In this document: one piece after another, positions 1 to 64,000 of the stretch | Layout: the number at the start of each line of letters is the position of its first letter | Position numbering within the stretch: the stretch's first letter is position 1 | NCBI GenBank assembly: GCA_964612545.1 | Contig: CAZTBU010000007.1 | Location: 248-64,247, forward strand | Origin: an uncultured Clostridia bacterium | Lineage (GTDB): Bacteria; Bacillota; Clostridia; Christensenellales; Borkfalkiaceae | Reading direction: 5' to 3' | DNA: 64,000 bases | Made by a program: the position numbers and the translations under genes | The notes under the pieces: model-generated | Databases searched by the model: none | What the model was told of the DNA's origin: nothing | What the model saw: only the letters and a program-made list of their open reading frames with translations

Positions 1-620
1 CAGAATAATGTGACCCTTCGGCCATTCCAATCACGTCATGGTGAGCGAAGCCGAACCATCACCGCAGAATAAGGTGACCCTTCGGCTACGCTACTTCGCC
101 CTGCGGGCTCGTGCCGCCCTTAGTCTGCAAAAGAACGTGCGGGCGGGGCAGGGTGACGAAAGCGGTGACCCTTCGACTGCGCTCAGGGTGACGAGATTAG
201 AACGGCAGGGTGACGAATAGAATGCCCGCCATTCCAATTACGTCATGGTGAGCGAAGCCGAACCATCACCGCAGCATAATGTGACCCTTCGGCCGTTCTG
301 AATCCGTCATGGTGAGCGAAGCCGAACCATCACCGCAGAATAAGGTGACCCTTCGACTGCGCTACTTCGCCCTGCGGGCTCGTGCCGCCCTTAGTCTGCA
401 AAAGAACGTGCGGGCGGGGCAGGGTGACGAAAGCGGTGACCCTTCGACTGCGCTCAGGGTGACGAGATTAGAACGTCATGGTGACGGATAGAATGCCCGC
501 CATTCCAATCACGTCATGGTGACGCCGTTCTGAATCCGTCATGGTGAGCTTGCCGAACCATCACCGCAGCATAATGTGACCCTTCGGCGGGCTCAGGGTG
601 CCGAACCATCACCGCACTTC
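1..620. repeat. Mosaic array of short hairpin (REP/BIME-like) units, including a ~271-bp tandem duplication (35-305 / 306-576). The array continues beyond the 5' window edge.
   Basis: Units GTCATGGTGAGCGAAGCCGAACCATCACC at 35-63, 242-270 and 306-334 (variant at 538-565). Opposite-oriented units GGTGACCCTTCGACTGCGCTCAGGGTGAC at 164-192 and 435-463. 85-nt long-loop units at 73-157 and 344-428. Equivalent landmarks recur at a 271-bp offset (35/306, 73/344, 164/435). Confidence 0.9.
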
Positions 621-697
621 TTCACATTCGGTGGAGAAAATTCAATTCGGTTTTATGTAAAAATACATAAAATAAATAAAAAAAAGGAGAAAAGTTT

Positions 698-3600
698 ATG
701 AAAAGAAAATGGCTAATCGGACTGCTTGCTCTGCTGATGGCGATTGCAACGTGCTTCGGCATCGTTGCCTGCGGCGGCGGCGAAGAACAGGCGAGCGACG
801 AGGAAATTGCAAACAAAGCAATTACTCTTCTGAAGTCACTATACGGAGATGGCGAAACCAAGGCCTCTTATAAGGTTCTCGGCCAAACCAAAGTCGACGA
901 CAATGTATACGATGTGACGTGGACGGTATCCTCCGAGACGGAGAATATCGAAGACTACGTCAAGATCGGCACGATGGACGAATCGAAGCAGATCACGATC
1001 GACATTTCTTGGGGCGAGAACGCAATCGAGTACACGCTTACCGCGTCCGTGACGGTCGGCAGTGTCACCAAAACTTTGGACATAAAGCATACGATTCCCG
1101 CACTCGGCACCGTTTATACGCCCTCGCAGGTTCTCGAACTCGGCGCCAAACTCACTCATGCGGAAGGCTCCGAAGAAACCTATTATATGGAGAACGGCGA
1201 AGTAGCGCCTCTTACGGTAAAAGGCTATGTCGTTTATATAGATGATTCGGAGAAGGGCGGTTGGAATTCGGAATACAAGAATCTCAACAGAATCTACATC
1301 GGCGACACGAAGGACACAGCCAAAGAAGAGGCACTCTATGTTTACCGTATTGTCGGCGACGAAGTCTATCTTACCGGCCCCGATTCCATTCAGGTGGGCG
1401 ACCTCGTAACGCTCAACGGCGCGCTCGAGAAATATAAGGATACAATCGAGCTCACCTATTACGAGTCGCTCAGCGTTACCGTACTCGGTATCGAAAAGGC
1501 GGAGCGGACGGACGAAGAGATCCTCGCCGCGGCGCAGAATGCTCTCAAAGTCACTCCCTCTTACTTCAGCCAACCGGGTGAATACTCTCTGCCTGTTCCC
1601 GCAAGCGGCGTCTCTGTCACATGGGAACTCACGGGCGCTGACTCCAATGTGAAAGTCGAAAACGGCAAAATCATCGTATCCGCCATTCCCGATTCCGAAA
1701 CTTCCTATACCCTTAAGGCAACCCTTACTTACGGTAGCGCGGCGGCCGTGACGAAGGAGTTTACCATTAAACTCGGGAAACTTGCCGTGACGCATGCAGG
1801 CACGCAGGAAGATCCTTACACCCCCGCCGAGGCACGCACCATTGCGGCCACTCTTGCAGAAGGGACGTATTACTCCGACGCAAACGGCGTCAAGGCCGTC
1901 TATGTCAAGGGCAAAGTTGTAGATACAGGCTCGTGGAGCGCTGATTTTAATAACTACAATAAAGTTTATATCATTGACGAAAATTCTTACACCACGGACG
2001 CGACGCAGAATTCCGATGACGCGATCCAGATCTACCGTATCGCCAAAACCACAAAGCTCACCGAAGGTTCCCTTCATCACGGCGACACGCTTGTTGTCAA
2101 ATGCGGTATTCAGAATTATTACGGCGAGCCCGAGCTTGGCAGCCCCACGGGTGATAGTAAAGTCAATGCTGCAGATTTCGCGGATTACACTGCCACGGAA
2201 AACCCTGCTCCCGACCCCGACCCTAACCCCGACCCCGACCCTTCGGCCGACTCCGCGACGATCACATTTGACGCGAATAAGACGGGCCGCACGTCTTACT
2301 CCACTGAGGAACAGGTGTGGACGCAAAACGGAATTACTTTCACGAACGGTAAGGGGACTAACACAAACGGCGTTCAGGATTATTCCAACCCCATTCGTTG
2401 TTATAAAAATTCTACCGTCAAAATTGAATTTACTTCCGCCTTCGCAAAGCTTGTGTTCGTTAGCGCGGAGGATTACACCAGCGGTGACAATCCCTCGACG
2501 TATTGCACTTGGTTGAAAGAGAATCTCGAGGCAGTCAGTGGAGTTACCGTAACGGTGAACGGTACGGAAGTCACGGCTGTTTTGGCAACTTCCGCCACGT
2601 CATTTGAATTTACCGCTTCGCAAGGACAAGTACGTTTCTACTCGATCACCGTGTACAAAACAAACGATGGTACGGAGACGCCGGGGGAGCCCCAAACCGA
2701 CGAAGAGAAGATAAAGGCCGCACTCGACTCGTTGAACGATATGGATATTACCACAACGGGGACGACGAATCTCGAAACTTCTTACAACGACGGCGAAGTA
2801 ACCTTCTCTTGGGCAACAGATACCCAATTGTCCGGAGGAATCTTGTTTGAGAACAACGTCATCACCGTCACCGCACTTCCCGAAGCCGATGTCGCGATTG
2901 TATTCACCGTCACGGCTACCCTGGGGGGGGGCGAGACGGCAGCGGTTGAGTTGCAGTCCAATCAAAAGACGGTCACGATCACCGTGAAGTCGGCGTCCAC
3001 CGCAGAGCCCGGCGGTGACACGGCATTCACTGCCATCACCGAGCCTCAGGCAGGAACGGAATACTATATGGGCATGAAGATAGGAGATAATGCATATCAC
3101 TATGTTAATGGTACCTTCACTGATAACGGATTTTACCTGAACACGACGACGGACATTGCAACCGCGAAGAAAGCGTCCCTTACCGCGAGCGGTGACGGTT
3201 GGGTCATCATGATCGACGGAAAATATCTCGAACTTGAGGAAACGACAGGTTCGGATGGTACCGGCAACTTCGCAAATCCTAAGCTTAAAGATTCGCAGAC
3301 AGAAGGCAAAGTATGGACTTGGGATGAGCAATATAAAATCTTCACTTGGGGTGACGCGAAATGGTTCCTCGGTACGAGAAATGACCAAAAGCATGATACA
3401 ATTGGCGGATGTGCTTATAAATATGTAGCTCAGGACTACCTTGCGGTCATCGGTACGTACGCCGCAGAAAAGACGGACCCGCCTGCTCCCGGCCCCGAGG
3501 GGGGGGGCGAGACGAAAGTTAGCGGTTCGTTTACGATAACGCCGGAGCATTCGGGATTGACTTCCTCTTGGGGGCAAGGCAAATGGACGGATATAAACAG

Positions 3601-4078
3601 TGACCCGGCCGGATATACTCTTAGCGGTGTTGCATACGGTACTGCTGTTACTGCTCAGTCTCCGAGCTACATGCAGTTTAATGGCACCAAACCCGGTTCC
3701 TATTTCATGAACACTGTAGCAACCCCTGCTCCGTTAACGAAGATTGAAGTCAAATGTTCAACAAGCTCAAGTAGCGATTTGTACTTGCATTTGTTAACTT
3801 CCACAAGTGCATACCAGCCAAGTGAGAGCGGTGGGAATCCGTCGGATTCGGGGACTGTACATGAGAAGCAAAAAGTGACCGGCGAAGAAAGTACACTAAC
3901 GTGGGAAATAACAGGCGCCGATACATTTTTTGCATTATATTTTGAGGGAAAGAATGCGAAAGTTTTTTCGATAAAGATTACCTATGGAGACGCCGCGGCC
4001 GAAGCCGCAATGGAAGCGCCTGCCATGACGGCATTCACGTCAAACGCAAACGGCGGCCTATTCCGCAAGAAGGATTGA
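698..4078 (+). CDS. Large surface lipoprotein of unknown function with two OB-fold-like modules
   Basis: 1126-aa ORF with an AAAGGAGAAAAG RBS just upstream of the ATG. Lipoprotein signal MKRKWLIGLLALLMAIATCFGIVAC. Two similar modules (KGYVVYIDD...LYVYRI...VTLNGALEKYKDTIEL and KGKVVDTG...IQIYRI...VVKCGIQNYYGEPEL) resemble OB-fold domains of secreted nucleases/adhesins. PDPDPNPDPDP linker. No catalytic motif recognised. Confidence 0.85.
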   Translation: MKRKWLIGLLALLMAIATCFGIVACGGGEEQASDEEIANKAITLLKSLYGDGETKASYKVLGQTKVDDNVYDVTWTVSSETENIEDYVKIGTMDESKQITIDISWGENAIEYTLTASVTVGSVTKTLDIKHTIPALGTVYTPSQVLELGAKLTHAEGSEETYYMENGEVAPLTVKGYVVYIDDSEKGGWNSEYKNLNRIYIGDTKDTAKEEALYVYRIVGDEVYLTGPDSIQVGDLVTLNGALEKYKDTIELTYYESLSVTVLGIEKAERTDEEILAAAQNALKVTPSYFSQPGEYSLPVPASGVSVTWELTGADSNVKVENGKIIVSAIPDSETSYTLKATLTYGSAAAVTKEFTIKLGKLAVTHAGTQEDPYTPAEARTIAATLAEGTYYSDANGVKAVYVKGKVVDTGSWSADFNNYNKVYIIDENSYTTDATQNSDDAIQIYRIAKTTKLTEGSLHHGDTLVVKCGIQNYYGEPELGSPTGDSKVNAADFADYTATENPAPDPDPNPDPDPSADSATITFDANKTGRTSYSTEEQVWTQNGITFTNGKGTNTNGVQDYSNPIRCYKNSTVKIEFTSAFAKLVFVSAEDYTSGDNPSTYCTWLKENLEAVSGVTVTVNGTEVTAVLATSATSFEFTASQGQVRFYSITVYKTNDGTETPGEPQTDEEKIKAALDSLNDMDITTTGTTNLETSYNDGEVTFSWATDTQLSGGILFENNVITVTALPEADVAIVFTVTATLGGGETAAVELQSNQKTVTITVKSASTAEPGGDTAFTAITEPQAGTEYYMGMKIGDNAYHYVNGTFTDNGFYLNTTTDIATAKKASLTASGDGWVIMIDGKYLELEETTGSDGTGNFANPKLKDSQTEGKVWTWDEQYKIFTWGDAKWFLGTRNDQKHDTIGGCAYKYVAQDYLAVIGTYAAEKTDPPAPGPEGGGETKVSGSFTITPEHSGLTSSWGQGKWTDINSDPAGYTLSGVAYGTAVTAQSPSYMQFNGTKPGSYFMNTVATPAPLTKIEVKCSTSSSSDLYLHLLTSTSAYQPSESGGNPSDSGTVHEKQKVTGEESTLTWEITGADTFFALYFEGKNAKVFSIKITYGDAAAEAAMEAPAMTAFTSNANGGLFRKKD
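2923..2931 (+). repeat. G9 homopolymer tract inside the lipoprotein CDS (candidate slipped-strand site)
   Basis: ctGGGGGGGGGcgagacg encodes LGGGET. The same 16-mer GGGGGGGGGCGAGACG recurs at 3499-3514. Confidence 0.9.
3499..3507 (+). repeat. Second G9 homopolymer tract inside the same CDS
   Basis: gaGGGGGGGGGcgagacg encodes EGGGET. Identical 16-mer to 2923-2938. Confidence 0.9.
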
Positions 4079-4100
4079 CAATTGTTTCTCAGGTTCTGAA

Positions 4101-4132
4101 AAACGGCTACCCTTAACGGGGTAGCCGTTTTT
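4101..4132 (+). terminator. Rho-independent terminator of the 698-4078 gene
   Basis: Stem CGGCTACCC (4104-4112) pairs with GGGTAGCCG (4119-4127), followed by TTTTT (4128-4132). Lies 23 nt after the stop codon. Confidence 0.8.
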
Positions 4133-4140
4133 CGTTCTGA

Positions 4141-5151
4141 TCCGTCACCCTGAGCGTAGCCGAAGGGTCACCACTCGTCACCCTGAGCCTGCCGAAGGGC
4201 CACCATAAAAAAATCGTCACCCTGAGCCTGCCGAAGGGTCACCACTCGTCACCCTGAGCCTGCCGAAGGGTCACCTTATTCTGCGGTGATGGTTCGACTT
4301 CGCTCACCATGACATGATTCGGAACGGCCGAAGGGTCACCTTATTCCAATCCGTCACCCTGCCGTCCCAATCCGTCACCCTGAGCTTGCCGAAGGGTCAC
4401 CGCATTCCAATCCGTCACCCTGCCGTCCCAATCCGTCACCCTGCCCCGCCCGCGCGTTCTTTTGCAGACTAAGGGCGGCACGAGCCCGTAGGGCGAAGTA
4501 GCGTAGCCGAAGGGTCACCATAAAAAAATCGTCACCCTGAGCCTGCCGAAGGGTCACCACATTCTAATCCGTCACCCTGCCGTTCTGATCCGTCACCCTG
4601 CCCCGCCCGCACGTTCTTTCGCGGACTAAGGGCGGCACGAGCCCGTAGGGCGAAGTAGCGTAGCCGAAGGGTCACCACTCGTCACCCTGAGCCTGCCGAA
4701 GGGTCACCATAAAAAAATCGTCACCCTGAGCGTAGCCGAAGGGTCACCTTATTATTCTGCGGTGATGGTTCGACTACGCTCACCATGACGTGATTAGGAA
4801 CGGCCGAAGGGTCACCACTCGTCACCCTGCCGTCCCAATCCGTCACCCTGAGCTTGCCGAAGGGTCACCTTATTCTGCGGTGATGGTTCGACTTCGCTCA
4901 CCATGACGATTCAGAATGGCCGAAGGGTCACCGCTCGTCACCCTGAGCCCGCCGAAGGGTCACCTTATTCTGCGGTGATGGTTCGGCTTCGCTCACCATG
5001 ACGGATAACAATGTGATGGTTCGATTTCGCTCACCATGACGGATAACAATGTGATGGTTCGATTTCGCTCACCATGACGTGATTAGAATGGCGGGAAGGA
5101 CCACCATGACATAAAAAAATGTTGTCATGCTGAGCCTGTCGAAGCATCACC
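4141..5151. repeat. ~1-kb mosaic array of hairpin units, inverted relative to the array at 1-620
   Basis: By my count about 20 complete units plus half-units with almost no unique sequence. GTCACCCTGAGC(CTG/GTA/TTG/CCG)(G)CCGAAGGGTCACC at 4144-4172, 4177-4204, 4216-4243, 4248-4275, 4374-4401, 4531-4558, 4681-4708, 4720-4748, 4842-4869 and 4937-4964. (CTGC)GGTGATGGTTCGACTTCGCTCACCATGAC at 4281-4313, 4757-4789, 4875-4907, 4970-5002, 5013-5040 and 5051-5078. Long-loop units at 4435-4519 and 4592-4676. TGC/GCA variant at 5124-5151. Fixed linkers: ACTC, TTATT, ATAAAAAAATC, CATTCCAATCC. Confidence 0.92.
5111..5151 (-). terminator. Possible intrinsic terminator of the GIY-YIG gene, formed by a repeat unit plus a T7 run
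   Basis: On the minus strand the hairpin unit 5151->5124 (GGTGATGCTTCGACAGGCTCAGCATGAC) is followed by AACATTTTTTTAT. It starts 20 nt after the GIY-YIG stop. The same unit+T7 arrangement (linker ATAAAAAAATC on the + strand) recurs at 4205-4215, 4520-4530 and 4709-4719. Confidence 0.45.
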
Positions 5152-5171
5152 TTATGACAAATGAGCGAATT

Positions 5172-5447
5172 TTAATAAGGCATCAAATCTTCCCATTTAG
5201 GATTTAACGTGGCAATGAGAGCGTCTTTTTTTGAACGTCTCCAACCTTTGAGTTGCTTTTCTCTATGGATTGCGGCCTCGATATCATTCCATTCTTCACA
5301 ATACACAAGCTTATGCAATCCATATCGTTTTGAAAAACCATTAAATTCGCCGCTTCTGTGCTCAGACAAGCGGCGTTGTAAATTGTTTGTAACACCAATG
5401 TAAATCACATTGTTATTTGTATCTGTCAATATGTATACGTAGGCCAT
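5172..5447 (-). CDS. GIY-YIG nuclease family protein (UPF0213 / COG2827-like, 91 aa)
   Basis: MAYVYILTDTNNNVIYIGVTNNLQRRLSEHRSG...KLVYCEEWNDIEAAIHREKQLKGWRRSKK carries the GIY..YIG, R, E and N hallmarks of the family. I chose the internal ATG at 5447 because the 38 upstream codons of the tracked ORF (to 5561) are translated repeat units. The gene is visibly AT-rich compared with its surroundings. Confidence 0.85.
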   Translation of the reverse strand: MAYVYILTDTNNNVIYIGVTNNLQRRLSEHRSGEFNGFSKRYGLHKLVYCEEWNDIEAAIHREKQLKGWRRSKKDALIATLNPKWEDLMPY

Positions 5448-5462
5448 AGGATAATTTGAATG

Positions 5463-5797
5463 CTGCGGTGATGGTTCGACTTCGCTCACCATGACGTGAT
5501 TCGGAACGGCCGAAGGGTCACCGCATTCCAATCTCGTCACCCTGCCGTCCCAATCCGTCACCCTGAGCCCGCCGAAGGGTCACCACATTCCAATCCGTCA
5601 CCCTGCCGTCCCAATCCGTCACCCTGAGCCCGCCGAAGGGTCACCATATTCTGCGGTGATGGTTCGGCTTCGCTCACCATGACGGATAACAATGTGATGG
5701 TTCGGCTTCGCTCACCATGACGAATATTGCGGTGATGGTTCGACTTCGCTCACCATGACGGATAACAATGTGATGGTTCGACTTCGCTCACCATGAC
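5463..5797. repeat. Hairpin-unit array upstream of the GIY-YIG gene, in the same orientation as 4141-5151
   Basis: GGTGATGG-type units at 5463-5495, 5651-5683, 5694-5721, 5729-5759 and 5770-5797. GTCACCCTGAGCCCGCCGAAGGGTCACC at 5557-5584 and 5618-5645. Half-units GTCACCCTGCCGTCCCAATCC lie between them. Confidence 0.9.
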
Positions 5798-5811
5798 GAA
5801 GGAGGCGATTC

Positions 5812-6474
5812 TTATACTTTTGTGTCTCTTCTTGCCAAAATTTCGCCGCTTTCGCTGTCTAATAGAAGTGACAGCGTGTCGCCTTCGGTATCAACAATGC
5901 CGATATAGTAGTAATTTTTATCCCGCCGCAACAACCGTACGTGAAATTCTCCCAAAAACGCCCCGCCGCTTGTCATGCGCCCGATACGGTCTTTCTCCGC
6001 CTCCAAGGCAAAACCGAGCGCGTCGGTATATGAGATGGTCTTATCGTTTTTGACGGATGTTGCCGTGATTTCCCGCGTCTCTTTGTCCCACACAACGCGC
6101 AACGAGACGGTATTTTGGGGGAACGCGTTCACGCTTTCCGAGAAGAACCAGTCCCCGCAGGCGTTACGGAAGGAGACTTCTCCGCCCTGTTCGCCCGTTT
6201 CCGTCTTAAAAAACACGCTGAATGTTTCCGCCTTGACGGCAGGGACGAGGGAGATCTCCACGATGTCGCTCCGCGGGCAGGCAACGCCGTCGGCGGCGTA
6301 AGGGTGCTCGCGGGAAACGCAGGAGAGGGTGACGGAGAATTCGTCGGTTTCGGCCATGAAAATATCCGATCTCAGTTCGGAGATATGCGCGGTGTAGTCG
6401 TATTTTTTCCCGCAAGCGGAAAAGAGCAGGGGGGCGCAGAGGACAAGTAAAACCAAAGATATATGTTTTTTCAT
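5812..6474 (-). CDS. Hypothetical lipoprotein (220 aa)
   Basis: ORF with signal/lipobox MKKHISLVLLVLCAPLLFSAC. The C-terminal YYYIGIVDTEGDTLSLLLDSESGEIL is PepSY-like. No other recognisable motif. Confidence 0.7.
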   Translation of the reverse strand: MKKHISLVLLVLCAPLLFSACGKKYDYTAHISELRSDIFMAETDEFSVTLSCVSREHPYAADGVACPRSDIVEISLVPAVKAETFSVFFKTETGEQGGEVSFRNACGDWFFSESVNAFPQNTVSLRVVWDKETREITATSVKNDKTISYTDALGFALEAEKDRIGRMTSGGAFLGEFHVRLLRRDKNYYYIGIVDTEGDTLSLLLDSESGEILARRDTKV

Positions 6475-6580
6475 GTTTTATCCATATGAAAAAAGGGAAA
6501 ACTTCATGACTTTCCGCGCGCATACGGTTGCAATTTTTTTGTGCTTATGATAGAATAAATGAAAAAGAAACGGAGGCGGC

Positions 6581-7192
6581 ATGAAGAAACTCGTTTTAAA
6601 GACGGCGCTCATCACTCTCTGCTCCGCCGTGCTCGCGGGTGCGCTCGTTATTATGATTTTATGCTTTGCCGCGCCAAGGGCAATGATGGAGTTCACGGCC
6701 TCGCTGGGCATGGAGAGTCTTTCGGGAAATTTTGCGTACAGCGAATACGGGCGTTCGGGCGATTTAACCTGCCTTGCGCGTTCCTATCTGATTGCTTTGG
6801 AAGAGGGGGACGACGCGAAGGCTCTGGAGCGCTGGGAGAAACTTTATGCCGATCGGGACGCTTTTTCCGCATACTGCCGTGACGGTAAGCCGGAAACGGA
6901 TGAGCTCCCCGCCTACAGTTACCGCGACTATCTGACGGGCAGTGCGGCGCGGATGAAGTACCGCCTTGCGGGGGACGGCGCGGAAAAGGCGGAAGTTCTG
7001 GACTTTGCCTTTTCGGAGACGGAGAAGTCTTTTCCCGAGGGGAATCCCGTCGTCGCGCTTTCGGCCGAGGCGATCTCGCGGCAGGACAAGGCCTTTGCGG
7101 GCGAAATTTACAGCCGTCTTAATGCGTCGGATTTTGAACAAAATCAGGACTTCATGCGGCTTAAAGAGGCGTTGGAGAACGCCGTTTCGTAG
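6581..7192 (+). CDS. Hypothetical membrane-anchored protein (203 aa)
   Basis: GGAGG RBS 5 nt upstream. One N-terminal TM helix (LITLCSAVLAGALVIMILCFAA) followed by a helical, charged domain. Divergent from the 5812-6474 gene. Confidence 0.7.
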   Translation: MKKLVLKTALITLCSAVLAGALVIMILCFAAPRAMMEFTASLGMESLSGNFAYSEYGRSGDLTCLARSYLIALEEGDDAKALERWEKLYADRDAFSAYCRDGKPETDELPAYSYRDYLTGSAARMKYRLAGDGAEKAEVLDFAFSETEKSFPEGNPVVALSAEAISRQDKAFAGEIYSRLNASDFEQNQDFMRLKEALENAVS

Positions 7193-7204
7193 CCGGCCGG
7201 TCCG

Positions 7205-8242
7205 TCATCGGGGTGACGGAGAGAAAAATTTTTTATTATATATGACCGACGGATGTGCGGGGGCGGCAGCCTCCGCTTTTTTGTGGCATTCAAACGCCTT
7301 TTCCCGCTCACCGAGCCGCCAATAGCAGACAACGAGTTGCAAAAGAGGGGTGATTCCCCGCGCGGCGGGCTCTTCGAAGTCACCGTCTGCCGTGTGGTCC
7401 CGGCAGGCGAGGGCCCCCTCGTACCAAAACGCGGCCTCGCGAAGACGTCCTTCGTCAAAGAAAATTTTGCCGATTTCACAGAGAACAAAGGCGCGCGGCT
7501 CGCCGTATAAAAAACTGCGAAACAGCGCTATAAGTTGCATATTTTTTTCATGCAATGCTCCGTAACAGCGGGATAAAATCCCGCACGCGGCAATCTTGTT
7601 CACGTACCACCCGTCCCCCGCGAGCATTTTTTCGAGCACGGCGGCGGCCTCTGTGTACAGTTTGTGATAGTAAAGTTCCCTTCCGTAATAGAAGAGGTCG
7701 CGCGGAGAAAGCGGCTCTTCTTCCGCCCACTTCAGATAGATGCCGAGATTGCGCCCGCTCCGCTCCTTTTCGCTTGAAAGATGGGTTACCTCTAAGGGGT
7801 AACGCAGGATTTTTCCCCGCGGGGGGACGGCCTCGTGGACCCGCCCGAGAAAGCGGAAGTTTTTTTCCCTCTTCAGAATTCTTTCCCGCTCGTACGTCAA
7901 CGTACCCGAGCGGTAGGGGCAGAAGACCATGTCGGGCGCTTCCGCCTGCAAAAAGGTCCGCAGGGCCGCAAAATCGGTTGCTTTTACAACGTCGTCGGCA
8001 TCGAGCCACATCAGATAGTCTCCGTTTGCACGGGCGAATGCATTGTTCCGCGCATACGAAAAGTCGTCCTTCCACGGCAGGTGAAAGACTTTGGCGTGAT
8101 ATTCCGCGGCAACGGCGGCCGTTCCGTCTTCGGAGCCCGTATCGGCGACGATGAGTTCGTCGTACAGTCCTTTGACGCTTTCAAGACAGCGCGGAAGCGT
8201 CTTTTCTTCGTCCCGCACGATCATACAGAGCGAAAGCAGCAT
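7205..8242 (-). CDS. Family 2 glycosyltransferase with a C-terminal TPR-like domain
   Basis: AGGAGG RBS. LSLCMIVRDEEKTLPRCLESV...ELIVADTGSEDGT...YARNNAF...YLMWLDADDV is the GT-A/GT2 signature (DxD = DAD). The C-terminal half is helical-repeat-like. Confidence 0.85.
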   Translation of the reverse strand: MLLSLCMIVRDEEKTLPRCLESVKGLYDELIVADTGSEDGTAAVAAEYHAKVFHLPWKDDFSYARNNAFARANGDYLMWLDADDVVKATDFAALRTFLQAEAPDMVFCPYRSGTLTYERERILKREKNFRFLGRVHEAVPPRGKILRYPLEVTHLSSEKERSGRNLGIYLKWAEEEPLSPRDLFYYGRELYYHKLYTEAAAVLEKMLAGDGWYVNKIAACGILSRCYGALHEKNMQLIALFRSFLYGEPRAFVLCEIGKIFFDEGRLREAAFWYEGALACRDHTADGDFEEPAARGITPLLQLVVCYWRLGEREKAFECHKKAEAAAPAHPSVIYNKKFFSPSPR

Positions 8243-8390
8243 GTTCGCCTCCTGTTTCAGGATATGAAGGCAAAAGAAAGACGGTTCCCCCGCGGTTTGC
8301 GGGACAACACTCTTTATTTTGCAAGATTTTGCCCGTTTTTGCCTGTTTGCTTTGAATTAAATGTTTGTTTTGCAAGTTTCCGAAAAAATA

Positions 8391-8419
8391 TTGACAAATT
8401 TTCGAGAAAACGATATGAT
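8391..8419 (+). promoter_or_regulatory. Sigma-70/SigA-type promoter for the ABC transporter operon
   Basis: TTGACA (8391-8396), 17-nt spacer, TATGAT (8414-8419). Lies ~97 nt upstream of the 8516 start in a non-coding AT-rich stretch. Confidence 0.55.
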
Positions 8420-8515
8420 GAATATGTAAAAATTACATTTTTTCACAAAAACAGAACAAAATCTAACTAAAAACTGATCGTTTGCAACAAAATTCTATTC
8501 GGACGGGAAAAAAGG

Positions 8516-10636
8516 ATGAAACAGCTGACCAAGACAGGGAAGAAATTTTTGATCGGGTCCATTGCGGCGGCCCTTGTTTTCCTCGCATCCGTAATCATGT
8601 TTGCTATATCCGTGGTAAAGGCGCACGGGACGACGGACCTCGGTTTTGACCTTACGGGCAGGGACGTCATAAAGATGGCCGTGGACGAGGACGGCAACCG
8701 TGTGGCCGGTACGGCGGACGGAGACGTCTTTGCTTTCAACGGGGAAGGGGAACTTCTTTGGGAGACGGGGAAGCTCAGGGACTGTGCCGTCTATGACATC
8801 GTTGCGAACGGCGGAGAAGTGACACTCGTCTATGCGGACGGGAGCGTGATTTCTTTCGGGGATGAAGACGCACGGGCATTTTCGGCACGCGCCGCGGAAG
8901 AGGCCGGAGCGGCCGGAGAAGAGGGTGCAAAGACTTATGGACTTTCCGCAGAGGACGGAGAAATTGAGGAGATTTACGAGGGGGCGGAAACGGAGAATTT
9001 TATCGATTCCTGTACCGTATACCGGCTCGGTTATCAACTTTCGGGCGGAGTTGCGGGCACGCAACTGCTGAAAGGGGACGGCAAGCTCTTTGTGCGCGCC
9101 CGCTGTAACGACGGCAAGTGGCGCCTCTTCCGCATTGAAAACGGGGAGGCGGGACAGGTACGGGCTCCCGGCGCTTCCCGTATCGGCGGCATGACGCTTT
9201 TCCGCGGGTCTCTCTATTATTCTTTCCGCGGACAAATTCTCACGGAGGCGGGGGAACAGGTCCTCTCATTTGACGAAAACATTCTTGCCCTCTCTTGCGG
9301 CGAGACGGAAATCTCCGCAATCACCGAGAGCGGGAAGCTCGTTGTGTACAACGTTGACCAAAGGGAAACCGTCTATGACGGCGTGCTGTCCGTTGCGGTG
9401 GATACGGACTATGTGTTCACGACGGGGGAGAATTTCCTTGCCAAGATAAAGAACGGCGGCGTGGCGCTCGTTGACGCATCGGAGCGCGGCGTCACGCTCT
9501 CGATGGCGGCGGGGAACGATGCAAACTTTATTCTCTGGAATGACGATTGCTTTATGTTGCGCGACACGTCGGATGTCACGAATCCCGTCACGATCTTCTA
9601 TTCCGTGACGCATGCGCGTGCCATTTCGGTTTTTTCGGTGCTCCGCTGGGTGTTCCTTGCGCTTGCGATCGTTGCGCTCGCGGCGGCAGTCATTCTCTTC
9701 CTCTGCGTCAGGGAGTCCATGCGCGAAAAAATCCGCAAAGGGACGGTCTCTACGTTCAAAGCGATCTGGAGAGACAGGGCAATTTATCTTGCTTTGCTCA
9801 TTCCGTTCTTGCTATTGATAACATTCTATTATATCCCCATTGTCCTCGGCTTCTCGATTTCGTTTCTCGATTACGTGCCGGGGGAGAGGGCCGTGTTCGA
9901 GGGCTTTAAATACTTCTCGATGGTCGTAAAGAACGCCGACTTCTGGTCAAGCGTCGGGACGATGCTGTTATTCCTCCTCGCGGATCTTGCGAAGGCGCTC
10001 ATTCCTCCCTTCATCATCGCGGAATTTCTCATCCTCTGCAAGCTCAAGAAATTTTCTCTCTGGATCAGGATCCTGCTGTTCCTTCCCGGAATCCTGCCGG
10101 GGGTGGCGACCACGCTCGTATGGCAACAGGGTATCTTCGGCCCTTCGACGAACAGTCTCGTCAATGCCTTCATCAAGCTCTTTGCCCCGACGTTCACGGG
10201 CCTCAACTGGATTTACCATCGTTCGTATGCCGTCAGGGTGCTCTCGGTCGTCTGTTTCGGGTTCCCGTGGGTGGGGAGTTACCTCATTTTCTATGGCGCG
10301 CTCGGAGGGATCAATACTTCCATTTTCGAGGCCGCCAAGCTCGACGGATGTCCGTGGATAACGAGGGTATTTAAAATAGATATTCCGCTCATCCTATCTC
10401 AGATCAAGTACGTTGTCATCACGACGTTCATCTCATCCGTGCAGAACTACGGCACGCTGTATATTCTCTACGGCACGGGAACGTCGGATACGCTCCGCAC
10501 GCCCGCGCTCATGATGTACGGCGAGATCATGGCGGGGAACTATAACGTCGCAAGTGTCATGGGCGTATTCCTGTTTATCTTCCTTGCCGTTGTCACGGTT
10601 CTCAATTTCCGTTCGCAGAAAGAACAGATCGAGTGA
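8516..10636 (+). CDS. Sugar ABC transporter permease (MalF/CUT1-type) fused to an N-terminal ~370-aa extracytoplasmic beta-propeller-like domain
   Basis: 706-aa ORF. TM1 (aa ~12-33), then a ~340-aa domain with PQQ/propeller-like strands (VAGTADGDVFAFNGEGELLWE). TM2 (aa ~375-397), then a canonical 6-TM permease core with EAA loop FEAAKLDGCPWITRVFKIDIPLI. Confidence 0.85.
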   Translation: MKQLTKTGKKFLIGSIAAALVFLASVIMFAISVVKAHGTTDLGFDLTGRDVIKMAVDEDGNRVAGTADGDVFAFNGEGELLWETGKLRDCAVYDIVANGGEVTLVYADGSVISFGDEDARAFSARAAEEAGAAGEEGAKTYGLSAEDGEIEEIYEGAETENFIDSCTVYRLGYQLSGGVAGTQLLKGDGKLFVRARCNDGKWRLFRIENGEAGQVRAPGASRIGGMTLFRGSLYYSFRGQILTEAGEQVLSFDENILALSCGETEISAITESGKLVVYNVDQRETVYDGVLSVAVDTDYVFTTGENFLAKIKNGGVALVDASERGVTLSMAAGNDANFILWNDDCFMLRDTSDVTNPVTIFYSVTHARAISVFSVLRWVFLALAIVALAAAVILFLCVRESMREKIRKGTVSTFKAIWRDRAIYLALLIPFLLLITFYYIPIVLGFSISFLDYVPGERAVFEGFKYFSMVVKNADFWSSVGTMLLFLLADLAKALIPPFIIAEFLILCKLKKFSLWIRILLFLPGILPGVATTLVWQQGIFGPSTNSLVNAFIKLFAPTFTGLNWIYHRSYAVRVLSVVCFGFPWVGSYLIFYGALGGINTSIFEAAKLDGCPWITRVFKIDIPLILSQIKYVVITTFISSVQNYGTLYILYGTGTSDTLRTPALMMYGEIMAGNYNVASVMGVFLFIFLAVVTVLNFRSQKEQIE

Positions 10637-10645
10637 GGTAAAAAC

Positions 10646-11518
10646 ATGGAAAGCAATGCAACCGTAAAGAAAGGACTTCATATCCGTATCAATGGCGCGG
10701 ACGGCGTGATAGCGCAGTCTTTCATCGTTCTTTTTCTCGTCATAACGCTCGCTCTGTGTATGCTCCCCGTGCTTGTCACGGTCATCATGTCGTTGAAACT
10801 CCCCGAAGACATACAGGATTTTCCCATATGGACTTTCCCGCGGAGGGGATGGGCATTCTCCAACTATAAAGAGGCCTTCAGGGTGCTCTCTTCGCCGCTT
10901 TTATGGACTCTCCTCATGGACATCGGCGTGACTGTTTCCGTCATGCTCTTGAGTTGCTATATTGCCTTTCTGTTTCAATGGTACAAGTTCAAGGGAAAGA
11001 ATATGCTGTTCGCGCTCTTTATCCTTCCCATGCTTGTGCCGAACGTCGTGCTTTTGTCGCCGACCTACATCGTGGCGCACAACCTGAATATTACGGACAA
11101 TTACTTGGGCGTCATTCTGCCCTATCTCGCGGGCAACCAGATCTCCTCGGTGTTTATGCTCCGCGTGTTCATGCAGCAGCATCCGAAATCCCTCTATGAG
11201 GCGGCCGAGCTCGACGGGGCAAACAAGTTCAATTTGTTTCTCCATGTGTGCCTGCCGCTCTCCTTCCCGATCATGATGGTGCAGGGGATCGGCATCTTCG
11301 CGGCCATCTACAACGACTATCTTTGGCCGCAACTCATCTTTTCGTCGGATCTGTCAAAGGGTACGCTCATGCCTTATCTGAAGTCCGTCGTTCAAAGCCT
11401 CACACAGGGCGTGCAGTACGCGATGTACCTCGTCGCAGGCATTCCGCTCATCATCTCTACGGCCATCAGCATCAAATTCTTCGTTTCGGGAGATTTTGCG
11501 AGCGGCCTCAAGATGTAG
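10646..11518 (+). CDS. Sugar ABC transporter permease (MalG/CUT1-type)
   Basis: 290 aa with a GAGGT RBS. EAA loop YEAAELDGANKFNLFLHVCLPLSFP. Six predicted TM helices. Starts 10 nt after the preceding permease gene. Confidence 0.9.
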   Translation: MESNATVKKGLHIRINGADGVIAQSFIVLFLVITLALCMLPVLVTVIMSLKLPEDIQDFPIWTFPRRGWAFSNYKEAFRVLSSPLLWTLLMDIGVTVSVMLLSCYIAFLFQWYKFKGKNMLFALFILPMLVPNVVLLSPTYIVAHNLNITDNYLGVILPYLAGNQISSVFMLRVFMQQHPKSLYEAAELDGANKFNLFLHVCLPLSFPIMMVQGIGIFAAIYNDYLWPQLIFSSDLSKGTLMPYLKSVVQSLTQGVQYAMYLVAGIPLIISTAISIKFFVSGDFASGLKM

Positions 11519-11542
11519 AATCCCGAAAAGCTTCCAAATTCC

Positions 11543-11582
11543 AAAAGGGACGTCCCTTTTGGCTTCTCCTTGCGGAGAAGCC
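11543..11582 (+). promoter_or_regulatory. Two consecutive perfect stem-loops between the permease and binding-protein genes
   Basis: AAAAGGGACGTCCCTTTT (11543-11560, perfect palindrome), then GGCTTCTCC-TTGC-GGAGAAGCC (11561-11582, 9-bp stem). No clean U-tract follows. Confidence 0.4.
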
Positions 11583-11649
11583 AAATAAATCTTAACCAGC
11601 CTCCGCTACGGCGGCGGGAATAAAAAATTATCAAGGAGAAAAACGGAAC

Positions 11650-13476
11650 ATGAAAAAGAGATTCTTTACGCTCTTGACAAGCATCGTTGTCTGCCTGAGT
11701 CTCTGCCTTTTCGCGGCGGCCGGCTGCGGAGAATCGGGCGATAACGGCGGCAATGCCGGCAATGGCGGCAACGGTGGAAACGGCGGCAACGGCGGCGGCC
11801 CGCAGGGCGGGATCGACGCAAACATCGAAATGTATACGTCCGTCAATGTCATCGAGTATGAGGCTTTGGAGGCGGCGGCTCTTGCGTATGAGGATTATCA
11901 ATACGACAAGGGGAACGAGATTTCCGTAAACTTCCACAACACAGACGACCCCGACGCCTATCAGATGACGCTCCGCAATCTCGTTACGAACGGCGTCAAT
12001 GGCCCGACCATAGCATCTGTTTCACCCCTTCCCGAATATCACGGCACATCTGCCCTCGTGGATCTTTCGGCCTATCTGGAGGAGCCCAACCCCTATAGCC
12101 CCGATTACGAAACATGGCAGGACGGCCTCGAAGAGGACGCATACCGTCCCATCCGTGCAGGCGGCACGGTGACGACGCCCGGCGTCAGCTATTCCTCCAA
12201 CTATTCCTGCATGTTTTACAATAAAGCGGCCATGAAGGCGGTGATGGGGGACGATCCGCTTGTGGACGAGACGGGTACGATCGATACGTCCAGCCCCGAT
12301 TTTACGTGGGATTGGCTCCTTAACGCTCTCCAAAAGGCGAAGAACGACGGCGATAAAGCCAACAACCGTAAATTCATATATCCGCTTGCGATCTCCAGAA
12401 ACGAGCAGGCCTGCGGGCAGACCAATTTCAATTTGGTCACAACGCTGATCAATATGTATCTCGACCAATACTTCCGTGATTTTACGGAGGAAGTCCACTC
12501 GCAGGAAGGCGACTACAGCTATATCGAAGATATCGATTCCGTATGGCAGTACGACGAGAACGATCCGAAAATCGACTACGGGAGCAAGTACAGCTATAAC
12601 CTCAACAAAATCGTCGACGGCATCTTCAATCACTCCCAGCAATTCGGGCCCGAATCGGAGCGCTATAAGGAGATGATGGAGAATCTTTGGGAGCTTCTGC
12701 AATATACAAATCCCAATGATACCTATAATAATTGTTTCGACAGTTTCAACCGCACGACGATTATGTACAGCAAGGGCGGCGGAGGCTATGGGGATATTGA
12801 CATGAAACTCTTCTATTTCGAGACGCTCGGCTATGTCAGGACTTACCGCGACGCCCACAAGACGCAGAACGGGTTTCCTTCTTCGGATTGGATCGACGAT
12901 TCTCTCGGTTGGTTCCTTCTTCCCGCGATGTCCTCTTCGCTCGATGGCGTTGCCGGCAACGTCCGTCCTATGGGCGGCCCCCTCGAAAATTACGGCGTGC
13001 TCTCCACGGGTTCATCTTCGGCCGACGAAATAGCCGTCGATTTCCTGCGCTGGATCACTTCCCCCATGGGGCAGGAACATATCACGGCGGAATACATCTC
13101 GCAGGATGCGCCGCAGGTGATGCACCAGCTTGTAAAGGGCGTAAAACTCGATCCGCAGGTCGACTTTACTTCGGCGGCGGCACAGGTAGAGGGCGATATC
13201 GGTTTCAGCCCCTATAACATTTTCGCCATGGGCAGCGGCATGACCACTTGCACCATCAACGGCACGGGGGCATACCTGCGCGACGAAGTGTCGAAACTTC
13301 TTTCGGATTACTTTAAGGGAGGGGTGAAAGACTGGACGGCCGGCCCGACGATGCTCGGCCTCATCAAGAGCGGATTTGCGAGTTATGCCGAGCAGTATCA
13401 TCTGCTGTACACCGATCCCGCCGAAGTTTCCGAAAAGACGAACGGGCTCAAAAACAATCCGTTCAATGTGACCTGA
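11650..13476 (+). CDS. Extracellular solute-binding lipoprotein of the ABC transporter (large, 608 aa)
   Basis: AAGGAGA RBS. Lipobox LFAAAGC followed by a (G/N)-rich linker. Position in the operon directly after the two permeases. The function assignment rests mainly on context and size class. Confidence 0.65.
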   Translation: MKKRFFTLLTSIVVCLSLCLFAAAGCGESGDNGGNAGNGGNGGNGGNGGGPQGGIDANIEMYTSVNVIEYEALEAAALAYEDYQYDKGNEISVNFHNTDDPDAYQMTLRNLVTNGVNGPTIASVSPLPEYHGTSALVDLSAYLEEPNPYSPDYETWQDGLEEDAYRPIRAGGTVTTPGVSYSSNYSCMFYNKAAMKAVMGDDPLVDETGTIDTSSPDFTWDWLLNALQKAKNDGDKANNRKFIYPLAISRNEQACGQTNFNLVTTLINMYLDQYFRDFTEEVHSQEGDYSYIEDIDSVWQYDENDPKIDYGSKYSYNLNKIVDGIFNHSQQFGPESERYKEMMENLWELLQYTNPNDTYNNCFDSFNRTTIMYSKGGGGYGDIDMKLFYFETLGYVRTYRDAHKTQNGFPSSDWIDDSLGWFLLPAMSSSLDGVAGNVRPMGGPLENYGVLSTGSSSADEIAVDFLRWITSPMGQEHITAEYISQDAPQVMHQLVKGVKLDPQVDFTSAAAQVEGDIGFSPYNIFAMGSGMTTCTINGTGAYLRDEVSKLLSDYFKGGVKDWTAGPTMLGLIKSGFASYAEQYHLLYTDPAEVSEKTNGLKNNPFNVT

Positions 13477-13486
13477 CGGAGGCGCC

Positions 13487-15373
13487 ATGAAAAAATTTTT
13501 CAGTCTTTGTTTAAGCACGCTCCTTTTGTGCGCGGCCGCAGGCTGCGGGGGCGGCTCACGGCAGGACCTCGGCGGGGAACTTCAGCCCTCGTCCGATCTT
13601 GAAACGGGATTCCTCAGGACGGCCGCGGAGGATGATTACGGCCGCTCCTTCGGCGCCTCGGACGGGTATAACGATAACGTTGTGGGTATCTTCTACTTCC
13701 TTTGGCTCAATCAGGCCGCCAACACCAATACGGTGGATAAGTACATCGCGGAAGGGAAGGCAGAGGAGACGCTGACGAGCCAGAACGGCTTCGGCATGCC
13801 GACTTTCACTTGGTGGGGAGAACCGATGTACGGTTACTACCAAATCGAGGATAAATGGGTGGTCAGGAAGCATGTGGAACTCTTTATCAACGCGGGGCTC
13901 GACTTTATCTGTTTCGACACGACCAACAACTCCCATTATTCCTCTGCGGCGAAGACGGTGCTCGACGTACTTTTGGAATACAAAAATCTCGGCTACGACG
14001 TCCCGAAGGCGATGTTCATGACGAATTCCGACTCCCCGGGGCGCATCAAGGGCATCTACAACGACTTCTACCGCCGCGACACTTACGACAGCATTTGGTT
14101 CACCGGGAACGGCAGCAAGCCGTGGATTATCGGCAGTGTTTCCGCGGATGACCTCGACATCATGGACCCCGACATCGTGGACAGATTCTATTTCAAGCAG
14201 TCACAGTGGCCGAACGCGTCGATCTATGAAGAGGGCTTCCCGTGGATTTCGTGGAAATGGCCGCAGGAGAGCTATTACGACGAGGAAAACAATTACGACA
14301 TCATGAGTGTTTCCGTTTCCCAGCATGTGGGGGACGGGCGCGGGATAGACTTCTCCCTCTCGGGGCTGTGCTCGCCTTCCGTGCGGGATACGCTTTCCGC
14401 GGAGACGCGCAAGGCGATCGAAAACAGCCGTCCGAATTCCACGCTCGCCGAGACGCTTGATCACTACTACAACGCCAACTGGGGCAGGGGATACTCGCAC
14501 GAAACGGATGAAAACGATGGCGGGCGCGCCGCCGAAAACATCAATTTCGAGGAGCAATGGCAGACTGTTTACGACAACAGCAACATCAACCTCGTGTTTG
14601 TAACGGGCTGGAACGAGTGGATCGCACAGCGGCAACCCGACGACCCTGCGCTTGAAGGCACATACGGCCACTTTATCGACACCTACAACATGGAATTCTC
14701 GCGCGACATCGAGATGATGAACGGCGGCTACCTCGATAACTGTTATCTTCAGCTCGTCAGGAACGTCAGGGCGTATAAGTCGGCGGTTTCTCCCGCAGGG
14801 GGGCACCCGGTCACGGAAAGCGACTTTACGAAACTCGAAAATTGGGCGGATATGCCCGCCTATGCCGACCTCGTAAAGGAGACGGAGCCGCGCAGCGCCA
14901 TCGGCGCAGGCGGTAACTTCTATAAAAACAATACCGGACGCAACGACATCCGTGAAGTCCGCGTTGCATCGGCTCCGGACAGCGTTTACTTCCTCGTCAC
15001 GACGGAGGGCGACATTACCGAGAGGCAGGAGGGGGATACCCGCTTCATGAACCTTTGGCTGGGCGTCGAAGGGCAAGGCGGCGGATTCAACGGCCTTCAG
15101 TACGTGATCAACCGCTCGGCCGACGGGACGGAAGCCTCCGTGGACAAGATCGGGAACAATTCCTTCACGAAGATCGGCAGTGCACAGGTGACGGTACGGG
15201 GCAATCATATGCTCGTCAGGGTGGCGAAGAGTCTCATCGGCATAAACGGCGGTTTCCGTCTTCAGTTCAAGGTGACGGACAACCTGCAGAAAGATTTCGA
15301 TATTACCGACCTCTACACCAACGGCGACTGCGCTCCTGTCGGCAGGATCAATTACAGTTACTACGGGGAGTAA
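13487..15373 (+). CDS. Lipoprotein, putative glycoside hydrolase (GH99/WbsX-like pattern; family not assignable by eye), paralog 1
   Basis: Lipobox LLCAAAGC. Motifs VGIFYFLWL, WWGEPMYGYYQIEDKWVVRKHVELFINAGLDFICFDTTN, VTGWNEWIAQ and FSRDIEMMNGGY. C-terminal beta-sandwich-like region ends in NGDCAPVGRINYSYY. Confidence 0.6.
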   Translation: MKKFFSLCLSTLLLCAAAGCGGGSRQDLGGELQPSSDLETGFLRTAAEDDYGRSFGASDGYNDNVVGIFYFLWLNQAANTNTVDKYIAEGKAEETLTSQNGFGMPTFTWWGEPMYGYYQIEDKWVVRKHVELFINAGLDFICFDTTNNSHYSSAAKTVLDVLLEYKNLGYDVPKAMFMTNSDSPGRIKGIYNDFYRRDTYDSIWFTGNGSKPWIIGSVSADDLDIMDPDIVDRFYFKQSQWPNASIYEEGFPWISWKWPQESYYDEENNYDIMSVSVSQHVGDGRGIDFSLSGLCSPSVRDTLSAETRKAIENSRPNSTLAETLDHYYNANWGRGYSHETDENDGGRAAENINFEEQWQTVYDNSNINLVFVTGWNEWIAQRQPDDPALEGTYGHFIDTYNMEFSRDIEMMNGGYLDNCYLQLVRNVRAYKSAVSPAGGHPVTESDFTKLENWADMPAYADLVKETEPRSAIGAGGNFYKNNTGRNDIREVRVASAPDSVYFLVTTEGDITERQEGDTRFMNLWLGVEGQGGGFNGLQYVINRSADGTEASVDKIGNNSFTKIGSAQVTVRGNHMLVRVAKSLIGINGGFRLQFKVTDNLQKDFDITDLYTNGDCAPVGRINYSYYGE

Positions 15374-15376
15374 AAA

Positions 15377-17524
15377 ATGGGTTTTATAAAGAAAGGGGCA
15401 GCGATAATGATGGGTGTTCTTTTCCTTTGCGCCGCCGCAGGGTGCTCTTCCGGGGGCGGAAGCGGCGCAGACGGCGGCAGTACTCCGCCTGCGGGCACGG
15501 ATCCCGCGGAGCCCGGCGGGGAATATGTCTACGGCGAGGAGCATTCCGACGCCTATGACGCCGCATATACGGAATCTTTGCTCGGCATGGGGGAGCAGGC
15601 ATTCACCCTGAGCCAACTCTCGGGGCTGGACTACTACCGCCGCGACAGGTTGCCCACGGGCGGCAATAAGGACGGAAAGTATGTCGGCATCTTCTATTTC
15701 CTTTGGCTCAACGAGGAAAACGGCTTGTACGACATCTCGAAACTCCTTGAAAAGTACGATCCGTCGGATACCGTCAAAAATCCGCTCTGGGCGATTCAGA
15801 AAGACGGCGCGGAAGAAGGGGAGAAAAACCAATATTACGACGAAACCGTCTCTCCCATGAAAGGTTTCCACTACTTCGAGGAGCCCCTGTACGGCTACTA
15901 CGCCTCGACGGATAAGTGGGTCATCATGCGGCATCTCGAACTTCTCACCTACGCGGGCGTCGACTTTCTCTATCTCGACTACACCAATGCCAACAGAGGG
16001 GACCCGGTTCCGGGGAACATCTATCCCGAGGCGACTTACGCCCTTCTCGACAGCATTCTGGAACTGCAACAGAAGGGGATTGACTGCCCGAAGATCGTGC
16101 CCATCGTCTGCAATCCCATGACGGGCGGCGACAACGGCGACGGCGACGAGCGGCGGGCGAGCGTCGTGGAATGGGTGTACGAGAACTACTACGCCAAGGA
16201 TAATTTCAAATACAAGTCCTGTTGGTTTACGGCGGACAAGACGCACAACCCCTCGGGCAAGCCTCTCCTTGTGACCTATACGATCAACAGGAAGGATTTC
16301 ACGAACAAGGACGCCTACGACGCCTTCTGGCTTCGCAAGGTGGTCTGGCCCAACCAGGTCAGCCCCGAGTCCTATCGGGACGGTTTCCCGTGGATGGACT
16401 ACGAGCTCCCGCAAAGGAATTACAACGGAATCATGAATGTCTCCGTGGCACAGCATACGGGCGCTTCATGGTCTTCGGAGGCATATTTGGCGCGGAGCAA
16501 GGGGAACGGCACCTACAGGTACCGCGGCAGAGGGGCAACCGCATCGCAGGTCTACGCAATGGAGACTGACGACGTCGAAAACGCGGCCTACGGCATCAAC
16601 TTCAACGACCAATGGCGGAATGCCATCAATGCGGAGGGGGAGGAAGAGCCGTGGATCGTCACGGTGACGGGCTGGAACGAGTGGGTTGCCCAAAAGCTCG
16701 ATCAGGGCTACGGATACGCATCTTTTATAGATACCTTCTCCATTGCCTTCTCCCGCGACGCGGAGATGATGCGCGACAAGGGCGGCTATTCGGACAATTT
16801 CTACATGCAGCTCGCCTCCAATATCGCGAAATTCAAGGCAAAGCCCTCGGCGCGCAATTCTGACGCTGCCATGTGGGAGAAAAAGACCCTTGCGATCGGC
16901 GACCTCTCCGCGTGGGAGGATGTGAAGAGCAAATATATCGATCTCTCGGGCGATGCGCTCATCCGCGATAAAGACAGCGTGGGGCACGTCTATCATTACT
17001 ATGACGACTCCGCGCGCAACGATATCGAGTATCTCAAATTTGCCAACGACAGCGAGAACCTGTATGTGCTCGTCAGCACCAAGGACCCCGTCACCGCCTA
17101 TACGGAGGGGGACGAATGCTGGATGAATCTGTATCTTTCCACCAAAAAGCGGGGCTGGCAGGGATACGACTTCGTGATCAACCGCTCGCCCGACGGAAGG
17201 ACGACCTCCATCGAGGCGCTCTCCGAGGACGAAGACGGAAACATCGTTGCCACGAAGCTCGGCGCGCGTGCGGAATATATGGTCAAGGATAACTATATCG
17301 CCTTTTCCATTCCGCTTGCGGCGCTCGGCGTCACATCCAGGGACGTCATCGGTATCAAGGCGTGCGACAATATCTTCTCCGTCAGGCGTACGGAGGGGGA
17401 CGGGGAAACGCCCGGCAACGACGGCGTGGGCGTATACCGTTTCGGCGACATCGAGGCGTTCTATTGCGGAGGTGACTGCGCGCCCATCGGAAGGCTCAAC
17501 TTTGCATACAGGTTGGGATATTGA
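15377..17524 (+). CDS. Lipoprotein, putative glycoside hydrolase, paralog 2 of 13487-15373
   Basis: Lipobox LFLCAAAGC. The same motif series appears in the same order: VGIFYFLWL, HYFEEPLYGYYASTDKWVIMRHLELLTYAGVDFLYLDYTN, VTGWNEWVAQ, FSRDAEMMRDKGGY and GGDCAPIGRLNFAYRL. Starts 4 nt after paralog 1. Confidence 0.6.
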   Translation: MGFIKKGAAIMMGVLFLCAAAGCSSGGGSGADGGSTPPAGTDPAEPGGEYVYGEEHSDAYDAAYTESLLGMGEQAFTLSQLSGLDYYRRDRLPTGGNKDGKYVGIFYFLWLNEENGLYDISKLLEKYDPSDTVKNPLWAIQKDGAEEGEKNQYYDETVSPMKGFHYFEEPLYGYYASTDKWVIMRHLELLTYAGVDFLYLDYTNANRGDPVPGNIYPEATYALLDSILELQQKGIDCPKIVPIVCNPMTGGDNGDGDERRASVVEWVYENYYAKDNFKYKSCWFTADKTHNPSGKPLLVTYTINRKDFTNKDAYDAFWLRKVVWPNQVSPESYRDGFPWMDYELPQRNYNGIMNVSVAQHTGASWSSEAYLARSKGNGTYRYRGRGATASQVYAMETDDVENAAYGINFNDQWRNAINAEGEEEPWIVTVTGWNEWVAQKLDQGYGYASFIDTFSIAFSRDAEMMRDKGGYSDNFYMQLASNIAKFKAKPSARNSDAAMWEKKTLAIGDLSAWEDVKSKYIDLSGDALIRDKDSVGHVYHYYDDSARNDIEYLKFANDSENLYVLVSTKDPVTAYTEGDECWMNLYLSTKKRGWQGYDFVINRSPDGRTTSIEALSEDEDGNIVATKLGARAEYMVKDNYIAFSIPLAALGVTSRDVIGIKACDNIFSVRRTEGDGETPGNDGVGVYRFGDIEAFYCGGDCAPIGRLNFAYRLGY

Positions 17525-17602
17525 TCCGGGGGGAGACGATCGCCCCTTGCGGGGCGGCACGGCAAAGTATAAAAACCAGGAAAATTTTAAGGAGGAAACC
17601 TT

Positions 17603-20600
17603 ATGATAATGACAAAGAAACTCAAAGTTACATGCGCGTCGTTGCTTGCGGTGTGCTGTGCCGGCACCTCGGCGGCGGGTTTAGCGCTCACCAAAGGCAG
17701 GACGGCAAGCGCCGCCTCCGCCGACGACAGCTGGATCGGGGTGCCGGGGCAGTCCGCCGCCTTGGTCGGAGATGAAGTTCTCACCCTCTCCGCGAACGCG
17801 GCAATCACAAATAAGGGCGTGGACATTACCAAACTTCCCGGTAGCACGGGCGTGTTCTACATGTACTATACAAGTTCCATACAGTGGAGCGGCTTTTCGC
17901 TCCGCAACGGCAACGAAGCTTGCGGCTACTCATGGAATATGTCGAACGTCGATGCGACTAGCTTCCCTTGGCACTCCGTGTGCTTCGAAGGACAGAACAA
18001 CCACATGATTTTAAACGATACCCGTACGTTTACCGGCGACGGGAGCGGCACACACGGCGGCATCAACGGCACCGGCGGGGAAAACTTTCTGAGTGGCATG
18101 GTGCCCGTCGAGATCCATCTCGGCCAAGGCACCTCGGCGGGCGATGCATCCTACATTAAAATCGGCGGCACGGAACTCATCCATGAGTCATCGGAAAACC
18201 TCTCCGTGACGCAGGTGCATTCCCGCACGGATACGGGAACCAGCAAGGAGCTCGTCTCCTCCGCGTTTGCGCAGGGCGCGTACCTTTCGGTCAACTGGAA
18301 TGGCTCCGGAACCGACCCCCTGTTTGCGATCACCGAGCCGGGGTCCGTCCTTGCGCTCAATCCCTCTATGGACGCGACAGAGCAAAACCAACAACGCTCG
18401 GGTAACTTTAACAAAGATCTTACCATGGACCTTTCTTCGGCGGCGGACGTATTTACGGACGGCTGCAAAGTCACGATGAAGGTCAACGGCAAGGAAATCT
18501 CCGGTGTAGAGGTGAAGCTCGACAAGACGGATTCAAAGACAGCAAAACTCACCGTTACCAAGGAAAACCTCAACAAGATTCCCGAGGATGATTTGGCTTC
18601 CGTAAGTTTTATCACTTTCTCCTTCACGAACGACGATAAGGACTACGGCGACGTTGCGGTTGCGCTGAACATCGTCTTCGAGGATCCGCCCGTGCTCGAC
18701 AGCGACGAGATTGCCCTCGAGAGCGTGAAAGACTTCTCCGTCTCCTTCGAATACAGCGGCAAAGCGGATCCTCTCACGGAGACGAAGGTAAGCTATCAGC
18801 CCGTCCCCTCCGCGGCCGAGACGGAACTCACCTCCACCGATGATTTTTCGGTCAAAAAGGATGAAACGAGTGGCAAATACACCATCAACGTCACACAGAC
18901 GGGCGCGGAAAAGATCTTTGACGGCCACACTTCCGCCATTCTCACGATCCGGCTCAGGGTGCACAAACTGCGCGTGACGGCTTACGTACAGGGTTCTTCC
19001 GACGAGTTCGGCATCCGTTTCCGCGCTGGTATCGACTATGCCGATGGATCGTTAAAGCAGGACGGGTTCTACTCCTCTGCCACGATCAAGAAGCATAATC
19101 CCCAGACCCTTTCCTCGCGTGTCTTCTACGAGAACAGCGTGGACGTCACCAAGCCCATCTTTTTGGAATATTCCACGCTCGATGAGAGCGTAGAGTGGAT
19201 GCTCGTTTCCCTCATGGATACGCCCGCCATTTCCGAATATTTCAGCAACGATACCGGACCCGATCAGGGCAATGTATTCTCCTTCATTATGTTCGGAAAT
19301 GGTAAATCCCAAATACAGGGCATGAACGGCGCCTTTACGAACGGCAATACGGCAGAATTTAAGCAGAATACGAACATGAAGAACAACGTCGTCGAGATTT
19401 CCCTCGGCGCCGAGAAGGCCTCGGACGGCTATGTCAAGGTCAACGGCGAGCAAATCAGCCGCGAGCTTGCCAAATCCCAAAAAGATTTCAAGAATGGCAA
19501 GGCATGGGTCGGCCTGTTCTTCAATAACCAGACGAACTTCGACTTCACAGTCAACACGCATGTCAACGCGGTTGCAATCGGTTCGCCGCAGGAAGACAGC
19601 GCATACAAGATGGACCTCGGCAAGGCGGCCGATTTCACGCTCGAGCTTTCCAACACGAGCGGCAATCTCAAACTCACCGACGAGAGCGGCAGCGAGATTC
19701 CTTCCTCGCAGTTCACTTATGACAACGGCACGCTTACGATAAAGGCGGAATACTTCGCGGGCAGGAGCTATTCGAAGGAAGGGCAGATCTTCATCTGGGA
19801 CAACGACAATCAGACGGGAACCGCCTTCAGAATGTCGTATACAGACAGCGACATGGGCGCCGTCCAGATCGCCTTCGCCACCAAGGGAGCCCTTGGGGAC
19901 GTCACGTTTGACTTCGGCGTCAAAGAGGTCAGCAGGATCGAATCGTCCGAAGGGACCGTTCCTTCCGAAAATTATACGGTCAGGGACGGAAAGCTCGTCC
20001 TCTTGAAAGCGGCTTTGAAGGACGAAGCGGGCGTACAGCAGTTCCTTGTGACGGCAGACGGCACAGTCTATCCCTGCTACGTCTATGTGGACGAATTCAA
20101 GGACGGCTTAGTCCTTTCGGGCGGCGCGGCCGCAACGGGGAACGGATTTACCCTTACGGGAAATGACGGCAAGGCAACGCAGGCACGGGTTTACAACCTC
20201 TCCGAAGGCTTCAGGCTCGGCTTCAACTTCAAATCGATCGACACCTACCACGAGAGGGGCGTCAACGAAGCGGCAACGAGTGTAACCCTGAGATTCTTCG
20301 ACCCCATGAGCGGCAATACGCTTGTCATCTCCGTCTATGCCAATTTCCCCGACGACAGAATCAGCAGCAGTATGGCGGCGCTCTACCTCTCCGCCGGCCT
20401 CTATGACGCGGACGGCGGGAAGGTTGCGGATGGCGTAGACAGGCCCATCGCGCCCAGCGACGGAAATAACAGCGCGTCCGGGGAGCACAACATCGAACTC
20501 GCGGTAAATGACGGCAAGATCAGGCTCACCGTTGCGGGCCGTCCCTATGATTTTACTTTCCAGGAATTCAACATGAATGCCGTCATCTTCTCGATCACGG

Positions 20601-20842
20601 CGGAGCATGCAACGTCCGGATCTTCCACGGAAACCGTTCTCGGCGGCTACAACATATCCGATCCGTCCAATCCCGGCGGCGGAGACCAGCCCGGAGACCA
20701 GCCCGGAGAGCCGTCCGAGCCCGGCGAAGCGGATAACGGTTGCGGCAGCGTCATCGGCGGCACGGGTATCGCCCTCGCGGTCATCGCGGTCCTCGGGGCG
20801 GCGGTTGCCGTGATCTTCGCGGCGAAGAAGAAAGAGAAATAA
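17603..20842 (+). CDS. Large secreted surface protein (1079 aa) with a C-terminal Cys-Gly/TM/basic anchor
   Basis: AAGGAGGA RBS. SPase-I-type signal (ASAASADD). No recognisable catalytic motif. C-terminus PGGGDQPGDQPGEPSEPGEADNGCGSVIGGTGIALAVIAVLGAAVAVIFAAKKKEK. Confidence 0.85.
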   Translation: MIMTKKLKVTCASLLAVCCAGTSAAGLALTKGRTASAASADDSWIGVPGQSAALVGDEVLTLSANAAITNKGVDITKLPGSTGVFYMYYTSSIQWSGFSLRNGNEACGYSWNMSNVDATSFPWHSVCFEGQNNHMILNDTRTFTGDGSGTHGGINGTGGENFLSGMVPVEIHLGQGTSAGDASYIKIGGTELIHESSENLSVTQVHSRTDTGTSKELVSSAFAQGAYLSVNWNGSGTDPLFAITEPGSVLALNPSMDATEQNQQRSGNFNKDLTMDLSSAADVFTDGCKVTMKVNGKEISGVEVKLDKTDSKTAKLTVTKENLNKIPEDDLASVSFITFSFTNDDKDYGDVAVALNIVFEDPPVLDSDEIALESVKDFSVSFEYSGKADPLTETKVSYQPVPSAAETELTSTDDFSVKKDETSGKYTINVTQTGAEKIFDGHTSAILTIRLRVHKLRVTAYVQGSSDEFGIRFRAGIDYADGSLKQDGFYSSATIKKHNPQTLSSRVFYENSVDVTKPIFLEYSTLDESVEWMLVSLMDTPAISEYFSNDTGPDQGNVFSFIMFGNGKSQIQGMNGAFTNGNTAEFKQNTNMKNNVVEISLGAEKASDGYVKVNGEQISRELAKSQKDFKNGKAWVGLFFNNQTNFDFTVNTHVNAVAIGSPQEDSAYKMDLGKAADFTLELSNTSGNLKLTDESGSEIPSSQFTYDNGTLTIKAEYFAGRSYSKEGQIFIWDNDNQTGTAFRMSYTDSDMGAVQIAFATKGALGDVTFDFGVKEVSRIESSEGTVPSENYTVRDGKLVLLKAALKDEAGVQQFLVTADGTVYPCYVYVDEFKDGLVLSGGAAATGNGFTLTGNDGKATQARVYNLSEGFRLGFNFKSIDTYHERGVNEAATSVTLRFFDPMSGNTLVISVYANFPDDRISSSMAALYLSAGLYDADGGKVADGVDRPIAPSDGNNSASGEHNIELAVNDGKIRLTVAGRPYDFTFQEFNMNAVIFSITAEHATSGSSTETVLGGYNISDPSNPGGGDQPGDQPGEPSEPGEADNGCGSVIGGTGIALAVIAVLGAAVAVIFAAKKKEK
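20711..20824 (+). repeat. 114-nt C-terminal cassette, ~96% identical to 31080-31193
   Basis: Direct alignment gives 5 mismatches in 114 nt. It covers the PSEPGEADNGCGSVIGG...AVAVI tail, while the rest of the two proteins is not visibly similar. Confidence 0.9.
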
Positions 20843-20992
20843 TCCGCAACCGAAGGCAGGCGGGGGCCCGCCAAGGGCCTCCGCCCCCCTCGGGCGGCGG
20901 TTGCAGGCAGACATGGTTGAAAGCCGTTTATAACCGCCTCTCTTCCCGTGCGGAAAACGGAAACCATCCTATGGTAAATTCGGAGGAATTCA

Positions 20993-23488
20993 ATGAAAAA
21001 AACCAGATTGCACATCTGTATCTTTACGGCAGGCCTGCTCGCGGCGCTCTTTCTGCTTTGCGGTTTTGTTTTGATGAAGCCCGCAAGCGTCTTTGCGGCG
21101 GAGAGCAACACGGTCTCTTCCTATTGCCCGCAGGGCTCGGCCAATGTTTCGCTCAATAAGCCCGTCAAGGCGTCTTCTTCCTATGAGAAGATGGATGAGG
21201 GATGGGCGGCGGCCTTCCTTACGGACGGCATGATCGGCACTCCCGGCGTTCAGCCCCCGAACGGCTGGTCGACAGAGCCGAACGAAACGACGGACCCGAA
21301 TAAGGTTGCATGGGCCTCCGTCGATTTGCAGGCAGAGTGTACACTTTCCCGTATCGTTCTCTTTCCGCGCAACGATCATGCCGATAACTACGGCGAGTGT
21401 TTCCCCGTAGACTTCGAGCTCCAGGTCTCCTCCACGGGAAAGGATAACTCGTGGGAGACCGTCAAAAAATTCGAAGATTTTCAAAAACCTACGCAGCCTC
21501 TGACCGTGGACTTCGAAGAAAATGTGCCGTCGGCAAGCTATGTGCGCCTGTATGTGACGGAGCGCATAGGCGCCGACAACTTTACGGGCGGAACGGGAGG
21601 CAACGACGGCAAACTCGTGCAGATTTCCGAAATGGCCGTTTTCGGCAACGTATCCCACGCAACCCTTTCGCTCAATAAAACAGCGCTCAAACTCAAAGTC
21701 GGCGCGGTTGACAGGATAACGCCGTCGGGGATCGGCGCGTCGGAGCTTATCTGGAAGAGCGACGATGAAGCCGTCGCTTCCGTCTCCCCCGAAGGCGTCA
21801 TCACGGCAAAGAGCGTCGGCAATACGATGGTGCGTGTCAGCGGCGAAGGGTTCGGCGAGCAGACGGTCTCCGTCTCCGTCGTGGAGAAAAAGTTCGATTT
21901 CGACGAAAACATTACGATTTCCGTCTTTTGGCTCCCCACAAAGACTTACCTCGAAGGGGGAGTGGGAGACGAGAGATGGGATGAACAGTTCAAGCTCCTT
22001 GCGGATGCGGACGTTGATTGGCTTGCCCATGTCACGGACAACGAGAATTCCGGCATGCTTCTTACCTCGAAGGAAGACAATCTCAAGGCCGCGGAGTATG
22101 CCGATAAATACGGAATGTATCTCACCGTGGCGGACACCCGTTTCGGGCAGAATCTTCTCAACATGGATGACGGGGCCATTGCCTCTCTCATCGAGGAATA
22201 CCGGAATGTTCCCGGCGTCGGCGGTTACTATATCTGGGACGAACCCGCGCCCACCGCAGATCTTTCGCCCTACGCCCGCGTGTATGCGGCGATGAAGCAA
22301 ACCGATCCCGACGCATATGCACATCTGAACTTCCTTCCCATGTATGCCTATCAGGGCGGGGAGGAGGCCTACCGCAAGCACGTCTCGTCATGGCTGGACG
22401 CGACCCAAGCGAAGGGCGTTCCGCAGGACTATATCATGTACGATTACTATCCGTACACGGGATTCGGCGAGGGTATGGACCGCGAAAACTTCTTCTCCCA
22501 CCTTGACGCAATGCGCAGGATCGGGCTGGATTACGGCGTCAAAACGGCGACTTATCTGCAATCCAACGGCAGTGACAGCAAGCGCTGCCCGTCCCCGTCG
22601 GAGATCCGCTATCAGGCGATGGCTTCCCTCGCCTACGGCTATAAACAGCTTTCCTACTTCACTTGGTTCCTTCCCACAAACCGCTCCGAGACTTTCCACG
22701 ACGCTATCGTCAGCGATAAGGGCGTTCCCAATGCCGTAACGTACGATGCGGTCTCCAAGCTTAACAGGGAGATCCACAACCTCGGCGCAACGCTTGCGAA
22801 ATTAGACAGCGTGGAAGTCTATCTCAACGGCCCTCTGTACGGCGGGCAGCTCCCCGTTCCCGACGATTTCGTATTCCAGAGCATGGACGACGTATCTTAC
22901 ACGGTCTCTTTGATGAAGGATAAGATCACGGGCCGTAACTATGTGATGTTGGTCAATAACGATTTTACGGACCCGATGGAGACGAGCGTGTTTTTCGGCA
23001 GCGGGCTCCGCTCCCTGCAACAGGTCAGCCCCGAAGACGGCCGTCTCAAGGATGTTGCCCTGCCGGGGGACGGTACGCTTACTATTTCGCTCGAAGCGGG
23101 CGACGCCGTTCTCTACGCCCTCCCCGAAGGGATGGATTTCACGGCAGAGCAGACGGTAGACAGGACCGCCGCGGATGAAATTCTGGCAAGGGCAGAGAGC
23201 GAGAGGGGAGGCATTTCCGCAAACGATGCCGCGCTGCTCGATGAAGCCGTCGGAGAACTCAGGGAGGCCCTCGGCAACGTTTATACGACGCAGGCCAGAC
23301 TCGACGAACTTACGGAAAAAGTGAAAAATATTCTCGATAACGCCGAAAAAGTACCCCCCGAAGAGCCTGCGGAAGAAAAGAAGGGGTGCGGCGGCATGAT
23401 CGGCGCGGCGGCGGGCGGAGGAATTTCCCTTGCCCTTCTCCTCGCGGCACTTCTCCTTGTGAAAAAGAAAAAGAAAAAGAGAGAATAA
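20993..23488 (+). CDS. Secreted multidomain glycosidase-like protein: F5/8 type C (discoidin) + Big_2 + TIM-barrel-like domain + helical stalk + C-terminal Cys-Gly/TM/poly-Lys anchor
   Basis: GGAGGA RBS and signal peptide (VFAAES). NKPVKASSSYE...WASVDLQAECTLSRIVLFPRND...FELQVSSTG is discoidin-like. LKLKVGAVDRI...WKSDDEAVASVSPEGVITAKSVGNTMVRVSG is Big_2-like. GGYYIWDEP is a glycosidase-like strand. Tail KKGCGGMIGAAAGGGISLALLLAALLLVKKKKKKRE. Confidence 0.8.
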   Translation: MKKTRLHICIFTAGLLAALFLLCGFVLMKPASVFAAESNTVSSYCPQGSANVSLNKPVKASSSYEKMDEGWAAAFLTDGMIGTPGVQPPNGWSTEPNETTDPNKVAWASVDLQAECTLSRIVLFPRNDHADNYGECFPVDFELQVSSTGKDNSWETVKKFEDFQKPTQPLTVDFEENVPSASYVRLYVTERIGADNFTGGTGGNDGKLVQISEMAVFGNVSHATLSLNKTALKLKVGAVDRITPSGIGASELIWKSDDEAVASVSPEGVITAKSVGNTMVRVSGEGFGEQTVSVSVVEKKFDFDENITISVFWLPTKTYLEGGVGDERWDEQFKLLADADVDWLAHVTDNENSGMLLTSKEDNLKAAEYADKYGMYLTVADTRFGQNLLNMDDGAIASLIEEYRNVPGVGGYYIWDEPAPTADLSPYARVYAAMKQTDPDAYAHLNFLPMYAYQGGEEAYRKHVSSWLDATQAKGVPQDYIMYDYYPYTGFGEGMDRENFFSHLDAMRRIGLDYGVKTATYLQSNGSDSKRCPSPSEIRYQAMASLAYGYKQLSYFTWFLPTNRSETFHDAIVSDKGVPNAVTYDAVSKLNREIHNLGATLAKLDSVEVYLNGPLYGGQLPVPDDFVFQSMDDVSYTVSLMKDKITGRNYVMLVNNDFTDPMETSVFFGSGLRSLQQVSPEDGRLKDVALPGDGTLTISLEAGDAVLYALPEGMDFTAEQTVDRTAADEILARAESERGGISANDAALLDEAVGELREALGNVYTTQARLDELTEKVKNILDNAEKVPPEEPAEEKKGCGGMIGAAAGGGISLALLLAALLLVKKKKKKRE

Positions 23489-23521
23489 TTTCTCTCTTGC
23501 GCCGTAAACGGGGCAACCCGC

Positions 23522-24265
23522 CTATACGATGACCGGCAATTCCTTCAGCGCCTCGCGGCGGGATTCGGATAACTTGTCGAAGATAAGCATGTCGAACGCC
23601 GTGAGGGGCTCCAGAAGGTATGTCCCCGATTGATCGAACTTGCTTTGATCGGCAACGAGCACGCGGAAAACGGAATACCGAAACACCGTACGCTTGATCT
23701 CCCTTTGGTCGAGAGAGGACTCGTAGGTACCCGTATTGTCGATGGCGGAGCAGGATGTCAGCATGAGGTCGAAATGGAATTCGGACATCAGCTTTGTCGT
23801 CCAGCTTCCCGAAATGGAATACCCGTGCGGCGAGACCGTTCCGCCGGGGATGATGAGGTTGATCCCGCGGATGTGCGATAGCACCGCAACCGCCTGCAGG
23901 GAATTGGTGATGACCGTCTTTTCCGCAAGGTTCATCTGCTGTGCTACGGCGAGCACGGTGGAGGAGTTGTCCAAAAACACCGTCTTGAAGTCGGCGGGGA
24001 TGTGCTCGATGGCCTTCTTTGCGATCTGTGCCTTCGGTTCCGCGTTCTCCGTCATACGCACGAGAATGGAAACCTCGTCGGCGGCTTCCAGCAGCACGGC
24101 GCCTCCGTGGCTTCTGCGGAGGAGCCCGAGGTCCTGCAGGTCGTTGAGATCGCGGCGTATCGTCGCCTCGCTTGCGTAAAGTTTTTTCGCAAGCTCGCCG
24201 ACGGTTGCCGAGCCCTGTTTTCTCAGGAGAGAAAGAATTTCGTTTTTTCTTGCGTCATTCAGCAT
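23522..24265 (-). CDS. DeoR-family transcriptional regulator (likely rhamnose locus regulator)
   Basis: MLNDARKNEILSLLRKQGSATVGELAKKLYASEATIRRDLNDLQDLGLLRRSHGGAV is the DeoR HTH. C-terminal sugar-phosphate-binding (DeoR_C) pattern. Divergent from rhaBAD. Confidence 0.9.
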   Translation of the reverse strand: MLNDARKNEILSLLRKQGSATVGELAKKLYASEATIRRDLNDLQDLGLLRRSHGGAVLLEAADEVSILVRMTENAEPKAQIAKKAIEHIPADFKTVFLDNSSTVLAVAQQMNLAEKTVITNSLQAVAVLSHIRGINLIIPGGTVSPHGYSISGSWTTKLMSEFHFDLMLTSCSAIDNTGTYESSLDQREIKRTVFRYSVFRVLVADQSKFDQSGTYLLEPLTAFDMLIFDKLSESRREALKELPVIV

Positions 24266-24331
24266 ATTTCACTTCCGAATTTGCTCATATTGTAGCATAA
24301 TTTTGAAGTTTTGTCAAGATTTCGAGCATAT

Positions 24332-24360
24332 ATGGACAATATTTTTATTCTATGGTATCA
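24332..24360 (+). promoter_or_regulatory. Candidate promoter of rhaBAD
   Basis: TGGACA (24332-24337), 17-nt spacer, extended -10 TGgTATCAT (24352-24360). Lies ~20 nt upstream of the rhaB ATG in the divergent intergenic region. Confidence 0.4.
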
Positions 24361-24378
24361 TAATTGCGAGGTGGGAAC

Positions 24379-25746
24379 ATGAACGAGTTTCTTGCGATAG
24401 ATATCGGGGCTTCTTCGGGAAGACATATTCTCGGCTCCGTGAAGGAAGGGATCCTCACCATCGAAGAGATCTATCGTTTTCCGAATTCACCCGTCATGCA
24501 AGGCGGCGCCCTCGTTTGGGATGGCGGCTATCTCAGGCAGGAGATCGTAAACGGCCTGAAGAAGGCGCATGAGATGGGAAGGTCTCCCAAATGTATCGGC
24601 ATCGATACCTGGGCGGTGGATTATGTCCTTCTCGGCCGCGATAAACGTCCCATCGGTCCCATACACGCTTACCGCTCGGACCGCACACAGTCCGTCATCT
24701 CTTCCGTGCACGCCAAGATTCCCTTTGACGTGCTCTACCAGAGGACGGGGATCCATTTTCAGACTTTCAACACAATCTATCAGCTTGCCGCGGATCAAAA
24801 GAGCGGCGCGCTCGGCAAGGCGCGGTACATGCTCATGCTCCCCGATTATCTGAATTATATTCTGACGGGGAAGATGGAACGCGAATATACGAACGCTACC
24901 TCGACGGGGCTCGTGAACGCTTCGAAACGTACATGGGACGGGGCGATTCTGAAGGCGCTCGGCTTCCCGTTGCGGCTCTTTCCGCCGCTTTCGCAGCCCG
25001 GCACCGTCCTCGGCAATCTCTCGGAGGAGATCAGAAAAGAGGTGGGCTACGATGCGCTCGTCGTCCTTCCCGCCACGCACGACACGGCAAGCGCCGTCGT
25101 CGCTTCCCTTGCGGGGAAGGGGGCGTATCTTTCGAGCGGGACGTGGTCTCTCCTCGGCACGGTGCAGGATACGGCGCATACGGAGGAAAAATGCCGCGCC
25201 TACAACTGTTCCAACGAGGGTCACCTCTCCGGCAAATACAGATTTCAGAAGAACATCATGGGGCTTTGGATCGTGCAGCGTCTCCGCGAGGAGGAAGCGC
25301 CGCAACTTTCCTTCCCGCAACTTGCACATCTTGCGGAAGAGAGCAAAACCGACTGCGAGATCGATGCCAGCGGCGCAGCCTATCTTTCGCCCAAAAACAT
25401 GAAAATGCAGATCGAGGCGGATGTCGGGAGGAAACTTACGCTCGGTGAAGCTCTCTATGCGGCCTTTAAGGGGCTTGCGGTCTGCTACCGCAACACGCTT
25501 ACCGAGATCTCTTCGGTCACGGGAGAGCATTACGGTGAACTCAACATCTTCGGCGGCGGGAGCAAGAACGCTTTCCTGAACCGCCTGACCGCGGAGGTAG
25601 CGAAGGTCAAGGTAACGGCGGGGCCCGCCGAGGCAACCGCGATCGGCAACCTTCTCGTCCAAATGGACGCAATGGGGGAACTCTCCCTCAGGGATGCGCC
25701 CGCCATTGTGGCAAGATCGTTTGAAACGGAGGAATTTACGGCATGA
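24379..25746 (+). CDS. rhaB: Rhamnulokinase
   Basis: FLAIDIGASSGRHILG, IGIDTWAVDYVLL, YRSDRT, MLPDYLNYILTGKMEREYTNATSTGLVN, HDTASAVVAS, YLSSGTWSLLG and KNIMGLWIVQR are collinear with E. coli RhaB as I recall it. Start set at the ATG at 24379 (GAGGTGGG RBS) rather than the tracked TTG at 24364. Confidence 0.93.
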   Translation: MNEFLAIDIGASSGRHILGSVKEGILTIEEIYRFPNSPVMQGGALVWDGGYLRQEIVNGLKKAHEMGRSPKCIGIDTWAVDYVLLGRDKRPIGPIHAYRSDRTQSVISSVHAKIPFDVLYQRTGIHFQTFNTIYQLAADQKSGALGKARYMLMLPDYLNYILTGKMEREYTNATSTGLVNASKRTWDGAILKALGFPLRLFPPLSQPGTVLGNLSEEIRKEVGYDALVVLPATHDTASAVVASLAGKGAYLSSGTWSLLGTVQDTAHTEEKCRAYNCSNEGHLSGKYRFQKNIMGLWIVQRLREEEAPQLSFPQLAHLAEESKTDCEIDASGAAYLSPKNMKMQIEADVGRKLTLGEALYAAFKGLAVCYRNTLTEISSVTGEHYGELNIFGGGSKNAFLNRLTAEVAKVKVTAGPAEATAIGNLLVQMDAMGELSLRDAPAIVARSFETEEFTA

Positions 25747-26975
25747 ATTATCAACAGGCATACGCGGCAATCGGCGTAGATACGGAATCGGCGATCGGGG
25801 CGCTGAAGGATATTCCCATCAGCATCCATTGCTGGCAGGGTGACGACGTCATCGGTTTTGACGGCGCGGGAAGCCTTTCGGGCGGCATTCAGACGACGGG
25901 CAACTACATGGGCCGCGCCCGCAATTTCGAAGAGCTCAAAGAGGACTTGAGGGAGGCATTTTCTCTCATGCCGGGGAAAAAACGGCTCAATCTTCACGCA
26001 AGTTACGCCATTCTGGGCGGTGACGCAGGGAAGACGGACCGCGACGGCTATACATTCAAACATTTCATCCCGTGGGTGGAATTCGCCAAAGAACTCGGGC
26101 TCGACGGCATCGATTTCAATCCCACGTTTTTTGCCCACCCCAATATGAAGGACGGGCTGACTCTTTCCTCACCCCTTAAGAGCGTCCGTTCCTTTTGGGT
26201 GGAGCACGGCAAGCGCTGCATGGAGATTGCCGCGGAACTCGGCAAGGCATTCGGGAAACCGTGCCTCGTCAATCTATGGATTCCCGACGGATTCAAAGAC
26301 GTGCCCGCAGACCGCCTCGGCCCCCGCCTGCGCCTCAGGGAATCTCTCGACGAAATTCTGGAAAATTACGACAGGGAGTGGGTCATTCCCGCCGTCGAGA
26401 GCAAGGTATTCGGCATCGGCGTTGAGAGTTACACGGTGGGGAGCAACGAATTTTATCAGAATTACGCCGCAAAGAAGGGCATATGCTGCCTGCTCGACAA
26501 CGGCCATTATCACCCTTTGGAGTATGTTTCAGACAAGATTCCCGCGCTTCTCGCCTTTTACGACAGGGTCGCCCTGCACGTGACGCGCGGCGTCCGCTGG
26601 GACAGCGACCACGTCGTTCTCTTCGAGGACGAACTCAAGGAGATCGCAAAGGAAATCGTACGTAACAATGCGACGCGGAAAGTCCTCATCGGGCTCGATT
26701 ATTTCGACGCAAGCATCAACCGTATCTTCGCGTGGGTCACGGGCCAACGCTCCGTGCAAAAGGCGCTCCTGTATGCTCTGCTCCTTCCCCATGACAGAAT
26801 GCGGGAAATGCAGGATGAGGGGGATTTCACCGCCCTCATGGACCTTCAGGAGAGGGTCAAGACGTTGCCCTTCGGCGACGTATGGGACGAGTATCTCCGC
26901 AGGGAGGGGCTCGAAGAAAACGTTCTCTCCCGCGTACGCGCCTACGAGAGCACGGTGCTAAAGGAGAGAGTATGA
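25743..26975 (+). CDS. rhaA: L-rhamnose isomerase
   Basis: IPISIHCWQGDDVIGF, GGIQTTGNYMGRARN, KRLNLHA, VNLWIPDGFKDVPADRL, VESKVFGIGVESYTVGSNEFY, LLDNGHYHP, VRWDSDHVV and GLDYFDASINRI match RhaA throughout. The ATG overlaps the rhaB stop. Confidence 0.95.
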   Translation: MNYQQAYAAIGVDTESAIGALKDIPISIHCWQGDDVIGFDGAGSLSGGIQTTGNYMGRARNFEELKEDLREAFSLMPGKKRLNLHASYAILGGDAGKTDRDGYTFKHFIPWVEFAKELGLDGIDFNPTFFAHPNMKDGLTLSSPLKSVRSFWVEHGKRCMEIAAELGKAFGKPCLVNLWIPDGFKDVPADRLGPRLRLRESLDEILENYDREWVIPAVESKVFGIGVESYTVGSNEFYQNYAAKKGICCLLDNGHYHPLEYVSDKIPALLAFYDRVALHVTRGVRWDSDHVVLFEDELKEIAKEIVRNNATRKVLIGLDYFDASINRIFAWVTGQRSVQKALLYALLLPHDRMREMQDEGDFTALMDLQERVKTLPFGDVWDEYLRREGLEENVLSRVRAYESTVLKERV

Positions 26976-27784
26976 AAGATCTGTTTACGTCGCCCTTTTT
27001 AAAGGCATTCGCCAAAACCACGAGCAATATGTACCGTCTGGGCTGGGATGAGCGGAACGGGGGAAACCTCTCCCTTCTCCTTACCGAAGAAGACATCGCG
27101 CCCTATCTCGACCCGTATGCGGTAAAGCGCCGCTTCCCGCTCGGCTTCACGGCCGTAGAACTCAAGGGGAAATATTTCCTCGTGACGGGTACGCAGAAAT
27201 ATTTCAAAAACATAGAAGGGGACGAGGAAAACAATTTGGGGCTTTTCCGCATTTCGCAGGACGGCACGGAGGGTGAATTGCTTTGGGGCTATGCGGACGG
27301 CGGGAGGCCCACCAGCGAGCTCCCCGCCCACCTCATGAGCCACACCGCCCGCCTTCGGGCAGATCCCGAAAACAGGGTTGTAATGCATTCCCATCCGACG
27401 AACACGCTCGCCATGACCTATGTGCATGCGCTCGATTCCGACCTTTTCACCCATACGCTGTGGCAAATGTCTACGGAATGTATCGTTGTGTTCCCGGAGG
27501 GCGTGGAGGTACTCCCGTGGATGCTTTGCGGCACCAACGAGATCGGCGCGGCCACGGCGGAAAAGATGAACGGGGTCCGCGTGGTCGTTTGGGCCATGCA
27601 CGGAGTTTACGGCGCGGGCAAGACGCTTGACGAGACGTTCGGTCTCGTGGAAACGGTGGAAAAAGCGGCCACCGTCTATATGCTGACGTCGCATTTGCCC
27701 CGCGTCAACACAATCAAAGACAGCGAATTGAAATGCCTTGCGGACTATTTCGGCGTGAAATACCGCAAGGGGATCATTGACTGA
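26972..27784 (+). CDS. rhaD: Rhamnulose-1-phosphate aldolase (class II aldolase)
   Basis: MKDLFTSPFLKAFAKTTSNMYRLGWDERNGGNLSLLL parallels the E. coli RhaD N-terminus (..GWDERNGGNLTLRL). HSHPTN metal site. ATGA overlap with the rhaA stop. AAGGAGAG RBS. The tracked ORF start at 26882 was rejected. Confidence 0.92.
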   Translation: MKDLFTSPFLKAFAKTTSNMYRLGWDERNGGNLSLLLTEEDIAPYLDPYAVKRRFPLGFTAVELKGKYFLVTGTQKYFKNIEGDEENNLGLFRISQDGTEGELLWGYADGGRPTSELPAHLMSHTARLRADPENRVVMHSHPTNTLAMTYVHALDSDLFTHTLWQMSTECIVVFPEGVEVLPWMLCGTNEIGAATAEKMNGVRVVVWAMHGVYGAGKTLDETFGLVETVEKAATVYMLTSHLPRVNTIKDSELKCLADYFGVKYRKGIID

Positions 27785-27842
27785 CGGTTCTAACCGCGCA
27801 ACCCGCGGCAGGAATAAAAACCGAAAAAATAAGGAGGAAACC

Positions 27843-30800
27843 ATGAAACAAACAAAGACAAAAAGCGTTATGATGATACTGACGCTAGCGTTGCTCGTGC
27901 TGACGCTCGGGCTCGGCATTTTCTTCATGTATCCGAAAGAGGCGAATGCAGATGAAGCGTCCCCCGAGCTCGTCCCGCTTGCCGACGCGGATTTTTTGTC
28001 CGCACCTGCGATCCAAAAGAACGGCGGCGGAAAAGGCGTTTGGTGGGACGCTAACCATACCCAAATGCGGCTTTTTTATAAGGTCTTAAACGGAACGCCC
28101 ACAAAACTCAGCAAAGGCGGGACGAATCAATACGCCGCGGTCACCACACTTTTCATCAAAGCGGGTGACACAGAGCAGTCTATTGCTCAATGGGGTTTCC
28201 CCACGTCGAAACGCTGGATCGACAATATGGGGGCCCACACTGCCGATATCGATGCCGTTACAGGTGAAATTTGGATGTGTGGCACAGAAGAATGGCTTGA
28301 AAGTATTACCGAAGTCCATTTCGCAGCGGGTTTTGCCGAAAAGGACGACGCGGGCAACGACACGGCCGTCAAGACCACGAAAGATTATTATCTCTGGAAT
28401 GGCGACGATAGCGGCTGGCAGACCCGCATTACGTCATTTACGGCGACATACGGAGGGAAGCTCGAAAAGGGTCAACCGCTTGACCCCGCCAAACTTAACG
28501 TCACGGCGCAGTTCAAGGACGGAACAAGCGGCACGGTGGACGGCTCCGTGATTTCGGTCGGCGAGCTCGATACTTCCGAGCTTGGAGCAAAGACGGTGGC
28601 GCTTACCTATCAGGACCAGACCGCTGAGCTTTCCGTTACCGTGGAAGAAGCAAGGACGCTTACAAGTATCGAAGTGAAGAACGGATCCTATGCCGCACAG
28701 CGTTGGACCTATCCCGATTTCGCCGACCTCGAAGTCTACGCGCACTACGGAGAAGAGGATACGGAGGGTACGAAACTCGATAGGAGCGATTTCACCGTTT
28801 CGGGCTACGACATGTGGACGGCGGAAGGCACGACGGAGGGTACAGTTTCCTACACGCATAATGACGTGACGAAGACGGCAACGTTTACCATAAACGTGCA
28901 GGAGAACACCACGACGGATAAATATCTCGATGTCGTCCCCGGAAAATCCGCCAATGGACCGAACAGCCAGGCGGCGGGCGACGGCGGAACAGGTTTTACG
29001 TTTGGCGAGAGGCCGCTTCTTTCTGTTCCGATCGAAATCAAGGGTTTCGATCTCGGCTATAATCTTGGCAACCGCAACTCTTTGGGTTTTGAACTCATCA
29101 AGGGGATGCATTTCGTAGATTACATTGAATTTATCTACGACGGCGAGGAGAAAACGCTTCAGGAACTCCTCACGGACCAAATAATCGAGAGCGCAGGGAC
29201 GAGCGATAACGGCGTGCTGGTATTTTTGTTTAAAGATCAAGCGAACCGCGCAAAGGTTTCCCAAATCCATTGCAAGGCAGGTATGCAGTGGCCGAAACAA
29301 ATGAGCGACCATTGGGGGAATGTGACGCAGGATATGGCAGATCAACTGACCCAAGCGAGCGAACTCCTTTCCGATCTTGTCCTGAAAAAGGATGTCTGGC
29401 TCTACAACGGCGGGAATGAGGGATGGCTCGAGGCCGTAGAGAGCCTCACCGTTACCGTAGCAGACAATTATCAGGTTCTGCAGAATGCAGAGCTCGACAC
29501 GAGCAAACTCACCGTCACGGCAAAATACTTCGGCAAAGACGAGGGGACTTCCGTAGATATCGCGGGTTGCACCGTTGAGTTCTCCTCCGGAGAGGTCGGC
29601 GAACAAAAAGGTACCGTCACCTATCGCGGCGTCAAGGGGGAATTCACCGTCAAAGTTGTGAAGGCCGGCAAAGTTCTCGAGAAAATCGAGCTTTCGGGCA
29701 CGACCGAATTCACCGCAAAGCGTTTTGAAGAGGCTCCCGCGCTGACGGGCTTCACCGTCACCGCGTATTTCCAAGACGAAACAGACAGAGAGGACGTCAC
29801 GGCAAACTGCACCGTCGAAGAGGCGAACACATGGCAAGAACCCGGCACGTACAAGATTCAGGTCAGCTACACCTATGGCAGCGAAACGAAGACTGCCGAG
29901 CTCAGCCTTACGATCGAGGAACCCGATCTTGACAACGGGCTTGAGGTTCTGCATGACTACGAAGTGCAGTCTCCGCCTCCCATCGAGTGGAGTGACAACT
30001 TCTGGGGCCCCACGGATTGGGGCAACCACACGGCCACAAAGAATCCGCAGCTTATCATCTACTTCCGTGCGAAGGGAAACATTACTCTTCCCGAAACGGG
30101 CAAGCTCGATCAGTTCGGACTTTTGGGCGGCACGTCAAAGGGTACGCACATCCTTGACTATATTCTCATCAACGGGCAGCCCTATGAAACTTGGAAGACG
30201 GAATTCGGGTATGAGACAGGTTGGATCGGTCTCCACAGCGCAGGGCCTCAGGGCTCTCAGGACGGGAGTGTTCCCTATGCGCTCTGGCTCAATCCCGGCA
30301 AAAGCGTCAAAGACAATTCATGGAGAGAGTCCATTCAGACGATCACCATCAAAGCGGGATTCCAGTGGGCTACAAGCGAAAGCGGCGATCTTGCAGGTGC
30401 GGTTGTGAAGCAGGATATTACGCTTTGGAATGCACACGACGCGGGCTGGCAGCGCGCCGCCGATAGCATTCAGGCTAAAGTAAAAGAAGGCGGGAAGATT
30501 GAGCTCGGCACCGAGGATATCGGGTCGATGATCGAAGTCAAGGCCGTCTCCGGTTCGGAAGAATGGGAGATCTCGGGTTACACGATCGAAAATTACGACA
30601 AGGATACGGCGGGCAAGCAGACCGTTACGATCATGTATCAGGGCAAAGAGTGCACCCTTGAAATCACCGTCGGGGAAGATTCCGTGCCCGAAACGCCCGT
30701 GCCCGAGAGTTTGGCGCTTGACAAGACGAACGTCACGACGGAGAAGGGCAAACAGCCCGATCTTTCCCAAATCAAGGCTACGGTCAAGTTCACGAACGGC

Positions 30801-31211
30801 GGCGAGGATGTTACCTTTAATCTCGGCGAGCTTCCTGCCGAGGCGAAACTCTCCGACATCGACGTCTCCAAGGCGGGCGACGTGACAGTGACGCTCACCT
30901 ACACCAAGGACGGCGTTACGCTCACGGCTACATTCACCGTCACGGTCACCGAGTCCTCGCAGGGCGGGAATGAGAATCCCGGCGGAGACCAGCCCGAAGA
31001 CCCGTCCAATCCCGGCGGAGACCAGCCCGGAGACCAGCCCGGAGACCCGTCCAATCCCGGCGGAGACCAGCCCGAAGACCCGTCCGAGCCCGGCGAAGCG
31101 GATAACGGTTGCGGCAGCGTCATCGGCGGCACGGGTATTGCCCTTGCGGTCATCGCGATCCTCGGGGCGGCGGTTGCCGTGATCATTGCGGCGCGCAAGA
31201 AGAACAACTGA
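27843..31211 (+). CDS. Large secreted surface protein (1122 aa) with several bacterial Ig-like (Big_3-type) domains and a C-terminal Cys-Gly/TM/basic anchor
   Basis: AAGGAGGA RBS and ATG at 27843. Signal peptide (..EANADE). Repeated modules of the form L..S.L.VTA.F.DG....V......V...D.S..G...V.V.Y.......F.V.V. Pro/Asp-rich (GGDQPEDPSNP)n linker. Tail EADNGCGSVIGGTGIALAVIAILGAAVAVIIAARKKNN. Confidence 0.85.
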   Translation: MKQTKTKSVMMILTLALLVLTLGLGIFFMYPKEANADEASPELVPLADADFLSAPAIQKNGGGKGVWWDANHTQMRLFYKVLNGTPTKLSKGGTNQYAAVTTLFIKAGDTEQSIAQWGFPTSKRWIDNMGAHTADIDAVTGEIWMCGTEEWLESITEVHFAAGFAEKDDAGNDTAVKTTKDYYLWNGDDSGWQTRITSFTATYGGKLEKGQPLDPAKLNVTAQFKDGTSGTVDGSVISVGELDTSELGAKTVALTYQDQTAELSVTVEEARTLTSIEVKNGSYAAQRWTYPDFADLEVYAHYGEEDTEGTKLDRSDFTVSGYDMWTAEGTTEGTVSYTHNDVTKTATFTINVQENTTTDKYLDVVPGKSANGPNSQAAGDGGTGFTFGERPLLSVPIEIKGFDLGYNLGNRNSLGFELIKGMHFVDYIEFIYDGEEKTLQELLTDQIIESAGTSDNGVLVFLFKDQANRAKVSQIHCKAGMQWPKQMSDHWGNVTQDMADQLTQASELLSDLVLKKDVWLYNGGNEGWLEAVESLTVTVADNYQVLQNAELDTSKLTVTAKYFGKDEGTSVDIAGCTVEFSSGEVGEQKGTVTYRGVKGEFTVKVVKAGKVLEKIELSGTTEFTAKRFEEAPALTGFTVTAYFQDETDREDVTANCTVEEANTWQEPGTYKIQVSYTYGSETKTAELSLTIEEPDLDNGLEVLHDYEVQSPPPIEWSDNFWGPTDWGNHTATKNPQLIIYFRAKGNITLPETGKLDQFGLLGGTSKGTHILDYILINGQPYETWKTEFGYETGWIGLHSAGPQGSQDGSVPYALWLNPGKSVKDNSWRESIQTITIKAGFQWATSESGDLAGAVVKQDITLWNAHDAGWQRAADSIQAKVKEGGKIELGTEDIGSMIEVKAVSGSEEWEISGYTIENYDKDTAGKQTVTIMYQGKECTLEITVGEDSVPETPVPESLALDKTNVTTEKGKQPDLSQIKATVKFTNGGEDVTFNLGELPAEAKLSDIDVSKAGDVTVTLTYTKDGVTLTATFTVTVTESSQGGNENPGGDQPEDPSNPGGDQPGDQPGDPSNPGGDQPEDPSEPGEADNGCGSVIGGTGIALAVIAILGAAVAVIIAARKKNN
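31080..31193 (+). repeat. 114-nt C-terminal cassette, ~96% identical to 20711-20824
   Basis: See 20711-20824. The mismatches are mostly synonymous or conservative (V/I, F/I). Confidence 0.9.
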
Positions 31212-31340
31212 CATTTCTTTTCTCCGAATCCGAACGGGGCGTCCGCGAGGGCGCCCTCTTCGGGGAAGAGAATTTCCCGAAAAATCTGCGGAAGAACGTT
31301 CTTCCGCGGTTTTTGAATCTCTCTTTTGCGGACAGAAAGC

Positions 31341-31435
31341 GGTGACCCTTCGGCTACGCGCTTTGCGCTTCGCTCAGGGTGACAGATCCCGTCATGCTGA
31401 GCCGCCGCACTTTTGCGGCGTGCCGAAGCATCACC
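31341..31435. repeat. Isolated pair of hairpin-repeat units with extended loops, in convergent orientation
   Basis: GGTGA-CCC-TTCGG-[ctacGCGCtttGCGCttc]-GCTCA-GGG-TGAC (31341-31383), then GTCA-TGC-TGAGC-[CGCCGCActtTTGCGGCGtg]-CCGAA-GCA-TCACC (31391-31435). Same scaffold as the arrays at 1-5797. Ends 10 nt before the RBS of the next gene. Confidence 0.85.
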
Positions 31436-31456
31436 TTATTGTTTCGGAGGTTATCC

Positions 31457-34423
31457 ATGAAATATTTTCGTTCTCCGCCCGCAGAGCTCAGGGCAAGGCC
31501 CTTCTGGGCGCTCAACGGCTCCCTGGGGGAGGAGGAGCTCAAGAGACAGATCGCCGTCATGCGCGAAATGGGCTTCGGCGGGGCCTATCTGCATTCGAGG
31601 ACGGGCCTTTCCACCGAATATCTGTCGGAAGAATGGTTCCGCCTCATGAACGTCTGCGCGGACGAGCTTGAAAAAAACGGCATGTCCGCCTATCTCTACG
31701 ACGAGGACCGCTATCCTTCCGGTGTTGCGGGCGGCTATGTGCCCATGCACAAAGAATTCCGCGGAAAGTATCTCACCGTCCGCATTCTCTCCTCCGCGGA
31801 ATACAGGGCCGAAGAGGGAGACATACGGGTTTTTTCCGTCAAATTCAAGGGAGAAAGGCTAATCTCCTACCGTCCCTATGCGGGCGGGAAGGGGCAGGTT
31901 GCCGTCTTTTCCGTGCGGGAAAGGGAGGCGCAGGATGTTTACAACGGCTATCCCTACTTCGACGCCCTGAAGAAAGAGGCGACGGAAGAATTTCTGCACG
32001 TCACTTTAGACAGGTATGCGGAGGAGATGGGGGAGCGCATGGGGCGGAGCGTCAAAGGCGTCTTTACCGACGAGCCGAACCGCGGCGCGGTGTTCAACGG
32101 CTTCGCCCATCTCGGCGCGGATGCGGAGCGCAGGACTCCTTACACCGAAGAGCTCTTTCCCGCGTACTTTGAAAAATGGCATGAAAGACTCGAAGATAAA
32201 CTTCCCGAGCTGTATTTCCGCGGAAAAAACACATTTTCCCGCACGGCGTGGCGTTATCTCGAGACGCTTACTACGCTTTTCCTGCGGAATTACGCAGAGC
32301 CATATCATGAGTGGTGCCGAAAGCACAATATTGCCTTCACGGGCCACATTCTGCATGAGGACAACCTTTCGGCGATGACGGCCCTGTGCGGTTCCCCCAT
32401 GCGCTTCTATGAGCTCATGGATGCCCCCGGCGTCGACAATTTAACGGCGGACAGCACCAATATTGCCGTGCCCGTCATGTGCTCGTCTGTGGCGCGGCAG
32501 TGCGGGAAAAAGAACGTCCTCTCGGAAATGTACGCCGTCATCGGCTGGCAGGCCGATTTCAGGACCTATAAGCGAATCGGCGACTGGCATGCCTTTTTCG
32601 GCGTGAATGACCGCTGTACGCATTTGAGTATGTACACGATGGGGGGCATTGCCAAGCGCGATTATCCCGCAAGCATTCTCTCCCAGAGTGTTTGGTGGAA
32701 AGATTACAGGATGGTGGAGGACTACTTCGCCCGCCTCAACGTCTTTCTTTCGCAGGGCAAGCAAAAGGCGGAGTTGCTTTGGATCCATCCCGTCGAATCG
32801 GCGTGGGGCATGAGCCGCATGGAAGGCTACAATAATTTTTTCGTACCGAAGGATCCCGGCTATCTCGCCCTCGAAACGCGCTACAGGAACGTCTCGGACA
32901 TCCTCGCGGAGAGCGGTATAAAGTTCGACTTCGGCGACGAAGAAATGATGTCCCGCCTCGCTTGCACGGAGAGGAAAAACGGCAAAGTTTACTTGCGCGT
33001 CGGGCGCGAAAGGTACGAAAGGGTTTTACTTGCGGGCAGCGTGACCCTGCGGAATTCCACCGTAAAACTTCTTCGCCGCTTTCTGCGGATGGGCGGGGAA
33101 GTGCTGCTCGTCGGCGATTTTCCTGTGTACCGCGAAGGGAACCGTTTTTGCGCCGAAAAAGCGCTCGCGGGCGTGAAGAGGATCGAAGAAAAAGACCTCC
33201 CCGCGGCCGTCTCTCTTCCCTTCCGCGCGGAGGGCGGGAAGGTCTATACCCACTTTGCCGCGGCGGTGCGCAAGCGTTATTTTGCCGCCGTCTCTGCCGA
33301 GAGCGAAAAACGGGAGTTTGTCTTTTCCTTTGCGGGAAAGTTTTCCTTTCTCCGCTATGACCCCCGCACGGGGCGCCATTTTCCCGTTTCTGCCAAATTC
33401 GGGGGAGGCATGTCCGAAATTCATCTTTCCCTCGATGCGGGCGAGGAAGTCCTGCTTGTATTGAGTGAAAACGGGGAACCCATGTCCGTTTCAGAACATA
33501 AGACCTCAGACACGGTATGGACAAATTTGCCCGAAACAAATATTTCGTTTACCCTGAAAGAGCCCAATGTCTGCGTGCTCGACCGCGCCCGATACACCTG
33601 CGGGGGCGAAGACGGAGAGGACGAGATTCTCAGGATAGACGCCGCGGTCCGTTCGCGGCTCGGCCTTCCCCTGCGCACGCCCGAAGGGATCCAGCCGTGG
33701 TTCAAACGGAAGTTCATGCTTGAAAAGCCGTGCGGAGAGCGCGTGACTTTGCGGTTCCCGTTCGGCATACGGGATATCCCTCCGTCGCTCAATCTCGTGT
33801 TCGAACCGATCGAGGGCGCGGCCCTTTTCCTCAACGGCGTTTATCTCGGCAGGAAACCCGCAAGGAGCGCATGGGATAACTGCTTCGTTTGGCTTCCGCT
33901 GCCCGTTTCCGCCCTGAAGCATGGGGAGAACGTCATCGAAGTTTCCTTCCCGATGGAAGAGGAAACGCCCATCGAGGCAATGTACCTGACGGGCAGGTTC
34001 GGCGTTGAGGCGGAGGGGCATTCCGTTACGCTTTGCCGCCTTCCGGAAACGCTCTCGATAGGGGACATCGTCCCGCAGGGACTTCCTTTCTACTGCGGCG
34101 AACTCGTCTACCGCTTTCCGCTCAAAGCAGGGAAGTACCGCGTCCGCGTTCCGTCCTTCGGCGGCGCGCTCGTCAGAATCGGGAATAAAGCGAGGGGATT
34201 TGCGCCCTTTGAAGCGGACGTTACTTCCGCCCGCACGTTGCAAATATCCGTCATGGTGACCCAGCGCAATAAGTTCGGTCCCCTGCATTACAGGGGGGAG
34301 AGCCGCGGCGCATTCGGCGAATTCTGTCCTTCGGAGGAAGACTTTTCGGAGGACTTCCGCCTCATCGGGCAGGGCCTTTTCATGCCGCCCTCCGTCAAAG
34401 AGAAAAGGGACGAAGATATATGA
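31457..34423 (+). CDS. Putative glycoside hydrolase, possibly GH106-type alpha-L-rhamnosidase (988 aa, no signal peptide)
   Basis: GGAGG RBS and ATG at 31457 (the tracked start at 31379 lies in the repeat). N-terminal RPFWALNGSL..EELKRQIAVMREMGFGGAYLHSRTGL.TEYLSEEWF...YLYDEDRYPSGVAGG is the pattern I associate with GH106-like enzymes. Context sits next to a GH78-like gene. Family call is uncertain. Confidence 0.6.
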   Translation: MKYFRSPPAELRARPFWALNGSLGEEELKRQIAVMREMGFGGAYLHSRTGLSTEYLSEEWFRLMNVCADELEKNGMSAYLYDEDRYPSGVAGGYVPMHKEFRGKYLTVRILSSAEYRAEEGDIRVFSVKFKGERLISYRPYAGGKGQVAVFSVREREAQDVYNGYPYFDALKKEATEEFLHVTLDRYAEEMGERMGRSVKGVFTDEPNRGAVFNGFAHLGADAERRTPYTEELFPAYFEKWHERLEDKLPELYFRGKNTFSRTAWRYLETLTTLFLRNYAEPYHEWCRKHNIAFTGHILHEDNLSAMTALCGSPMRFYELMDAPGVDNLTADSTNIAVPVMCSSVARQCGKKNVLSEMYAVIGWQADFRTYKRIGDWHAFFGVNDRCTHLSMYTMGGIAKRDYPASILSQSVWWKDYRMVEDYFARLNVFLSQGKQKAELLWIHPVESAWGMSRMEGYNNFFVPKDPGYLALETRYRNVSDILAESGIKFDFGDEEMMSRLACTERKNGKVYLRVGRERYERVLLAGSVTLRNSTVKLLRRFLRMGGEVLLVGDFPVYREGNRFCAEKALAGVKRIEEKDLPAAVSLPFRAEGGKVYTHFAAAVRKRYFAAVSAESEKREFVFSFAGKFSFLRYDPRTGRHFPVSAKFGGGMSEIHLSLDAGEEVLLVLSENGEPMSVSEHKTSDTVWTNLPETNISFTLKEPNVCVLDRARYTCGGEDGEDEILRIDAAVRSRLGLPLRTPEGIQPWFKRKFMLEKPCGERVTLRFPFGIRDIPPSLNLVFEPIEGAALFLNGVYLGRKPARSAWDNCFVWLPLPVSALKHGENVIEVSFPMEEETPIEAMYLTGRFGVEAEGHSVTLCRLPETLSIGDIVPQGLPFYCGELVYRFPLKAGKYRVRVPSFGGALVRIGNKARGFAPFEADVTSARTLQISVMVTQRNKFGPLHYRGESRGAFGEFCPSEEDFSEDFRLIGQGLFMPPSVKEKRDEDI

Positions 34424-36018
34424 AGACAGAAAATGTATGGCCTGAGCGCATTGTCGCTTTTTCGGGCACAGAGAACGAATCCGGACTTTTGCGGCCCTCC
34501 GCCCTGCAGATCGGCCTCGGGCAGGAAAAGACGGCTGCGATTCTGCCGCATGGCTACCTCATCCTCGATTACGGGAGAGAGATCGTCGGCGGCGTCAGGC
34601 TGCTTTCCTATTTTTCGGAGAAGGAAGTGCCCGTGCGGCTGCGCTTCGGGGAATCCGTCGCCGAGGTCTGCGCCGAAATCGGAGAAAAGAACGCGACGAA
34701 CGACCACGCCGTCCGCGACTTCCGTTTGGCGATCCCGCAACTTTCCGGCGGCGTTTACGGGGATACGGGTTTCCGCTTCCTGCGCATCGATGCGGAGGAG
34801 AAACTTTTGCTCACTGCCGCCGTGGCCGTCGATCATCGCTGCGATTTTCCCGTCACGGGGTCCTTTCTGTGCGATGACGGCCGCGTCAACGAGATTTACT
34901 CCACGGCGCGGGAGACCCTTTTCTGTTGCGTACAGAACGGCTATATCTGGGACGGCGTCAAGCGGGACCGTCTTGTGTGGATCGGGGACCTTCACCCCGA
35001 ACTCATGGGGCTCCTCGCGACGGTAGGCGACTGTGAAAATATTGCGAACAGTCTCCGTTTTGCCATGTTGCAGACGCCTCTCCCCGGCTGGATTGACGGT
35101 ATTCCCGCCTATTCGCTCTGGTGGATCGTGGAATTGCACGACTACTATGCACAGACGGGCAACTATGCGCTTCTGAAGGAGCTGTCGGACTATTTTGCCC
35201 GTCTCCTCCGCCAAATCGATCTCTTTGTAAAGGAGGACGGGGAGACTGTTTTCCCCTATAATTTCCTTGACTGGCAGACCCACGGCAAGGAGGATGAACT
35301 TGCGGGGCAGGAGGGGCTTTTGGCGCTTGCCATGAAGAAAGCCGTGCGGCTTTCGGAAATTCTGGAAATCGGAACGCCGGCGGAAGAGATCCTTTCCCGC
35401 GTCCGCCGCCGCCGCAAACAAGTCAAAACAAGCAAGCAGGCGGGGGCCTTGCGCTTTCTCGCGGGGCTTTCCTCCGCGGGCGAAACCGAATCGCTCCTTT
35501 TGAAGGACGGCGCGAAGGGGTTTTCCACCTTTATGAGTTACTATATCCTGCGTTCGCTTGCGGAATGCGGCAGGGGGCGGGAGGCGCTCGGCCTCATGAA
35601 GGAATATTACGGCGGCATGCTCGACGCGGGCGCGAGAACGTTTTGGGAGGACTATTCCACCGACTGGAAGGGCGGCCGCATCGACTGTCTCCCCGCAGAG
35701 GGCGGAAAGGACATCCACGGCGACTTCGGCGCATACTGCTATCGGGGATACCGACATAGTCTGTGCCATGGGTGGTCATGCGGGCCGGTTCCCTTCCTGA
35801 TGCACACCGTTCTCGGCGTGAAAGTTCTGGACGTCGGTTGCAAAAAACTCGCCGTCCTGCCCGATCTTTGCGGGCTGGAGCATGCGGAGGGAACGTATCC
35901 CACGCCCTATGGTCCCGTGCATATCTCGCTCCGGAGCAGAGGGGAGGACACCGTGACGGAGATCTCGGCCCCCAAAGGCATTGAGATCGTAAGCGGCGGC
36001 ACAACGCTGCTTTCTTGA
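34420..36018 (+). CDS. GH78-like alpha-L-rhamnosidase (compact, six-hairpin catalytic core)
   Basis: VRLRFGESV...GDTGFRFLRID...FPVTGSFLCDDGRVNEIY...DGVKRDRLVWIGDL...TFWEDY...SLCHGWSCGPVPFL parallels Bac_rhamnosid N/6H motifs (D.P.R.ER.GW.GD; HGWS). Its start overlaps the upstream stop (ATGA). Confidence 0.7.
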   Translation: MKTENVWPERIVAFSGTENESGLLRPSALQIGLGQEKTAAILPHGYLILDYGREIVGGVRLLSYFSEKEVPVRLRFGESVAEVCAEIGEKNATNDHAVRDFRLAIPQLSGGVYGDTGFRFLRIDAEEKLLLTAAVAVDHRCDFPVTGSFLCDDGRVNEIYSTARETLFCCVQNGYIWDGVKRDRLVWIGDLHPELMGLLATVGDCENIANSLRFAMLQTPLPGWIDGIPAYSLWWIVELHDYYAQTGNYALLKELSDYFARLLRQIDLFVKEDGETVFPYNFLDWQTHGKEDELAGQEGLLALAMKKAVRLSEILEIGTPAEEILSRVRRRRKQVKTSKQAGALRFLAGLSSAGETESLLLKDGAKGFSTFMSYYILRSLAECGRGREALGLMKEYYGGMLDAGARTFWEDYSTDWKGGRIDCLPAEGGKDIHGDFGAYCYRGYRHSLCHGWSCGPVPFLMHTVLGVKVLDVGCKKLAVLPDLCGLEHAEGTYPTPYGPVHISLRSRGEDTVTEISAPKGIEIVSGGTTLLS

Positions 36019-36042
36019 AATTCGATAAAAGGAAAAAAAATT

Positions 36043-37341
36043 ATGATGAAAAAATGTTATGTAATCTTGCTTGCGGCGATTTTGTGTGCAGGCCTTTGCG
36101 CGGCCGGCTGTAATACGGAGAAGAACGTGGAAGAGGATCCGCCCTCCTCCGGATTGCCCGAAAATGAGCCCGAAAATGAGCCCGAAAATGAGCCCGAAAA
36201 TGAGCCCGAAAATGAGCCCGAAAAGGAAGAAATTATGGAATATAAAAAATATGATTTAAAGACGTATCTTACACCTTTCTGGGATGGGACAATCGTCTAC
36301 AACGAGACGCTTTGGTTCGCGGGGGAGGATGATTTTTCGGCTCCGCTCATGTATGCGCCCGACGAGATTCTCTCCGTCATGAGTTACGATCTTACCAAAA
36401 CATACCGTGAGGGAACGGACTACGTATGGGAGAAGGGAAGCAAGGAGATTTCTCTCCCCGAAGGTTCCGCCATCCCCCACATGACGTTTGACGAATACTA
36501 TTCGGGGCAGATGGAGAATATCGACGGCGGTTCGCTCTATTTCAGCGAAGGAAGCGACATTTCGAGCCGTCAGGTTGCCGTCACTTACCGCCACAGCGAT
36601 ACCGCCGCATGGACCATGCCCCGTATCGAGAAAGATAAATTTCCGAATACGTTCGAAAAGTTGGAAAAGGGGGAAAAGATTAACGTCGTCTTCTACGGCG
36701 ATTCCATTACCGTCGGCGCAAATTCGAGCAGTTATATTGGCTACGGCCCCTATGCCGAGAGCTATCCGGAAATGGTGAGTTCCTATATGCAAAGGCGATA
36801 TCCGTCCGCAACGGTCAATTATATCAATACGGCGGTGGGCGGAACCGATTCGAATTGGGGAAACGACGGAAAGATGAACCACGCGCTGGATAACGAGGAC
36901 GGCGGGGCACACTTCAAGACCCGCGTGCTCGACAAACAGCCCGATCTTCTCTTCATTGCCTTCGGCATGAACGACGGGCCTTCCGCGCAGAGCTACAAAT
37001 CGAACATCGCATCCATGATAGAGCGCGTGCGCGCGGAGTATCCCGGCGTTGAGATCATGCTCGTTTCCGGCATGACCGCAAATCCCGAGGCAAAAGGCTT
37101 CTACAATAAGGATTACGAGGCCTTTCAGGATGCGCTCATCGGACTTTCGGAAGAATACGGCGGGGTCGGCGTTTCAACCGTGCTGAACACGGTACGGAGT
37201 CTCGAAGGAAGTTCGCTCGGCAAACGTTTCCGTGACTGGACGGGAAACAACGTCAATCACCCCAACGATTTTATGGCCCGCGTCTATGCACAGACAATTC
37301 TGTACACGCTCTTCGGGCCGGATTATATCGGGTATATTTAA
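36043..37341 (+). CDS. SGNH/GDSL-family esterase lipoprotein (candidate glycan acetylesterase)
   Basis: Lipobox LCAAGC. (ENEP)5 linker. Block I VVFYGDSITVG. Block III FIAFGMNDG. C-terminal NHPND (Asp..His) block. Confidence 0.8.
   Translation: MMKKCYVILLAAILCAGLCAAGCNTEKNVEEDPPSSGLPENEPENEPENEPENEPENEPEKEEIMEYKKYDLKTYLTPFWDGTIVYNETLWFAGEDDFSAPLMYAPDEILSVMSYDLTKTYREGTDYVWEKGSKEISLPEGSAIPHMTFDEYYSGQMENIDGGSLYFSEGSDISSRQVAVTYRHSDTAAWTMPRIEKDKFPNTFEKLEKGEKINVVFYGDSITVGANSSSYIGYGPYAESYPEMVSSYMQRRYPSATVNYINTAVGGTDSNWGNDGKMNHALDNEDGGAHFKTRVLDKQPDLLFIAFGMNDGPSAQSYKSNIASMIERVRAEYPGVEIMLVSGMTANPEAKGFYNKDYEAFQDALIGLSEEYGGVGVSTVLNTVRSLEGSSLGKRFRDWTGNNVNHPNDFMARVYAQTILYTLFGPDYIGYI
36157..36216 (+). repeat. 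Five perfect tandem copies of the 12-mer CCCGAAAATGAG (encodes PENE repeats)
   Basis: Read directly from the sequence. In-frame linker directly after the lipobox. Confidence 0.95.
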
Positions 37342-37440
37342 CCGCGGAAAGGGCGGTGCGTTTCGCCCGCGGCGGCGGAAAGACACGGAAATGAAATACC
37401 CCGCGCGTTTTACGCGGGAATAATCCACGGGGGAACACGG

Positions 37441-37477
37441 AACAGGCCCGGAAGAATTTTTTTCGGGCCTGTTTTTC
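37441..37477 (+). terminator. Rho-independent terminator downstream of the SGNH esterase gene
   Basis: ACAGGCCCG (37442-37450) pairs with CGGGCCTGT (37464-37472), a perfect 9-bp stem, followed by TTTT. Confidence 0.75.
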
Positions 37478-37829
37478 CGTGCACCTCTTTTTTTGTTTGC
37501 GGATATGATGAAGTAGGCCCGCAGTAACAAAAACACAAGAAATACCGCAATGAATTCCATTGTCAACCTTTCAAAAAAATCTTCGAATATGTCAAAAAGA
37601 TGTGATATTCAGTCGGTTTTTCTGTAATATATGCATATATTATGCATATATTTTATGTTTATTCACTTTCTTGCGGTATAATCCGAAAAAAGAGACAGGC
37701 CTGAAAAATTTATATTTATGAGACTCTGTTATGGATTTCGGTGGGAAAAAAGAGGGAAATGAAGGCAAAATATACAAAAAAATTATAATTTGTATAAGAA
37801 ATAATTATATAATAATGCATGAATTTTAT

Positions 37830-37859
37830 TTGACACAGAGAAAAATAAAATGGTATAAT
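37830..37859 (+). promoter_or_regulatory. Near-consensus SigA promoter of the giant LRR gene
   Basis: TTGACA (37830-37835), 18-nt spacer, extended -10 TGgTATAAT (37851-37859). AAAGGAGAAG RBS before the ATG at 37890. Embedded in a strongly AT-rich ~330-bp island. Confidence 0.7.
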
Positions 37860-37889
37860 ATATAAAAGTTCCAAAAAGGAGAAGTATCC

Positions 37890-40800
37890 ATGAAACGCAA
37901 GCTTGTGACGGTTCTCGGTCTACTGTTCTCGTTGATCGGCGCTTTTGCCATTGTTACGGCGTGCAAAGGAACCGATGAAGAAAACCCCGACGGCAACGGC
38001 GCGTTAAATCATGCCGTCGTCGACGAGTATTATTACGACGGCGACGGAACGGAATATTTGATTTCGCTGCGTACGGAAAATTATTTCACATATGTGATTG
38101 CGGGAGACCGGGCAGAGGGGAAATATACTTTGGAAAAAGGTGCGCTTACGCTGATCCCGGACGGCGGGGAGGCGGTCAGCGGCACTATCTCCGGCAATAT
38201 TCTTCATCTTACATACAGGGAGACCGCCTATAATTTTCTCCTGAAGGTAGATTATACGGTCCATTTCGAGACGATGGGGGGTTCTCCCGTTGCGGACGCA
38301 AAGGTTTTAAACGGGAAGAAGGTTGCAAGGCCCGTGGATCCCTCACAGGCGGGGAAAGTCTTTGTCGGGTGGTATACGGACGAATCTTTCCATAACGCTT
38401 ATCACTTTACGGAGCCCGTCACGGGTGAGCTTACCCTTTACGCGCGCTTTGTTGCGCCCATCGACCCCGAATTTACCGTCTCTTTCGACGCGGGCGCGGG
38501 CGCGGAAACATTCGGGCCCCGCACGACGACGGGCGGCATGCTCTTCGATCTTCCCGTGCCCGTGAAGGAGGGCGCAAAATTCGTCGGTTGGTATGTTTCC
38601 CAATCTTATTCGGCGGATGAACTTTCGTATGCCTATGACGAACAGCCCATCGAAGAGAATATCACGCTCTACGCCGTTTGGGACGACGGTTCTCCCGTCG
38701 TGTCCGTAAGCGGCAGCGGAGTAGATATCCAAACCAGCCCCGGCGACCGCTATTCCATCACCATTACCGGGCCCGACGGCAATGCGGAAGTCAACAATGG
38801 GACGGGTACTTCCCGGCACTATGATTTCGATTTTACTTCCAAGGCGGCAGGCCGCTACAAGGTAGAAGTTACGCTCAATCAAAAGACCACGACCCGTTAT
38901 TACTGCAACAAGACGCTCGCACGCGTCTCCGTGTTCAAGGTCGAGGGCTCCACTTTGTTCTTTAACGCGGTCGGGAATGCAACGAGCTACTATCTTACGG
39001 CCGTTTGCGGCACACCGGGCCATGCGCAGAAAGAAACCAGAATGTCCATCGACCCCGGGGTCCGCAGTTGGTTCTTCGGGGAATGCGAGATGCCCGAAGA
39101 CGGCTTCAAATTCACCGTAGAAGCCGAAGCGGACGGCTATATTTCCTCCACTTCGGAGACATATACTTTTGACCGCACGCTCGGCGCGGTAGAAGGGCTT
39201 ACCGTCATTGCGGAGTCCGAGACCGTGACATGGAACGCGGTCGGGAATGCGTCCTCTTATTCTGTCACAATCGAGAAGGACGGCGAGGAGGTCTATTCCG
39301 CAAACGTCGGCAGCGCGACCTCGTTCGATCTCAGATATTACGACGCGGCAAACTATACCGTCAAGGTACAGCCCAATGCGCGCGGGTGGAAATCGCCCGA
39401 ACCCACAGTCTACACATATCAGAAGACCCGCCTTGCGACGCCGAAGGCTCCCGTCTACGACGGCGGCGCCCTCTCATGGGAAGCCGTCAATGGCGCCACG
39501 GGGTATGTCGTCACGATCGACGGAAAAACGTATACGAGCAAAACGAACACGCTCTCCCTTACGGAAGTCAGTCTCGACGCCTCGGTCACGGACCATAAGA
39601 TTACCGTCCGCGCGGAGGCCGAAAACTTTGCCGCATCCCTCGAATCGGATGTGCTTACGCTCAGCTCCGCCCTCGGCGGCCTTACCTACAGTAAGGGCGT
39701 GCTTTCGTGGAACTCCGTCCTCGGCGTTACGGAATATCTCGTGACGGTTGACGGCGGTGACCCCCAACGCGTCGGTGAGGCACGCTACGACGTTACATTC
39801 TCGCATGCGGGCGAGAATAAACTCTCCGTCTCCGCGGCAAGCGGCGACTTCGCACCCATGGAAATCACGGTGTTCGTCTATACGCTTACCTATAATATGG
39901 ATAAGGCGGAGGCGGCGCCGCACGCGGTTTATTATCTCGCGGCGGGCGATCCCATTCCCCGTCCCGAAGCTCCCACGTATTACGGCTACACGTTTGACAA
40001 TTGGTACACCGCACCCGGTTCGGGCGGCGAGGAATTCAGCGACATCTATTTCGGCGGGCAGGATCTCACCGTCTACGCGGGCTGGACGGCGAATGTCCAC
40101 ACGATCACCTTCGTCGTCGGCGCCTACAGCGACCAAAACATAGAGAGCGTTCAAGTCCGTTTCGGCGAGAAGGTGGATATCAACGGAAAAGCACTTCCCG
40201 TTCCCGAATCCAACAACGCCAATCGCGTATTCTCGGGCTGGCACTTTGAGAGCGACGCGGGCATCCAAATCGCCGACTTCGAAGGCAAGTTCATCGGGGC
40301 GTTTTTGCAGGACAATGATGTAACTCTCTATGCTTCCTATGCGGAAGTGTTCGCCTTTGCAAAAGACCCCGCGTCGAAGGACGGATATACCGTGTCGAAA
40401 GGTCCCGGTATCATTCAGGGAATCGTGACCCACGCAAGGGTTCCCGAAAGGTACGGCACGGCGCCCGTCACGGGGCTTTCCGATTTCAAGAACTGCACCA
40501 AACTCGAAACGCTCGATATTCCGGATACGATCATGACCATCGTGAGCGGCACGGAAAACTCGGCATTCACGGGGTGTTCTTCCCTCTATGCGGTCAACGT
40601 CTATGCCGTCAGGCCCGATTTGGCGGTATTCAGCTCGGATGAAGGCGTTCTCATCAGAAAGGTTGAGGCTACGTCCAAGACGGAACTCTTCTTCTTCCCC
40701 GCCGCGAAGTCGGGCGAATACACGATTCCCGATGAAGTCACGGCCATTCCGTCGGGCGCATTCACCAGGACCAACGCGCTCAATAAACTCAACATCGGCA

Positions 40801-43800
40801 AAAACGTCACAGAGATCCAGACACAGGCCTTCAATACCTGCGATGGACTCACGGAGATCGTATTCCTCCCCGGCGGCCATGCCGATCTCGATATCCGCGA
40901 AGGCGCATTCTCGAATTGCAAAAAGGTTGCAGTCATTACCCTTCCCGCGCGTATCAAGGAGATCGCGGCCGATACGTTCGCGGATCTGGCGGGCCTTCTC
41001 GAATTCAAAATAGAGGACGGCGGAGCCTACTCCGTCATCGACGGGCTTATCTGCAAGGAATATAATGACGGGCAGGTAATAGGAAAAGAGATCGTAGCCG
41101 TGCCGATCGGAAGGGATTTCGGAAATTACGAACTTCCCCACGGCGTCGTCTCCGTCGGCGAAAGCGCCTTCTACGGCTCCTCCAAACTTACCGGCCTCAC
41201 CGTTCCGGGCGCAGTCGTCAATATTTCCTCCAAGGCCTTCGGGCACGTGTCCAAACTCGAGTCCATCGATTTCAGGGGCACGGAGAGCGATTTTGATCTG
41301 ACCATTGCGGATAAGGCTTTCTATGCCGGTTATGTATCATCGTCCAATGCCGATACGGGCGTGCAGGATAAACTGAAGGAACTTCATCTGCCCGCAAACC
41401 TTACCTATCTCGGGCAGTATTCCTTCGGCAGATATTCCGGACTTACCGAAGTATGGATCACGACCAAGCGCCCGCAGGGCACGGCGATCGACTTCAGGGA
41501 GGGCGCATTTTCGAGCGAGAGCGGCGATAAGTTCTATGTCACCACGGCGCATATCGGCGCGGATTGCCCCGCATTCTCCTATTCGGGCGTTTTCGGCAAC
41601 AAGCTTGCCAACGTGGATATTGATGTGAATAATCCTTACGTCCAGTCCGATGATGACGTCATTTACGATAAGGTGGGGGATAAGGAAGAAAAGCAACACA
41701 TCCTCTTCTACCCCATGGAGAAAGAGGGCGATTTTACCGTTCCCGAAACCGTCATCGAGATCGGCGCGTCCACGTTTGCGGCAAGAAACGGGCTCACCGG
41801 AATCACGATCCCCGTTTCCGTCGCAAGCATAGGCGACAGTGCGTTCTACAACTGTAAAGAACTTCAGACCGTTACGTTCACGGGGGCGGATAAGGATGAA
41901 GGCGAACCCCTCACAATCGGCGCCTTTGCCTTCAAAAATTGCACGAAACTTTCTTCGGTCACGCTTCCCGCCCGCCTCACAACGATCGGCCGTGAGGCAT
42001 TCCGCAATTGCGACGGGCTGACCGAAATCGAACTTCCCAAAAACCTGCAAACAATCGAAAAGGGAAGTGTCGGAACGGGCACGGCGCAAGTGGAAATTTT
42101 CGATGTTTTCCTGAATTGCAATAACCTGAAGTCGCTCACCGTCCATCCCGATAACCAATACTTTACAAGTATCGACAGCGTTCTGTATCAGCTCAAAGAG
42201 ATGAAAAAGAGTGAGGGCGGGGAACTCGAGCGCGTTCCCTACGAGGCGCTCTTCACCTCTCCCGGCGCGGAAGGGAAGATCACCGTGCCCGGCACCGTCC
42301 ACATCTTCGGCCGCGGCGCATTCAAGGACATCAACAAGGTGACGGAGATCGTATTCGAGGATATTGTTCCTCTCTATGACGCAACGGGCGAACCGGATAA
42401 TACCTACGACTTCCGGCCGAGAGCGCTCGACGGATACAGGACGGATGCGAATGAAGGAAACGGATACTATAACACGAGCGTCAAGACCATAAGGCTTCCC
42501 GACGGCCTCGAGACGATAGGCGATGAATTCCTCTGCGATTGGAGGGGCCTTACTTCGGTTACCATCCCGAAGACGGTGACGAGCATCCATGCCAAGGCCT
42601 TCTCCGGATGCTGGAATATCACCTCGTTCGAGTTCGAGCAGGGCGGAGTCAAACCTCTCTCCTTTGAAAACGGAGTGGTGGAATCCAACGGAGGAGGAGG
42701 TTATGTCGCTAATCAATACTACTATGTTTTCGGGCACTACTATCAGACCGACAACGCCGCAAGCAACAAGGATGATACGATGAAAATCGACAGCATCGTT
42801 CTGCCTTCCCGCACCGTGCTGATCGGCGACTATACGTTCTACCGTTCGCCCGTGAAGAGCATTACCTTCGACGGCGACCCCGCCTATCTGAACGGGGCGG
42901 ACGGCGGCGCGGAAGGGGCGAAGGGCGGGCTCCGTATCGGAAAATACGCTTTCTCCTATTGCCAAAATCTCGTGGACTTCAATCTCCCCGAAAACACCGC
43001 CGAAATCGGAGGGTCTGCTTTCGCCTATGCGGTGCTCAACAGACTCGAGCTTCCCGAATCTCTCGTGACCATCGGCGACGATGCATTCAGGTACCTGCAC
43101 CTCACGGAAGCGCAGGATACGCTTGTCATTCCCGGAAATGTGGAGACGATCGGGCAATGCGCCTTCCGCGATGAGTATGGTTACCGCTGCTTCAGGACGG
43201 TGGACCTCTCGCAGGCGTCAAAGCTTACTTCGGTCGGCGACTATGCCTTCGGGACCATGAAGGAACTCGAGACGGTCACATTCGCCGCGGCGGCGGAGGA
43301 ATCCCCCGCACTCACACTCGGAACCGGTGCGTTCTGGGAGAATCCGCGCCTTAAGTCAGTGGAGTTTCCCGCAAATATTTCCGTGATCGGGGACTATGCC
43401 TTCAAAAGCGATACCGCTTTGGAGAGCATTACCTTTGCGGCATACGGCCGGGACCTGAAAGATGAAGGAAAGACCAAGCTCAAGCAGATCGGAAGGGAAG
43501 CCTTTTCCGGCACCGCGATAGGGGAGTTTGCCTTCCCCGAGTCCACGGAGGCCGAGATCAAGCTCGGACAGAGTCTCTTTAAATTCTGCCGCGAGCTCAC
43601 CGTCGTGACGCTCTCTACGTCCGTCCACTCGATCGACAGCGTCTTTACCGGTTGCGGCAGTCTTAAAAGGATCGAGGTCGCGGAGGGCAGTAAGTATTTC
43701 TCCTCTTCCACACAAGAGGACTTCCCCGCGCTGTTCGATGCGAACGGAGAGTCCGTCCTGTTCGTGTATTCGGCGGTGGAGGGAGAATTCGAGATCGTCA

Positions 43801-46800
43801 GCGGTACGAGGATCGGCTCGCACGCATTCGAGAATCAGGTGGGCCTGACGAAGGTCACCATCGCCGCCTCCGTGCAGGAAATCGGCGCCAACGCTTTTGC
43901 GGGTTGCACCAATCTCGTAGCGGTGGAATTTAAGTCGGGCAGTGTGCTTACCGACCTCGGCGACAATGCGTTTTCGGACTGCCATAGCCTGACAAACATC
44001 AATCTGAATACATGCAGCCGCCTCACAACGGTGGGTTCATCTGCGTTCTTGTACTGCTATTCGCTGGAGCGCATGGTGCTTCCGTCCGCAGTAACGTCCA
44101 TAGGTAAACAGGCATTCGAAGATACGGGCGTAACAGAGATAGATCTTTCGGCCTGCGCCACCCTTGAAACGATCGGGGATAGCGCGATGCAGAATACCGT
44201 CAACCTCAAGACCGTGAAACTTCCCGCCGCATTGACCACGCTCGGGGCTAAAATGTTCACGGGTTCGGGCCTCGTAACCGTCGATTTCTCGAAGACCGCG
44301 CTTACGGTCCTCGGAAGCAGCACTTTCTCGGACTGCGTCCTGCTGGAGAGCGTCAAACTTCCCGACAGCCTTGTATTCCTCGGGACCAATACGTTCAGCG
44401 GTTGCACCGCATTGAAGGAGATCGATCTCTCCAATACGTCCGTGGAGCATCTTTCCGATAAGAAGGGACAGGTGCAGGTGAGTACGACGAGTTTGAACCT
44501 GTTCAACAAGTGCGCGGCCCTTACGAAGGTGACATTCCCCGCGGGGCTTAAGTCCATCGGATACAATGCCTTCTCCGGTGCGCCCGCCCTCGAAGAGATC
44601 TGTATCGGGGACGGCGAAGCAAACGACTTCTCCGCCATCGAAACGATGGTTTACAGCGCCTTTGCGGGCAGCAGTCTCACGCACGTAAAACTTTCGGGCA
44701 AGACCGCTTTTAAGGAAAAGAAGGGATCGGGAAGCGGTTCGAGCGAGAAGCATTACGGCACGTTTACGGAATGCAACGCGCTGGAGAAAGTCGAATGGAC
44801 GGAAGCTGCGTCCCTCACGAAGATCGGCGAAGACATGTTCTTCCGCTGCACGAGTCTTACGGAGTTCGATTTCACGCAACTCAAGGGCCTCACAAAAATC
44901 GGCAAAAATGCATTCCGCGGTTGCGAATCGTTGGCCGCGGCCGACCTCTCGGTGTGTGCCGGCGGGGCGGATCTTCTCAAGGAAGATGAGATCTTCGAGG
45001 ATTGCACGTCGCTTTCTTCGGTAAAGCTTCCCACAACCGCAACCACATTCGGCAAGTACACTTTCAGCAATACGGGCTTTGAAACGCTCGATCTTTCGGC
45101 CTTCAAGGATATCTCCGAATGGGGCTCTTACACCTTCTCGGAGTGCGTGGGCCTTACGGAATTGAATATCCCCGATTCCGTCAAGTTGGGCGAATATATG
45201 TTTGCGGATTGTACCTCGCTTCAGAAGGTGACCTTTGAGGACGACTATGAGGGCGACCTTCCCTCCAATATGTTCAGGGGCTGCACGTCGCTCAGGGAGG
45301 TGCATCTCCCGAAGGATTTCGGCAAGAAGCTTCCCAACTCCATGTTCGCCAACTGCTCCGCTCTTACGGACATCAACCTCAATGAGACGAAGATTTCCGA
45401 ATTCGGCAATAACATTTTCCAGAACTGCACTTCGCTCAGGGAGGCGGACCTCACCACCTGCACCGCAACCGCGCTCGGCTATCATATGTTCGACGGCTGT
45501 GAGGCACTCGAGTCGGTGAAGCTCCCCGATACGATCGATTACGTGAGCTCCTATACCTTCCAGAACTGCACCTCGCTCAGGGAGATCGACCTCTCCAATA
45601 CCAAGATTGACCGCTTCACCAGTAACACCAAAAAGGATCAGGATGTCTCGTACAGCACTGCTTCCTATATCTTTAACGGCTGTACGAACCTCGAGACGGT
45701 GAAACTGCCCGCCGGCGGTGTCACGCAGATCGGCGCGTATGCGTTCCAGAACTGCCTGAAGCTTACGCAAATCGAAAATCTGGACATCGGAGCGGTAACC
45801 GCCATCGGTAAATATGCGTTCGCGTATTGCCGATCCCTGTTCCAAAACCAAACGGTTGCGTTGAGCAGCGCCATTACCGTCCTCGGCGAGTATGCGTTCC
45901 TCGGCTGCGATTCGGTTGAGGCCTACAGCGCAAACGCTGCAAAAGTGGCAATGACGAGCCTTGCCGACACAGGATGCGTCAGCCTCTCGTCCCAAAACGG
46001 GTTCCTCATCGCCACGCCGTACAATGGAGGGGAGGAGGCTGTCTCCACCGTCATCGCGGCGCCCCTCCGCAGCAAGATCGCGGATGATACGCTCACATTG
46101 TCGGGAGAGAACGTGATCGGCCCGTACCTGTTCCAGAACTTCAGCGTCGACGGCGTCACCAAGCTCGATCTCTCCGCGGTAAATACCGAGACCATTCCCG
46201 TGCATTTGCTCGACGGTTCCTCGTTTGAGGAGATCATTCTGCCCGATACGGTCACTTCGATCGGGGATAATGCGTTCCAGAATTGCACGAAGCTGACGAA
46301 GATTACATTGCCCGCCGGTCTTACCGCAATCGGCAAATATGCGTTCGCGGGTTGCGTCAATCTCAAAACGGTGGAATTCGGTCAAAACAGTGTGCTTACC
46401 TCCATCGGCGACAACGCGTTCCAGAATTGCACGAACCTGACGGCAATCGTGCTTCCCGAAAACGTCAGCGGGCTCGGCGCGCACGTATTCGACGGCTGTA
46501 CGGCTTTGGCTTCGGTGCAACTTCCCGAAAGTCTGACCGCGATCGGGGAGTATGCGTTCATGGGAAGCAACCTTGCGCAGGGATTCACGATTCCCGAAAA
46601 CGTCGCTTCCATCGGCAACTTTGCATTCGCGCAAAGCAATATCACGGCGGTAACCTTTGAGGGGAATCCGCAGACGATCGGCAACAATCTGTTCAAGGGT
46701 TGCGCCTCTCTCGCCAAAGTGAACTTCGGGCCCTGCACAACGATAGGTGAAAGCGAGTTTGATTCGTCGGGGCTCCAAACGATCACGATTCCCGAAACGG

Positions 46801-47372
46801 TGCTTTCCGTCAACCAGCAGGCGTTCATGAATTGCACCGCTCTCACTTCGGTTACGTTCGAAGGCACGTATGAGACGCTCGGAGATTATCTCTTCCAAGG
46901 TTGCTCCGCACTGCAGACGGTGAAACTGCCCGAAGGTCTTACGAAGATCGCCAACTATATGTTTACCGATTGCACGTCGCTCGGAACGCTTGCGATTCCC
47001 GAAACGGTAGAGGAGCTCGGCAGTAGTTGCTTCATGGGATGTACGGCGCTGAACGGGATAGAGTTGCCCGCCGATTTGACGACGGTCAGAGGCTCCGTCT
47101 TCAAGGGGTGCACCGGGCTTACGGGAGATCTCGTCCTTCCCGACTCCGTAACCTCCATTCTGGCGTCCGCCTTCGAGGACTGCTCGAACCTTGCGAGCAT
47201 CGAACTCTCCGCGGACGTCGGTAGGATCCAAAATTCGACGTTCGCGGGCTGGACGGAAAATCAGGAAATCCGCTTCCGCAATTCCGCCTACGAAGTTGCC
47301 GCATCCTGCACCGTCGATTGGCTGAGGGACCTCGCTCCCAAAGTCGTCTACAATTACACGGCGGAGAAATAA
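37890..47372 (+). CDS. Giant surface lipoprotein (3160 aa): Listeria-Bacteroides repeats + FN3-like domains + very long BspA-type leucine-rich repeat (LRR_5) region
   Basis: Lipobox FAIVTAC. Flg_new-type repeats (VHFETMGGSPV...VFVGWYTDESF...LTLYARF). FN3-like (TWNAVGNASSYSVTI, SWEAVNGATGYVVTIDGKTY). Dozens of units of the form IG..AF..C..L..I.LP..L..IG..AF. Confidence 0.9.
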   Translation: MKRKLVTVLGLLFSLIGAFAIVTACKGTDEENPDGNGALNHAVVDEYYYDGDGTEYLISLRTENYFTYVIAGDRAEGKYTLEKGALTLIPDGGEAVSGTISGNILHLTYRETAYNFLLKVDYTVHFETMGGSPVADAKVLNGKKVARPVDPSQAGKVFVGWYTDESFHNAYHFTEPVTGELTLYARFVAPIDPEFTVSFDAGAGAETFGPRTTTGGMLFDLPVPVKEGAKFVGWYVSQSYSADELSYAYDEQPIEENITLYAVWDDGSPVVSVSGSGVDIQTSPGDRYSITITGPDGNAEVNNGTGTSRHYDFDFTSKAAGRYKVEVTLNQKTTTRYYCNKTLARVSVFKVEGSTLFFNAVGNATSYYLTAVCGTPGHAQKETRMSIDPGVRSWFFGECEMPEDGFKFTVEAEADGYISSTSETYTFDRTLGAVEGLTVIAESETVTWNAVGNASSYSVTIEKDGEEVYSANVGSATSFDLRYYDAANYTVKVQPNARGWKSPEPTVYTYQKTRLATPKAPVYDGGALSWEAVNGATGYVVTIDGKTYTSKTNTLSLTEVSLDASVTDHKITVRAEAENFAASLESDVLTLSSALGGLTYSKGVLSWNSVLGVTEYLVTVDGGDPQRVGEARYDVTFSHAGENKLSVSAASGDFAPMEITVFVYTLTYNMDKAEAAPHAVYYLAAGDPIPRPEAPTYYGYTFDNWYTAPGSGGEEFSDIYFGGQDLTVYAGWTANVHTITFVVGAYSDQNIESVQVRFGEKVDINGKALPVPESNNANRVFSGWHFESDAGIQIADFEGKFIGAFLQDNDVTLYASYAEVFAFAKDPASKDGYTVSKGPGIIQGIVTHARVPERYGTAPVTGLSDFKNCTKLETLDIPDTIMTIVSGTENSAFTGCSSLYAVNVYAVRPDLAVFSSDEGVLIRKVEATSKTELFFFPAAKSGEYTIPDEVTAIPSGAFTRTNALNKLNIGKNVTEIQTQAFNTCDGLTEIVFLPGGHADLDIREGAFSNCKKVAVITLPARIKEIAADTFADLAGLLEFKIEDGGAYSVIDGLICKEYNDGQVIGKEIVAVPIGRDFGNYELPHGVVSVGESAFYGSSKLTGLTVPGAVVNISSKAFGHVSKLESIDFRGTESDFDLTIADKAFYAGYVSSSNADTGVQDKLKELHLPANLTYLGQYSFGRYSGLTEVWITTKRPQGTAIDFREGAFSSESGDKFYVTTAHIGADCPAFSYSGVFGNKLANVDIDVNNPYVQSDDDVIYDKVGDKEEKQHILFYPMEKEGDFTVPETVIEIGASTFAARNGLTGITIPVSVASIGDSAFYNCKELQTVTFTGADKDEGEPLTIGAFAFKNCTKLSSVTLPARLTTIGREAFRNCDGLTEIELPKNLQTIEKGSVGTGTAQVEIFDVFLNCNNLKSLTVHPDNQYFTSIDSVLYQLKEMKKSEGGELERVPYEALFTSPGAEGKITVPGTVHIFGRGAFKDINKVTEIVFEDIVPLYDATGEPDNTYDFRPRALDGYRTDANEGNGYYNTSVKTIRLPDGLETIGDEFLCDWRGLTSVTIPKTVTSIHAKAFSGCWNITSFEFEQGGVKPLSFENGVVESNGGGGYVANQYYYVFGHYYQTDNAASNKDDTMKIDSIVLPSRTVLIGDYTFYRSPVKSITFDGDPAYLNGADGGAEGAKGGLRIGKYAFSYCQNLVDFNLPENTAEIGGSAFAYAVLNRLELPESLVTIGDDAFRYLHLTEAQDTLVIPGNVETIGQCAFRDEYGYRCFRTVDLSQASKLTSVGDYAFGTMKELETVTFAAAAEESPALTLGTGAFWENPRLKSVEFPANISVIGDYAFKSDTALESITFAAYGRDLKDEGKTKLKQIGREAFSGTAIGEFAFPESTEAEIKLGQSLFKFCRELTVVTLSTSVHSIDSVFTGCGSLKRIEVAEGSKYFSSSTQEDFPALFDANGESVLFVYSAVEGEFEIVSGTRIGSHAFENQVGLTKVTIAASVQEIGANAFAGCTNLVAVEFKSGSVLTDLGDNAFSDCHSLTNINLNTCSRLTTVGSSAFLYCYSLERMVLPSAVTSIGKQAFEDTGVTEIDLSACATLETIGDSAMQNTVNLKTVKLPAALTTLGAKMFTGSGLVTVDFSKTALTVLGSSTFSDCVLLESVKLPDSLVFLGTNTFSGCTALKEIDLSNTSVEHLSDKKGQVQVSTTSLNLFNKCAALTKVTFPAGLKSIGYNAFSGAPALEEICIGDGEANDFSAIETMVYSAFAGSSLTHVKLSGKTAFKEKKGSGSGSSEKHYGTFTECNALEKVEWTEAASLTKIGEDMFFRCTSLTEFDFTQLKGLTKIGKNAFRGCESLAAADLSVCAGGADLLKEDEIFEDCTSLSSVKLPTTATTFGKYTFSNTGFETLDLSAFKDISEWGSYTFSECVGLTELNIPDSVKLGEYMFADCTSLQKVTFEDDYEGDLPSNMFRGCTSLREVHLPKDFGKKLPNSMFANCSALTDINLNETKISEFGNNIFQNCTSLREADLTTCTATALGYHMFDGCEALESVKLPDTIDYVSSYTFQNCTSLREIDLSNTKIDRFTSNTKKDQDVSYSTASYIFNGCTNLETVKLPAGGVTQIGAYAFQNCLKLTQIENLDIGAVTAIGKYAFAYCRSLFQNQTVALSSAITVLGEYAFLGCDSVEAYSANAAKVAMTSLADTGCVSLSSQNGFLIATPYNGGEEAVSTVIAAPLRSKIADDTLTLSGENVIGPYLFQNFSVDGVTKLDLSAVNTETIPVHLLDGSSFEEIILPDTVTSIGDNAFQNCTKLTKITLPAGLTAIGKYAFAGCVNLKTVEFGQNSVLTSIGDNAFQNCTNLTAIVLPENVSGLGAHVFDGCTALASVQLPESLTAIGEYAFMGSNLAQGFTIPENVASIGNFAFAQSNITAVTFEGNPQTIGNNLFKGCASLAKVNFGPCTTIGESEFDSSGLQTITIPETVLSVNQQAFMNCTALTSVTFEGTYETLGDYLFQGCSALQTVKLPEGLTKIANYMFTDCTSLGTLAIPETVEELGSSCFMGCTALNGIELPADLTTVRGSVFKGCTGLTGDLVLPDSVTSILASAFEDCSNLASIELSADVGRIQNSTFAGWTENQEIRFRNSAYEVAASCTVDWLRDLAPKVVYNYTAEK

Positions 47373-47409
47373 TTCTCCGACAGTGCATTTAAATTAACAA
47401 TATCGGCGT

Positions 47410-47445
47410 CCCCCCGCGAATTTCCGCACGGATTTTCGCGGAGGG
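47410..47445 (+). terminator. Possible stem-loop/terminator after the giant LRR gene (no U-tract)
   Basis: CCCCCCGCGAA (47410-47420) pairs with TTCGCGGAGGG (47435-47445), an 11-bp stem with one mismatch. Not followed by a T run. Confidence 0.25.
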
Positions 47446-47488
47446 CATACGCAGTTTTCGGGAATGAAAAGAAAAAAGGGAATAAGCT

Positions 47489-48718
47489 ATGGAAAACAAA
47501 ACTTTATTCAAAAAGTACCATAAGCGCATCGCCTCGGAGGGGATATTGAAGTCTCTGCTCTGCGGGCTGATTGCGGGCAGCGTCTTGCTCCTCGTTACCG
47601 CGCTTCTGAGTTGGTTTTTCGGCTTCAAGGGCGGGCTTTGGCTCTCCATCGGTCTCTTCTTTGCGGGGTTTCTCGCAACGGCTCTTCCGCTCTACTTTAT
47701 AAAATTCCGTCCCACCGCGAAACAGATCGCCGTCCGCGTGGATGCATTGGGCCTCGAAGAGAGGTTGCTTACGATGCTCGAACTCGAGGGGGATGACAGT
47801 TACATTGCCGTCCGCCAGCGCGAGGACGCCGTGCGGGCGATGAATTCGCTCGATTCGATGCTTGTCAGGATCGTTGTCCCGGCGCTTCTCATCTGTCTTG
47901 TCGCCGTATCGCTCGTTCTCGGGTTCGGCGGGGGAACGGCTGTTTCCGCGCTCTACTATGCCGGCGTCATCCCGAGCGGAATGGAACTCATGGAAGGGGG
48001 AAACACGCTCTTCACCTTCAAAGTCAGCTACGGCGTCGGGACGGGCGCGGATACGGGGGCAATCATGCTTTGGTCCGCGGATACGGCGGATACCGCGACC
48101 GATCCGAACGACCCGTTTGCGGGCCTCACGCAGTTTACGGAACCCGTTTCCGTGAAGGAAGGGGAGGACGCTCCCGCCGTTTACGCCGTTCCCGCCACGG
48201 GATATGCCTTTGCCGGTTGGTCTGACGGCAAGACCGACCCTTACCGCAAAGATACGAACGTCTCGGGCACGATCAACGTCACGGCGATGTTTGTTCCCGT
48301 CGGCTTCGGTCTGGAAGAATATCAACCGGACATATATTTCGGCAAGAACAGCGACGGCGAGCCGGGCGGCGACCCTTCGGACTTCGACAGCGGCGACCCC
48401 TCCGATGCGCCTCCCCCGCCCGACGGCGGCGGCGAGGACGATGGCGAATCGCCGGGTTCCCACTCTTCCGGGAACCAACAGATCGTTGACGGCAACCACT
48501 ATTACGGCGACGAGTTCGGCAATGCGTATGCCGACGCGCAGGACCGCCTCGGCTCCGACAGCAACATTTCCGAAGATATGCAGGGTTGGGTTTCCGATTA
48601 CTTCGGAAGTATCGGCACGGGCGGCAGTCAGGGCGGCGAAGACGAAGGCGAAGGCGGCGGTGAAGGCGAGGACGGCCTTGGGGGCGGCCTGAGCGGGGGC
48701 GGCGCAACGCAACCCTGA
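47489..48718 (+). CDS. Membrane protein with one Listeria-Bacteroides repeat and a Gly/Asp/Glu-rich tail (409 aa), first gene before MoxR
   Basis: Three predicted TM helices (LLCGLIAGSVLLLVTALLSWFF, LWLSIGLFFAGFLATALPLYFI, IVVPALLICLVAVSLVLGF). AVPATGYAFAGWSDGKTDPYRKD...INVTAMF is Flg_new-like. Acidic low-complexity C-terminus. Confidence 0.75.
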   Translation: MENKTLFKKYHKRIASEGILKSLLCGLIAGSVLLLVTALLSWFFGFKGGLWLSIGLFFAGFLATALPLYFIKFRPTAKQIAVRVDALGLEERLLTMLELEGDDSYIAVRQREDAVRAMNSLDSMLVRIVVPALLICLVAVSLVLGFGGGTAVSALYYAGVIPSGMELMEGGNTLFTFKVSYGVGTGADTGAIMLWSADTADTATDPNDPFAGLTQFTEPVSVKEGEDAPAVYAVPATGYAFAGWSDGKTDPYRKDTNVSGTINVTAMFVPVGFGLEEYQPDIYFGKNSDGEPGGDPSDFDSGDPSDAPPPPDGGGEDDGESPGSHSSGNQQIVDGNHYYGDEFGNAYADAQDRLGSDSNISEDMQGWVSDYFGSIGTGGSQGGEDEGEGGGEGEDGLGGGLSGGGATQP

Positions 48719-48763
48719 CTTTCAACGGCAGAAATCAATAAATTCAATAAAGAGAGTGAAAAA

Positions 48764-49759
48764 ATGGTTACAGAAAAGGACATCAATCAATTCAGCGAAC
48801 AGTGCAGTAATATTTTCAAGCAAATTTCCCGCGACGTTATCGGGCAGGAAAAGGTTGTCCGCGGTACGGTTATCGCGATGATCGCGGGAGGCAACGTTCT
48901 TCTCGAGGGCGTCCCCGGCGTCGGAAAAACACGTCTCGTCAGAACGCTCGGCAGGGTGTTTTCCCTTCCGTTCTCCCGTATCCAGTTTACGCCGGACCTC
49001 ATGCCCGCGGACGTTACGGGCACCAACATCATCGTCAAAGACGATAAGGGGAATTCTTCCTTCAGTTTCCAGCAGGGCCCCATTTTCGCCAATATTATCC
49101 TCGCCGATGAAATCAACCGTGCGACGCCCAAGACGCAGTCGGCCCTTCTCGAGGCCATGCAGGAACACACCGTCACGGTCATGGGCGTATCGAGAAAGCT
49201 CAACGAGCCGTTCTTTGTCCTTGCGACGCAGAACCCCATCGAGCAAGACGGCACTTATCCGCTGCCCGAAGCGCAGATGGACCGCTTCATGTTCAAACTT
49301 CTCGTGCCGGATCCTTCTCTCGGCGAATTGATGGAGATTGTCAATCTGACGCAGAAAACGATGGAAGAGGTTGCGGACCCTGCGTGCACGGGCGAAGAAC
49401 TTCTCCGTATGCGCGCGACGGCGAACCAGATCCCCGTGGCGGAAGATGTCATGAAATACGCCATGATTCTGGTTGCCGCAACGCATCCCGAGGGCGAATG
49501 CGCCACCGAGGCGGCAAAGAAGTATATCCGCGTCGGCGCCAGCCCCCGTGCGGGACAGGCGATCATCTCCGCGGCAAAGGTACTTGCTCTCATCATGGGC
49601 AGATTCAACGTATCTTACGGCGATCTCAAGGAGCTCGCATATCCCACGCTCCGCCATCGTATCAAGCTCAATTTCGAGGCAATTGCAGAGCGTATCTCCG
49701 CGGATGACGTCATCGGGATGGTCATTGAAGAGGTAGATAAAAAGTATAAAAAATCCTGA
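48764..49759 (+). CDS. MoxR-family AAA+ ATPase
   Basis: Walker A LLEGVPGVGKT. FSRIQFTPDLMPADVTG. Walker B ILADEINRATPKTQSALLEAMQE. Size (331 aa) is typical of the MoxR/AAA_3 family. Confidence 0.93.
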   Translation: MVTEKDINQFSEQCSNIFKQISRDVIGQEKVVRGTVIAMIAGGNVLLEGVPGVGKTRLVRTLGRVFSLPFSRIQFTPDLMPADVTGTNIIVKDDKGNSSFSFQQGPIFANIILADEINRATPKTQSALLEAMQEHTVTVMGVSRKLNEPFFVLATQNPIEQDGTYPLPEAQMDRFMFKLLVPDPSLGELMEIVNLTQKTMEEVADPACTGEELLRMRATANQIPVAEDVMKYAMILVAATHPEGECATEAAKKYIRVGASPRAGQAIISAAKVLALIMGRFNVSYGDLKELAYPTLRHRIKLNFEAIAERISADDVIGMVIEEVDKKYKKS

Positions 49760-49776
49760 GTAAAGGCAAGGCAGAC

Positions 49777-50676
49777 GTGAAAGGTTCACTTTTAAACGAC
49801 GCGTTCTTCGGCAGGCTGGAGGCGATGTCTTTGAATTTAAAATCGAGCCTTGCGGGTTATTTCGGCGGGAAGCACCTCGTGCGCACTTATGGGCAGACGG
49901 TGGAATTTGCCGATTTCAGGGAGTATCAGCTCGGCGACGACATCCGCCGTATCGACTGGAACTTATTCAGCCGCTTTGAAAAATACTTTCTCAGACTGTA
50001 TACCGACGAGAGGCAGATGCAGGTCCAGATCTTTCTGGATTGCTCCGCCTCGATGGGCAGTGAGGACCCGCGCAAGGCAGCATATGCCGTCGCCGCAACT
50101 GCGGCGTTCGGTTTTTTGGCCGTGCAGAACATGGATAAGCTCTCGATCAACCTTCTGAAAGGAGAGGCCTCGGAGAATCCGTTCGGCACGATCGTCGGCA
50201 AGAACAACTTTTTCCGCGCCGTCGGGCAACTCGAAGAAGTGGTCTTCGGGGGAGAAACGGACATTGAAAAGGCCGTCGAGAATTGTATGGACACGGGGAC
50301 CAATAACGGCCTCAGCGTCATTATCTCCGACTTTTTTACCGACAGTAACTGGAAAAGCGCCGTGGATTATCTTCTCTATAAGAAGAGACAGGTCCTTCTC
50401 CTGCAGATTATGACGCCGGAGGAGGCCGATCCTACCTACGACGGCCGCGTCAATCTTCTCGATTCCGAGGCGGCGGATATTGCCGATAGCCGCAACATGA
50501 AACTCCGGATCACGCGCGGCATGCAGGCCGCCTATTCCGAGGCCTTACGTGATTTTACGGAAGGGATTCGATCTTTCTGTAAAAAGAGAGGGGTAAATTT
50601 TCTCTCCGCCAATACGGGCGATCCCATTGAGCGTGTGCTCTTCGGCGAGCTTTTAAAGGTAGGTGTCATGTCATGA
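49777..50676 (+). CDS. DUF58 domain protein (MoxR partner, degenerate VWA fold)
   Basis: GQTVEFADFREYQLGDDIRRIDWN is the DUF58 hallmark. GTG start 18 nt after the MoxR stop. Confidence 0.88.
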   Translation: MKGSLLNDAFFGRLEAMSLNLKSSLAGYFGGKHLVRTYGQTVEFADFREYQLGDDIRRIDWNLFSRFEKYFLRLYTDERQMQVQIFLDCSASMGSEDPRKAAYAVAATAAFGFLAVQNMDKLSINLLKGEASENPFGTIVGKNNFFRAVGQLEEVVFGGETDIEKAVENCMDTGTNNGLSVIISDFFTDSNWKSAVDYLLYKKRQVLLLQIMTPEEADPTYDGRVNLLDSEAADIADSRNMKLRITRGMQAAYSEALRDFTEGIRSFCKKRGVNFLSANTGDPIERVLFGELLKVGVMS

Positions 50677-52691
50677 TGAAACTATTGCTGCCGCTTGGAC
50701 TTCTGGGCCTTTTGGGCGTCCTTGCGCTCATCATTATATATATCGTCCGCCCCAATTACGAGACGAAGCATGTCAACAGCACCTATGTCTGGCAACTGAG
50801 CTTAAATTACAGGAAAAAGCGCCTGCCTGCGAGCAAACTGCGTAACATCCTGCTCTTCGTCTGCCAGCTGCTCATACTCACCGCCATGGCGATGATTCTT
50901 GCAAAGCCCGCCGTTGTATATGAAACCGTGGGCGACGAAAACGAACTTATTGCCGTGATCGATTCCTCCATGAGCATGTTTACGGCGTCGGAAGACGGCA
51001 ATACCCGCTTCTCGCGCGCGATCGATAAGGCCTTGGAGGAGTGCACTGCCGTCCTCGGCGCAGGCGGAAAGGTCTCCGTCATCCTTGCCGACGACGAGCC
51101 CTCTTATCTCTATCAGCGCGTCTCCGCAGAGGAAACGGCCGCCCTTGCGGACGATCTCAACAAGCTCAGGGGCGACGGGAGCGTAAACGAAGTTCGGTGC
51201 TCCTACGGCACTTCCGATCTCGATAAGGCAATGGAACTCAGTGAGGTGGTCCTCGCCGCCAATCCGTATGCGCGCATCAGCGTGTTTACGGATAAATCGT
51301 ATCAGTACGTTCCGGAGAACATCAACATTGTTTCCGTAGCCGGCGAAGGGGACTGGAACGTCGGCATTCTCAACGCGAGCGCCGAACTCGATGACGGTTT
51401 CTATCAGATAACCGTGCAGATTGCCTGTTACGGGGATTCGCGCGAGGTAGACCTCAATTTGCTTGTCTATGGCGCAAACGCCATCGACGCGGACAGGGGC
51501 GGCACGGATTTGGAGCCCATCACGGAGACTCTCTTTTGCGACGACGGCGAAGTGAAGACGGTCATTTTCCGCTACGAAGAAGGGACGGATACGGATGATA
51601 TAAAATATTGCCCCCTCACACTTAACCAGAGATTTTATACGTTTAAATCCATAGAACTCTATGTGGACGAAAATGACAGCCTGAAATTCGATGACGGTTT
51701 TTATATCTATGGAGGGCTAAAGGAAGTGGTCAGGGTCCAGTATGCGAGCGACGGCGGCATTCCCGCCGATCCTTCGCAGGATTCCGTAGGCGCCAATCCC
51801 TTTGTCAACGCAGTCCTTCCCGTCATGAAGGAAGCATTCTCTTCGCGTTGGGACATTCAGATCACGGAGGTGCGGCAGGGGGACGCCCCCGCAACCGAGG
51901 GCTTCGACGTCTATATCTTCGAGCACTCCATGCCCAAGGAACTTCCGAAGGACGGCGTTGTTTTTCTCTTCGACCCGCTGAGCGCTCCCGTCGGTTCGGA
52001 TATTACTCTGCAGAGGGATGTAAAGCTCTCCACGCGCCAAAAACTGGCTGCGGAGACGACGGACCATCCCGTCATGCGGAATGTCATGGCAAGCAATATC
52101 GAAATTACCCGCTATCAGCAGCTAGGGCATTCGGGCGACAGCGGATATGAAGTCCTCATGACGTGCCGGGGCGCACCCGTCCTTCTCGTCCGCAACGACC
52201 AAGGCGTCAAGACGGCCGTCATGGCCTTCAGCGTGCACAATGCCAACCTTGTCATGTTGCCGGAATGGGTAATTCTGATGTATAATCTCTTCGACTATTT
52301 CCTGCCCTCCACCGTTATAGGGAATAATTTCGAGGTCAACGAAAAGATCGAAGTGAACGCGCGCGGCCCGCGCACGACCGTTTCCTCCGAGCAGGGGGCC
52401 ATAGAACCTTTTGAGCTCGACGAATTCCCCGCAACGCTTTCTTTTCAGATAGCGGGGACGTATACGTTCGACGTGAACACCTATTTTGCAAAGCAGGCGC
52501 CGACGCAAAAGATCTACGTGCAGCCGCCCGAAGAGGAGAGCAACATTTTTTCCGTGGAGGATTCGCTTGAAAATCCCTTCACGGATCGGGAAACGATCGA
52601 CATTTTTGACGATCTCCTCATTTGGTTCGCTGCCGCGCTTGTTGCGCTTTTGTTTGTGGAATGGGCGGTGCACTCGCTTGAAAAATCTTAA
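50673..52691 (+). CDS. BatA-like VWA domain membrane protein (672 aa)
   Basis: N-terminal BatA_N-like TM (LLPLGLLGLLGVLALIIIYIVRP). VWA MIDAS IAVIDSSMSM. C-terminal TM LIWFAAALVALLFVEWAV. ATGA overlap with the DUF58 stop. Confidence 0.85.
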   Translation: MMKLLLPLGLLGLLGVLALIIIYIVRPNYETKHVNSTYVWQLSLNYRKKRLPASKLRNILLFVCQLLILTAMAMILAKPAVVYETVGDENELIAVIDSSMSMFTASEDGNTRFSRAIDKALEECTAVLGAGGKVSVILADDEPSYLYQRVSAEETAALADDLNKLRGDGSVNEVRCSYGTSDLDKAMELSEVVLAANPYARISVFTDKSYQYVPENINIVSVAGEGDWNVGILNASAELDDGFYQITVQIACYGDSREVDLNLLVYGANAIDADRGGTDLEPITETLFCDDGEVKTVIFRYEEGTDTDDIKYCPLTLNQRFYTFKSIELYVDENDSLKFDDGFYIYGGLKEVVRVQYASDGGIPADPSQDSVGANPFVNAVLPVMKEAFSSRWDIQITEVRQGDAPATEGFDVYIFEHSMPKELPKDGVVFLFDPLSAPVGSDITLQRDVKLSTRQKLAAETTDHPVMRNVMASNIEITRYQQLGHSGDSGYEVLMTCRGAPVLLVRNDQGVKTAVMAFSVHNANLVMLPEWVILMYNLFDYFLPSTVIGNNFEVNEKIEVNARGPRTTVSSEQGAIEPFELDEFPATLSFQIAGTYTFDVNTYFAKQAPTQKIYVQPPEEESNIFSVEDSLENPFTDRETIDIFDDLLIWFAAALVALLFVEWAVHSLEKS

Positions 52692-52703
52692 AGGAGAGAG
52701 TAG

Positions 52704-55493
52704 ATGACGGGATTCAGCATTGACTTTACATATCCTTGGCTGCTTCTGCTCCTTATTCCCGCAGCCGTACTTACCGTGCTGCCGTACTTCTTTCTGAATA
52801 AAAAGTACAGGCGCACGCGCAACCGCATCATTTCCATGGTGATGCACGGGCTTGTCATGCTGTTTGCGATCCTTGCGCTCTCGGGCATGACGATCCACTA
52901 TACGGTCCATAACGAGGAAAACGAGATACTGCTCCTCGTGGATGTTTCCGATACGGAGGATTCCTGTGCGGACCGCAGGGATGTTTTTGTGGACGAGGTC
53001 ATCAGCGCGAGCGCCGAGGACGGCTATCGCATCGGGGTCGTGACGTTCGGATTTGACCAGCGCTATATTGTCCCGTTTACCTCGGACGCCGATGAAGCTC
53101 TCGCAAAGTACTATGCGGCGGAGGAACGGCCCGACACGACGGCGACGGATATTGCCGCGGCGCTCCGCTATGCCCAGACGCTCTTCCGCTATCCCGAATC
53201 CGCCAAAATCGTCCTTGTGACAGACGGCAAGCAGACAGATGAAAACGCCCGCTCCGTCGTCCGATCGATTGCGGCGCAGGGGATCAGGATAGACACCGTG
53301 AATATTTCGGCGGACTTCGAGGCAGACGGCCTGCGGGTGACGGACGTTACCTTCCCCGACTACCATGTCGGGCTGAATGAAGAATTTGTCTTTTACGTGG
53401 AACTCATGAGCACACAGGGCAACCGTACGGCGGCCATCGAGATCCGCGATAACGGGGAAAAGATAGACCTCGGCGGGAATGCGGAATTCAGTCTTCTTGC
53501 GGGGGCGCAGACCCTCTCTTTCACCAAATCGTTTTCCACACAAGGCGTGCACGAGATCGAGGTTTTTGCCTCGCTGAATACCGATTCTCTCGAGGAAAAC
53601 AACAGATATTGCGCGTACTTCAATGTCGAAGTCTTTAACGAAGTGCTCATTCTTGAACAGCAAGAGGGCCAATCCGAGATGCTTAAGGGGATTCTCGAAC
53701 AGGAGTCCGGAGGTGTCTCGTATCATGTTTCGGTACGCAATATCGGGGACGCGCCCTCGACGATCGGAGAACTCTGCGCATACGATCAGGTCATATTGAA
53801 CAATATCGCAAATTCCGATCTCAACGAGGGATTCGACGGCCTGCTCTACGAATATGTGTATAACATCGGCGGCGGACTCTTCACCACGGGCGGAACCGCA
53901 TCCGACGAAAACGGCGAAACCGTGGCCCATGCCTACAACCGCGAAGACCTTGTGAATTCCCTTCTCCAGCAGATGCTTCCCGTTCAGGCAATCGATTACA
54001 CGCCTCCCGTCGGGGTTGAGATCATCATCGATACGTCCGGCTCGATGGACAGCGATAAGCTCAAAAGCGCGAAGGAGGGAGCGATAGACTGTCTCAGCGT
54101 ACTCAGCGAACGCGACTTCGTCGGCATCATCACTCTGTCTTCGACTTACGGGGTGGTCCTCGATCTGACGCCCCGCACGCAGGACACTGTCATCAAAGAG
54201 GCGATCCAATCCGTAGAGAGCGGCGGGAGCACCAAGTTTTCCGTCGCGCTGCGCCGCGCGGGCGATGCGCTCAAGACGCTCCAACAGGTTGAAAAGCGCC
54301 ATATCATCGTCGTGACGGACGGCGGTGCAAACAGCGAGGGCTCGGGCGCCTATCTCGACGCCGCAAAGCAGTATTATAATGAAAACGGCATCACGATCTC
54401 GGTCGTCGGAATCGAGATGACGGCCACTGACTATACTGCCATGAAGACGCTTACGGATGCGACGGGCGGCACCGTCTACAACGTTGAGGATCCCGCCCAC
54501 GTCAGTGAGAAGATGATGGGGGATTTGAGCGCGGACGAGATCAAACAGAGCGAAATGAAGACGTTCAATCCGATTATCACAGATCCGCTCTCCAACCTCG
54601 CGGCGGGGCTCGAAAAGGGGGATGAAGAAGACGGGCCTGCCACACAATGGAAAATGACGGCTACGCTCGACGGATTTTTCGGCACACGCGCCCGCGCGAG
54701 CGCGGATACCGTGATGGTAGGCGTATACAATGTTCCAATCTATTCCCAATGGAAAGTCGGCAGCGGCATGGTGGGAAGTTTCATGTGCGACGTCTACGGG
54801 GAATGGTCCTCGTCCTTTATGGCGGATGCAAACGGACAGCGGTTTTTAAGGAATGTCGTCGGCAATCTCATGCCGTTGCAAGACATCCGCTCGCAGGAAA
54901 TCAAACTCAGCCTTCGCGGCGAGAATTATTTTAACCAGCTCAACATTTCCGCAAATCTCGGGGAGGGCGAGACGCTCACGGGCAAAATCGAACGCGTCGG
55001 CGGGGACGGAAGCTCTGTCTCTCTTCTCGAAGCGGGCGGAGAACAAATGAGTGATTTTTACGTCACAGGCTATCTCGGCGATTCCGGCTATTCGCGGTGC
55101 AATTTTGTCATCAAGACGCCGGGAGTCTACCGCATTTCCGTCACAAAGCTCAACGCCGCGGGCGAGGCCGTTGCCGAAGCGGAAATGTATATGTCGTTTT
55201 CCTATTCGGCCGAATATGCCGCATGGGAAGACACGGACGGCACGGCAGACGCGGCGGTTTTCCTCGCGGAACTTGCGGAGCAGGGCGGCGGAAAGACGGT
55301 TGCGGAGGATGACCCGTGGAGCGTCTTCGAAGAGATGGTACCCGAGCTCCACAGGACTTTCGATCCGAGGATCGCTCTCATGATTGCCTCGATCGTCCTG
55401 TTCCTGATCGACATCATCGTGCGGAAATTCAAGTTCAAATGGCTTCATGAGATCATACGGGAGCGAAAAGAGAAAAAGGCGGAACAAAAATGA
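52704..55493 (+). CDS. Double-VWA domain membrane protein (929 aa), BatA/BatB-like
   Basis: AAGGAGAG RBS. N-terminal FTYPWLLLLLIPAAVLTVLPYF (BatA_N). VWA-1 LLLVDVSDT...IVLVTDG. VWA-2 IIIDTSGSMD...IIVVTDGG. C-terminal TM IALMIASIVLFLIDIIV plus a basic tail. Confidence 0.88.
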   Translation: MTGFSIDFTYPWLLLLLIPAAVLTVLPYFFLNKKYRRTRNRIISMVMHGLVMLFAILALSGMTIHYTVHNEENEILLLVDVSDTEDSCADRRDVFVDEVISASAEDGYRIGVVTFGFDQRYIVPFTSDADEALAKYYAAEERPDTTATDIAAALRYAQTLFRYPESAKIVLVTDGKQTDENARSVVRSIAAQGIRIDTVNISADFEADGLRVTDVTFPDYHVGLNEEFVFYVELMSTQGNRTAAIEIRDNGEKIDLGGNAEFSLLAGAQTLSFTKSFSTQGVHEIEVFASLNTDSLEENNRYCAYFNVEVFNEVLILEQQEGQSEMLKGILEQESGGVSYHVSVRNIGDAPSTIGELCAYDQVILNNIANSDLNEGFDGLLYEYVYNIGGGLFTTGGTASDENGETVAHAYNREDLVNSLLQQMLPVQAIDYTPPVGVEIIIDTSGSMDSDKLKSAKEGAIDCLSVLSERDFVGIITLSSTYGVVLDLTPRTQDTVIKEAIQSVESGGSTKFSVALRRAGDALKTLQQVEKRHIIVVTDGGANSEGSGAYLDAAKQYYNENGITISVVGIEMTATDYTAMKTLTDATGGTVYNVEDPAHVSEKMMGDLSADEIKQSEMKTFNPIITDPLSNLAAGLEKGDEEDGPATQWKMTATLDGFFGTRARASADTVMVGVYNVPIYSQWKVGSGMVGSFMCDVYGEWSSSFMADANGQRFLRNVVGNLMPLQDIRSQEIKLSLRGENYFNQLNISANLGEGETLTGKIERVGGDGSSVSLLEAGGEQMSDFYVTGYLGDSGYSRCNFVIKTPGVYRISVTKLNAAGEAVAEAEMYMSFSYSAEYAAWEDTDGTADAAVFLAELAEQGGGKTVAEDDPWSVFEEMVPELHRTFDPRIALMIASIVLFLIDIIVRKFKFKWLHEIIRERKEKKAEQK

Positions 55494-58345
55494 AGAGATT
55501 ATCGGTGATTTTATCGGCAATTCTGGTCTTGTGCGTCTCCGTTGTCTTTTCGGCCTGCGGAGAGAGCGCGAAACTCCCTGCGCCCGCATACCTCTATATG
55601 GACGAAGACGAAAATCTGAATTGGTCCGAAGTGGAAAACGCCCGCAGTTACGAGATCGAGATCGGGAGCACGGGCGGGGACGGGGAGGTCTCAAACCGCA
55701 CTTCGCGCCGCCCGGGTTTGAGTCTCCGCACCCTTCCGGAGGGGGATTATACTATCCGCGTCCGCGCGGTGGGATCGGGAAATGTTTACTCGGAGTGGTC
55801 CGAATCCATTTTCCACGAAAAAAATTCCGACAGCGGATACACCTATACGGCGTTTGACGACGGCACGGCATGGGTGCTTATGTCGGCGCGTTCTTCCAAC
55901 GGGGAGATTTCCGTCGGGGATACCTATCTCGGGAAACCGATCGTGGGGATCGGCGACGGCGCATTCCGCAACAACCAGAACGTGACTTCGGTCACGCTCG
56001 GGCAGTACGTGCGCAGTGTGGGAGAGCGGGTGTTTTACAACTGCATATCGCTCAAATCCGCCGTCTTGCCCGATTCGGTCCTCTCTTTCGGGGAATCGGT
56101 GTTCTTCGGCTGTACACAGCTCGAATCCGTGAAACTGCCCGCAAAGCTTACGGCCGTTCCCGCTTATACGTTTGCCTATTGTTCCGCGCTCAAAAAGGTT
56201 GAATTTCCCGGAGGCGTCGGGAGCATCGGGGACTCGGCCTTCTATAATTGCACTTCGCTGGAAGAGATCGTGATCCCCGACTCCGTGGAGTCCGTCGGGC
56301 AGTATGCCTTTTCGAAGGATGATACTCTCTCTTCCGTTACGTTCGGGGCAAATGTGCGGACCGTCGGCGCGTATGCGTTTTCCGAAAACAAGGTTCTTAC
56401 CTCCCTCGTATTTGCGGAGAATTACGGGAGTCTGGAGTTCGGCGCCGGCGTCTTTACGGCCTGTCCCGAATTGGCCGAATGCATTTTCCCCGTGGGTACG
56501 CTCTTCGTTCCGAATTATTGTTTCGACGGGGACGGAAAGTTTGAAAAGGTCACGATTCCCGAAAGCGTGACGGATGTCGGGCTGCACGCGTTCCGCAACA
56601 CGAAACTTGCGGCGGACGGGGAAGGGGAATGGACCTATGCGGACAAATGGCTCATCTCCGTTCCTCAGGAGATCCAGAAAACCCTGACGGAGCTTGCGCC
56701 CGAAAATTTCCGCGATGACGCCGAGGGGATCGCATACGGCGTGTTTAAGACCGACGTCTCGGCCGAAGATGAAGCGCAGAAGACGGGGTGCGTCGTTCTG
56801 AATTCCGTGGAACTTCCCAAATCCGTAAAATATATCGGCACGGCGGCTTTCTTCGGCTGTCCGTTTAACAAGTTTACGGTGGAGAATGGCTCCCTTCTCG
56901 AATCCATCGGGACGCAGGCGTTCCGCGGCTGTGCAAGTCTCTATAACCTGCAGTTATCTTACGACACGGTGAACGGATACGGGAGCAATCTCAAATCCAT
57001 CGGGGATTACGCGTTTTACGGATGCCGTTCGCTGGGCAACAACCAGCAAAATCCGGAATGGATCATACCTTCCGGCGTGACGCATGTCGGGCAGAGAGTG
57101 TACGATAATACGCCTTTGTATGAAAACAGCGCCCAAAACGGCGTGATCATCGCGGGAAATTGGGTCGTAGGCTTCGATGAAGACAGCGGCGTCACGATGG
57201 TCGAGCTCGGCGAAGATGTGGTCGGCATAGCCGATTATTCTTTCGCCTACAACATCGGGCTCATGTCCGTCGAGGGTACGTCCCATGTGCGCTATATCGG
57301 GGAGGGAGCCTTCATGGATTGCGAGGGCCTGAAACAGGTCAGGCTCAACCGCAACGTTACAAGGATCGCGCCCTTCACTTTCGCGCAGTGTATTTCGCTT
57401 ACGGACGTCGGCGAACAACTCCCTTCGGGAATCGTGGAGATCGGGCCTTACGCCTTCTTCCAGTGTGACAGCCTTCAGAAGATCGATCTCTCCGCCACGC
57501 AGGTGGAGGAAATCGGCGACTTTGCCTACTATAGCTGTGAAGCCGTGCAGAATATTGTTTTACCGGAGGGACTCGGGAAGATCGGCGATTACGCCTTCTA
57601 TCACAACACGGTGCGGGAAATTACCGTACCGGACTCCGTGACATCCATAGGCAGTCACGCGTTTACGTACAGCGAAAATCTCGAAACGCTCACGTTCGGC
57701 GCAAACAGCAAGCTCAGGTCCATCGGGGACTATGCCTTCCGCGAATCCCCCAAACTCCGTACGCTCGCCTTGCCCGATTCTCTCGGGACAATCGGCTACG
57801 CCGCCTTCTTCCGTTGCGGGCTTACCGACGTCGTCTTCGGCAGTAACCTTGAGGAGATCGGGCCCTGTGCCTTCGCTTTCAACAATTTGCATGCACTGAA
57901 TCTTCCCCGCGGGATACGCTCCGTCGGCGATTACGCTTTCCTCTGCTGCTTCGGCCTGCGGTCCGTGATATTGCCCGAAAGCCTTCAATACGTCGGCAGT
58001 TATGCCTTCTACGGATGCGTAGACGCAACGTTCTATTCCGCGGCGGCGGATGTACCGCCCGGTTGGAGCCGTCGGTGGAATTCCTCGTTCCGTCCCGCGC
58101 TGTGGGGGGTGACGGTTTCCGAAGAGGGGTATATTATTTCCATCCAAGCGGAGAAGGTCACGGGCGGCATGGCGCAGGGCGGCATAGCGGCTCCCGTGCG
58201 CGACGGATACGAATTCCTCGGCTGGACCACGCAGGAGAACGGGGCGGAGGCGGAATACACGATGGGGGACCTTCCTTCAATCGGGGAAGACGTCACTCTG
58301 TATGCGGTCTACGGGCCGCAACAAGCGGAGCCGCAGGTCCCGTAG
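55490..58345 (+). CDS. BspA-type leucine-rich-repeat lipoprotein (951 aa) with an N-terminal FN3-like domain and a C-terminal Listeria-Bacteroides repeat
   Basis: The ATG overlaps the stop of the VWA gene (ATGA). Lipobox VVFSAC. NWSEVENARSYEIEI is FN3-like. Many IG..AF..C..L LRR_5 units. C-terminal VRDGYEFLGWTTQENG...VTLYAVYG. Confidence 0.9.
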   Translation: MKRLSVILSAILVLCVSVVFSACGESAKLPAPAYLYMDEDENLNWSEVENARSYEIEIGSTGGDGEVSNRTSRRPGLSLRTLPEGDYTIRVRAVGSGNVYSEWSESIFHEKNSDSGYTYTAFDDGTAWVLMSARSSNGEISVGDTYLGKPIVGIGDGAFRNNQNVTSVTLGQYVRSVGERVFYNCISLKSAVLPDSVLSFGESVFFGCTQLESVKLPAKLTAVPAYTFAYCSALKKVEFPGGVGSIGDSAFYNCTSLEEIVIPDSVESVGQYAFSKDDTLSSVTFGANVRTVGAYAFSENKVLTSLVFAENYGSLEFGAGVFTACPELAECIFPVGTLFVPNYCFDGDGKFEKVTIPESVTDVGLHAFRNTKLAADGEGEWTYADKWLISVPQEIQKTLTELAPENFRDDAEGIAYGVFKTDVSAEDEAQKTGCVVLNSVELPKSVKYIGTAAFFGCPFNKFTVENGSLLESIGTQAFRGCASLYNLQLSYDTVNGYGSNLKSIGDYAFYGCRSLGNNQQNPEWIIPSGVTHVGQRVYDNTPLYENSAQNGVIIAGNWVVGFDEDSGVTMVELGEDVVGIADYSFAYNIGLMSVEGTSHVRYIGEGAFMDCEGLKQVRLNRNVTRIAPFTFAQCISLTDVGEQLPSGIVEIGPYAFFQCDSLQKIDLSATQVEEIGDFAYYSCEAVQNIVLPEGLGKIGDYAFYHNTVREITVPDSVTSIGSHAFTYSENLETLTFGANSKLRSIGDYAFRESPKLRTLALPDSLGTIGYAAFFRCGLTDVVFGSNLEEIGPCAFAFNNLHALNLPRGIRSVGDYAFLCCFGLRSVILPESLQYVGSYAFYGCVDATFYSAAADVPPGWSRRWNSSFRPALWGVTVSEEGYIISIQAEKVTGGMAQGGIAAPVRDGYEFLGWTTQENGAEAEYTMGDLPSIGEDVTLYAVYGPQQAEPQVP

Positions 58346-58423
58346 GGGCCCGTTTCCGCATCGGAGAACGAAAGTTCTTCCGGACACAAACCGAATAAGA
58401 ATGAATTTGAAGGAGAAAGATCC

Positions 58424-61400
58424 ATGAAGAATTCTAAAAGAAACATTTGGACATTGATTCTGCTCTTATCGAGCGCACTTTGCCTCATTTTTGCGGCATG
58501 CGGGGGCGGCGGCGTCAAGCTGACGTTTGAGACGAACTGCGACGTCACCGTCGAAGCGATGACCGCGGAAGAGGGGCAGGAAGTGGAACTTCCCGTGCCT
58601 GCGGAGCGCGAAGGTTACAGCTTCGAGGGTTGGTACGAAAACGCCGATTTCTCGGGCGAGCCCGTTCAAAAAGTCGTTGCCGAAAAGGATAAGACTTTCT
58701 ACGCCAAGTGGGCGAAACTCTTTGCCGTCAATCTTGACGTCGGCGCGGGCAGTCTTCCGTCTGCAAAATTTTATCTCAAGGCGGGCGAGAACATCTCCGG
58801 AAAAGCAGGGGAATATGTCCCTGTCCGCGACGGCTGGCAGTTCGGCGAATGGCTTTTGGGCAATGAGGCCCTTTCCCCCTCGGCAGTCATGCCCGAAGAG
58901 GATATCACGCTTACCGCGCGCTATAAAGTGGGCTATATCGTGCACACCTTCAGGCAGAACCTTGCGCAGAACGAGTACGAGCCGGGAGAAGACATTAAGG
59001 GATATGATTATCCTGCGGCAAATTACACGCCCGCAATCGAAGTGAGGGGCTTTCACGTGACCGCCCACGACGGGGAAGTCACGACGAAGAATCTTTCCGA
59101 GACGCCCTCCGAGAACGAGTATACTTTTTATCTTGACAGGGAGAAGTATACCGTAACGCTTCTCTCGAACTATCCCGAAGGCGCGGAGGAGAGACAAACC
59201 ATTGACTATATCTTCGGGCAGAAGGTGGAGTTGCCTTTCGACGCCTTCTATATGGACGGTTACCTTCTTTCGGGCTGGTCGACGGGCACTACCGGCGCGC
59301 CCGAGTATCCGTCCAACGCGGTCAGGGGCCTTGTTCTGAACGGCGACGGCGAAGAATATAAGGACGAATTCATATTCGCTTCCGACGGCAACGAAATCAC
59401 CGATATTACCCTCTATGCGATCTGGCAGGAGGGATACCGCGACCTTTTCGGCGGCGAAGACGTCGTGTTCCATCCTTCCGAAGAGGCGGATTACGTGATT
59501 TTGCAGCGTTGCGGAAATTACTATCTGGGCAGTTACAGGGCAAACGATCGGAGTTTCGAATTCGAAAATTCGGTGGAGCTGAGCGGAAAACTCTTTGAAA
59601 ACGGCTTTGTATATTTGGACGAATCGAGAGACGGCCGCACCTACTACCGTTATATGACGGGCGGGGGCATTCTGAATAACGAGACGGTCTCGCTCGACGC
59701 CTACAACGGGATTTCCTATTCGGTCACGCGGGAAACGGGCCCCGATGTGTCAAACGGGACCTATTATGTGGATGAAGACGGCTATTACATCGCCGAATTC
59801 ACCTCGGGTTCGCTTGGCGGCTCTACCGTCAAGATGCTTGTGGGATATGTGCAGGTGAGCACAACTTCGGCCATAAGGGTGTTTTTGACGTGCAACGAGA
59901 GCGAAGTTGCGCGCGGCCCGATGATTATGTACGGTATCACGGACGACGGGAAGGTCGGCTACGTGCAGTATACCCTTACGCTGGACGGCTTCGGCAACGC
60001 AACCTTGTCTGCGGGCTCTTCCGTCTCGCGTTACATCTACGTTTCGGACGGGGACAAATTCGCCCTGTACACTTCGGGCAATTCCCTCTTCGGCGTCTTC
60101 AAGTTCATGAACCATGAAATGGGGGAGGGCTTTATCCTCTATGATTCCGCCCTCGACCATACCTTTACGTCGGCGGACGGGGCCACGCTCGAGCTCGACG
60201 GCGCATGCAATGCGGTTTACACGTCCGCGGGTACCTCTATGGTCTGTATCTACACGGCGGAGGATTCCGTCTTCGGCGGAAGCATCGTCACCCTCTATGC
60301 AGGCGACGGCAACAGATATATTTACCGCGTCTATACCACGGGTGCGGAAGAAAATGCCGAATATATTCTGGAAGAAAAGAACACGGGCTATGCGGAGTAT
60401 TGTTACAGTTCCGAGGCAGGGCAGGATCCGCTCTACTCGCCTCTGCTCGTCATCGACGACGAGGCAAACCGCAAGGCCTCTGTTTACAGCCGCACCACGG
60501 ACTCGCAGAGAGTTTACCTGAAGGTTGCCGAGGGTACCTTTGAATACAACGAAGAGACGGACAATTACAACTTCACCGTGACGGAAAAATTTTCGCCGGA
60601 GCAGGATGTATTTGTCAAACCCATCGACGTTCTTCGCCTGAAATCCTTTGTCTATTCCGTCGGCGTTGCGGACGGCAAGGACGTGACTTATTGGTACTCC
60701 GTGACCTATGAAGGGGCGGATGGCGGAAACGACGAGACGATCGGGTTCGACGCAAAGTACACCGACGAAACAGGCAATACACTTACACTTGTAGGCGGAT
60801 TTGCGATCTATACCGCCGCGGATGGCGGAGAAACTCTCTCGGGCGTATATTACTTCCTCGCGGACTACGAAAACATCATCCGTGCCACCTTCGGCGGCTA
60901 TTATCGTTTCTATGAACTCTCCGGGCAGGAAGAGGAAACAAAGACGTTCATTTCCCTCGACGTGTTCATCGGATTGGGAAAGGTCAGGGAAGTCACCGCG
61001 GACGGCATGATCGATTCCTCTGTCGTCTTTGTCTTTGACGGCAAGGGCGGGGCAACGCTTACCGTGACGCCCGAGGCGGCGGAGGGGGAAGAGGCTCCTC
61101 CCGAGCCCACCGTCGTCAAGGGGACCTATGAGGAGGCTGAGGAAAAGACGGCGTTCGAAGCTCCCGTCTATCACTTTAAGCCCGAAGGCGAGGGGGAGGA
61201 GTTCGACTTTATCATTCTTTCCACTTCGAACGGCGTCTTCTTTGCCCGCTTCAACAAAGAGGTCCCGCTCGAGCTGCATTCCGAGAAGGGAGAAACGCTG
61301 AAGCTCGACGGGTATTCCTACATAGCGGAGTACAATAGCCCCGAGAACGAACAACCCGTGCAGGGAAACTATTTCATCCCCGAAGAGAACGTGATCGAAT

Positions 61401-63538
61401 TCATAATAGGCAATTCCACTTTCTACTTCGATTTCGACCCTACAAACCAAACCTTCACGTTGCGCGGGTCTGAAGCGGCGACCTATTTCTTCTTCGATAA
61501 CCAATATATGGACGGCCTTGCCTTCGAATTCGACGGCTACGGCAACGCCACCCTCGTCAAGTACGATTTGGAAAACGGGGGAGAGAAGCAGGAGCTCGGA
61601 AAGGGCACATACAGCGATGATGGCGGCGTATGGACCGTGGATATCACAGGGGAGGGGGATTCTCATGACTACTACGTCGGCTACCTTGCGTTCTATACCG
61701 TTTCTTCCTCACAGGCGCTCCGCATCTTCATCAAGGAATATACAGACGTCGTGCGCAGTTACATCGACGTAGACGATTGGTCCGTCCTTACGCCGGACAG
61801 CCTCGGCAATGCCACGCTGTATTCCGCAACGGGAAAGACCGAGAGCGGCACATACACGATTATCACGGACAGCCTCATGTATTATGTAAACAACAGCGCG
61901 ACGGACGCCTGCCTCTACCGTTACGACAACAGTAATGGGACCGTTCAGAGGATCGTCTATAAGGATCGCGGGTATTATGCGAGCGATCTCCGCGCGTTGC
62001 AGTTCTCCCGCTACGGCTTCATGATCATGGACGGCGAGACGCGCTACTACTACACGCTCAACGAAGATGGGAGCGTTACGACCTACGAGCAGAAACCCGA
62101 TATGGACGGGGCAAACAAATACGGATTTGTCGTCCACGAGAATTTCTGCAAGTTCGAAGAACAGATCACCGTGGATGAGGTCCTCTACTACAAAAACGAC
62201 GGCTTCCCCATCCAATTTAAGCGTGAAGAGGAAACCAAGAACGAATATCCCGTGCTTTACAGTAAGGATACGGATGACAGCGGCAATGAGGTGGAGACAA
62301 AGAAGGCGCTCGGCAGCCTCACCTTCCAGCCCACGGGCGCGATGGAATTCAGGGTAACGGGCTCCGTTGCCTTCGAGGACGCAGAGCCCCTGTCCTGCAC
62401 GGTCGTGCGTGAGGCGGTGAAGGGCGAGGACGGAGAGCCGACAGAGGACTATGATTTCTATGTTTTGATCGGCAACTATCGTTTCGATATCGAAATGACC
62501 TACGCGGGCGAATCGTCGAGCACCTATAAAGTCACGGGGATGCGCTATATCATCTCCGCTTACAACAGTATCTTCTATTCGTACTATGTACTCTTTGCGA
62601 TGATTTACGGCGAGAGTTATGCATTAAGCATGCGCCCCGCGTTCGGCTCCTTTACCGTCACACAGGAGTTTGACACAGAAGGCGAGATCACGGAAAAGTA
62701 CATCAACGCCGCTCTCGGCCTCTCGTCCGTTACCCTTCTCAACGGCGACACCGTCACTTCGCTCGAACATGAGGCGTATGAAACGATGGAGAACGGGTTG
62801 TTCGTTGTGACCCGTACGGAGGCAGACGAACAAACATACAAGTACTACTTCGCTCTGTCGATTGACAAAAATTACGGCTATATATACAGTCTTTATGCCT
62901 GCACGCGCGTCCAGACGCTTCAATCGGGCGAAACGGAAGGCGTCTCCTATGAGGCAGAAGTCGAGCGCACCGTTGCGGCGGAGGTCTGGACCCAAAGCAT
63001 CTACTCCGTGACGCTGAAGGAAAACGGCACGGAGCTCGAATACGAATGTTATTTGAACGGGAATACGGCCTATTGCATCGTCCGCACCCGCGATAAGCTC
63101 TCCACCGACGGAGAAAATGAGGCTACGGGGCCCATCCAAACATCCGTCTACTACATTCTTACGTTTACCGAGAAGGCGGCGGAAGACGCGGGAGACGGAA
63201 CGGAAAGCGGCGGGGGCGAGGAAGGCGAAGGCGGCGAAGAAAATACCGGAAAGCCGATTCCGCTTTTCGAGGCCTTCACCGTGGAAAAGCACGAAACGAA
63301 GACGGTTTACGACGCTTCCGGCTTCAACTTCGTCGATATCGAAGAAGTTGAAGGTACGAGTAAAGTCATTGCTTTCTACTATCAGGGCGGCATGTATATT
63401 GCCACAGAGAGCGTATACGACGAGGGAACCGCGACATATACGGTTACATTGGCAAGCGGCGCACAGGTCACGATCAAGATCACGAAGGACAGTGAAGGCA
63501 AAGAGACGGCGGAAATCACTCCCGTGAAGACTGCCTGA
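58424..63538 (+). CDS. Giant lipoprotein (1704 aa) with N-terminal Listeria-Bacteroides repeats; the rest is of unknown fold
   Basis: AAGGAGA RBS. Lipobox LIFAAC. Flg_new repeats (EREGYSFEGWYENADFSGEP...KTFYAKW; RDGWQFGEWLLG...ITLTARY; GYLLSGWSTG...). No enzymatic motif recognised. Confidence 0.88.
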   Translation: MKNSKRNIWTLILLLSSALCLIFAACGGGGVKLTFETNCDVTVEAMTAEEGQEVELPVPAEREGYSFEGWYENADFSGEPVQKVVAEKDKTFYAKWAKLFAVNLDVGAGSLPSAKFYLKAGENISGKAGEYVPVRDGWQFGEWLLGNEALSPSAVMPEEDITLTARYKVGYIVHTFRQNLAQNEYEPGEDIKGYDYPAANYTPAIEVRGFHVTAHDGEVTTKNLSETPSENEYTFYLDREKYTVTLLSNYPEGAEERQTIDYIFGQKVELPFDAFYMDGYLLSGWSTGTTGAPEYPSNAVRGLVLNGDGEEYKDEFIFASDGNEITDITLYAIWQEGYRDLFGGEDVVFHPSEEADYVILQRCGNYYLGSYRANDRSFEFENSVELSGKLFENGFVYLDESRDGRTYYRYMTGGGILNNETVSLDAYNGISYSVTRETGPDVSNGTYYVDEDGYYIAEFTSGSLGGSTVKMLVGYVQVSTTSAIRVFLTCNESEVARGPMIMYGITDDGKVGYVQYTLTLDGFGNATLSAGSSVSRYIYVSDGDKFALYTSGNSLFGVFKFMNHEMGEGFILYDSALDHTFTSADGATLELDGACNAVYTSAGTSMVCIYTAEDSVFGGSIVTLYAGDGNRYIYRVYTTGAEENAEYILEEKNTGYAEYCYSSEAGQDPLYSPLLVIDDEANRKASVYSRTTDSQRVYLKVAEGTFEYNEETDNYNFTVTEKFSPEQDVFVKPIDVLRLKSFVYSVGVADGKDVTYWYSVTYEGADGGNDETIGFDAKYTDETGNTLTLVGGFAIYTAADGGETLSGVYYFLADYENIIRATFGGYYRFYELSGQEEETKTFISLDVFIGLGKVREVTADGMIDSSVVFVFDGKGGATLTVTPEAAEGEEAPPEPTVVKGTYEEAEEKTAFEAPVYHFKPEGEGEEFDFIILSTSNGVFFARFNKEVPLELHSEKGETLKLDGYSYIAEYNSPENEQPVQGNYFIPEENVIEFIIGNSTFYFDFDPTNQTFTLRGSEAATYFFFDNQYMDGLAFEFDGYGNATLVKYDLENGGEKQELGKGTYSDDGGVWTVDITGEGDSHDYYVGYLAFYTVSSSQALRIFIKEYTDVVRSYIDVDDWSVLTPDSLGNATLYSATGKTESGTYTIITDSLMYYVNNSATDACLYRYDNSNGTVQRIVYKDRGYYASDLRALQFSRYGFMIMDGETRYYYTLNEDGSVTTYEQKPDMDGANKYGFVVHENFCKFEEQITVDEVLYYKNDGFPIQFKREEETKNEYPVLYSKDTDDSGNEVETKKALGSLTFQPTGAMEFRVTGSVAFEDAEPLSCTVVREAVKGEDGEPTEDYDFYVLIGNYRFDIEMTYAGESSSTYKVTGMRYIISAYNSIFYSYYVLFAMIYGESYALSMRPAFGSFTVTQEFDTEGEITEKYINAALGLSSVTLLNGDTVTSLEHEAYETMENGLFVVTRTEADEQTYKYYFALSIDKNYGYIYSLYACTRVQTLQSGETEGVSYEAEVERTVAAEVWTQSIYSVTLKENGTELEYECYLNGNTAYCIVRTRDKLSTDGENEATGPIQTSVYYILTFTEKAAEDAGDGTESGGGEEGEGGEENTGKPIPLFEAFTVEKHETKTVYDASGFNFVDIEEVEGTSKVIAFYYQGGMYIATESVYDEGTATYTVTLASGAQVTIKITKDSEGKETAEITPVKTA

Positions 63539-63558
63539 GCGTAAAAGCAAAATCAAAG

Positions 63559-63586
63559 AAATGAGCCTATAAGGCTCATTTTTTTT
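63559..63586 (+). terminator. Rho-independent terminator ending the 37.9-63.5 kb co-directional block
   Basis: ATGAGCC (63561-63567) pairs with GGCTCAT (63573-63579), followed by T7. Confidence 0.8.
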
Positions 63587-63741
63587 GTGTCATCGGGAAA
63601 CAACCCGTTATCTCTCGCCTTCCGCCCGGGGGACGGCAAGGCCGATTTTTGTTTGTCACCTCTTTTTGCCTTTCGGGATATGATGGAATAGGGCGTTTTA
63701 CCGCCCAAAGCCCTTACCATGGGCAAAATGGAGGAAAAATT

Positions 63742-64000
63742 ATGTATATTTACAGACGTTGCCAAACTTGCGGGAATTGTCCCTGCACCTGCGGCTGCAA
63801 CCAAACGACGGGTTATCCGCCTGTGACTATCCGCGGCGCAACGGGCCCCACGGGTCCCACGGGCCCGCAGGGCCCTGCCACGATTACGGTGGGGCAGACC
63901 GTTACGGGCGAGCCCGGGACGGCGGCTTCCGTCACTTCGTCGGGAGGCGTAAATGCCGTTCTTACCTTTACCATACCCCGCGGTGCGACGGGCGCAACGG
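63742..64000 (+). CDS. Collagen-like (G-X-Y) repeat protein with a Cys-rich N-terminus; 5' part only, continues past the window end
   Basis: Not in the ORF track because there is no stop within the window. GGAGGA RBS 6 nt before the ATG at 63742. My translation: MYIYRRCQTCGNCPCTCGCNQTTGYPPVTIRGATGPTGPTGPQGPATITVGQTVTGEPGTAASVTSSGGVNAVLTFTIPRGATGAT... Confidence 0.6.
   Translation, partial: MYIYRRCQTCGNCPCTCGCNQTTGYPPVTIRGATGPTGPTGPQGPATITVGQTVTGEPGTAASVTSSGGVNAVLTFTIPRGATGAT

Follow-up and report, generated by a model that had tools for sequence, protein, structure and literature searches.

The arrays of hairpin repeats in the 64,000-nucleotide stretch of DNA analysed here (the window) are probably, at a rough probability of 0.8, the cognate DNA sites of the GIY-YIG nuclease encoded between two of them, repeats and nuclease together forming a member of the Ssn/SRM system. 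Ssn proteins are a family of ssDNA-specific nucleases that bind GTC-palindrome-C hairpin repeats around their own gene (Chenal et al. 2025, Nat Commun, PMC11893778), and for which binding restricted to ssDNA, cutting on the upstream side of the repeat and roles for the GTC and the 3' C have been reported (PMC11893778). The general Ssn mechanism is already known (PMC11893778) and the units described here are not a new kind of element; in all likelihood they belong to a so far uncharacterised variant of the Ssn nuclease/hairpin-repeat system. An earlier, sequence-only reading of this DNA had taken the repeat family to differ in sequence from enterobacterial REP/BIME elements and was aware of no mechanistic description; one exists in the Ssn/NTS-SRM system (PMC11893778), and the 91-aa GIY-YIG gene at 5172-5447, whose product is likely the cognate protein of the repeats, had been overlooked. 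The features of the window referred to below are:

1-620, both strands: array, inverted relative to the other two and continuing past the window start; four TGG units (+), two CCC units (-), two long CCC units (-) and half-units
698-4078, + strand: lipoprotein gene, 1126 aa, signal peptide with lipobox ..IVAC, bracketed by inverted arrays
4115-4129, + strand: stem-loop resembling an intrinsic terminator, followed by a T-rich tail, for the lipoprotein gene and just before the array
4141-5151, both strands: main array, downstream of ssn; 10 CCC, two long CCC and one TGC unit on the + strand, six TGG units on the - strand, eight half-units, fixed linkers
4435-4519, + strand: long CCC unit, the usual unit GTCACCCTG^AGCGTAGCCGAAGGGTCACC interrupted at G^A by 56 inserted nt; other copies at 4592-4676, 73-157 (-) and 344-428 (-)
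5124-5151, + strand: TGC-type unit, of all units the nearest to the ssn 3' end
5172-5447 (stop codon included), - strand: ssn homologue, single-domain GIY-YIG nuclease, 91 aa, between two arrays
5463-5797: array upstream of ssn; five TGG units (-), two CCC units (+), three half-units
31341-31383, - strand: dispersed CCC-type unit with enlarged apical region, head-to-head with the next unit
31391-31435, + strand: dispersed TGC-type unit with the apical hairpin insert CGCCGCA-CTTT-TGCGGCG

The protein encoded at 5172-5447 has a Pfam GIY-YIG domain over residues 1-73 (E=1e-17) with no second domain. The reference for SsnA homology was the N. gonorrhoeae orthologue, standing in for the N. meningitidis protein (Nm SsnA, NMV_0044, cd10448; PMC11893778), cd10448 being the CDD model GIY-YIG_unchar_3. 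This orthologue is a 94-aa ORF on the chromosome NZ_CP119140.1 (which PLSDB lists among its plasmids) with the canonical NTS CGTCATTCCCGCGMAVGCGGGAATCYRG on either side of it. The window protein is 45% identical to it over 85 aa without gaps (pairwise E=1e-22), and tblastn linked the two at E=2e-13 in a 7.3-Gb database, below the value of E<1e-10 by which the SsnA paper recognises homologues. Y5, Y16 and E63 of the window protein align with Y6, Y17 and E64 of SsnA, the residues mutated in the SsnA study (PMC11893778), and in a 17-sequence alignment both catalytic tyrosines are invariant with E63 nearly so (at least 90% of sequences). The window protein is like the published Ssn enzymes in being a single-domain GIY-YIG protein in the range of about 91-94 aa with the Y/Y/E residues conserved, and unlike the Neisseria-type proteins, which carry K(K/R)W.R.WK, in belonging to a KGW.R..KK subgroup (KGWRRSKK at its own C-terminus). 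The hosts also differ, that of Neisseria SsnA being proteobacterial and that of the window a Clostridia-like gut anaerobe. An exact look-up of the window protein gave no database record. Searches of NCBIfam, PADLOC and PHROGs found no specific family for the window Ssn protein, returning weak generic GIY-YIG or homing-endonuclease matches (sub-threshold in NCBIfam), while a PDB sequence search recovered no Ssn structure, the sole match being the distant UPF0213 protein BH0048 of B. halodurans (1ZG2, E=4e-5). Proteins of this UPF0213/YhbQ type have the small GIY-YIG fold family in common with the window Ssn but are related to it much more distantly than SsnA is. No Shine-Dalgarno sequence precedes the ATG of the window gene.

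Two arrays, 4141-5151 and 5463-5797, abut the gene, with 7 units upstream and 10 downstream of it within 500 bp, and the unit of the 5463-5797 array nearest to ssn stops 20 nt before its ATG. Exact matches to the pattern GTCANNNTGAGCN{3,8}CGAANNNTCACC number 25 in the window against 0.00 in dinucleotide-preserving shuffles; with none expected by chance, the mosaic of hairpin units first described in the sequence-only reading is real, and every unit position it listed proved correct. The window holds in total about 36 full units and about 14 half-units, distributed over the three arrays and the intergenic pair at 31341-31435. Parsing of 4131-5160 and 5451-5810 gave the contents listed above, the long CCC units being 85 nt, and parsing of 1-630 gave the same vocabulary as in the other arrays, but inverted. 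Units are 25-29 nt in length, or up to 85 nt with inserts, and together with the half-units account for 62-73% of array bases, the remainder being linker, so that the arrays stand but the statement that almost every base belongs to a unit was too strong. The linkers, of 4-14 nt, are ACTC, ATAAAAAAATC, TTATTCTGC, GGATAACAA and (T/A)TCCAATCC, in agreement with the tiny vocabulary previously proposed, and array parsing also bore out that CCC and TGG units always lie on opposite strands and supported a BIME-like grammar, in which orientations alternate and the linkers are fixed. The TGC unit at 31391-31435 is present as claimed, its CCC-type neighbour with an apical insert at 31341-31383 (-) having been overlooked; this neighbour has a Big_3 surface-protein gene on one side and a glycoside-hydrolase-like gene on the other. 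A CRISPR, tRNA-derived or coding origin of the arrays was rejected, the ORFs within them being artefacts built of repeat units.

The units read as YGTC-A NNN Y..R N'N'N' T-C, with a pyrimidine at position -1, before the GTC, in 94% of 244 unit contexts. In a scan of public genomes, using a pattern in which only the invariant parts were fixed, the two triplets were fully Watson-Crick paired in 126 of the 146 matches listed (119 loci) against an expectation of 1/64. The triplets TCC (30), CCC (30), TGG (23), TTC (14), TGC (12), TGT (9) and singletons were found among the matches listed, giving at least six common types over more than 15 phyla. For 59 distinct 25-nt units, 88.6% of cells were paired compared with 73.1% in shuffles and the covariation score was 0.456 compared with 0.147, a score equalled by 0 of 500 shuffles, while shifted registers of the alignment reached at most 51% paired. 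The inner 2-bp pair covaries too (GC..GC versus AC..GT). The complementary triplet covariation proposed from the window is in this way borne out well outside it, non-complementary triplets being far from as common as complementary ones among the matches listed, and the covarying stem and invariant flanks support the view that the units are hairpins under selection with invariant, seemingly sequence-recognised parts.

Two structural details of the sequence-only reading are revised. The conserved C.C mismatch placed within the stem is better read as an unpaired GTC 5' of the palindrome with a C directly 3' of it; the extra G-C/T-A pairing offered by the TCACC tail is missing in the related units ..GGATCTCGG and ..GGAATCCGC. 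The TCACC tail was itself rejected as a family feature, the scan pattern having demanded TCAC and loci chosen otherwise being without the tail. Likewise TGAGC and CGAA, regarded as loop ends, probably are not, and seemingly form a structured extension with tandem G.A positions and a 2-bp mini-hairpin. Each unit has 5 Watson-Crick pairs, beyond which come two GA/GA positions, conserved and set in a Y-GA-R context, and then probably a capping 2-bp mini-hairpin; its loop is GNA or YT, and a single pyrimidine is often bulged out. Y-GA-R is the preferred context of tandem sheared G.A pairs, and a stack of such pairs may be proposed for d(ACCCTGAGCGAAGCGAAGGGT). Nearest-neighbour DNA folding of the units is weak (-2.2 to -4.4 kcal/mol, z about 0, compared with -9 kcal/mol and z -5.5 for NTS), such that the argument for their stability depends on non-canonical G.A pairs outside the folding model. 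Minimum-free-energy folding was for this reason rejected as evidence for the hairpin, z being about 0 in a model without parameters for sheared G.A pairs.

Cleavage and binding of the Neisseria NTS depend on the GTC that precedes its palindrome and on the C immediately after it (PMC11893778). The window units are like NTS in consisting of a pyrimidine-GTC, a palindrome with A as its first and T as its last base, and then a C, and in being intergenic, also dispersed, and adjoining surface-protein genes. Further likenesses to the Ssn/NTS system are the oriented hairpin-repeat arrays on both sides of the gene, in both orientations, and the presence of more than one stem variant per genome, as with CCCGCG and CCCACG in Neisseria. 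The differences lie in the stem, which is 8 bp in NTS and 5 bp in the window units, where it is broken by the GA/GA positions and the mini-hairpin, and in the predicted folding energy (-9 kcal/mol for NTS, -2 to -4 kcal/mol here). The Ssn study curated 29 SRMs and described them as inverted repeats of 20-50 nt (PMC11893778), and the units agree with the descriptive definition, each being an inverted-repeat hairpin by an ssn homologue with GTC 5' and C directly 3'. Unlike published SRMs they fail the degenerate SRM motif HGTCWYN(0-2)YYVSBRHN(0-5)WNVSBRGN(0-2)RNCYNB, which has 0 sites on either strand of the window and likewise matches nothing at the close homologue loci; the same regular expression does match the canonical NTS and the repeats by the Photobacterium, Aeromonas, Azospirillum, Rhizobium and Sphingobium homologues.

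The association of gene and repeat extends to other genomes. Close homologue loci, sampled from Clostridia, Oscillospiraceae and Dialister (4 proteins, 13 contigs), carried same-scaffold units on both sides of the gene in all those examined, and in one of them (L120) the units, GTCATTCC..GGAATC, have termini identical to those of NTS. GTC-hairpin-C units were present within 500 bp in 39 of 69 distinct homologue loci, compared with a background of 2 in 57.8 kb of the window. No units flank the UPF0213-like fusion protein of Subdoligranulum (L143, 296 aa). Hairpin type tracks protein motif, with GA-type units adjoining only the KGW.R..KK subgroup (8/8 loci) and perfect palindromes accompanying K.W..WK proteins. 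Among the matches listed, the scaffold GTCA-NNN-YGA..YGAR-N'N'N'-TC occurs in more than 15 phyla, including Patescibacteria (CPR), Acidobacteriota, Chloroflexota, Bacteroidota and Clostridia.

The demonstrations of ssDNA-only binding, upstream cleavage and an effect on transformation concern the Neisseria and Wolbachia enzymes (PMC11893778), and it is by analogy with them that cleavage of these units by the window enzyme, and a biological role for it, would be expected. When the DNA becomes single-stranded, through uptake by transformation or conjugation, replication or repair, each unit would fold into a hairpin as proposed from Neisseria SsnA. The nuclease would bind each hairpin at its base, which comprises the unpaired GTC, a stem of the form A-NNN-Y/R-N'N'N'-T and the C next to it, and would cut that strand a few nt to the 5' side of the GTC. 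As units are found in both orientations, sites would be present on both strands. Single strands that enter the cell or become exposed would be shortened or broken by cuts made close to the arrays, and such cutting would modulate recombination of the flanked genes, with the units possibly spreading via the same nuclease activity.

A single ssn gene was seen in the window with three stem variants (CCC, TGG and TGC) around it. With Nm SsnA, a palindrome altered in sequence but not in structure leads to loss of activity (PMC11893778), and three variants by one ssn conflict with the simple expectation from this that stem sequence matters. Either the enzyme tolerates stem changes, or only some of the units are its substrates, or there are paralogues elsewhere in the genome. 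It is possible, and is suggested tentatively, that GA-type units and KGW.R..KK proteins form a distinct Ssn branch across many phyla, missed by the SRM motif, in which the nuclease would read mainly the invariant parts of a non-canonical hairpin (5 bp, tandem sheared G.A, GNA mini-hairpin) and tolerate any outer triplet. If so, several stem variants could coexist and spread in one genome, possibly by Ssn-dependent copy-insertion into units, the C-terminal KGW..KK helix would be a specificity determinant, and these would be ssDNA nucleases with a new, partly programmable recognition mode.

The units also invite comparison with REP/BIME elements, being short imperfect palindromes of alternating orientation with fixed linkers. 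The REP/RAYT systems of enterobacteria and pseudomonads likewise place repeats around the gene of a protein that recognises hairpin ssDNA, an analogy drawn by the Ssn authors (PMC11893778); their HUH Y1 transposase is unrelated to the GIY-YIG protein here and their repeat sequence is unrelated too. No Y1 (HUH) transposase or RAYT-like ORF was found beside the arrays, the gene between them being GIY-YIG, and the array-adjacent ORFs 698-4078 and 5812-6474 had no Pfam match. NIMEs, the neisserial intergenic mosaic elements of dRS3 and RS repeats, share with the window arrays a mosaic of short hairpins with few recurring spacers, clustered by surface-protein genes. Their unit sequence class is unlike that of the window units, and their RS modules measure 50-150 bp, against linkers of 4-14 nt here. 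The dRS3 core is the NTS palindrome (PMC11893778).

From this comparison comes the view, which we consider rather unlikely, that the units are REP/BIME-like selfish mobile elements, with the GIY-YIG protein acting mainly as a mobilising nuclease like RAYT or the IS200-IS605 TnpA and the arrays being insertion hot-spots instead of sites that serve the host. The repeat-gene-repeat layout is insertion-sequence-like, a point raised by the Ssn authors (PMC11893778), yet strand transfer or ligation is known for no GIY-YIG domain, nor has it been demonstrated for SsnA (PMC11893778). Units are dispersed, as seen in the distant pair at 31341-31435 and in the presence of ssn within 8 kb at 1 of the 119 unit-bearing loci listed in the public-genome scan; for the same reason proximity of ssn to randomly sampled units was rejected as a test of the link, the informative test starting from the gene instead. 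Units nested in units, in the form of the 56-nt insert at G^A of the long CCC unit and an insert of about 95 nt in a Dialister unit, would also suit mobility, as would the L120 protein, which is 76% identical and yet accompanied by different unit types, but no target-site duplications or empty-site/filled-site pairs were identified. Strains sharing an identical Ssn protein have flanks that differ by whole-module indels; these lie within tandem repeats, where recombination or replication slippage would account for them just as well, and the breakpoints in the Dialister strains, being ambiguous there, were rejected as a sign of Ssn-mediated insertion. The selfish-element account overlaps with the Ssn/SRM reading and differs from it in primary role alone.

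It is quite improbable that the units act as RNA, as terminators, mRNA stabilisers or sources of small RNAs, with the GIY-YIG neighbour incidental. All units are intergenic, downstream of convergent genes, and enterobacterial REP elements can stabilise upstream mRNA. However, a terminator-like hairpin with a T tract, belonging to the lipoprotein gene itself, precedes the array start at 4141, such that the array is not needed to terminate that gene, and the unit hairpins are weak, without U tracts, and present in both orientations within one array. Rfam returned 0 matches at gathering thresholds for the whole window and, for 1-6000, 0 even at E<=1. Nm SsnA shows no RNA binding (PMC11893778), and an RNA-level role would leave the recurrent link with ssn homologues across phyla unexplained. 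The lipoprotein gene also contains two in-frame G9 tracts, outside the repeat system. That the arrays are short-read metagenome assembly artefacts, with repeats collapsed, expanded or chimeric, is very hard to credit, since although close-homologue contigs break inside arrays (L121 and L122 end in a repeat run) and the window itself starts inside one, the L120 arrays are 100% identical in three independent assemblies (1445 and 689 bp), the same architecture appears in finished records of N. gonorrhoeae, Planktothrix, Spirosoma, Rhizobium and Azospirillum, and the array grammar is non-periodic and irregular, as is rarely made by collapse.

A literature search with the unit sequences matched only unrelated primers, and under the Ssn/SRM reading the very widespread scaffold GTCA-NNN-YGA..YGAR-N'N'N'-TC becomes linked to Ssn. 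In the Ssn study 71% of homologues were flanked by repeats (PMC11893778); as the scaffold is missed by the SRM motif, this figure and the published SRM counts are probably underestimates. The units also create spurious ORFs and C-terminal extensions in annotation, and the suspected pseudo-peptide artefacts were recognised in database proteins ending ..DPSLRSG, which represent read-through into reverse-complement units. The link between protein motif and hairpin type provides a hypothesis on the specificity residues of the family, which bears on the suggestion that Ssn enzymes could serve as ssDNA tools.

The repeat arrays at 4141-5151 and 5463-5797 are separated by an open reading frame of 91 aa (5172-5447, minus strand) that the sequence-only reading overlooked. 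Its product is a GIY-YIG domain alone (Pfam, E=1e-17); no second GIY-YIG gene of this type was found in the window. The window arrays are, in our reading, the putative cognate ssDNA sites of this adjacent Ssn-type nuclease (probability about 0.8). SsnA of Neisseria meningitidis is a 94-aa single-domain GIY-YIG protein of CDD family cd10448 (Chenal et al., Nat Commun 2025, PMC11893778), binding the hairpin repeat NTS, CGTCATTCCCGCGMAVGCGGGAATCYRG, as ssDNA only. It cuts a few nucleotides 5′ of NTS; cleavage requires the three bases that precede the palindrome, and the C directly after the palindrome matters most for binding (PMC11893778). NTS repeats flank the ssnA gene, SsnA reduces transformation by DNA carrying NTS, and Ssn homologues number in the thousands, mostly flanked by 'Ssn-related motifs' (SRM; PMC11893778).

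A tblastn search of PLSDB matched an N. gonorrhoeae chromosome filed as a plasmid; the 2.17-Mb 'plasmids' NZ_CP119140.1 and NZ_CP119142.1 are evidently chromosomes, useful here as the source of an SsnA orthologue. The N. gonorrhoeae locus holds a 94-aa ORF with Y6, Y17 and E64, exactly the residues mutated by Chenal et al. (PMC11893778), and lies within canonical NTS arrays of either orientation. Aligned to this ORF without gaps over 85 residues, the window protein shows 45% identity (E=1e-22), and its Y5, Y16 and E63 fall on Y6, Y17 and E64. The window gene has no Shine-Dalgarno-like sequence ahead of its ATG (5448-5470, minus strand; ..CATTCAAATTATCCT-ATG), where a TGG unit stops 20 nt short of the start codon, and its expression is therefore uncertain; the homologue at locus L120 has AAAGGAGAACCCT-ATG.

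The scaffold GTCA-NNN-TGAGC-(3-8)-CGAA-NNN-TCACC has 25 matches in the window against 0.00 in dinucleotide-preserving shuffles, and the unit coordinates of the sequence-only reading were all correct. The parsed arrays, with units named by stem triplet, and the genes beside them are as follows.

1-630: block with the vocabulary of the other two blocks, inverted
698-4078: lipoprotein gene, adjoined by arrays 1-620 and 4141-5151
4131-5160: block of 10 CCC and 2 long 85-nt CCC units (+), 6 TGG units (-), 1 TGC unit and 8 half-units
5451-5810: block of 2 CCC units, 5 TGG units and 3 half-units
27777-31211: Big_3 protein gene with C-terminal anchor, adjoined by the units at 31341-31435
31341-31383 (-) and 31391-31435 (+): extra head-to-head unit pair, between the Big_3 surface-protein gene and a glycoside-hydrolase-like gene

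The half-units of block 4131-5160 are GTCACCCTGCCG (5′ halves) and CCGAAGGGTCACC (3′ halves). Throughout the three arrays CCC and TGG units lie on opposite strands in every case, joined by a small set of linkers (ACTC, ATAAAAAAATC, TTATTCTGC, GGATAACAA and (T/A)TCCAATCC), both as proposed earlier. The units are real but the claim that they take up almost every base was somewhat overstated, units and half-units making up 62-73% of array bases with the remainder being linker. Both unit sites away from ssn have a gene for a very large surface protein as neighbour, an anecdotal observation (n=2) that echoes the clustering of NTS around membrane-protein genes in Neisseria.

The compensatory change proposed for the stem triplets was borne out. 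With the invariant parts fixed and both triplets free, a scan of one genome per GTDB species found at least 119 loci, and among the matches listed 126/146 had triplets that pair completely by Watson-Crick rules, where chance predicts 1 in 64. Triplet types among these listed matches were TCC/GGA (30), CCC/GGG (30), TGG/CCA (23), TTC/GAA (14), TGC/GCA (12), TGT/ACA (9) and singletons, in hosts including Clostridia (many of them rabbit-gut 'Lapin' MAGs), Acidobacteriota, Chloroflexota, Bacteroidota, Planctomycetota, Verrucomicrobiota, Proteobacteria, CPR and others. For 59 distinct 25-nt units, extracted without demanding complementarity, a model with a 5-bp outer and a 2-bp inner stem had 88.6% of cells paired compared with 73.1% in shuffles and at most 51% in shifted registers, with a covariation score (0.456 vs 0.147 in shuffles) equalled by 0/500 shuffles. 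On these counts, therefore, non-complementary triplets are not as common as complementary ones.

NTS and the window units have a common architecture in the order pyrimidine, GTC, palindrome (A first, T last) and C, the pyrimidine at -1 being present in 94% of 244 unit contexts. Since the architecture is that of NTS, the supposed C.C mismatch in the stem is better read as two unpaired recognition bases; extra G-C/T-A pairing from the TCACC tail was not conserved in related units. On nearest-neighbour folding the window units reach -2.2 to -4.4 kcal/mol (z about 0) and NTS -9 kcal/mol (z -5.5). The conserved T-GA-G and C-GA-A of the units represent the Y-GA-R context, which favours tandem sheared G.A pairs, and we infer such G.A geometry at the conserved GA positions. 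Between these positions a mini-hairpin of 2 bp topped by a GNA or YT loop fits 254/261 units, often with one bulged pyrimidine, its pairs being GC..GC, AC..GT, GT..AC or GG..CC with compensation from G-C to A-T in the outermost inner pair. The unit apex takes inserts of up to 56-95 nt, consistent with recognition at the hairpin base. The published SRM search motif (HGTCWYN(0-2)YYVSBRHN(0-5)WNVSBRGN(0-2)RNCYNB) has no match in the window or the close homologue loci; it does match NTS and the repeats beside proteobacterial homologues.

Four close homologues were located (13 contigs, including a Clostridia MAG, Oscillospiraceae and Dialister), with units of the window scaffold flanking the gene on either side in 4/4. 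At L120, the protein is 76% identical to that of the window, the neighbour is a convergent giant surface-protein gene and the units are GTCATTCCGAGCGCAGCCGAGGAATC and GTCATGCTGAGCGAAGTCGAAGCATC, the former having both termini in common with NTS. Addition of PLSDB and IMG/VR loci gave 69 distinct homologues. Units with the conserved GA positions (GA-type) accompanied 8/8 proteins carrying KGW.R..KK at the C-terminus (the window, four Firmicutes loci, Planktothrix, Spirosoma and a Chthoniobacterales MAG), on both sides in 7/8, while K.W.R.WK proteins, including that of Neisseria, had perfect-palindrome hairpins in 31/58 and GA-type units in 0/58; as background, 57.8 kb of the window held 2 comparable hairpins. 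That hairpin type tracks the protein motif is a lead rather than proof, being confounded by phylogeny. In Planktothrix agardhii (plasmid NZ_LR882964.1, 17359-20613) the Ssn homologue and its GA-type units lie within a defence island, between a restriction-modification gene of MmeI type and drmA of DISARM.

The N. meningitidis enzyme lost activity when the stem sequence was changed with structure kept (PMC11893778), whereas the one ssn gene found in the window has CCC, TGG and TGC stems around it. Possibly recognition by the window enzyme depends chiefly on the invariant parts, the substrates are a subset of the units, or ssn paralogues lie elsewhere in the genome.

By analogy with Neisseria, arrays and nuclease could modulate recombination of single-stranded incoming DNA; the units could also serve their own REP/RAYT-like propagation, or both roles could be combined. 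Mobility is hinted at, suggestively only, by the dispersal of units, their nesting within one another, the different unit types adjoining the 76%-identical protein and module indels that distinguish strains whose Ssn is identical. Among Dialister strains, locus L126 (5640-7180) differs from loci L127 and L128 by indels of entire modules (73, about 85 and about 220 bp). These indels lie in longer composite repeats containing units, and the apical region of one Dialister unit holds an insert of roughly 95 nt. A role at the RNA level is unlikely, as a terminator-like hairpin belonging to the lipoprotein gene ends at 4129, the units run in either direction and there is no Rfam match. That the arrays are an assembly artefact is likewise improbable given three independent assemblies identical across the L120 arrays and the same architecture in finished genomes.

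Units also leave artefacts in annotation. Several Ssn homologues (P0057, P0071, P0087, P0101 and P0103, and locus L041 at 3023-3388) are annotated with ..KGPSLRSG, ..DPSLRSG or similar C-terminal tails, representing read-through into a reverse-complement unit (GATCCTTCGCTTCGCTCAGGATGA giving DPSLRSG*), and the array ORFs at 38-220, 309-491, 4314-4472 and 4375-4560 are of the same kind.

The lipoprotein gene bracketed by inverted arrays carries the only two G runs of at least 8 in the window, both G9 (2923-2931 and 3499-3507), each followed by CGAGACG and in frame (..LGGGET.., ..EGGGET..); they may reflect slipped-strand phase variation or homopolymer error, and the weakly related L120 neighbour gene has no G9 tract. 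The window also encodes a 3160-aa BspA-type LRR protein (37890-47372) and a 1704-aa Listeria-Bacteroides-repeat protein (58424-63538), with GC dipping to 0.44 at 37-38 kb (36000-38000 region) directly before the LRR gene. Among the loci compared, a rabbit-gut Clostridia MAG (L110) has the nearest DNA, with 74-78% identity across 31.4-35.9 kb.

The observed arrays are most likely explained by the system published in 2025. Neither captured by the published motif, a GA-type class of Ssn repeat and a matching protein subgroup, as defined from sequence, are what is new here.

Follow-up and report, generated by a model that had tools for sequence, protein, structure and literature searches.

The window analysed in this study, i.e., the whole stretch of 64,000 nucleotides from an uncultured Clostridia bacterium, very probably carries an ssn gene that is placed inside arrays of its own cognate SRM hairpins, as the homology of its product to SsnA suggests. 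The Ssn proteins, which were characterised by Chenal et al. (2025, Nat Commun 16:2388, PMC11893778), are single-domain GIY-YIG proteins whose targets are oriented hairpin repeats, the Ssn-related motifs (SRM), a class to which the Neisseria NTS belong. They bind these repeats on single-stranded DNA, and the cut falls a few nucleotides upstream of the hairpin; the binding of the hairpin by SsnA was restricted to single-stranded DNA and RNA was not bound. The authors also described the repeat-gene-repeat layout, called NTS-ssnA-NTS IS-like and likened it to RAYT/REP/BIME. Because the Ssn/SRM system was published in 2025, the window adds a further example to a known kind of system. The sequence-only reading of this DNA had proposed that a small GIY-YIG protein recognises and nicks the hairpins around its gene, a partnership like that of REP and RAYT but with an enzyme of another class. 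The first part agrees with the experiments in the Ssn family, to which the window is tied by comparison, and the same analogy was published for Ssn (PMC11893778). The features of the window are as follows:

5172..5447, minus strand: ssn gene for a 91-aa single-domain GIY-YIG nuclease, assigned to the Ssn family from Pfam, the alignment, AlphaFold2 and the NTS-adjacent relatives.
5467..5495, minus strand (the gene's own strand): hairpin unit upstream of ssn, GGTGATGGTTCGACTTCGCTCACCATGAC, a TGG unit with the stem ATGGT/ACCAT.
5124..5151, plus strand (opposite to the gene): hairpin unit downstream of ssn, GTCATGCTGAGCCTGTCGAAGCATCACC, with the stem ATGCT/AGCAT.
4141..5110: left part of the mosaic array, CCC units on the plus and TGG units on the minus strand, with half-units and recurring spacers.
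5496..5797: right part of the mosaic array, with modules as in the left part.
1..620: second array, in the orientation opposite to 4141-5797, TGG units on the plus and CCC units on the minus strand, running past the window start.
4435..4516, plus strand: long unit, a CCC outer stem with a 57-nt loop insertion.
4592-4673 (plus strand), 76-157 (minus strand) and 347-428 (minus strand): further copies of the long unit.
31342..31435: isolated intergenic unit pair, CCCT on the minus and TGCT on the plus strand, 5' end to 5' end.

The Pfam GIY-YIG model (PF01541) covers residues 1-73 of the 91-aa protein (E=1e-17), and the residues that make up the GIY-YIG catalytic set, Y5, Y16, R26, H30, E63 and N82, were invariant in an alignment of 22 homologs. 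The spacing of Y5, Y16 and E63, 11 and 47 residues, is the same as that of Y6, Y17 and E64, which were the residues mutated in the 94-aa Neisseria SsnA (PMC11893778). AlphaFold2 predicted one compact domain (pLDDT 92.5), and the best PDB matches of this model in Foldseek were GIY-YIG domains. Pfam models cannot tell the GIY-YIG subfamilies apart, and an NCBIfam search of the protein returned no model above its cut-off. No exact database record was found for the 91-aa sequence, probably because the gene caller took a longer ORF of 129 aa that runs through the units. Additionally, tblastn revealed no second ssn paralog in the 64-kb window.

Ssn, with proteins of about 90-150 aa that lack an extra DNA-binding domain, was assigned to cd10448 (GIY-YIG_unchar_3) as a family of its own, with membership defined by blastp against CAX49033.1 (E<1e-10, at least 75% query coverage) and cd10448 as the top CDD match (PMC11893778). 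In linking the window protein to this family, proteins encoded next to the NTS core (n=104) served as a proxy for Neisseria SsnA. They were obtained with a single-gap pattern that joined the NTS core to the 3' part of the gene, and the metagenome scan yielded at least 120 loci with the exact Neisseria-type NTS core 72-102 nt from that part. The window protein matched all 104 of the 104 ORFs from the NTS-core loci with 42-58% identity and E<=2e-20. Moreover, near-canonical NTS flank two homologs that are 53-54% identical to the window protein, L069 (CGTCATTCCCGCGTAGGCGGGAATC) and L049 (TGTCATTCCCGCGAAAGCGGGAATCC). No Neisseria protein was among the matches listed for the window protein, nor among the best 120 of 5988 matches when the search was seeded with a Thiomicrorhabdus homolog that has NTS-like flanks.

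The gene had previously been labelled as UPF0213-type, which proved to be imprecise. UPF0213 (cd10456), which includes E. coli YhbQ, B. halodurans BH0048 and E. faecalis EF2693, is related to SLX1. Its members resemble the window protein in being stand-alone GIY-YIG proteins of about 90-100 aa, and 1zg2 was the best structural match of the predicted window model (Foldseek E=6e-5). The sequence similarity, however, is weak (E=4e-5, 26.9 bits for 1zg2 and E=0.056 for 1ywl) compared with the relatives of its own family, which scored E=1e-26 to 1e-43 (109-163 bits), and the spacing between the two tyrosines in the alignment is 10 residues in UPF0213 and 11 in the window protein. We know of no hairpin repeats that are associated with UPF0213 genes. 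Homing endonucleases such as I-TevI share the catalytic domain and residues with the window protein, but they have a separate DNA-binding domain, cut double-stranded DNA and are located in introns or phages, whereas the window protein has a single domain, a repeated hairpin as its expected target and no intron or phage context. The I-TevI-type structure 1ln0 was a weak match (Foldseek E=0.23, probability 0.89, TM 0.50), and the group I intron endonuclease model TIGR01453 gave 22.7 bits against a cut-off of 56. The earlier statement that such proteins have no settled function is out of date after the characterisation of Ssn (PMC11893778).

The sequence-only reading had also pointed to the AT-richness of the gene at 5172-5447 on the minus strand. 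The GC content of ssn is indeed 0.377, compared to 0.549 for the whole window and 0.57-0.58 for the arrays, but this is not special to the window copy: in 76 of 78 homologous loci the GC of the gene was below that of its flanks, with a mean difference of 10.6 points. As AT-richness is typical of the whole ssn family, we dropped it as a copy-specific signal and rejected it as a mark of recent transfer. The GC of the ssn genes follows that of the host with a slope of 0.89, and their low values may be a mere reflection of amino-acid composition.

In the case of the repeats, 30 full units of the form C-GTCA-NNN-TGAGC-loop-CGAA-N'N'N'-TCACC were found in the window. The scaffold GTCA-N3-TGAGC-N3-8-GAA-N3-TCAC accounted for 29 of them, compared to 0 in 100 dinucleotide-preserving shuffles, and one further variant with a CCAC end completed the set. 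Together with half-units they occupy three intergenic sites in 64 kb, with none within the coding regions; two of these sites, 1-620 and 31342-31435, lie beyond the coordinates that had been noted from the sequence. The window units carry the 5' CGTCA and a C directly after the palindrome (C at position -1 in 28 of the 30 units), i.e., the positions that are critical for cleavage and binding by SsnA (PMC11893778). Within 64 kb and beside one ssn gene, three stem variants, CCC, TGG and TGC, coexist. The window hairpins have a conserved GA...GA core, and we infer that GAG...CGA forms tandem G.A mismatches and a G-C pair inside a 5-bp variable outer stem.

The locus shares much with the published Ssn/SRM loci and also differs from them. 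Common to both are a GIY-YIG protein that consists of one domain and has about 90-100 aa, and the identity and spacing of its catalytic residues. On either side of the gene, oriented hairpin repeats lie within 500 bp, with CGTCA at their start, a C following the palindrome and the second repeat inverted. Many more copies, almost always intergenic in the published system, are clustered round a surface-protein gene, as NTS are in Neisseria. In contrast, the window hairpin is discontinuous, with a variable outer stem and the GAG...CGA core, three stem variants form mosaic arrays with half-units, and the host, instead of being a proteobacterium, is an uncultured gut bacterium that is Clostridia-like. 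The published search pattern, HGTCWYN(0-2)YYVSBRHN(0-5)WNVSBRGN(0-2)RNCYNB, misses these hairpins: it had 0 matches on both strands of the window and matched only 7 of 80 homologous loci, none of those matches being of the GAGC type. Two further observations count against the Ssn/SRM reading. The activity of SsnA was lost when the palindrome sequence was swapped and the hairpin kept (PMC11893778), whereas in the window three stem variants accompany a single ssn gene; moreover, the short units reached -2.2 to -4.4 kcal/mol by nearest-neighbour energies, which was no better than shuffles. Both units of the isolated pair at 31342-31435 have a longer inner stem, and the DNA fold of its TGCT unit reached -13.7 kcal/mol (z=-3.0).

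For the search across loci, only the conserved anchors outside the stem were used and the stem was left free. This search gave 203 matches in real sequence and 1 in shuffled sequence, and 192 of the 203 units (95%) had perfectly complementary 4-nt stems, with 13 distinct stem sequences. In the covariation count, 97.4% of the cells were paired, compared to 17-51% in slid controls; four pairs were changed on both sides, and the observed score was reached by none of 500 shuffles. The hairpin structure is under selection. Several stem types at one locus were found in 19 of 46 sources. The stem triplet was considered as a specificity code and dropped, as proteins with the same stem were no more alike than those with other nearest units (0.549 vs 0.544, p=0.26; 0.551 vs 0.540, p=0.06). 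Since similar proteins do not go with similar stems, units whose stem does not match the gene cannot be taken as non-cognate on that ground. A literature search with the unit sequences returned chance primer matches only.

As had been noted from the sequence, the nearest units are inverted about the gene: the one upstream shares the coding strand, whereas the one downstream lies on the other strand. The unit at 5467-5495 ends 20 nt ahead of the ssn ATG, and in 43 of 80 homologous loci the upstream unit likewise has the strand of the gene. The unit at 5124-5151 begins 20 nt past the stop and is the sole TGC unit of the 4141-5797 array; a homolog that is 76% identical, at locus L081, has a TGCT unit in the matching position and orientation. 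Synteny between the window and this locus was rejected, as the large proteins that neighbour the homolog were similar at the domain level only (29-36%). The claim that the gene is the sole non-repeated sequence in the 1.7-kb array was also upheld: repeated 11-mers cover about 99% of both 4141-5110 and 5467-5797, while their coverage of 5152-5466 is 26%, i.e., under the window background of about 45%. The left part also holds 5' half-units (GTCACCCTGCC) and 3' half-units (GGCCGAAGGGTCACC). The arrays are filled with gene-less pairs of plus and minus units that are separated by a 9-nt spacer, and ssn occupies exactly such a spacer (CACC-TTAT...gene...TGCTGC-GGTGA). With regard to the long units, cleavage by SsnA was not blocked by loop extensions (PMC11893778). 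Inverted repeats of 86-89 nt that are 94-97% identical connect the array at 1-620 with the main one, and the two inverted arrays bracket the gene of a 1126-aa surface lipoprotein; the neighbours of ssn are chromosomal lipoprotein genes.

The sequence-only reading had suggested checking whether other copies of the gene are flanked by units. The 80 homologous loci span Clostridia, Bacteroidota, Verrucomicrobiota, Proteobacteria, CPR and other phyla; 73 of them have a unit no further than 250 bp from the gene, and 40 have the exact inverted layout of the window. Over these 250 bp the unit density was 5.9 per kb, compared to 0.48 per kb at distances of more than 1 kb. Chance adjacency is ruled out by the flanking in 73 of 80 loci together with this 12-fold enrichment. 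The nearest relatives share a hairpin class, so that the proteins flanked by GAGC...CGA units group together, as do those flanked by continuous hairpins, subject to sampling bias; the GA-core class predominates among the closest relatives of the window protein.

The following course of events can be proposed. Where the DNA turns single-stranded, e.g., in replication, repair or the uptake of foreign DNA, each unit on the single strand would fold into a 5-bp variable outer stem, the GAG...CGA core and a variable tip. By homology to SsnA, the 91-aa enzyme would bind the hairpin plus the conserved 5' CGTC and 3' C and would hydrolyse the strand of the unit a few nucleotides 5' of it, leaving the complementary strand, double-stranded DNA and RNA uncut. 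The unit arrays would be expected to act as orientation-specific break points for single-stranded DNA. The precedent would be Neisseria, in which cutting lowers the recombination of incoming DNA near the flanked genes.

The [unit]-gene-[inverted unit] module resembles an IS-like element in its autonomous form, and the pairs of units without a gene that fill the arrays would then be miniatures derived from it. In this respect, the locus resembles RAYT/REP/BIME: a small nuclease gene lies between inverted copies of a hairpin repeat, the repeat also forms intergenic mosaic clusters with two unit types that alternate in orientation, and recognition would be expected on single-stranded DNA. The enzymes differ in that the window protein belongs to the hydrolysing GIY-YIG class, while RAYT is an HUH enzyme of unrelated fold with a covalent tyrosine intermediate, and the consensus of the window unit is not that of REP. 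IS200/IS605 elements and PATEs are similar in that their end hairpins are recognised on single-stranded DNA and gene-less miniatures occur, but the locus has no TnpA/TnpB gene and Ssn is not known to transpose.

It is possible, though somewhat unlikely, that the locus is an active selfish mobile element in which Ssn not only cuts but also copies and spreads the modules and the gene-less pairs, the arrays being its footprints. The spread could come about when nicked single-stranded DNA is repaired in a homing-like manner, or when the replication fork switches templates, and it is compatible with the explanation by cognate arrays, which it extends. The spread of repeats by Ssn was raised as a hypothesis by Chenal et al. 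(PMC11893778), and the inverted ends shared across phyla, the position of ssn in the spacer type of the gene-less pairs and the ssn genes lying about 10 GC points under their hosts are in line with it. However, GIY-YIG nucleases hydrolyse DNA and strand transfer by them is not known, no Ssn was reported to transpose or home, and the low GC tracks the host. Mobility is also favoured by relatives that lack both units and ssn at the site although their neighbouring gene (220 aa) is 75-79% identical, but the comparison is one-sided: the gene on the other side differs between the genomes. As that gene is not orthologous, we regard these relatives as a synteny break and rejected them as empty-site proof. 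Similarly, the array starts with different units in a second sample, on a contig whose neighbour gene is 100% identical, but this contig was built from short reads and breaks off within the repeat.

Another explanation, which we consider improbable, is that the window ssn is a poorly expressed or decaying relic and that the arrays persist or are served by paralogs elsewhere in the genome. The expression of ssn is uncertain because no Shine-Dalgarno sequence is visible before its ATG, whereas the L081 homolog carries AGGAG ahead of the gene, and because the promoter scan found no sigma-70-like promoter in 4000-5900. The bulk of the array also has CCC and TGG stems, while the unit that is common to the locus of the nearest homolog is TGC(T). 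On the other hand, the ORF is intact with every catalytic residue present, and across the loci the stem sequence does not follow protein similarity and multiple stem types are common, so that a stem mismatch does not mark the units as non-cognate.

It is very unlikely that the units act mainly as RNA, be it in termination, in the stabilisation of mRNA or as a small structured RNA, and that the gene-adjacent unit is the ssn terminator. The covariation of the stem fits such a role, as does the T7 run on the coding strand (A7 at 5113-5119), which follows 4 nt past the downstream unit and had led to the proposal of a terminator. This proposal failed: the terminator scan called none of the units, and in the RNA fold of the ssn 3' region there was no unit hairpin followed by a U-run, the U-run being in the loop of a different hairpin. 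The ATAAAAAAATC spacer with A7 recurs at 4205-4215, 4520-4530 and 4709-4719, so the run is part of a repeat module and not specific to ssn. In addition, an Rfam search of 3500-6500 at E<=1 gave no match, the lipoprotein gene upstream has its own terminator at 4115-4129, ahead of the array start, a single array has units on both strands, and SsnA does not bind RNA (PMC11893778). That the units are REP-type elements of a Y1 (HUH) RAYT encoded elsewhere, with the GIY-YIG adjacency being incidental, is hardly credible in spite of the BIME-like mosaic, in which two unit types alternate in orientation, as the scaffold flanks GIY-YIG homologs in unrelated phyla with the enrichment given above, and the sole gene inside the arrays matched GIY-YIG and related families only in Pfam, with no match to Y1_Tnp (PF01797).

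With the preferred reading of an ssn gene among its cognate hairpins, the Ssn-hairpin partnership would reach uncultured gut Clostridia. As the SRM pattern misses the G.A-core hairpin class, the published figures for the association of Ssn with repeats may be underestimates, and the class provides candidate enzyme-target pairs for single-stranded-DNA tools. A bolder version, which we offer as rather doubtful, is that the GAGC...CGA units are a distinct and very widespread class of Ssn targets in which any outer stem is tolerated and the core plus CGTC and C are read, that the module is truly mobile with gene-less pairs amplifying to BIME-like mosaics, and that the arrays may be recombination or inversion boundaries. 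If this were true, the module would be a GIY-YIG-driven counterpart of REP/RAYT, and in gut Clostridia the inverted arrays could set such boundaries around surface-protein genes that are variable. Concrete material on whether Ssn also propagates its repeats is provided by the differences between strains, the half-units and the mosaic arrays. Finally, a large gene for a surface lipoprotein is bracketed by the arrays, as in Neisseria, which hints at a general link between such repeats and variable surface genes.

In the present analysis, the locus of the window was assigned with high confidence to the Ssn/SRM loci of Chenal et al. (PMC11893778), a study that was found in a literature search for GIY-YIG proteins and repetitive extragenic palindromes. 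There, SsnA of N. meningitidis consists of a single GIY-YIG domain (94 aa, cd10448 family); it binds NTS (CGTCATTCCCGCGMAVGCGGGAATCYRG), an oriented hairpin repeat, solely in single-stranded form, cleaves at a site a few nucleotides upstream and is inactive on double-stranded DNA, RNA and the reverse strand (PMC11893778). Cleavage depends most on the three nucleotides before the NTS palindrome and binding on the C right after it, while the Y6A, Y17A and E64A substitutions abolish cleavage (PMC11893778). The same authors reported SRM, the hairpin repeats of the family, on the flanks of SsnA homologs from across the bacterial phyla, assayed four enzymes in vitro and regarded NTS-ssnA-NTS as insertion-sequence-like, comparing it with IS200/IS605, RAYT, REP and BIME; clusters of NTS are found around surface-protein genes and reduce transformation across them (PMC11893778). 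The proposal of the sequence-only reading that the GIY-YIG protein recognises or nicks the hairpins in a REP/RAYT-like partnership had, for relatives, already been demonstrated (PMC11893778), and, over region 3900-6100, its description of a 91-aa GIY-YIG ORF amid hairpin repeats was confirmed.

Features of the window (outer-stem variants name the unit types)
1-620 and 4141-5797: unit arrays, mutually inverted
76-157, 347-428, 4435-4516 and 4592-4673: 82-nt unit, four copies, each with 57 nt inserted in the loop
698-4078: lipoprotein gene, 1126 aa, lipoprotein signal MKRKWLIGLLALLMAIATCFGIVAC
4115-4137: terminator-like hairpin and T-run, AACGGGGTAGCCGTT TTTCG, between the lipoprotein gene, which it directly follows, and the first unit
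5172-5447, minus strand: ssn, 91 aa, protein MAYVYILTDTNNNVIYIGVTNNLQRRLSEHRSGEFNGFSKRYGLHKLVYCEEWNDIEAAIHREKQLKGWRRSKKDALIATLNPKWEDLMPY
31342-31435: isolated unit pair, CCCT (minus) and TGCT (plus), 5' end to 5' end, 6 nt apart
Array component: (+) unit/(-) unit pair, spacer TTATTCTGC
Array component: tandem TGG units, separator GGATAACAAT
Array component: 5' half-units, GTCACCCTGCC
Array component: 3' half-units, GGCCGAAGGGTCACC

The ssn product matched GIY-YIG in Pfam (E=1e-17), and its six core residues, Y5, Y16, R26, H30, E63 and N82, were invariant in a 22-homolog alignment; the spacing of Y5/Y16/E63 is that of Y6/Y17/E64 in the published SsnA. The best PDB matches of its confident AlphaFold2 model (pLDDT 92.5) were all GIY-YIG domains, i.e., BH0048, HIGLE, Slx1, UvrC and I-TevI. 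By homology, the window protein would cleave single-stranded DNA. The initial label "UPF0213-type" was only loosely right: the matches to solved UPF0213 proteins were weak (E=4e-5 and E=0.056) compared with 1e-26 to 1e-43 for its own family. A 129-aa ORF starting from GTG at 5561 was not credible, being a mere read-through of repeat units. Repeated 11-mers covered approximately 99% of the arrays and 26% of the ssn segment, which is below the window background. Because no Shine-Dalgarno sequence precedes the ssn ATG and no promoter-like site was found, expression of the gene in the window is uncertain.

The ssn family is very large, with 5988 proteins from one homolog-seeded search and 593 of 600 genome stretches encoding a relative. 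The best 80 loci from genomes (L001-L080; 49-65% identity) belonged, among other phyla, to Clostridia, Bacteroidota, Verrucomicrobiota, Acidobacteriota, Proteobacteria and CPR. In 73 of these 80 loci, a GTCA-stem...stem'-[TC]C unit was present at <=250 bp from the gene, and unit density was 5.9/kb next to the gene versus 0.48/kb more than 1 kb away. The commonest layout (40/80) was that of the window, with the upstream unit on the gene strand and the downstream unit on the opposite strand. The AT-richness to which attention had been drawn is real (37.7% GC in ssn, 57-58% in the arrays and 54.9% in the window) but is not a special mark of this locus, as in 76 of 78 loci the ssn gene was lower in GC than its flanks (mean gap 10.6 points, sd 5.5), while ssn GC tracked host GC with a slope of 0.89; the gap of 17 points in the window is somewhat above what is usual for the family. 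A near-canonical NTS flanked two of the 80 homologs, in Thiomicrorhabdus (L069; CGTCATTCCCGCGTAGGCGGGAATC) and a planctomycete (L049). Moreover, metagenomes were scanned for an exact NTS core at a distance of 72-102 nt from the conserved E-K-x-L-K-x-W codons in reverse complement, and in at least 120 contigs (L090-L209) from soil, sludge and freshwater the core CGTCATTCCCGCG-N4-CGGGAATC adjoined an ssn-like gene. All 104 ORFs that were taken from these loci (median length 97 aa) were matched by the window protein (42-58% identity, E<=2e-20), and an upstream gene-strand NTS was also found in 61 of the 88 loci that had enough upstream sequence. The exact Neisseria-type NTS hairpin is far from Neisseria-specific.

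The scaffold GTCA-N3-TGAGC-N3-8-GAA-N3-TCAC occurred 29 times in the window versus 0 in 100 dinucleotide-preserving shuffles, and admitting one CCAC variant gave 30 units. Since C precedes GTCA in 28 of the 30, the unit is C-GTCA-NNN-TGAGC-loop-CGAA-N'N'N'-TCACC. The stem triplets were CCC (14), TGG (15) and TGC (1), with the CCC and TGG units on opposite strands without exception. The pair at 31342-31435 is intergenic, flanked by a 1144-aa ORF and the gene that follows it, and its units have longer inner stems, e.g., GAGC-CGCCGCA-CTTT-TGCGGCG-TG-CCGA. To guard against circularity, units were located by non-stem anchors only (GTCA N4 GAGC ... CGA N4 [TC]C), which gave 203 matches in real sequence versus one in shuffled; the N4 segments were perfectly complementary in 192 of the 203, with 13 stem sequences. 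Among 28 distinct 26-nt units, 97.4% of the cells were paired versus 17-51% in slid controls, and both-sided changes were seen in four pairs (39 cells); the observed score was reached in 0 of 500 shuffles.

The published degenerate SRM pattern had no match in the window and matched only 7 of the 80 loci, with no GAGC-type units among those matches. In contrast to the published hairpins, the window units have a non-continuous stem, in which a variable outer stem of 5 bp is followed by the invariant core GAG...CGA and by a tip that varies. The core can be read as two sheared G.A pairs and a G-C pair, and GCGNAGC, which is present in the 26-nt unit form, is reportedly an unusually stable mini-hairpin in DNA (Hirao and colleagues). 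Such a core or mini-hairpin would explain the weak nearest-neighbour energies of the units (-2.2 to -4.4 kcal/mol), which were no better than those of shuffles; the long-stem unit 31391-31432 reached -13.7 kcal/mol (z=-3.0). The five nearest relatives were all GAGC-flanked for 35 of 44 GAGC-flanked proteins, and proteins flanked by continuous hairpins also grouped together (112/116), but the two samples were collected differently, and one protein subclade per hairpin class is thereby suggested rather than proven. Outer-stem sequence did not follow the similarity of the proteins (p=0.26 and p=0.06) and several stem types per locus were found in 19 of 46 sources; thus, the triplets are not regarded as a specificity code, and it is more likely that the enzyme recognises the conserved core and flanks.

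The window arrays are BIME-like mosaics. The 57-nt insertion of the 82-nt units is conserved, enclosed by a CCC outer stem and carries CCGCCC...GGGCGG and the sub-hairpin GAGCCC-GNA-GGGCGA; these units had no match in Rfam. Half-units were found in fixed contexts (4314-4360, 4402-4434, 4559-4591, 5496-5556 and others): the 5' half-unit repeats in 21-nt tandem steps (GTCACCCTGCCGTCCCAATCC), and the 3' half-unit always follows a TGG(-) unit and a 10-12-nt spacer, e.g., GTGATTCGGAAC. Aberrant cleavage and repair could have produced these half-units. The ssn gene occupies the position of the short pair spacer (CACC-TTAT...gene...TGCTGC-GGTGA), and therefore the module with the gene has the same ends as the pairs without it. 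In L081, the locus of a 76%-identical homolog, the array stems differ (TTCC and TGCT), and the unit just past the stop codon is, as in the window, TGCT on the opposite strand. Some annotated homologs, P0101 among them, have C-terminal tails (...GKGPSLRSG) that resemble read-through into an adjacent hairpin unit; such tails suggest that stop codons often lie within a few bases of a unit. At 5098-5131, where two units adjoin 5' end to 5' end, an additional inverted repeat, CATGACA...TGTCATG, arises around an A7 run; it is the dominant feature of the RNA fold predicted for the ssn 3' region. The view that the downstream unit serves as the ssn terminator was not supported; the A7 run is part of a spacer with three further copies in the array.

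The two arrays bracket the lipoprotein gene in inverted orientation, the same layout as NTS-gene-NTS around the surface genes of Neisseria. Their common inverted segments (86-89 nt, 94-97% identity) could allow inversion of the 3.5-kb segment. The terminator-like hairpin precedes the first unit, and hence the array is outside the lipoprotein transcript. In three relatives, the 220-aa neighbour gene is 75-79% identical and the intergenic region at that position (165 bp in L086 and L087, 150 bp in L088) has no units and no ssn. A clean empty site was rejected, because the gene on the far side is not orthologous, which makes this a synteny break. In L084 (3663-3741, compared with window 5720-5812), which came from another sequencing run, the neighbour gene is 100% identical and the array-entry units differ (loop TTGC, 3' end CCATGAC); its short-read contig ends inside the array, and either strain-level variation or an assembly artefact may underlie the difference. 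Active propagation of the repeats by Ssn is hypothesised here, as it is in PMC11893778. The pairing of ssn and hairpins was known already; the window adds a hairpin class that the published pattern missed, and its mosaic array is unusually rich.
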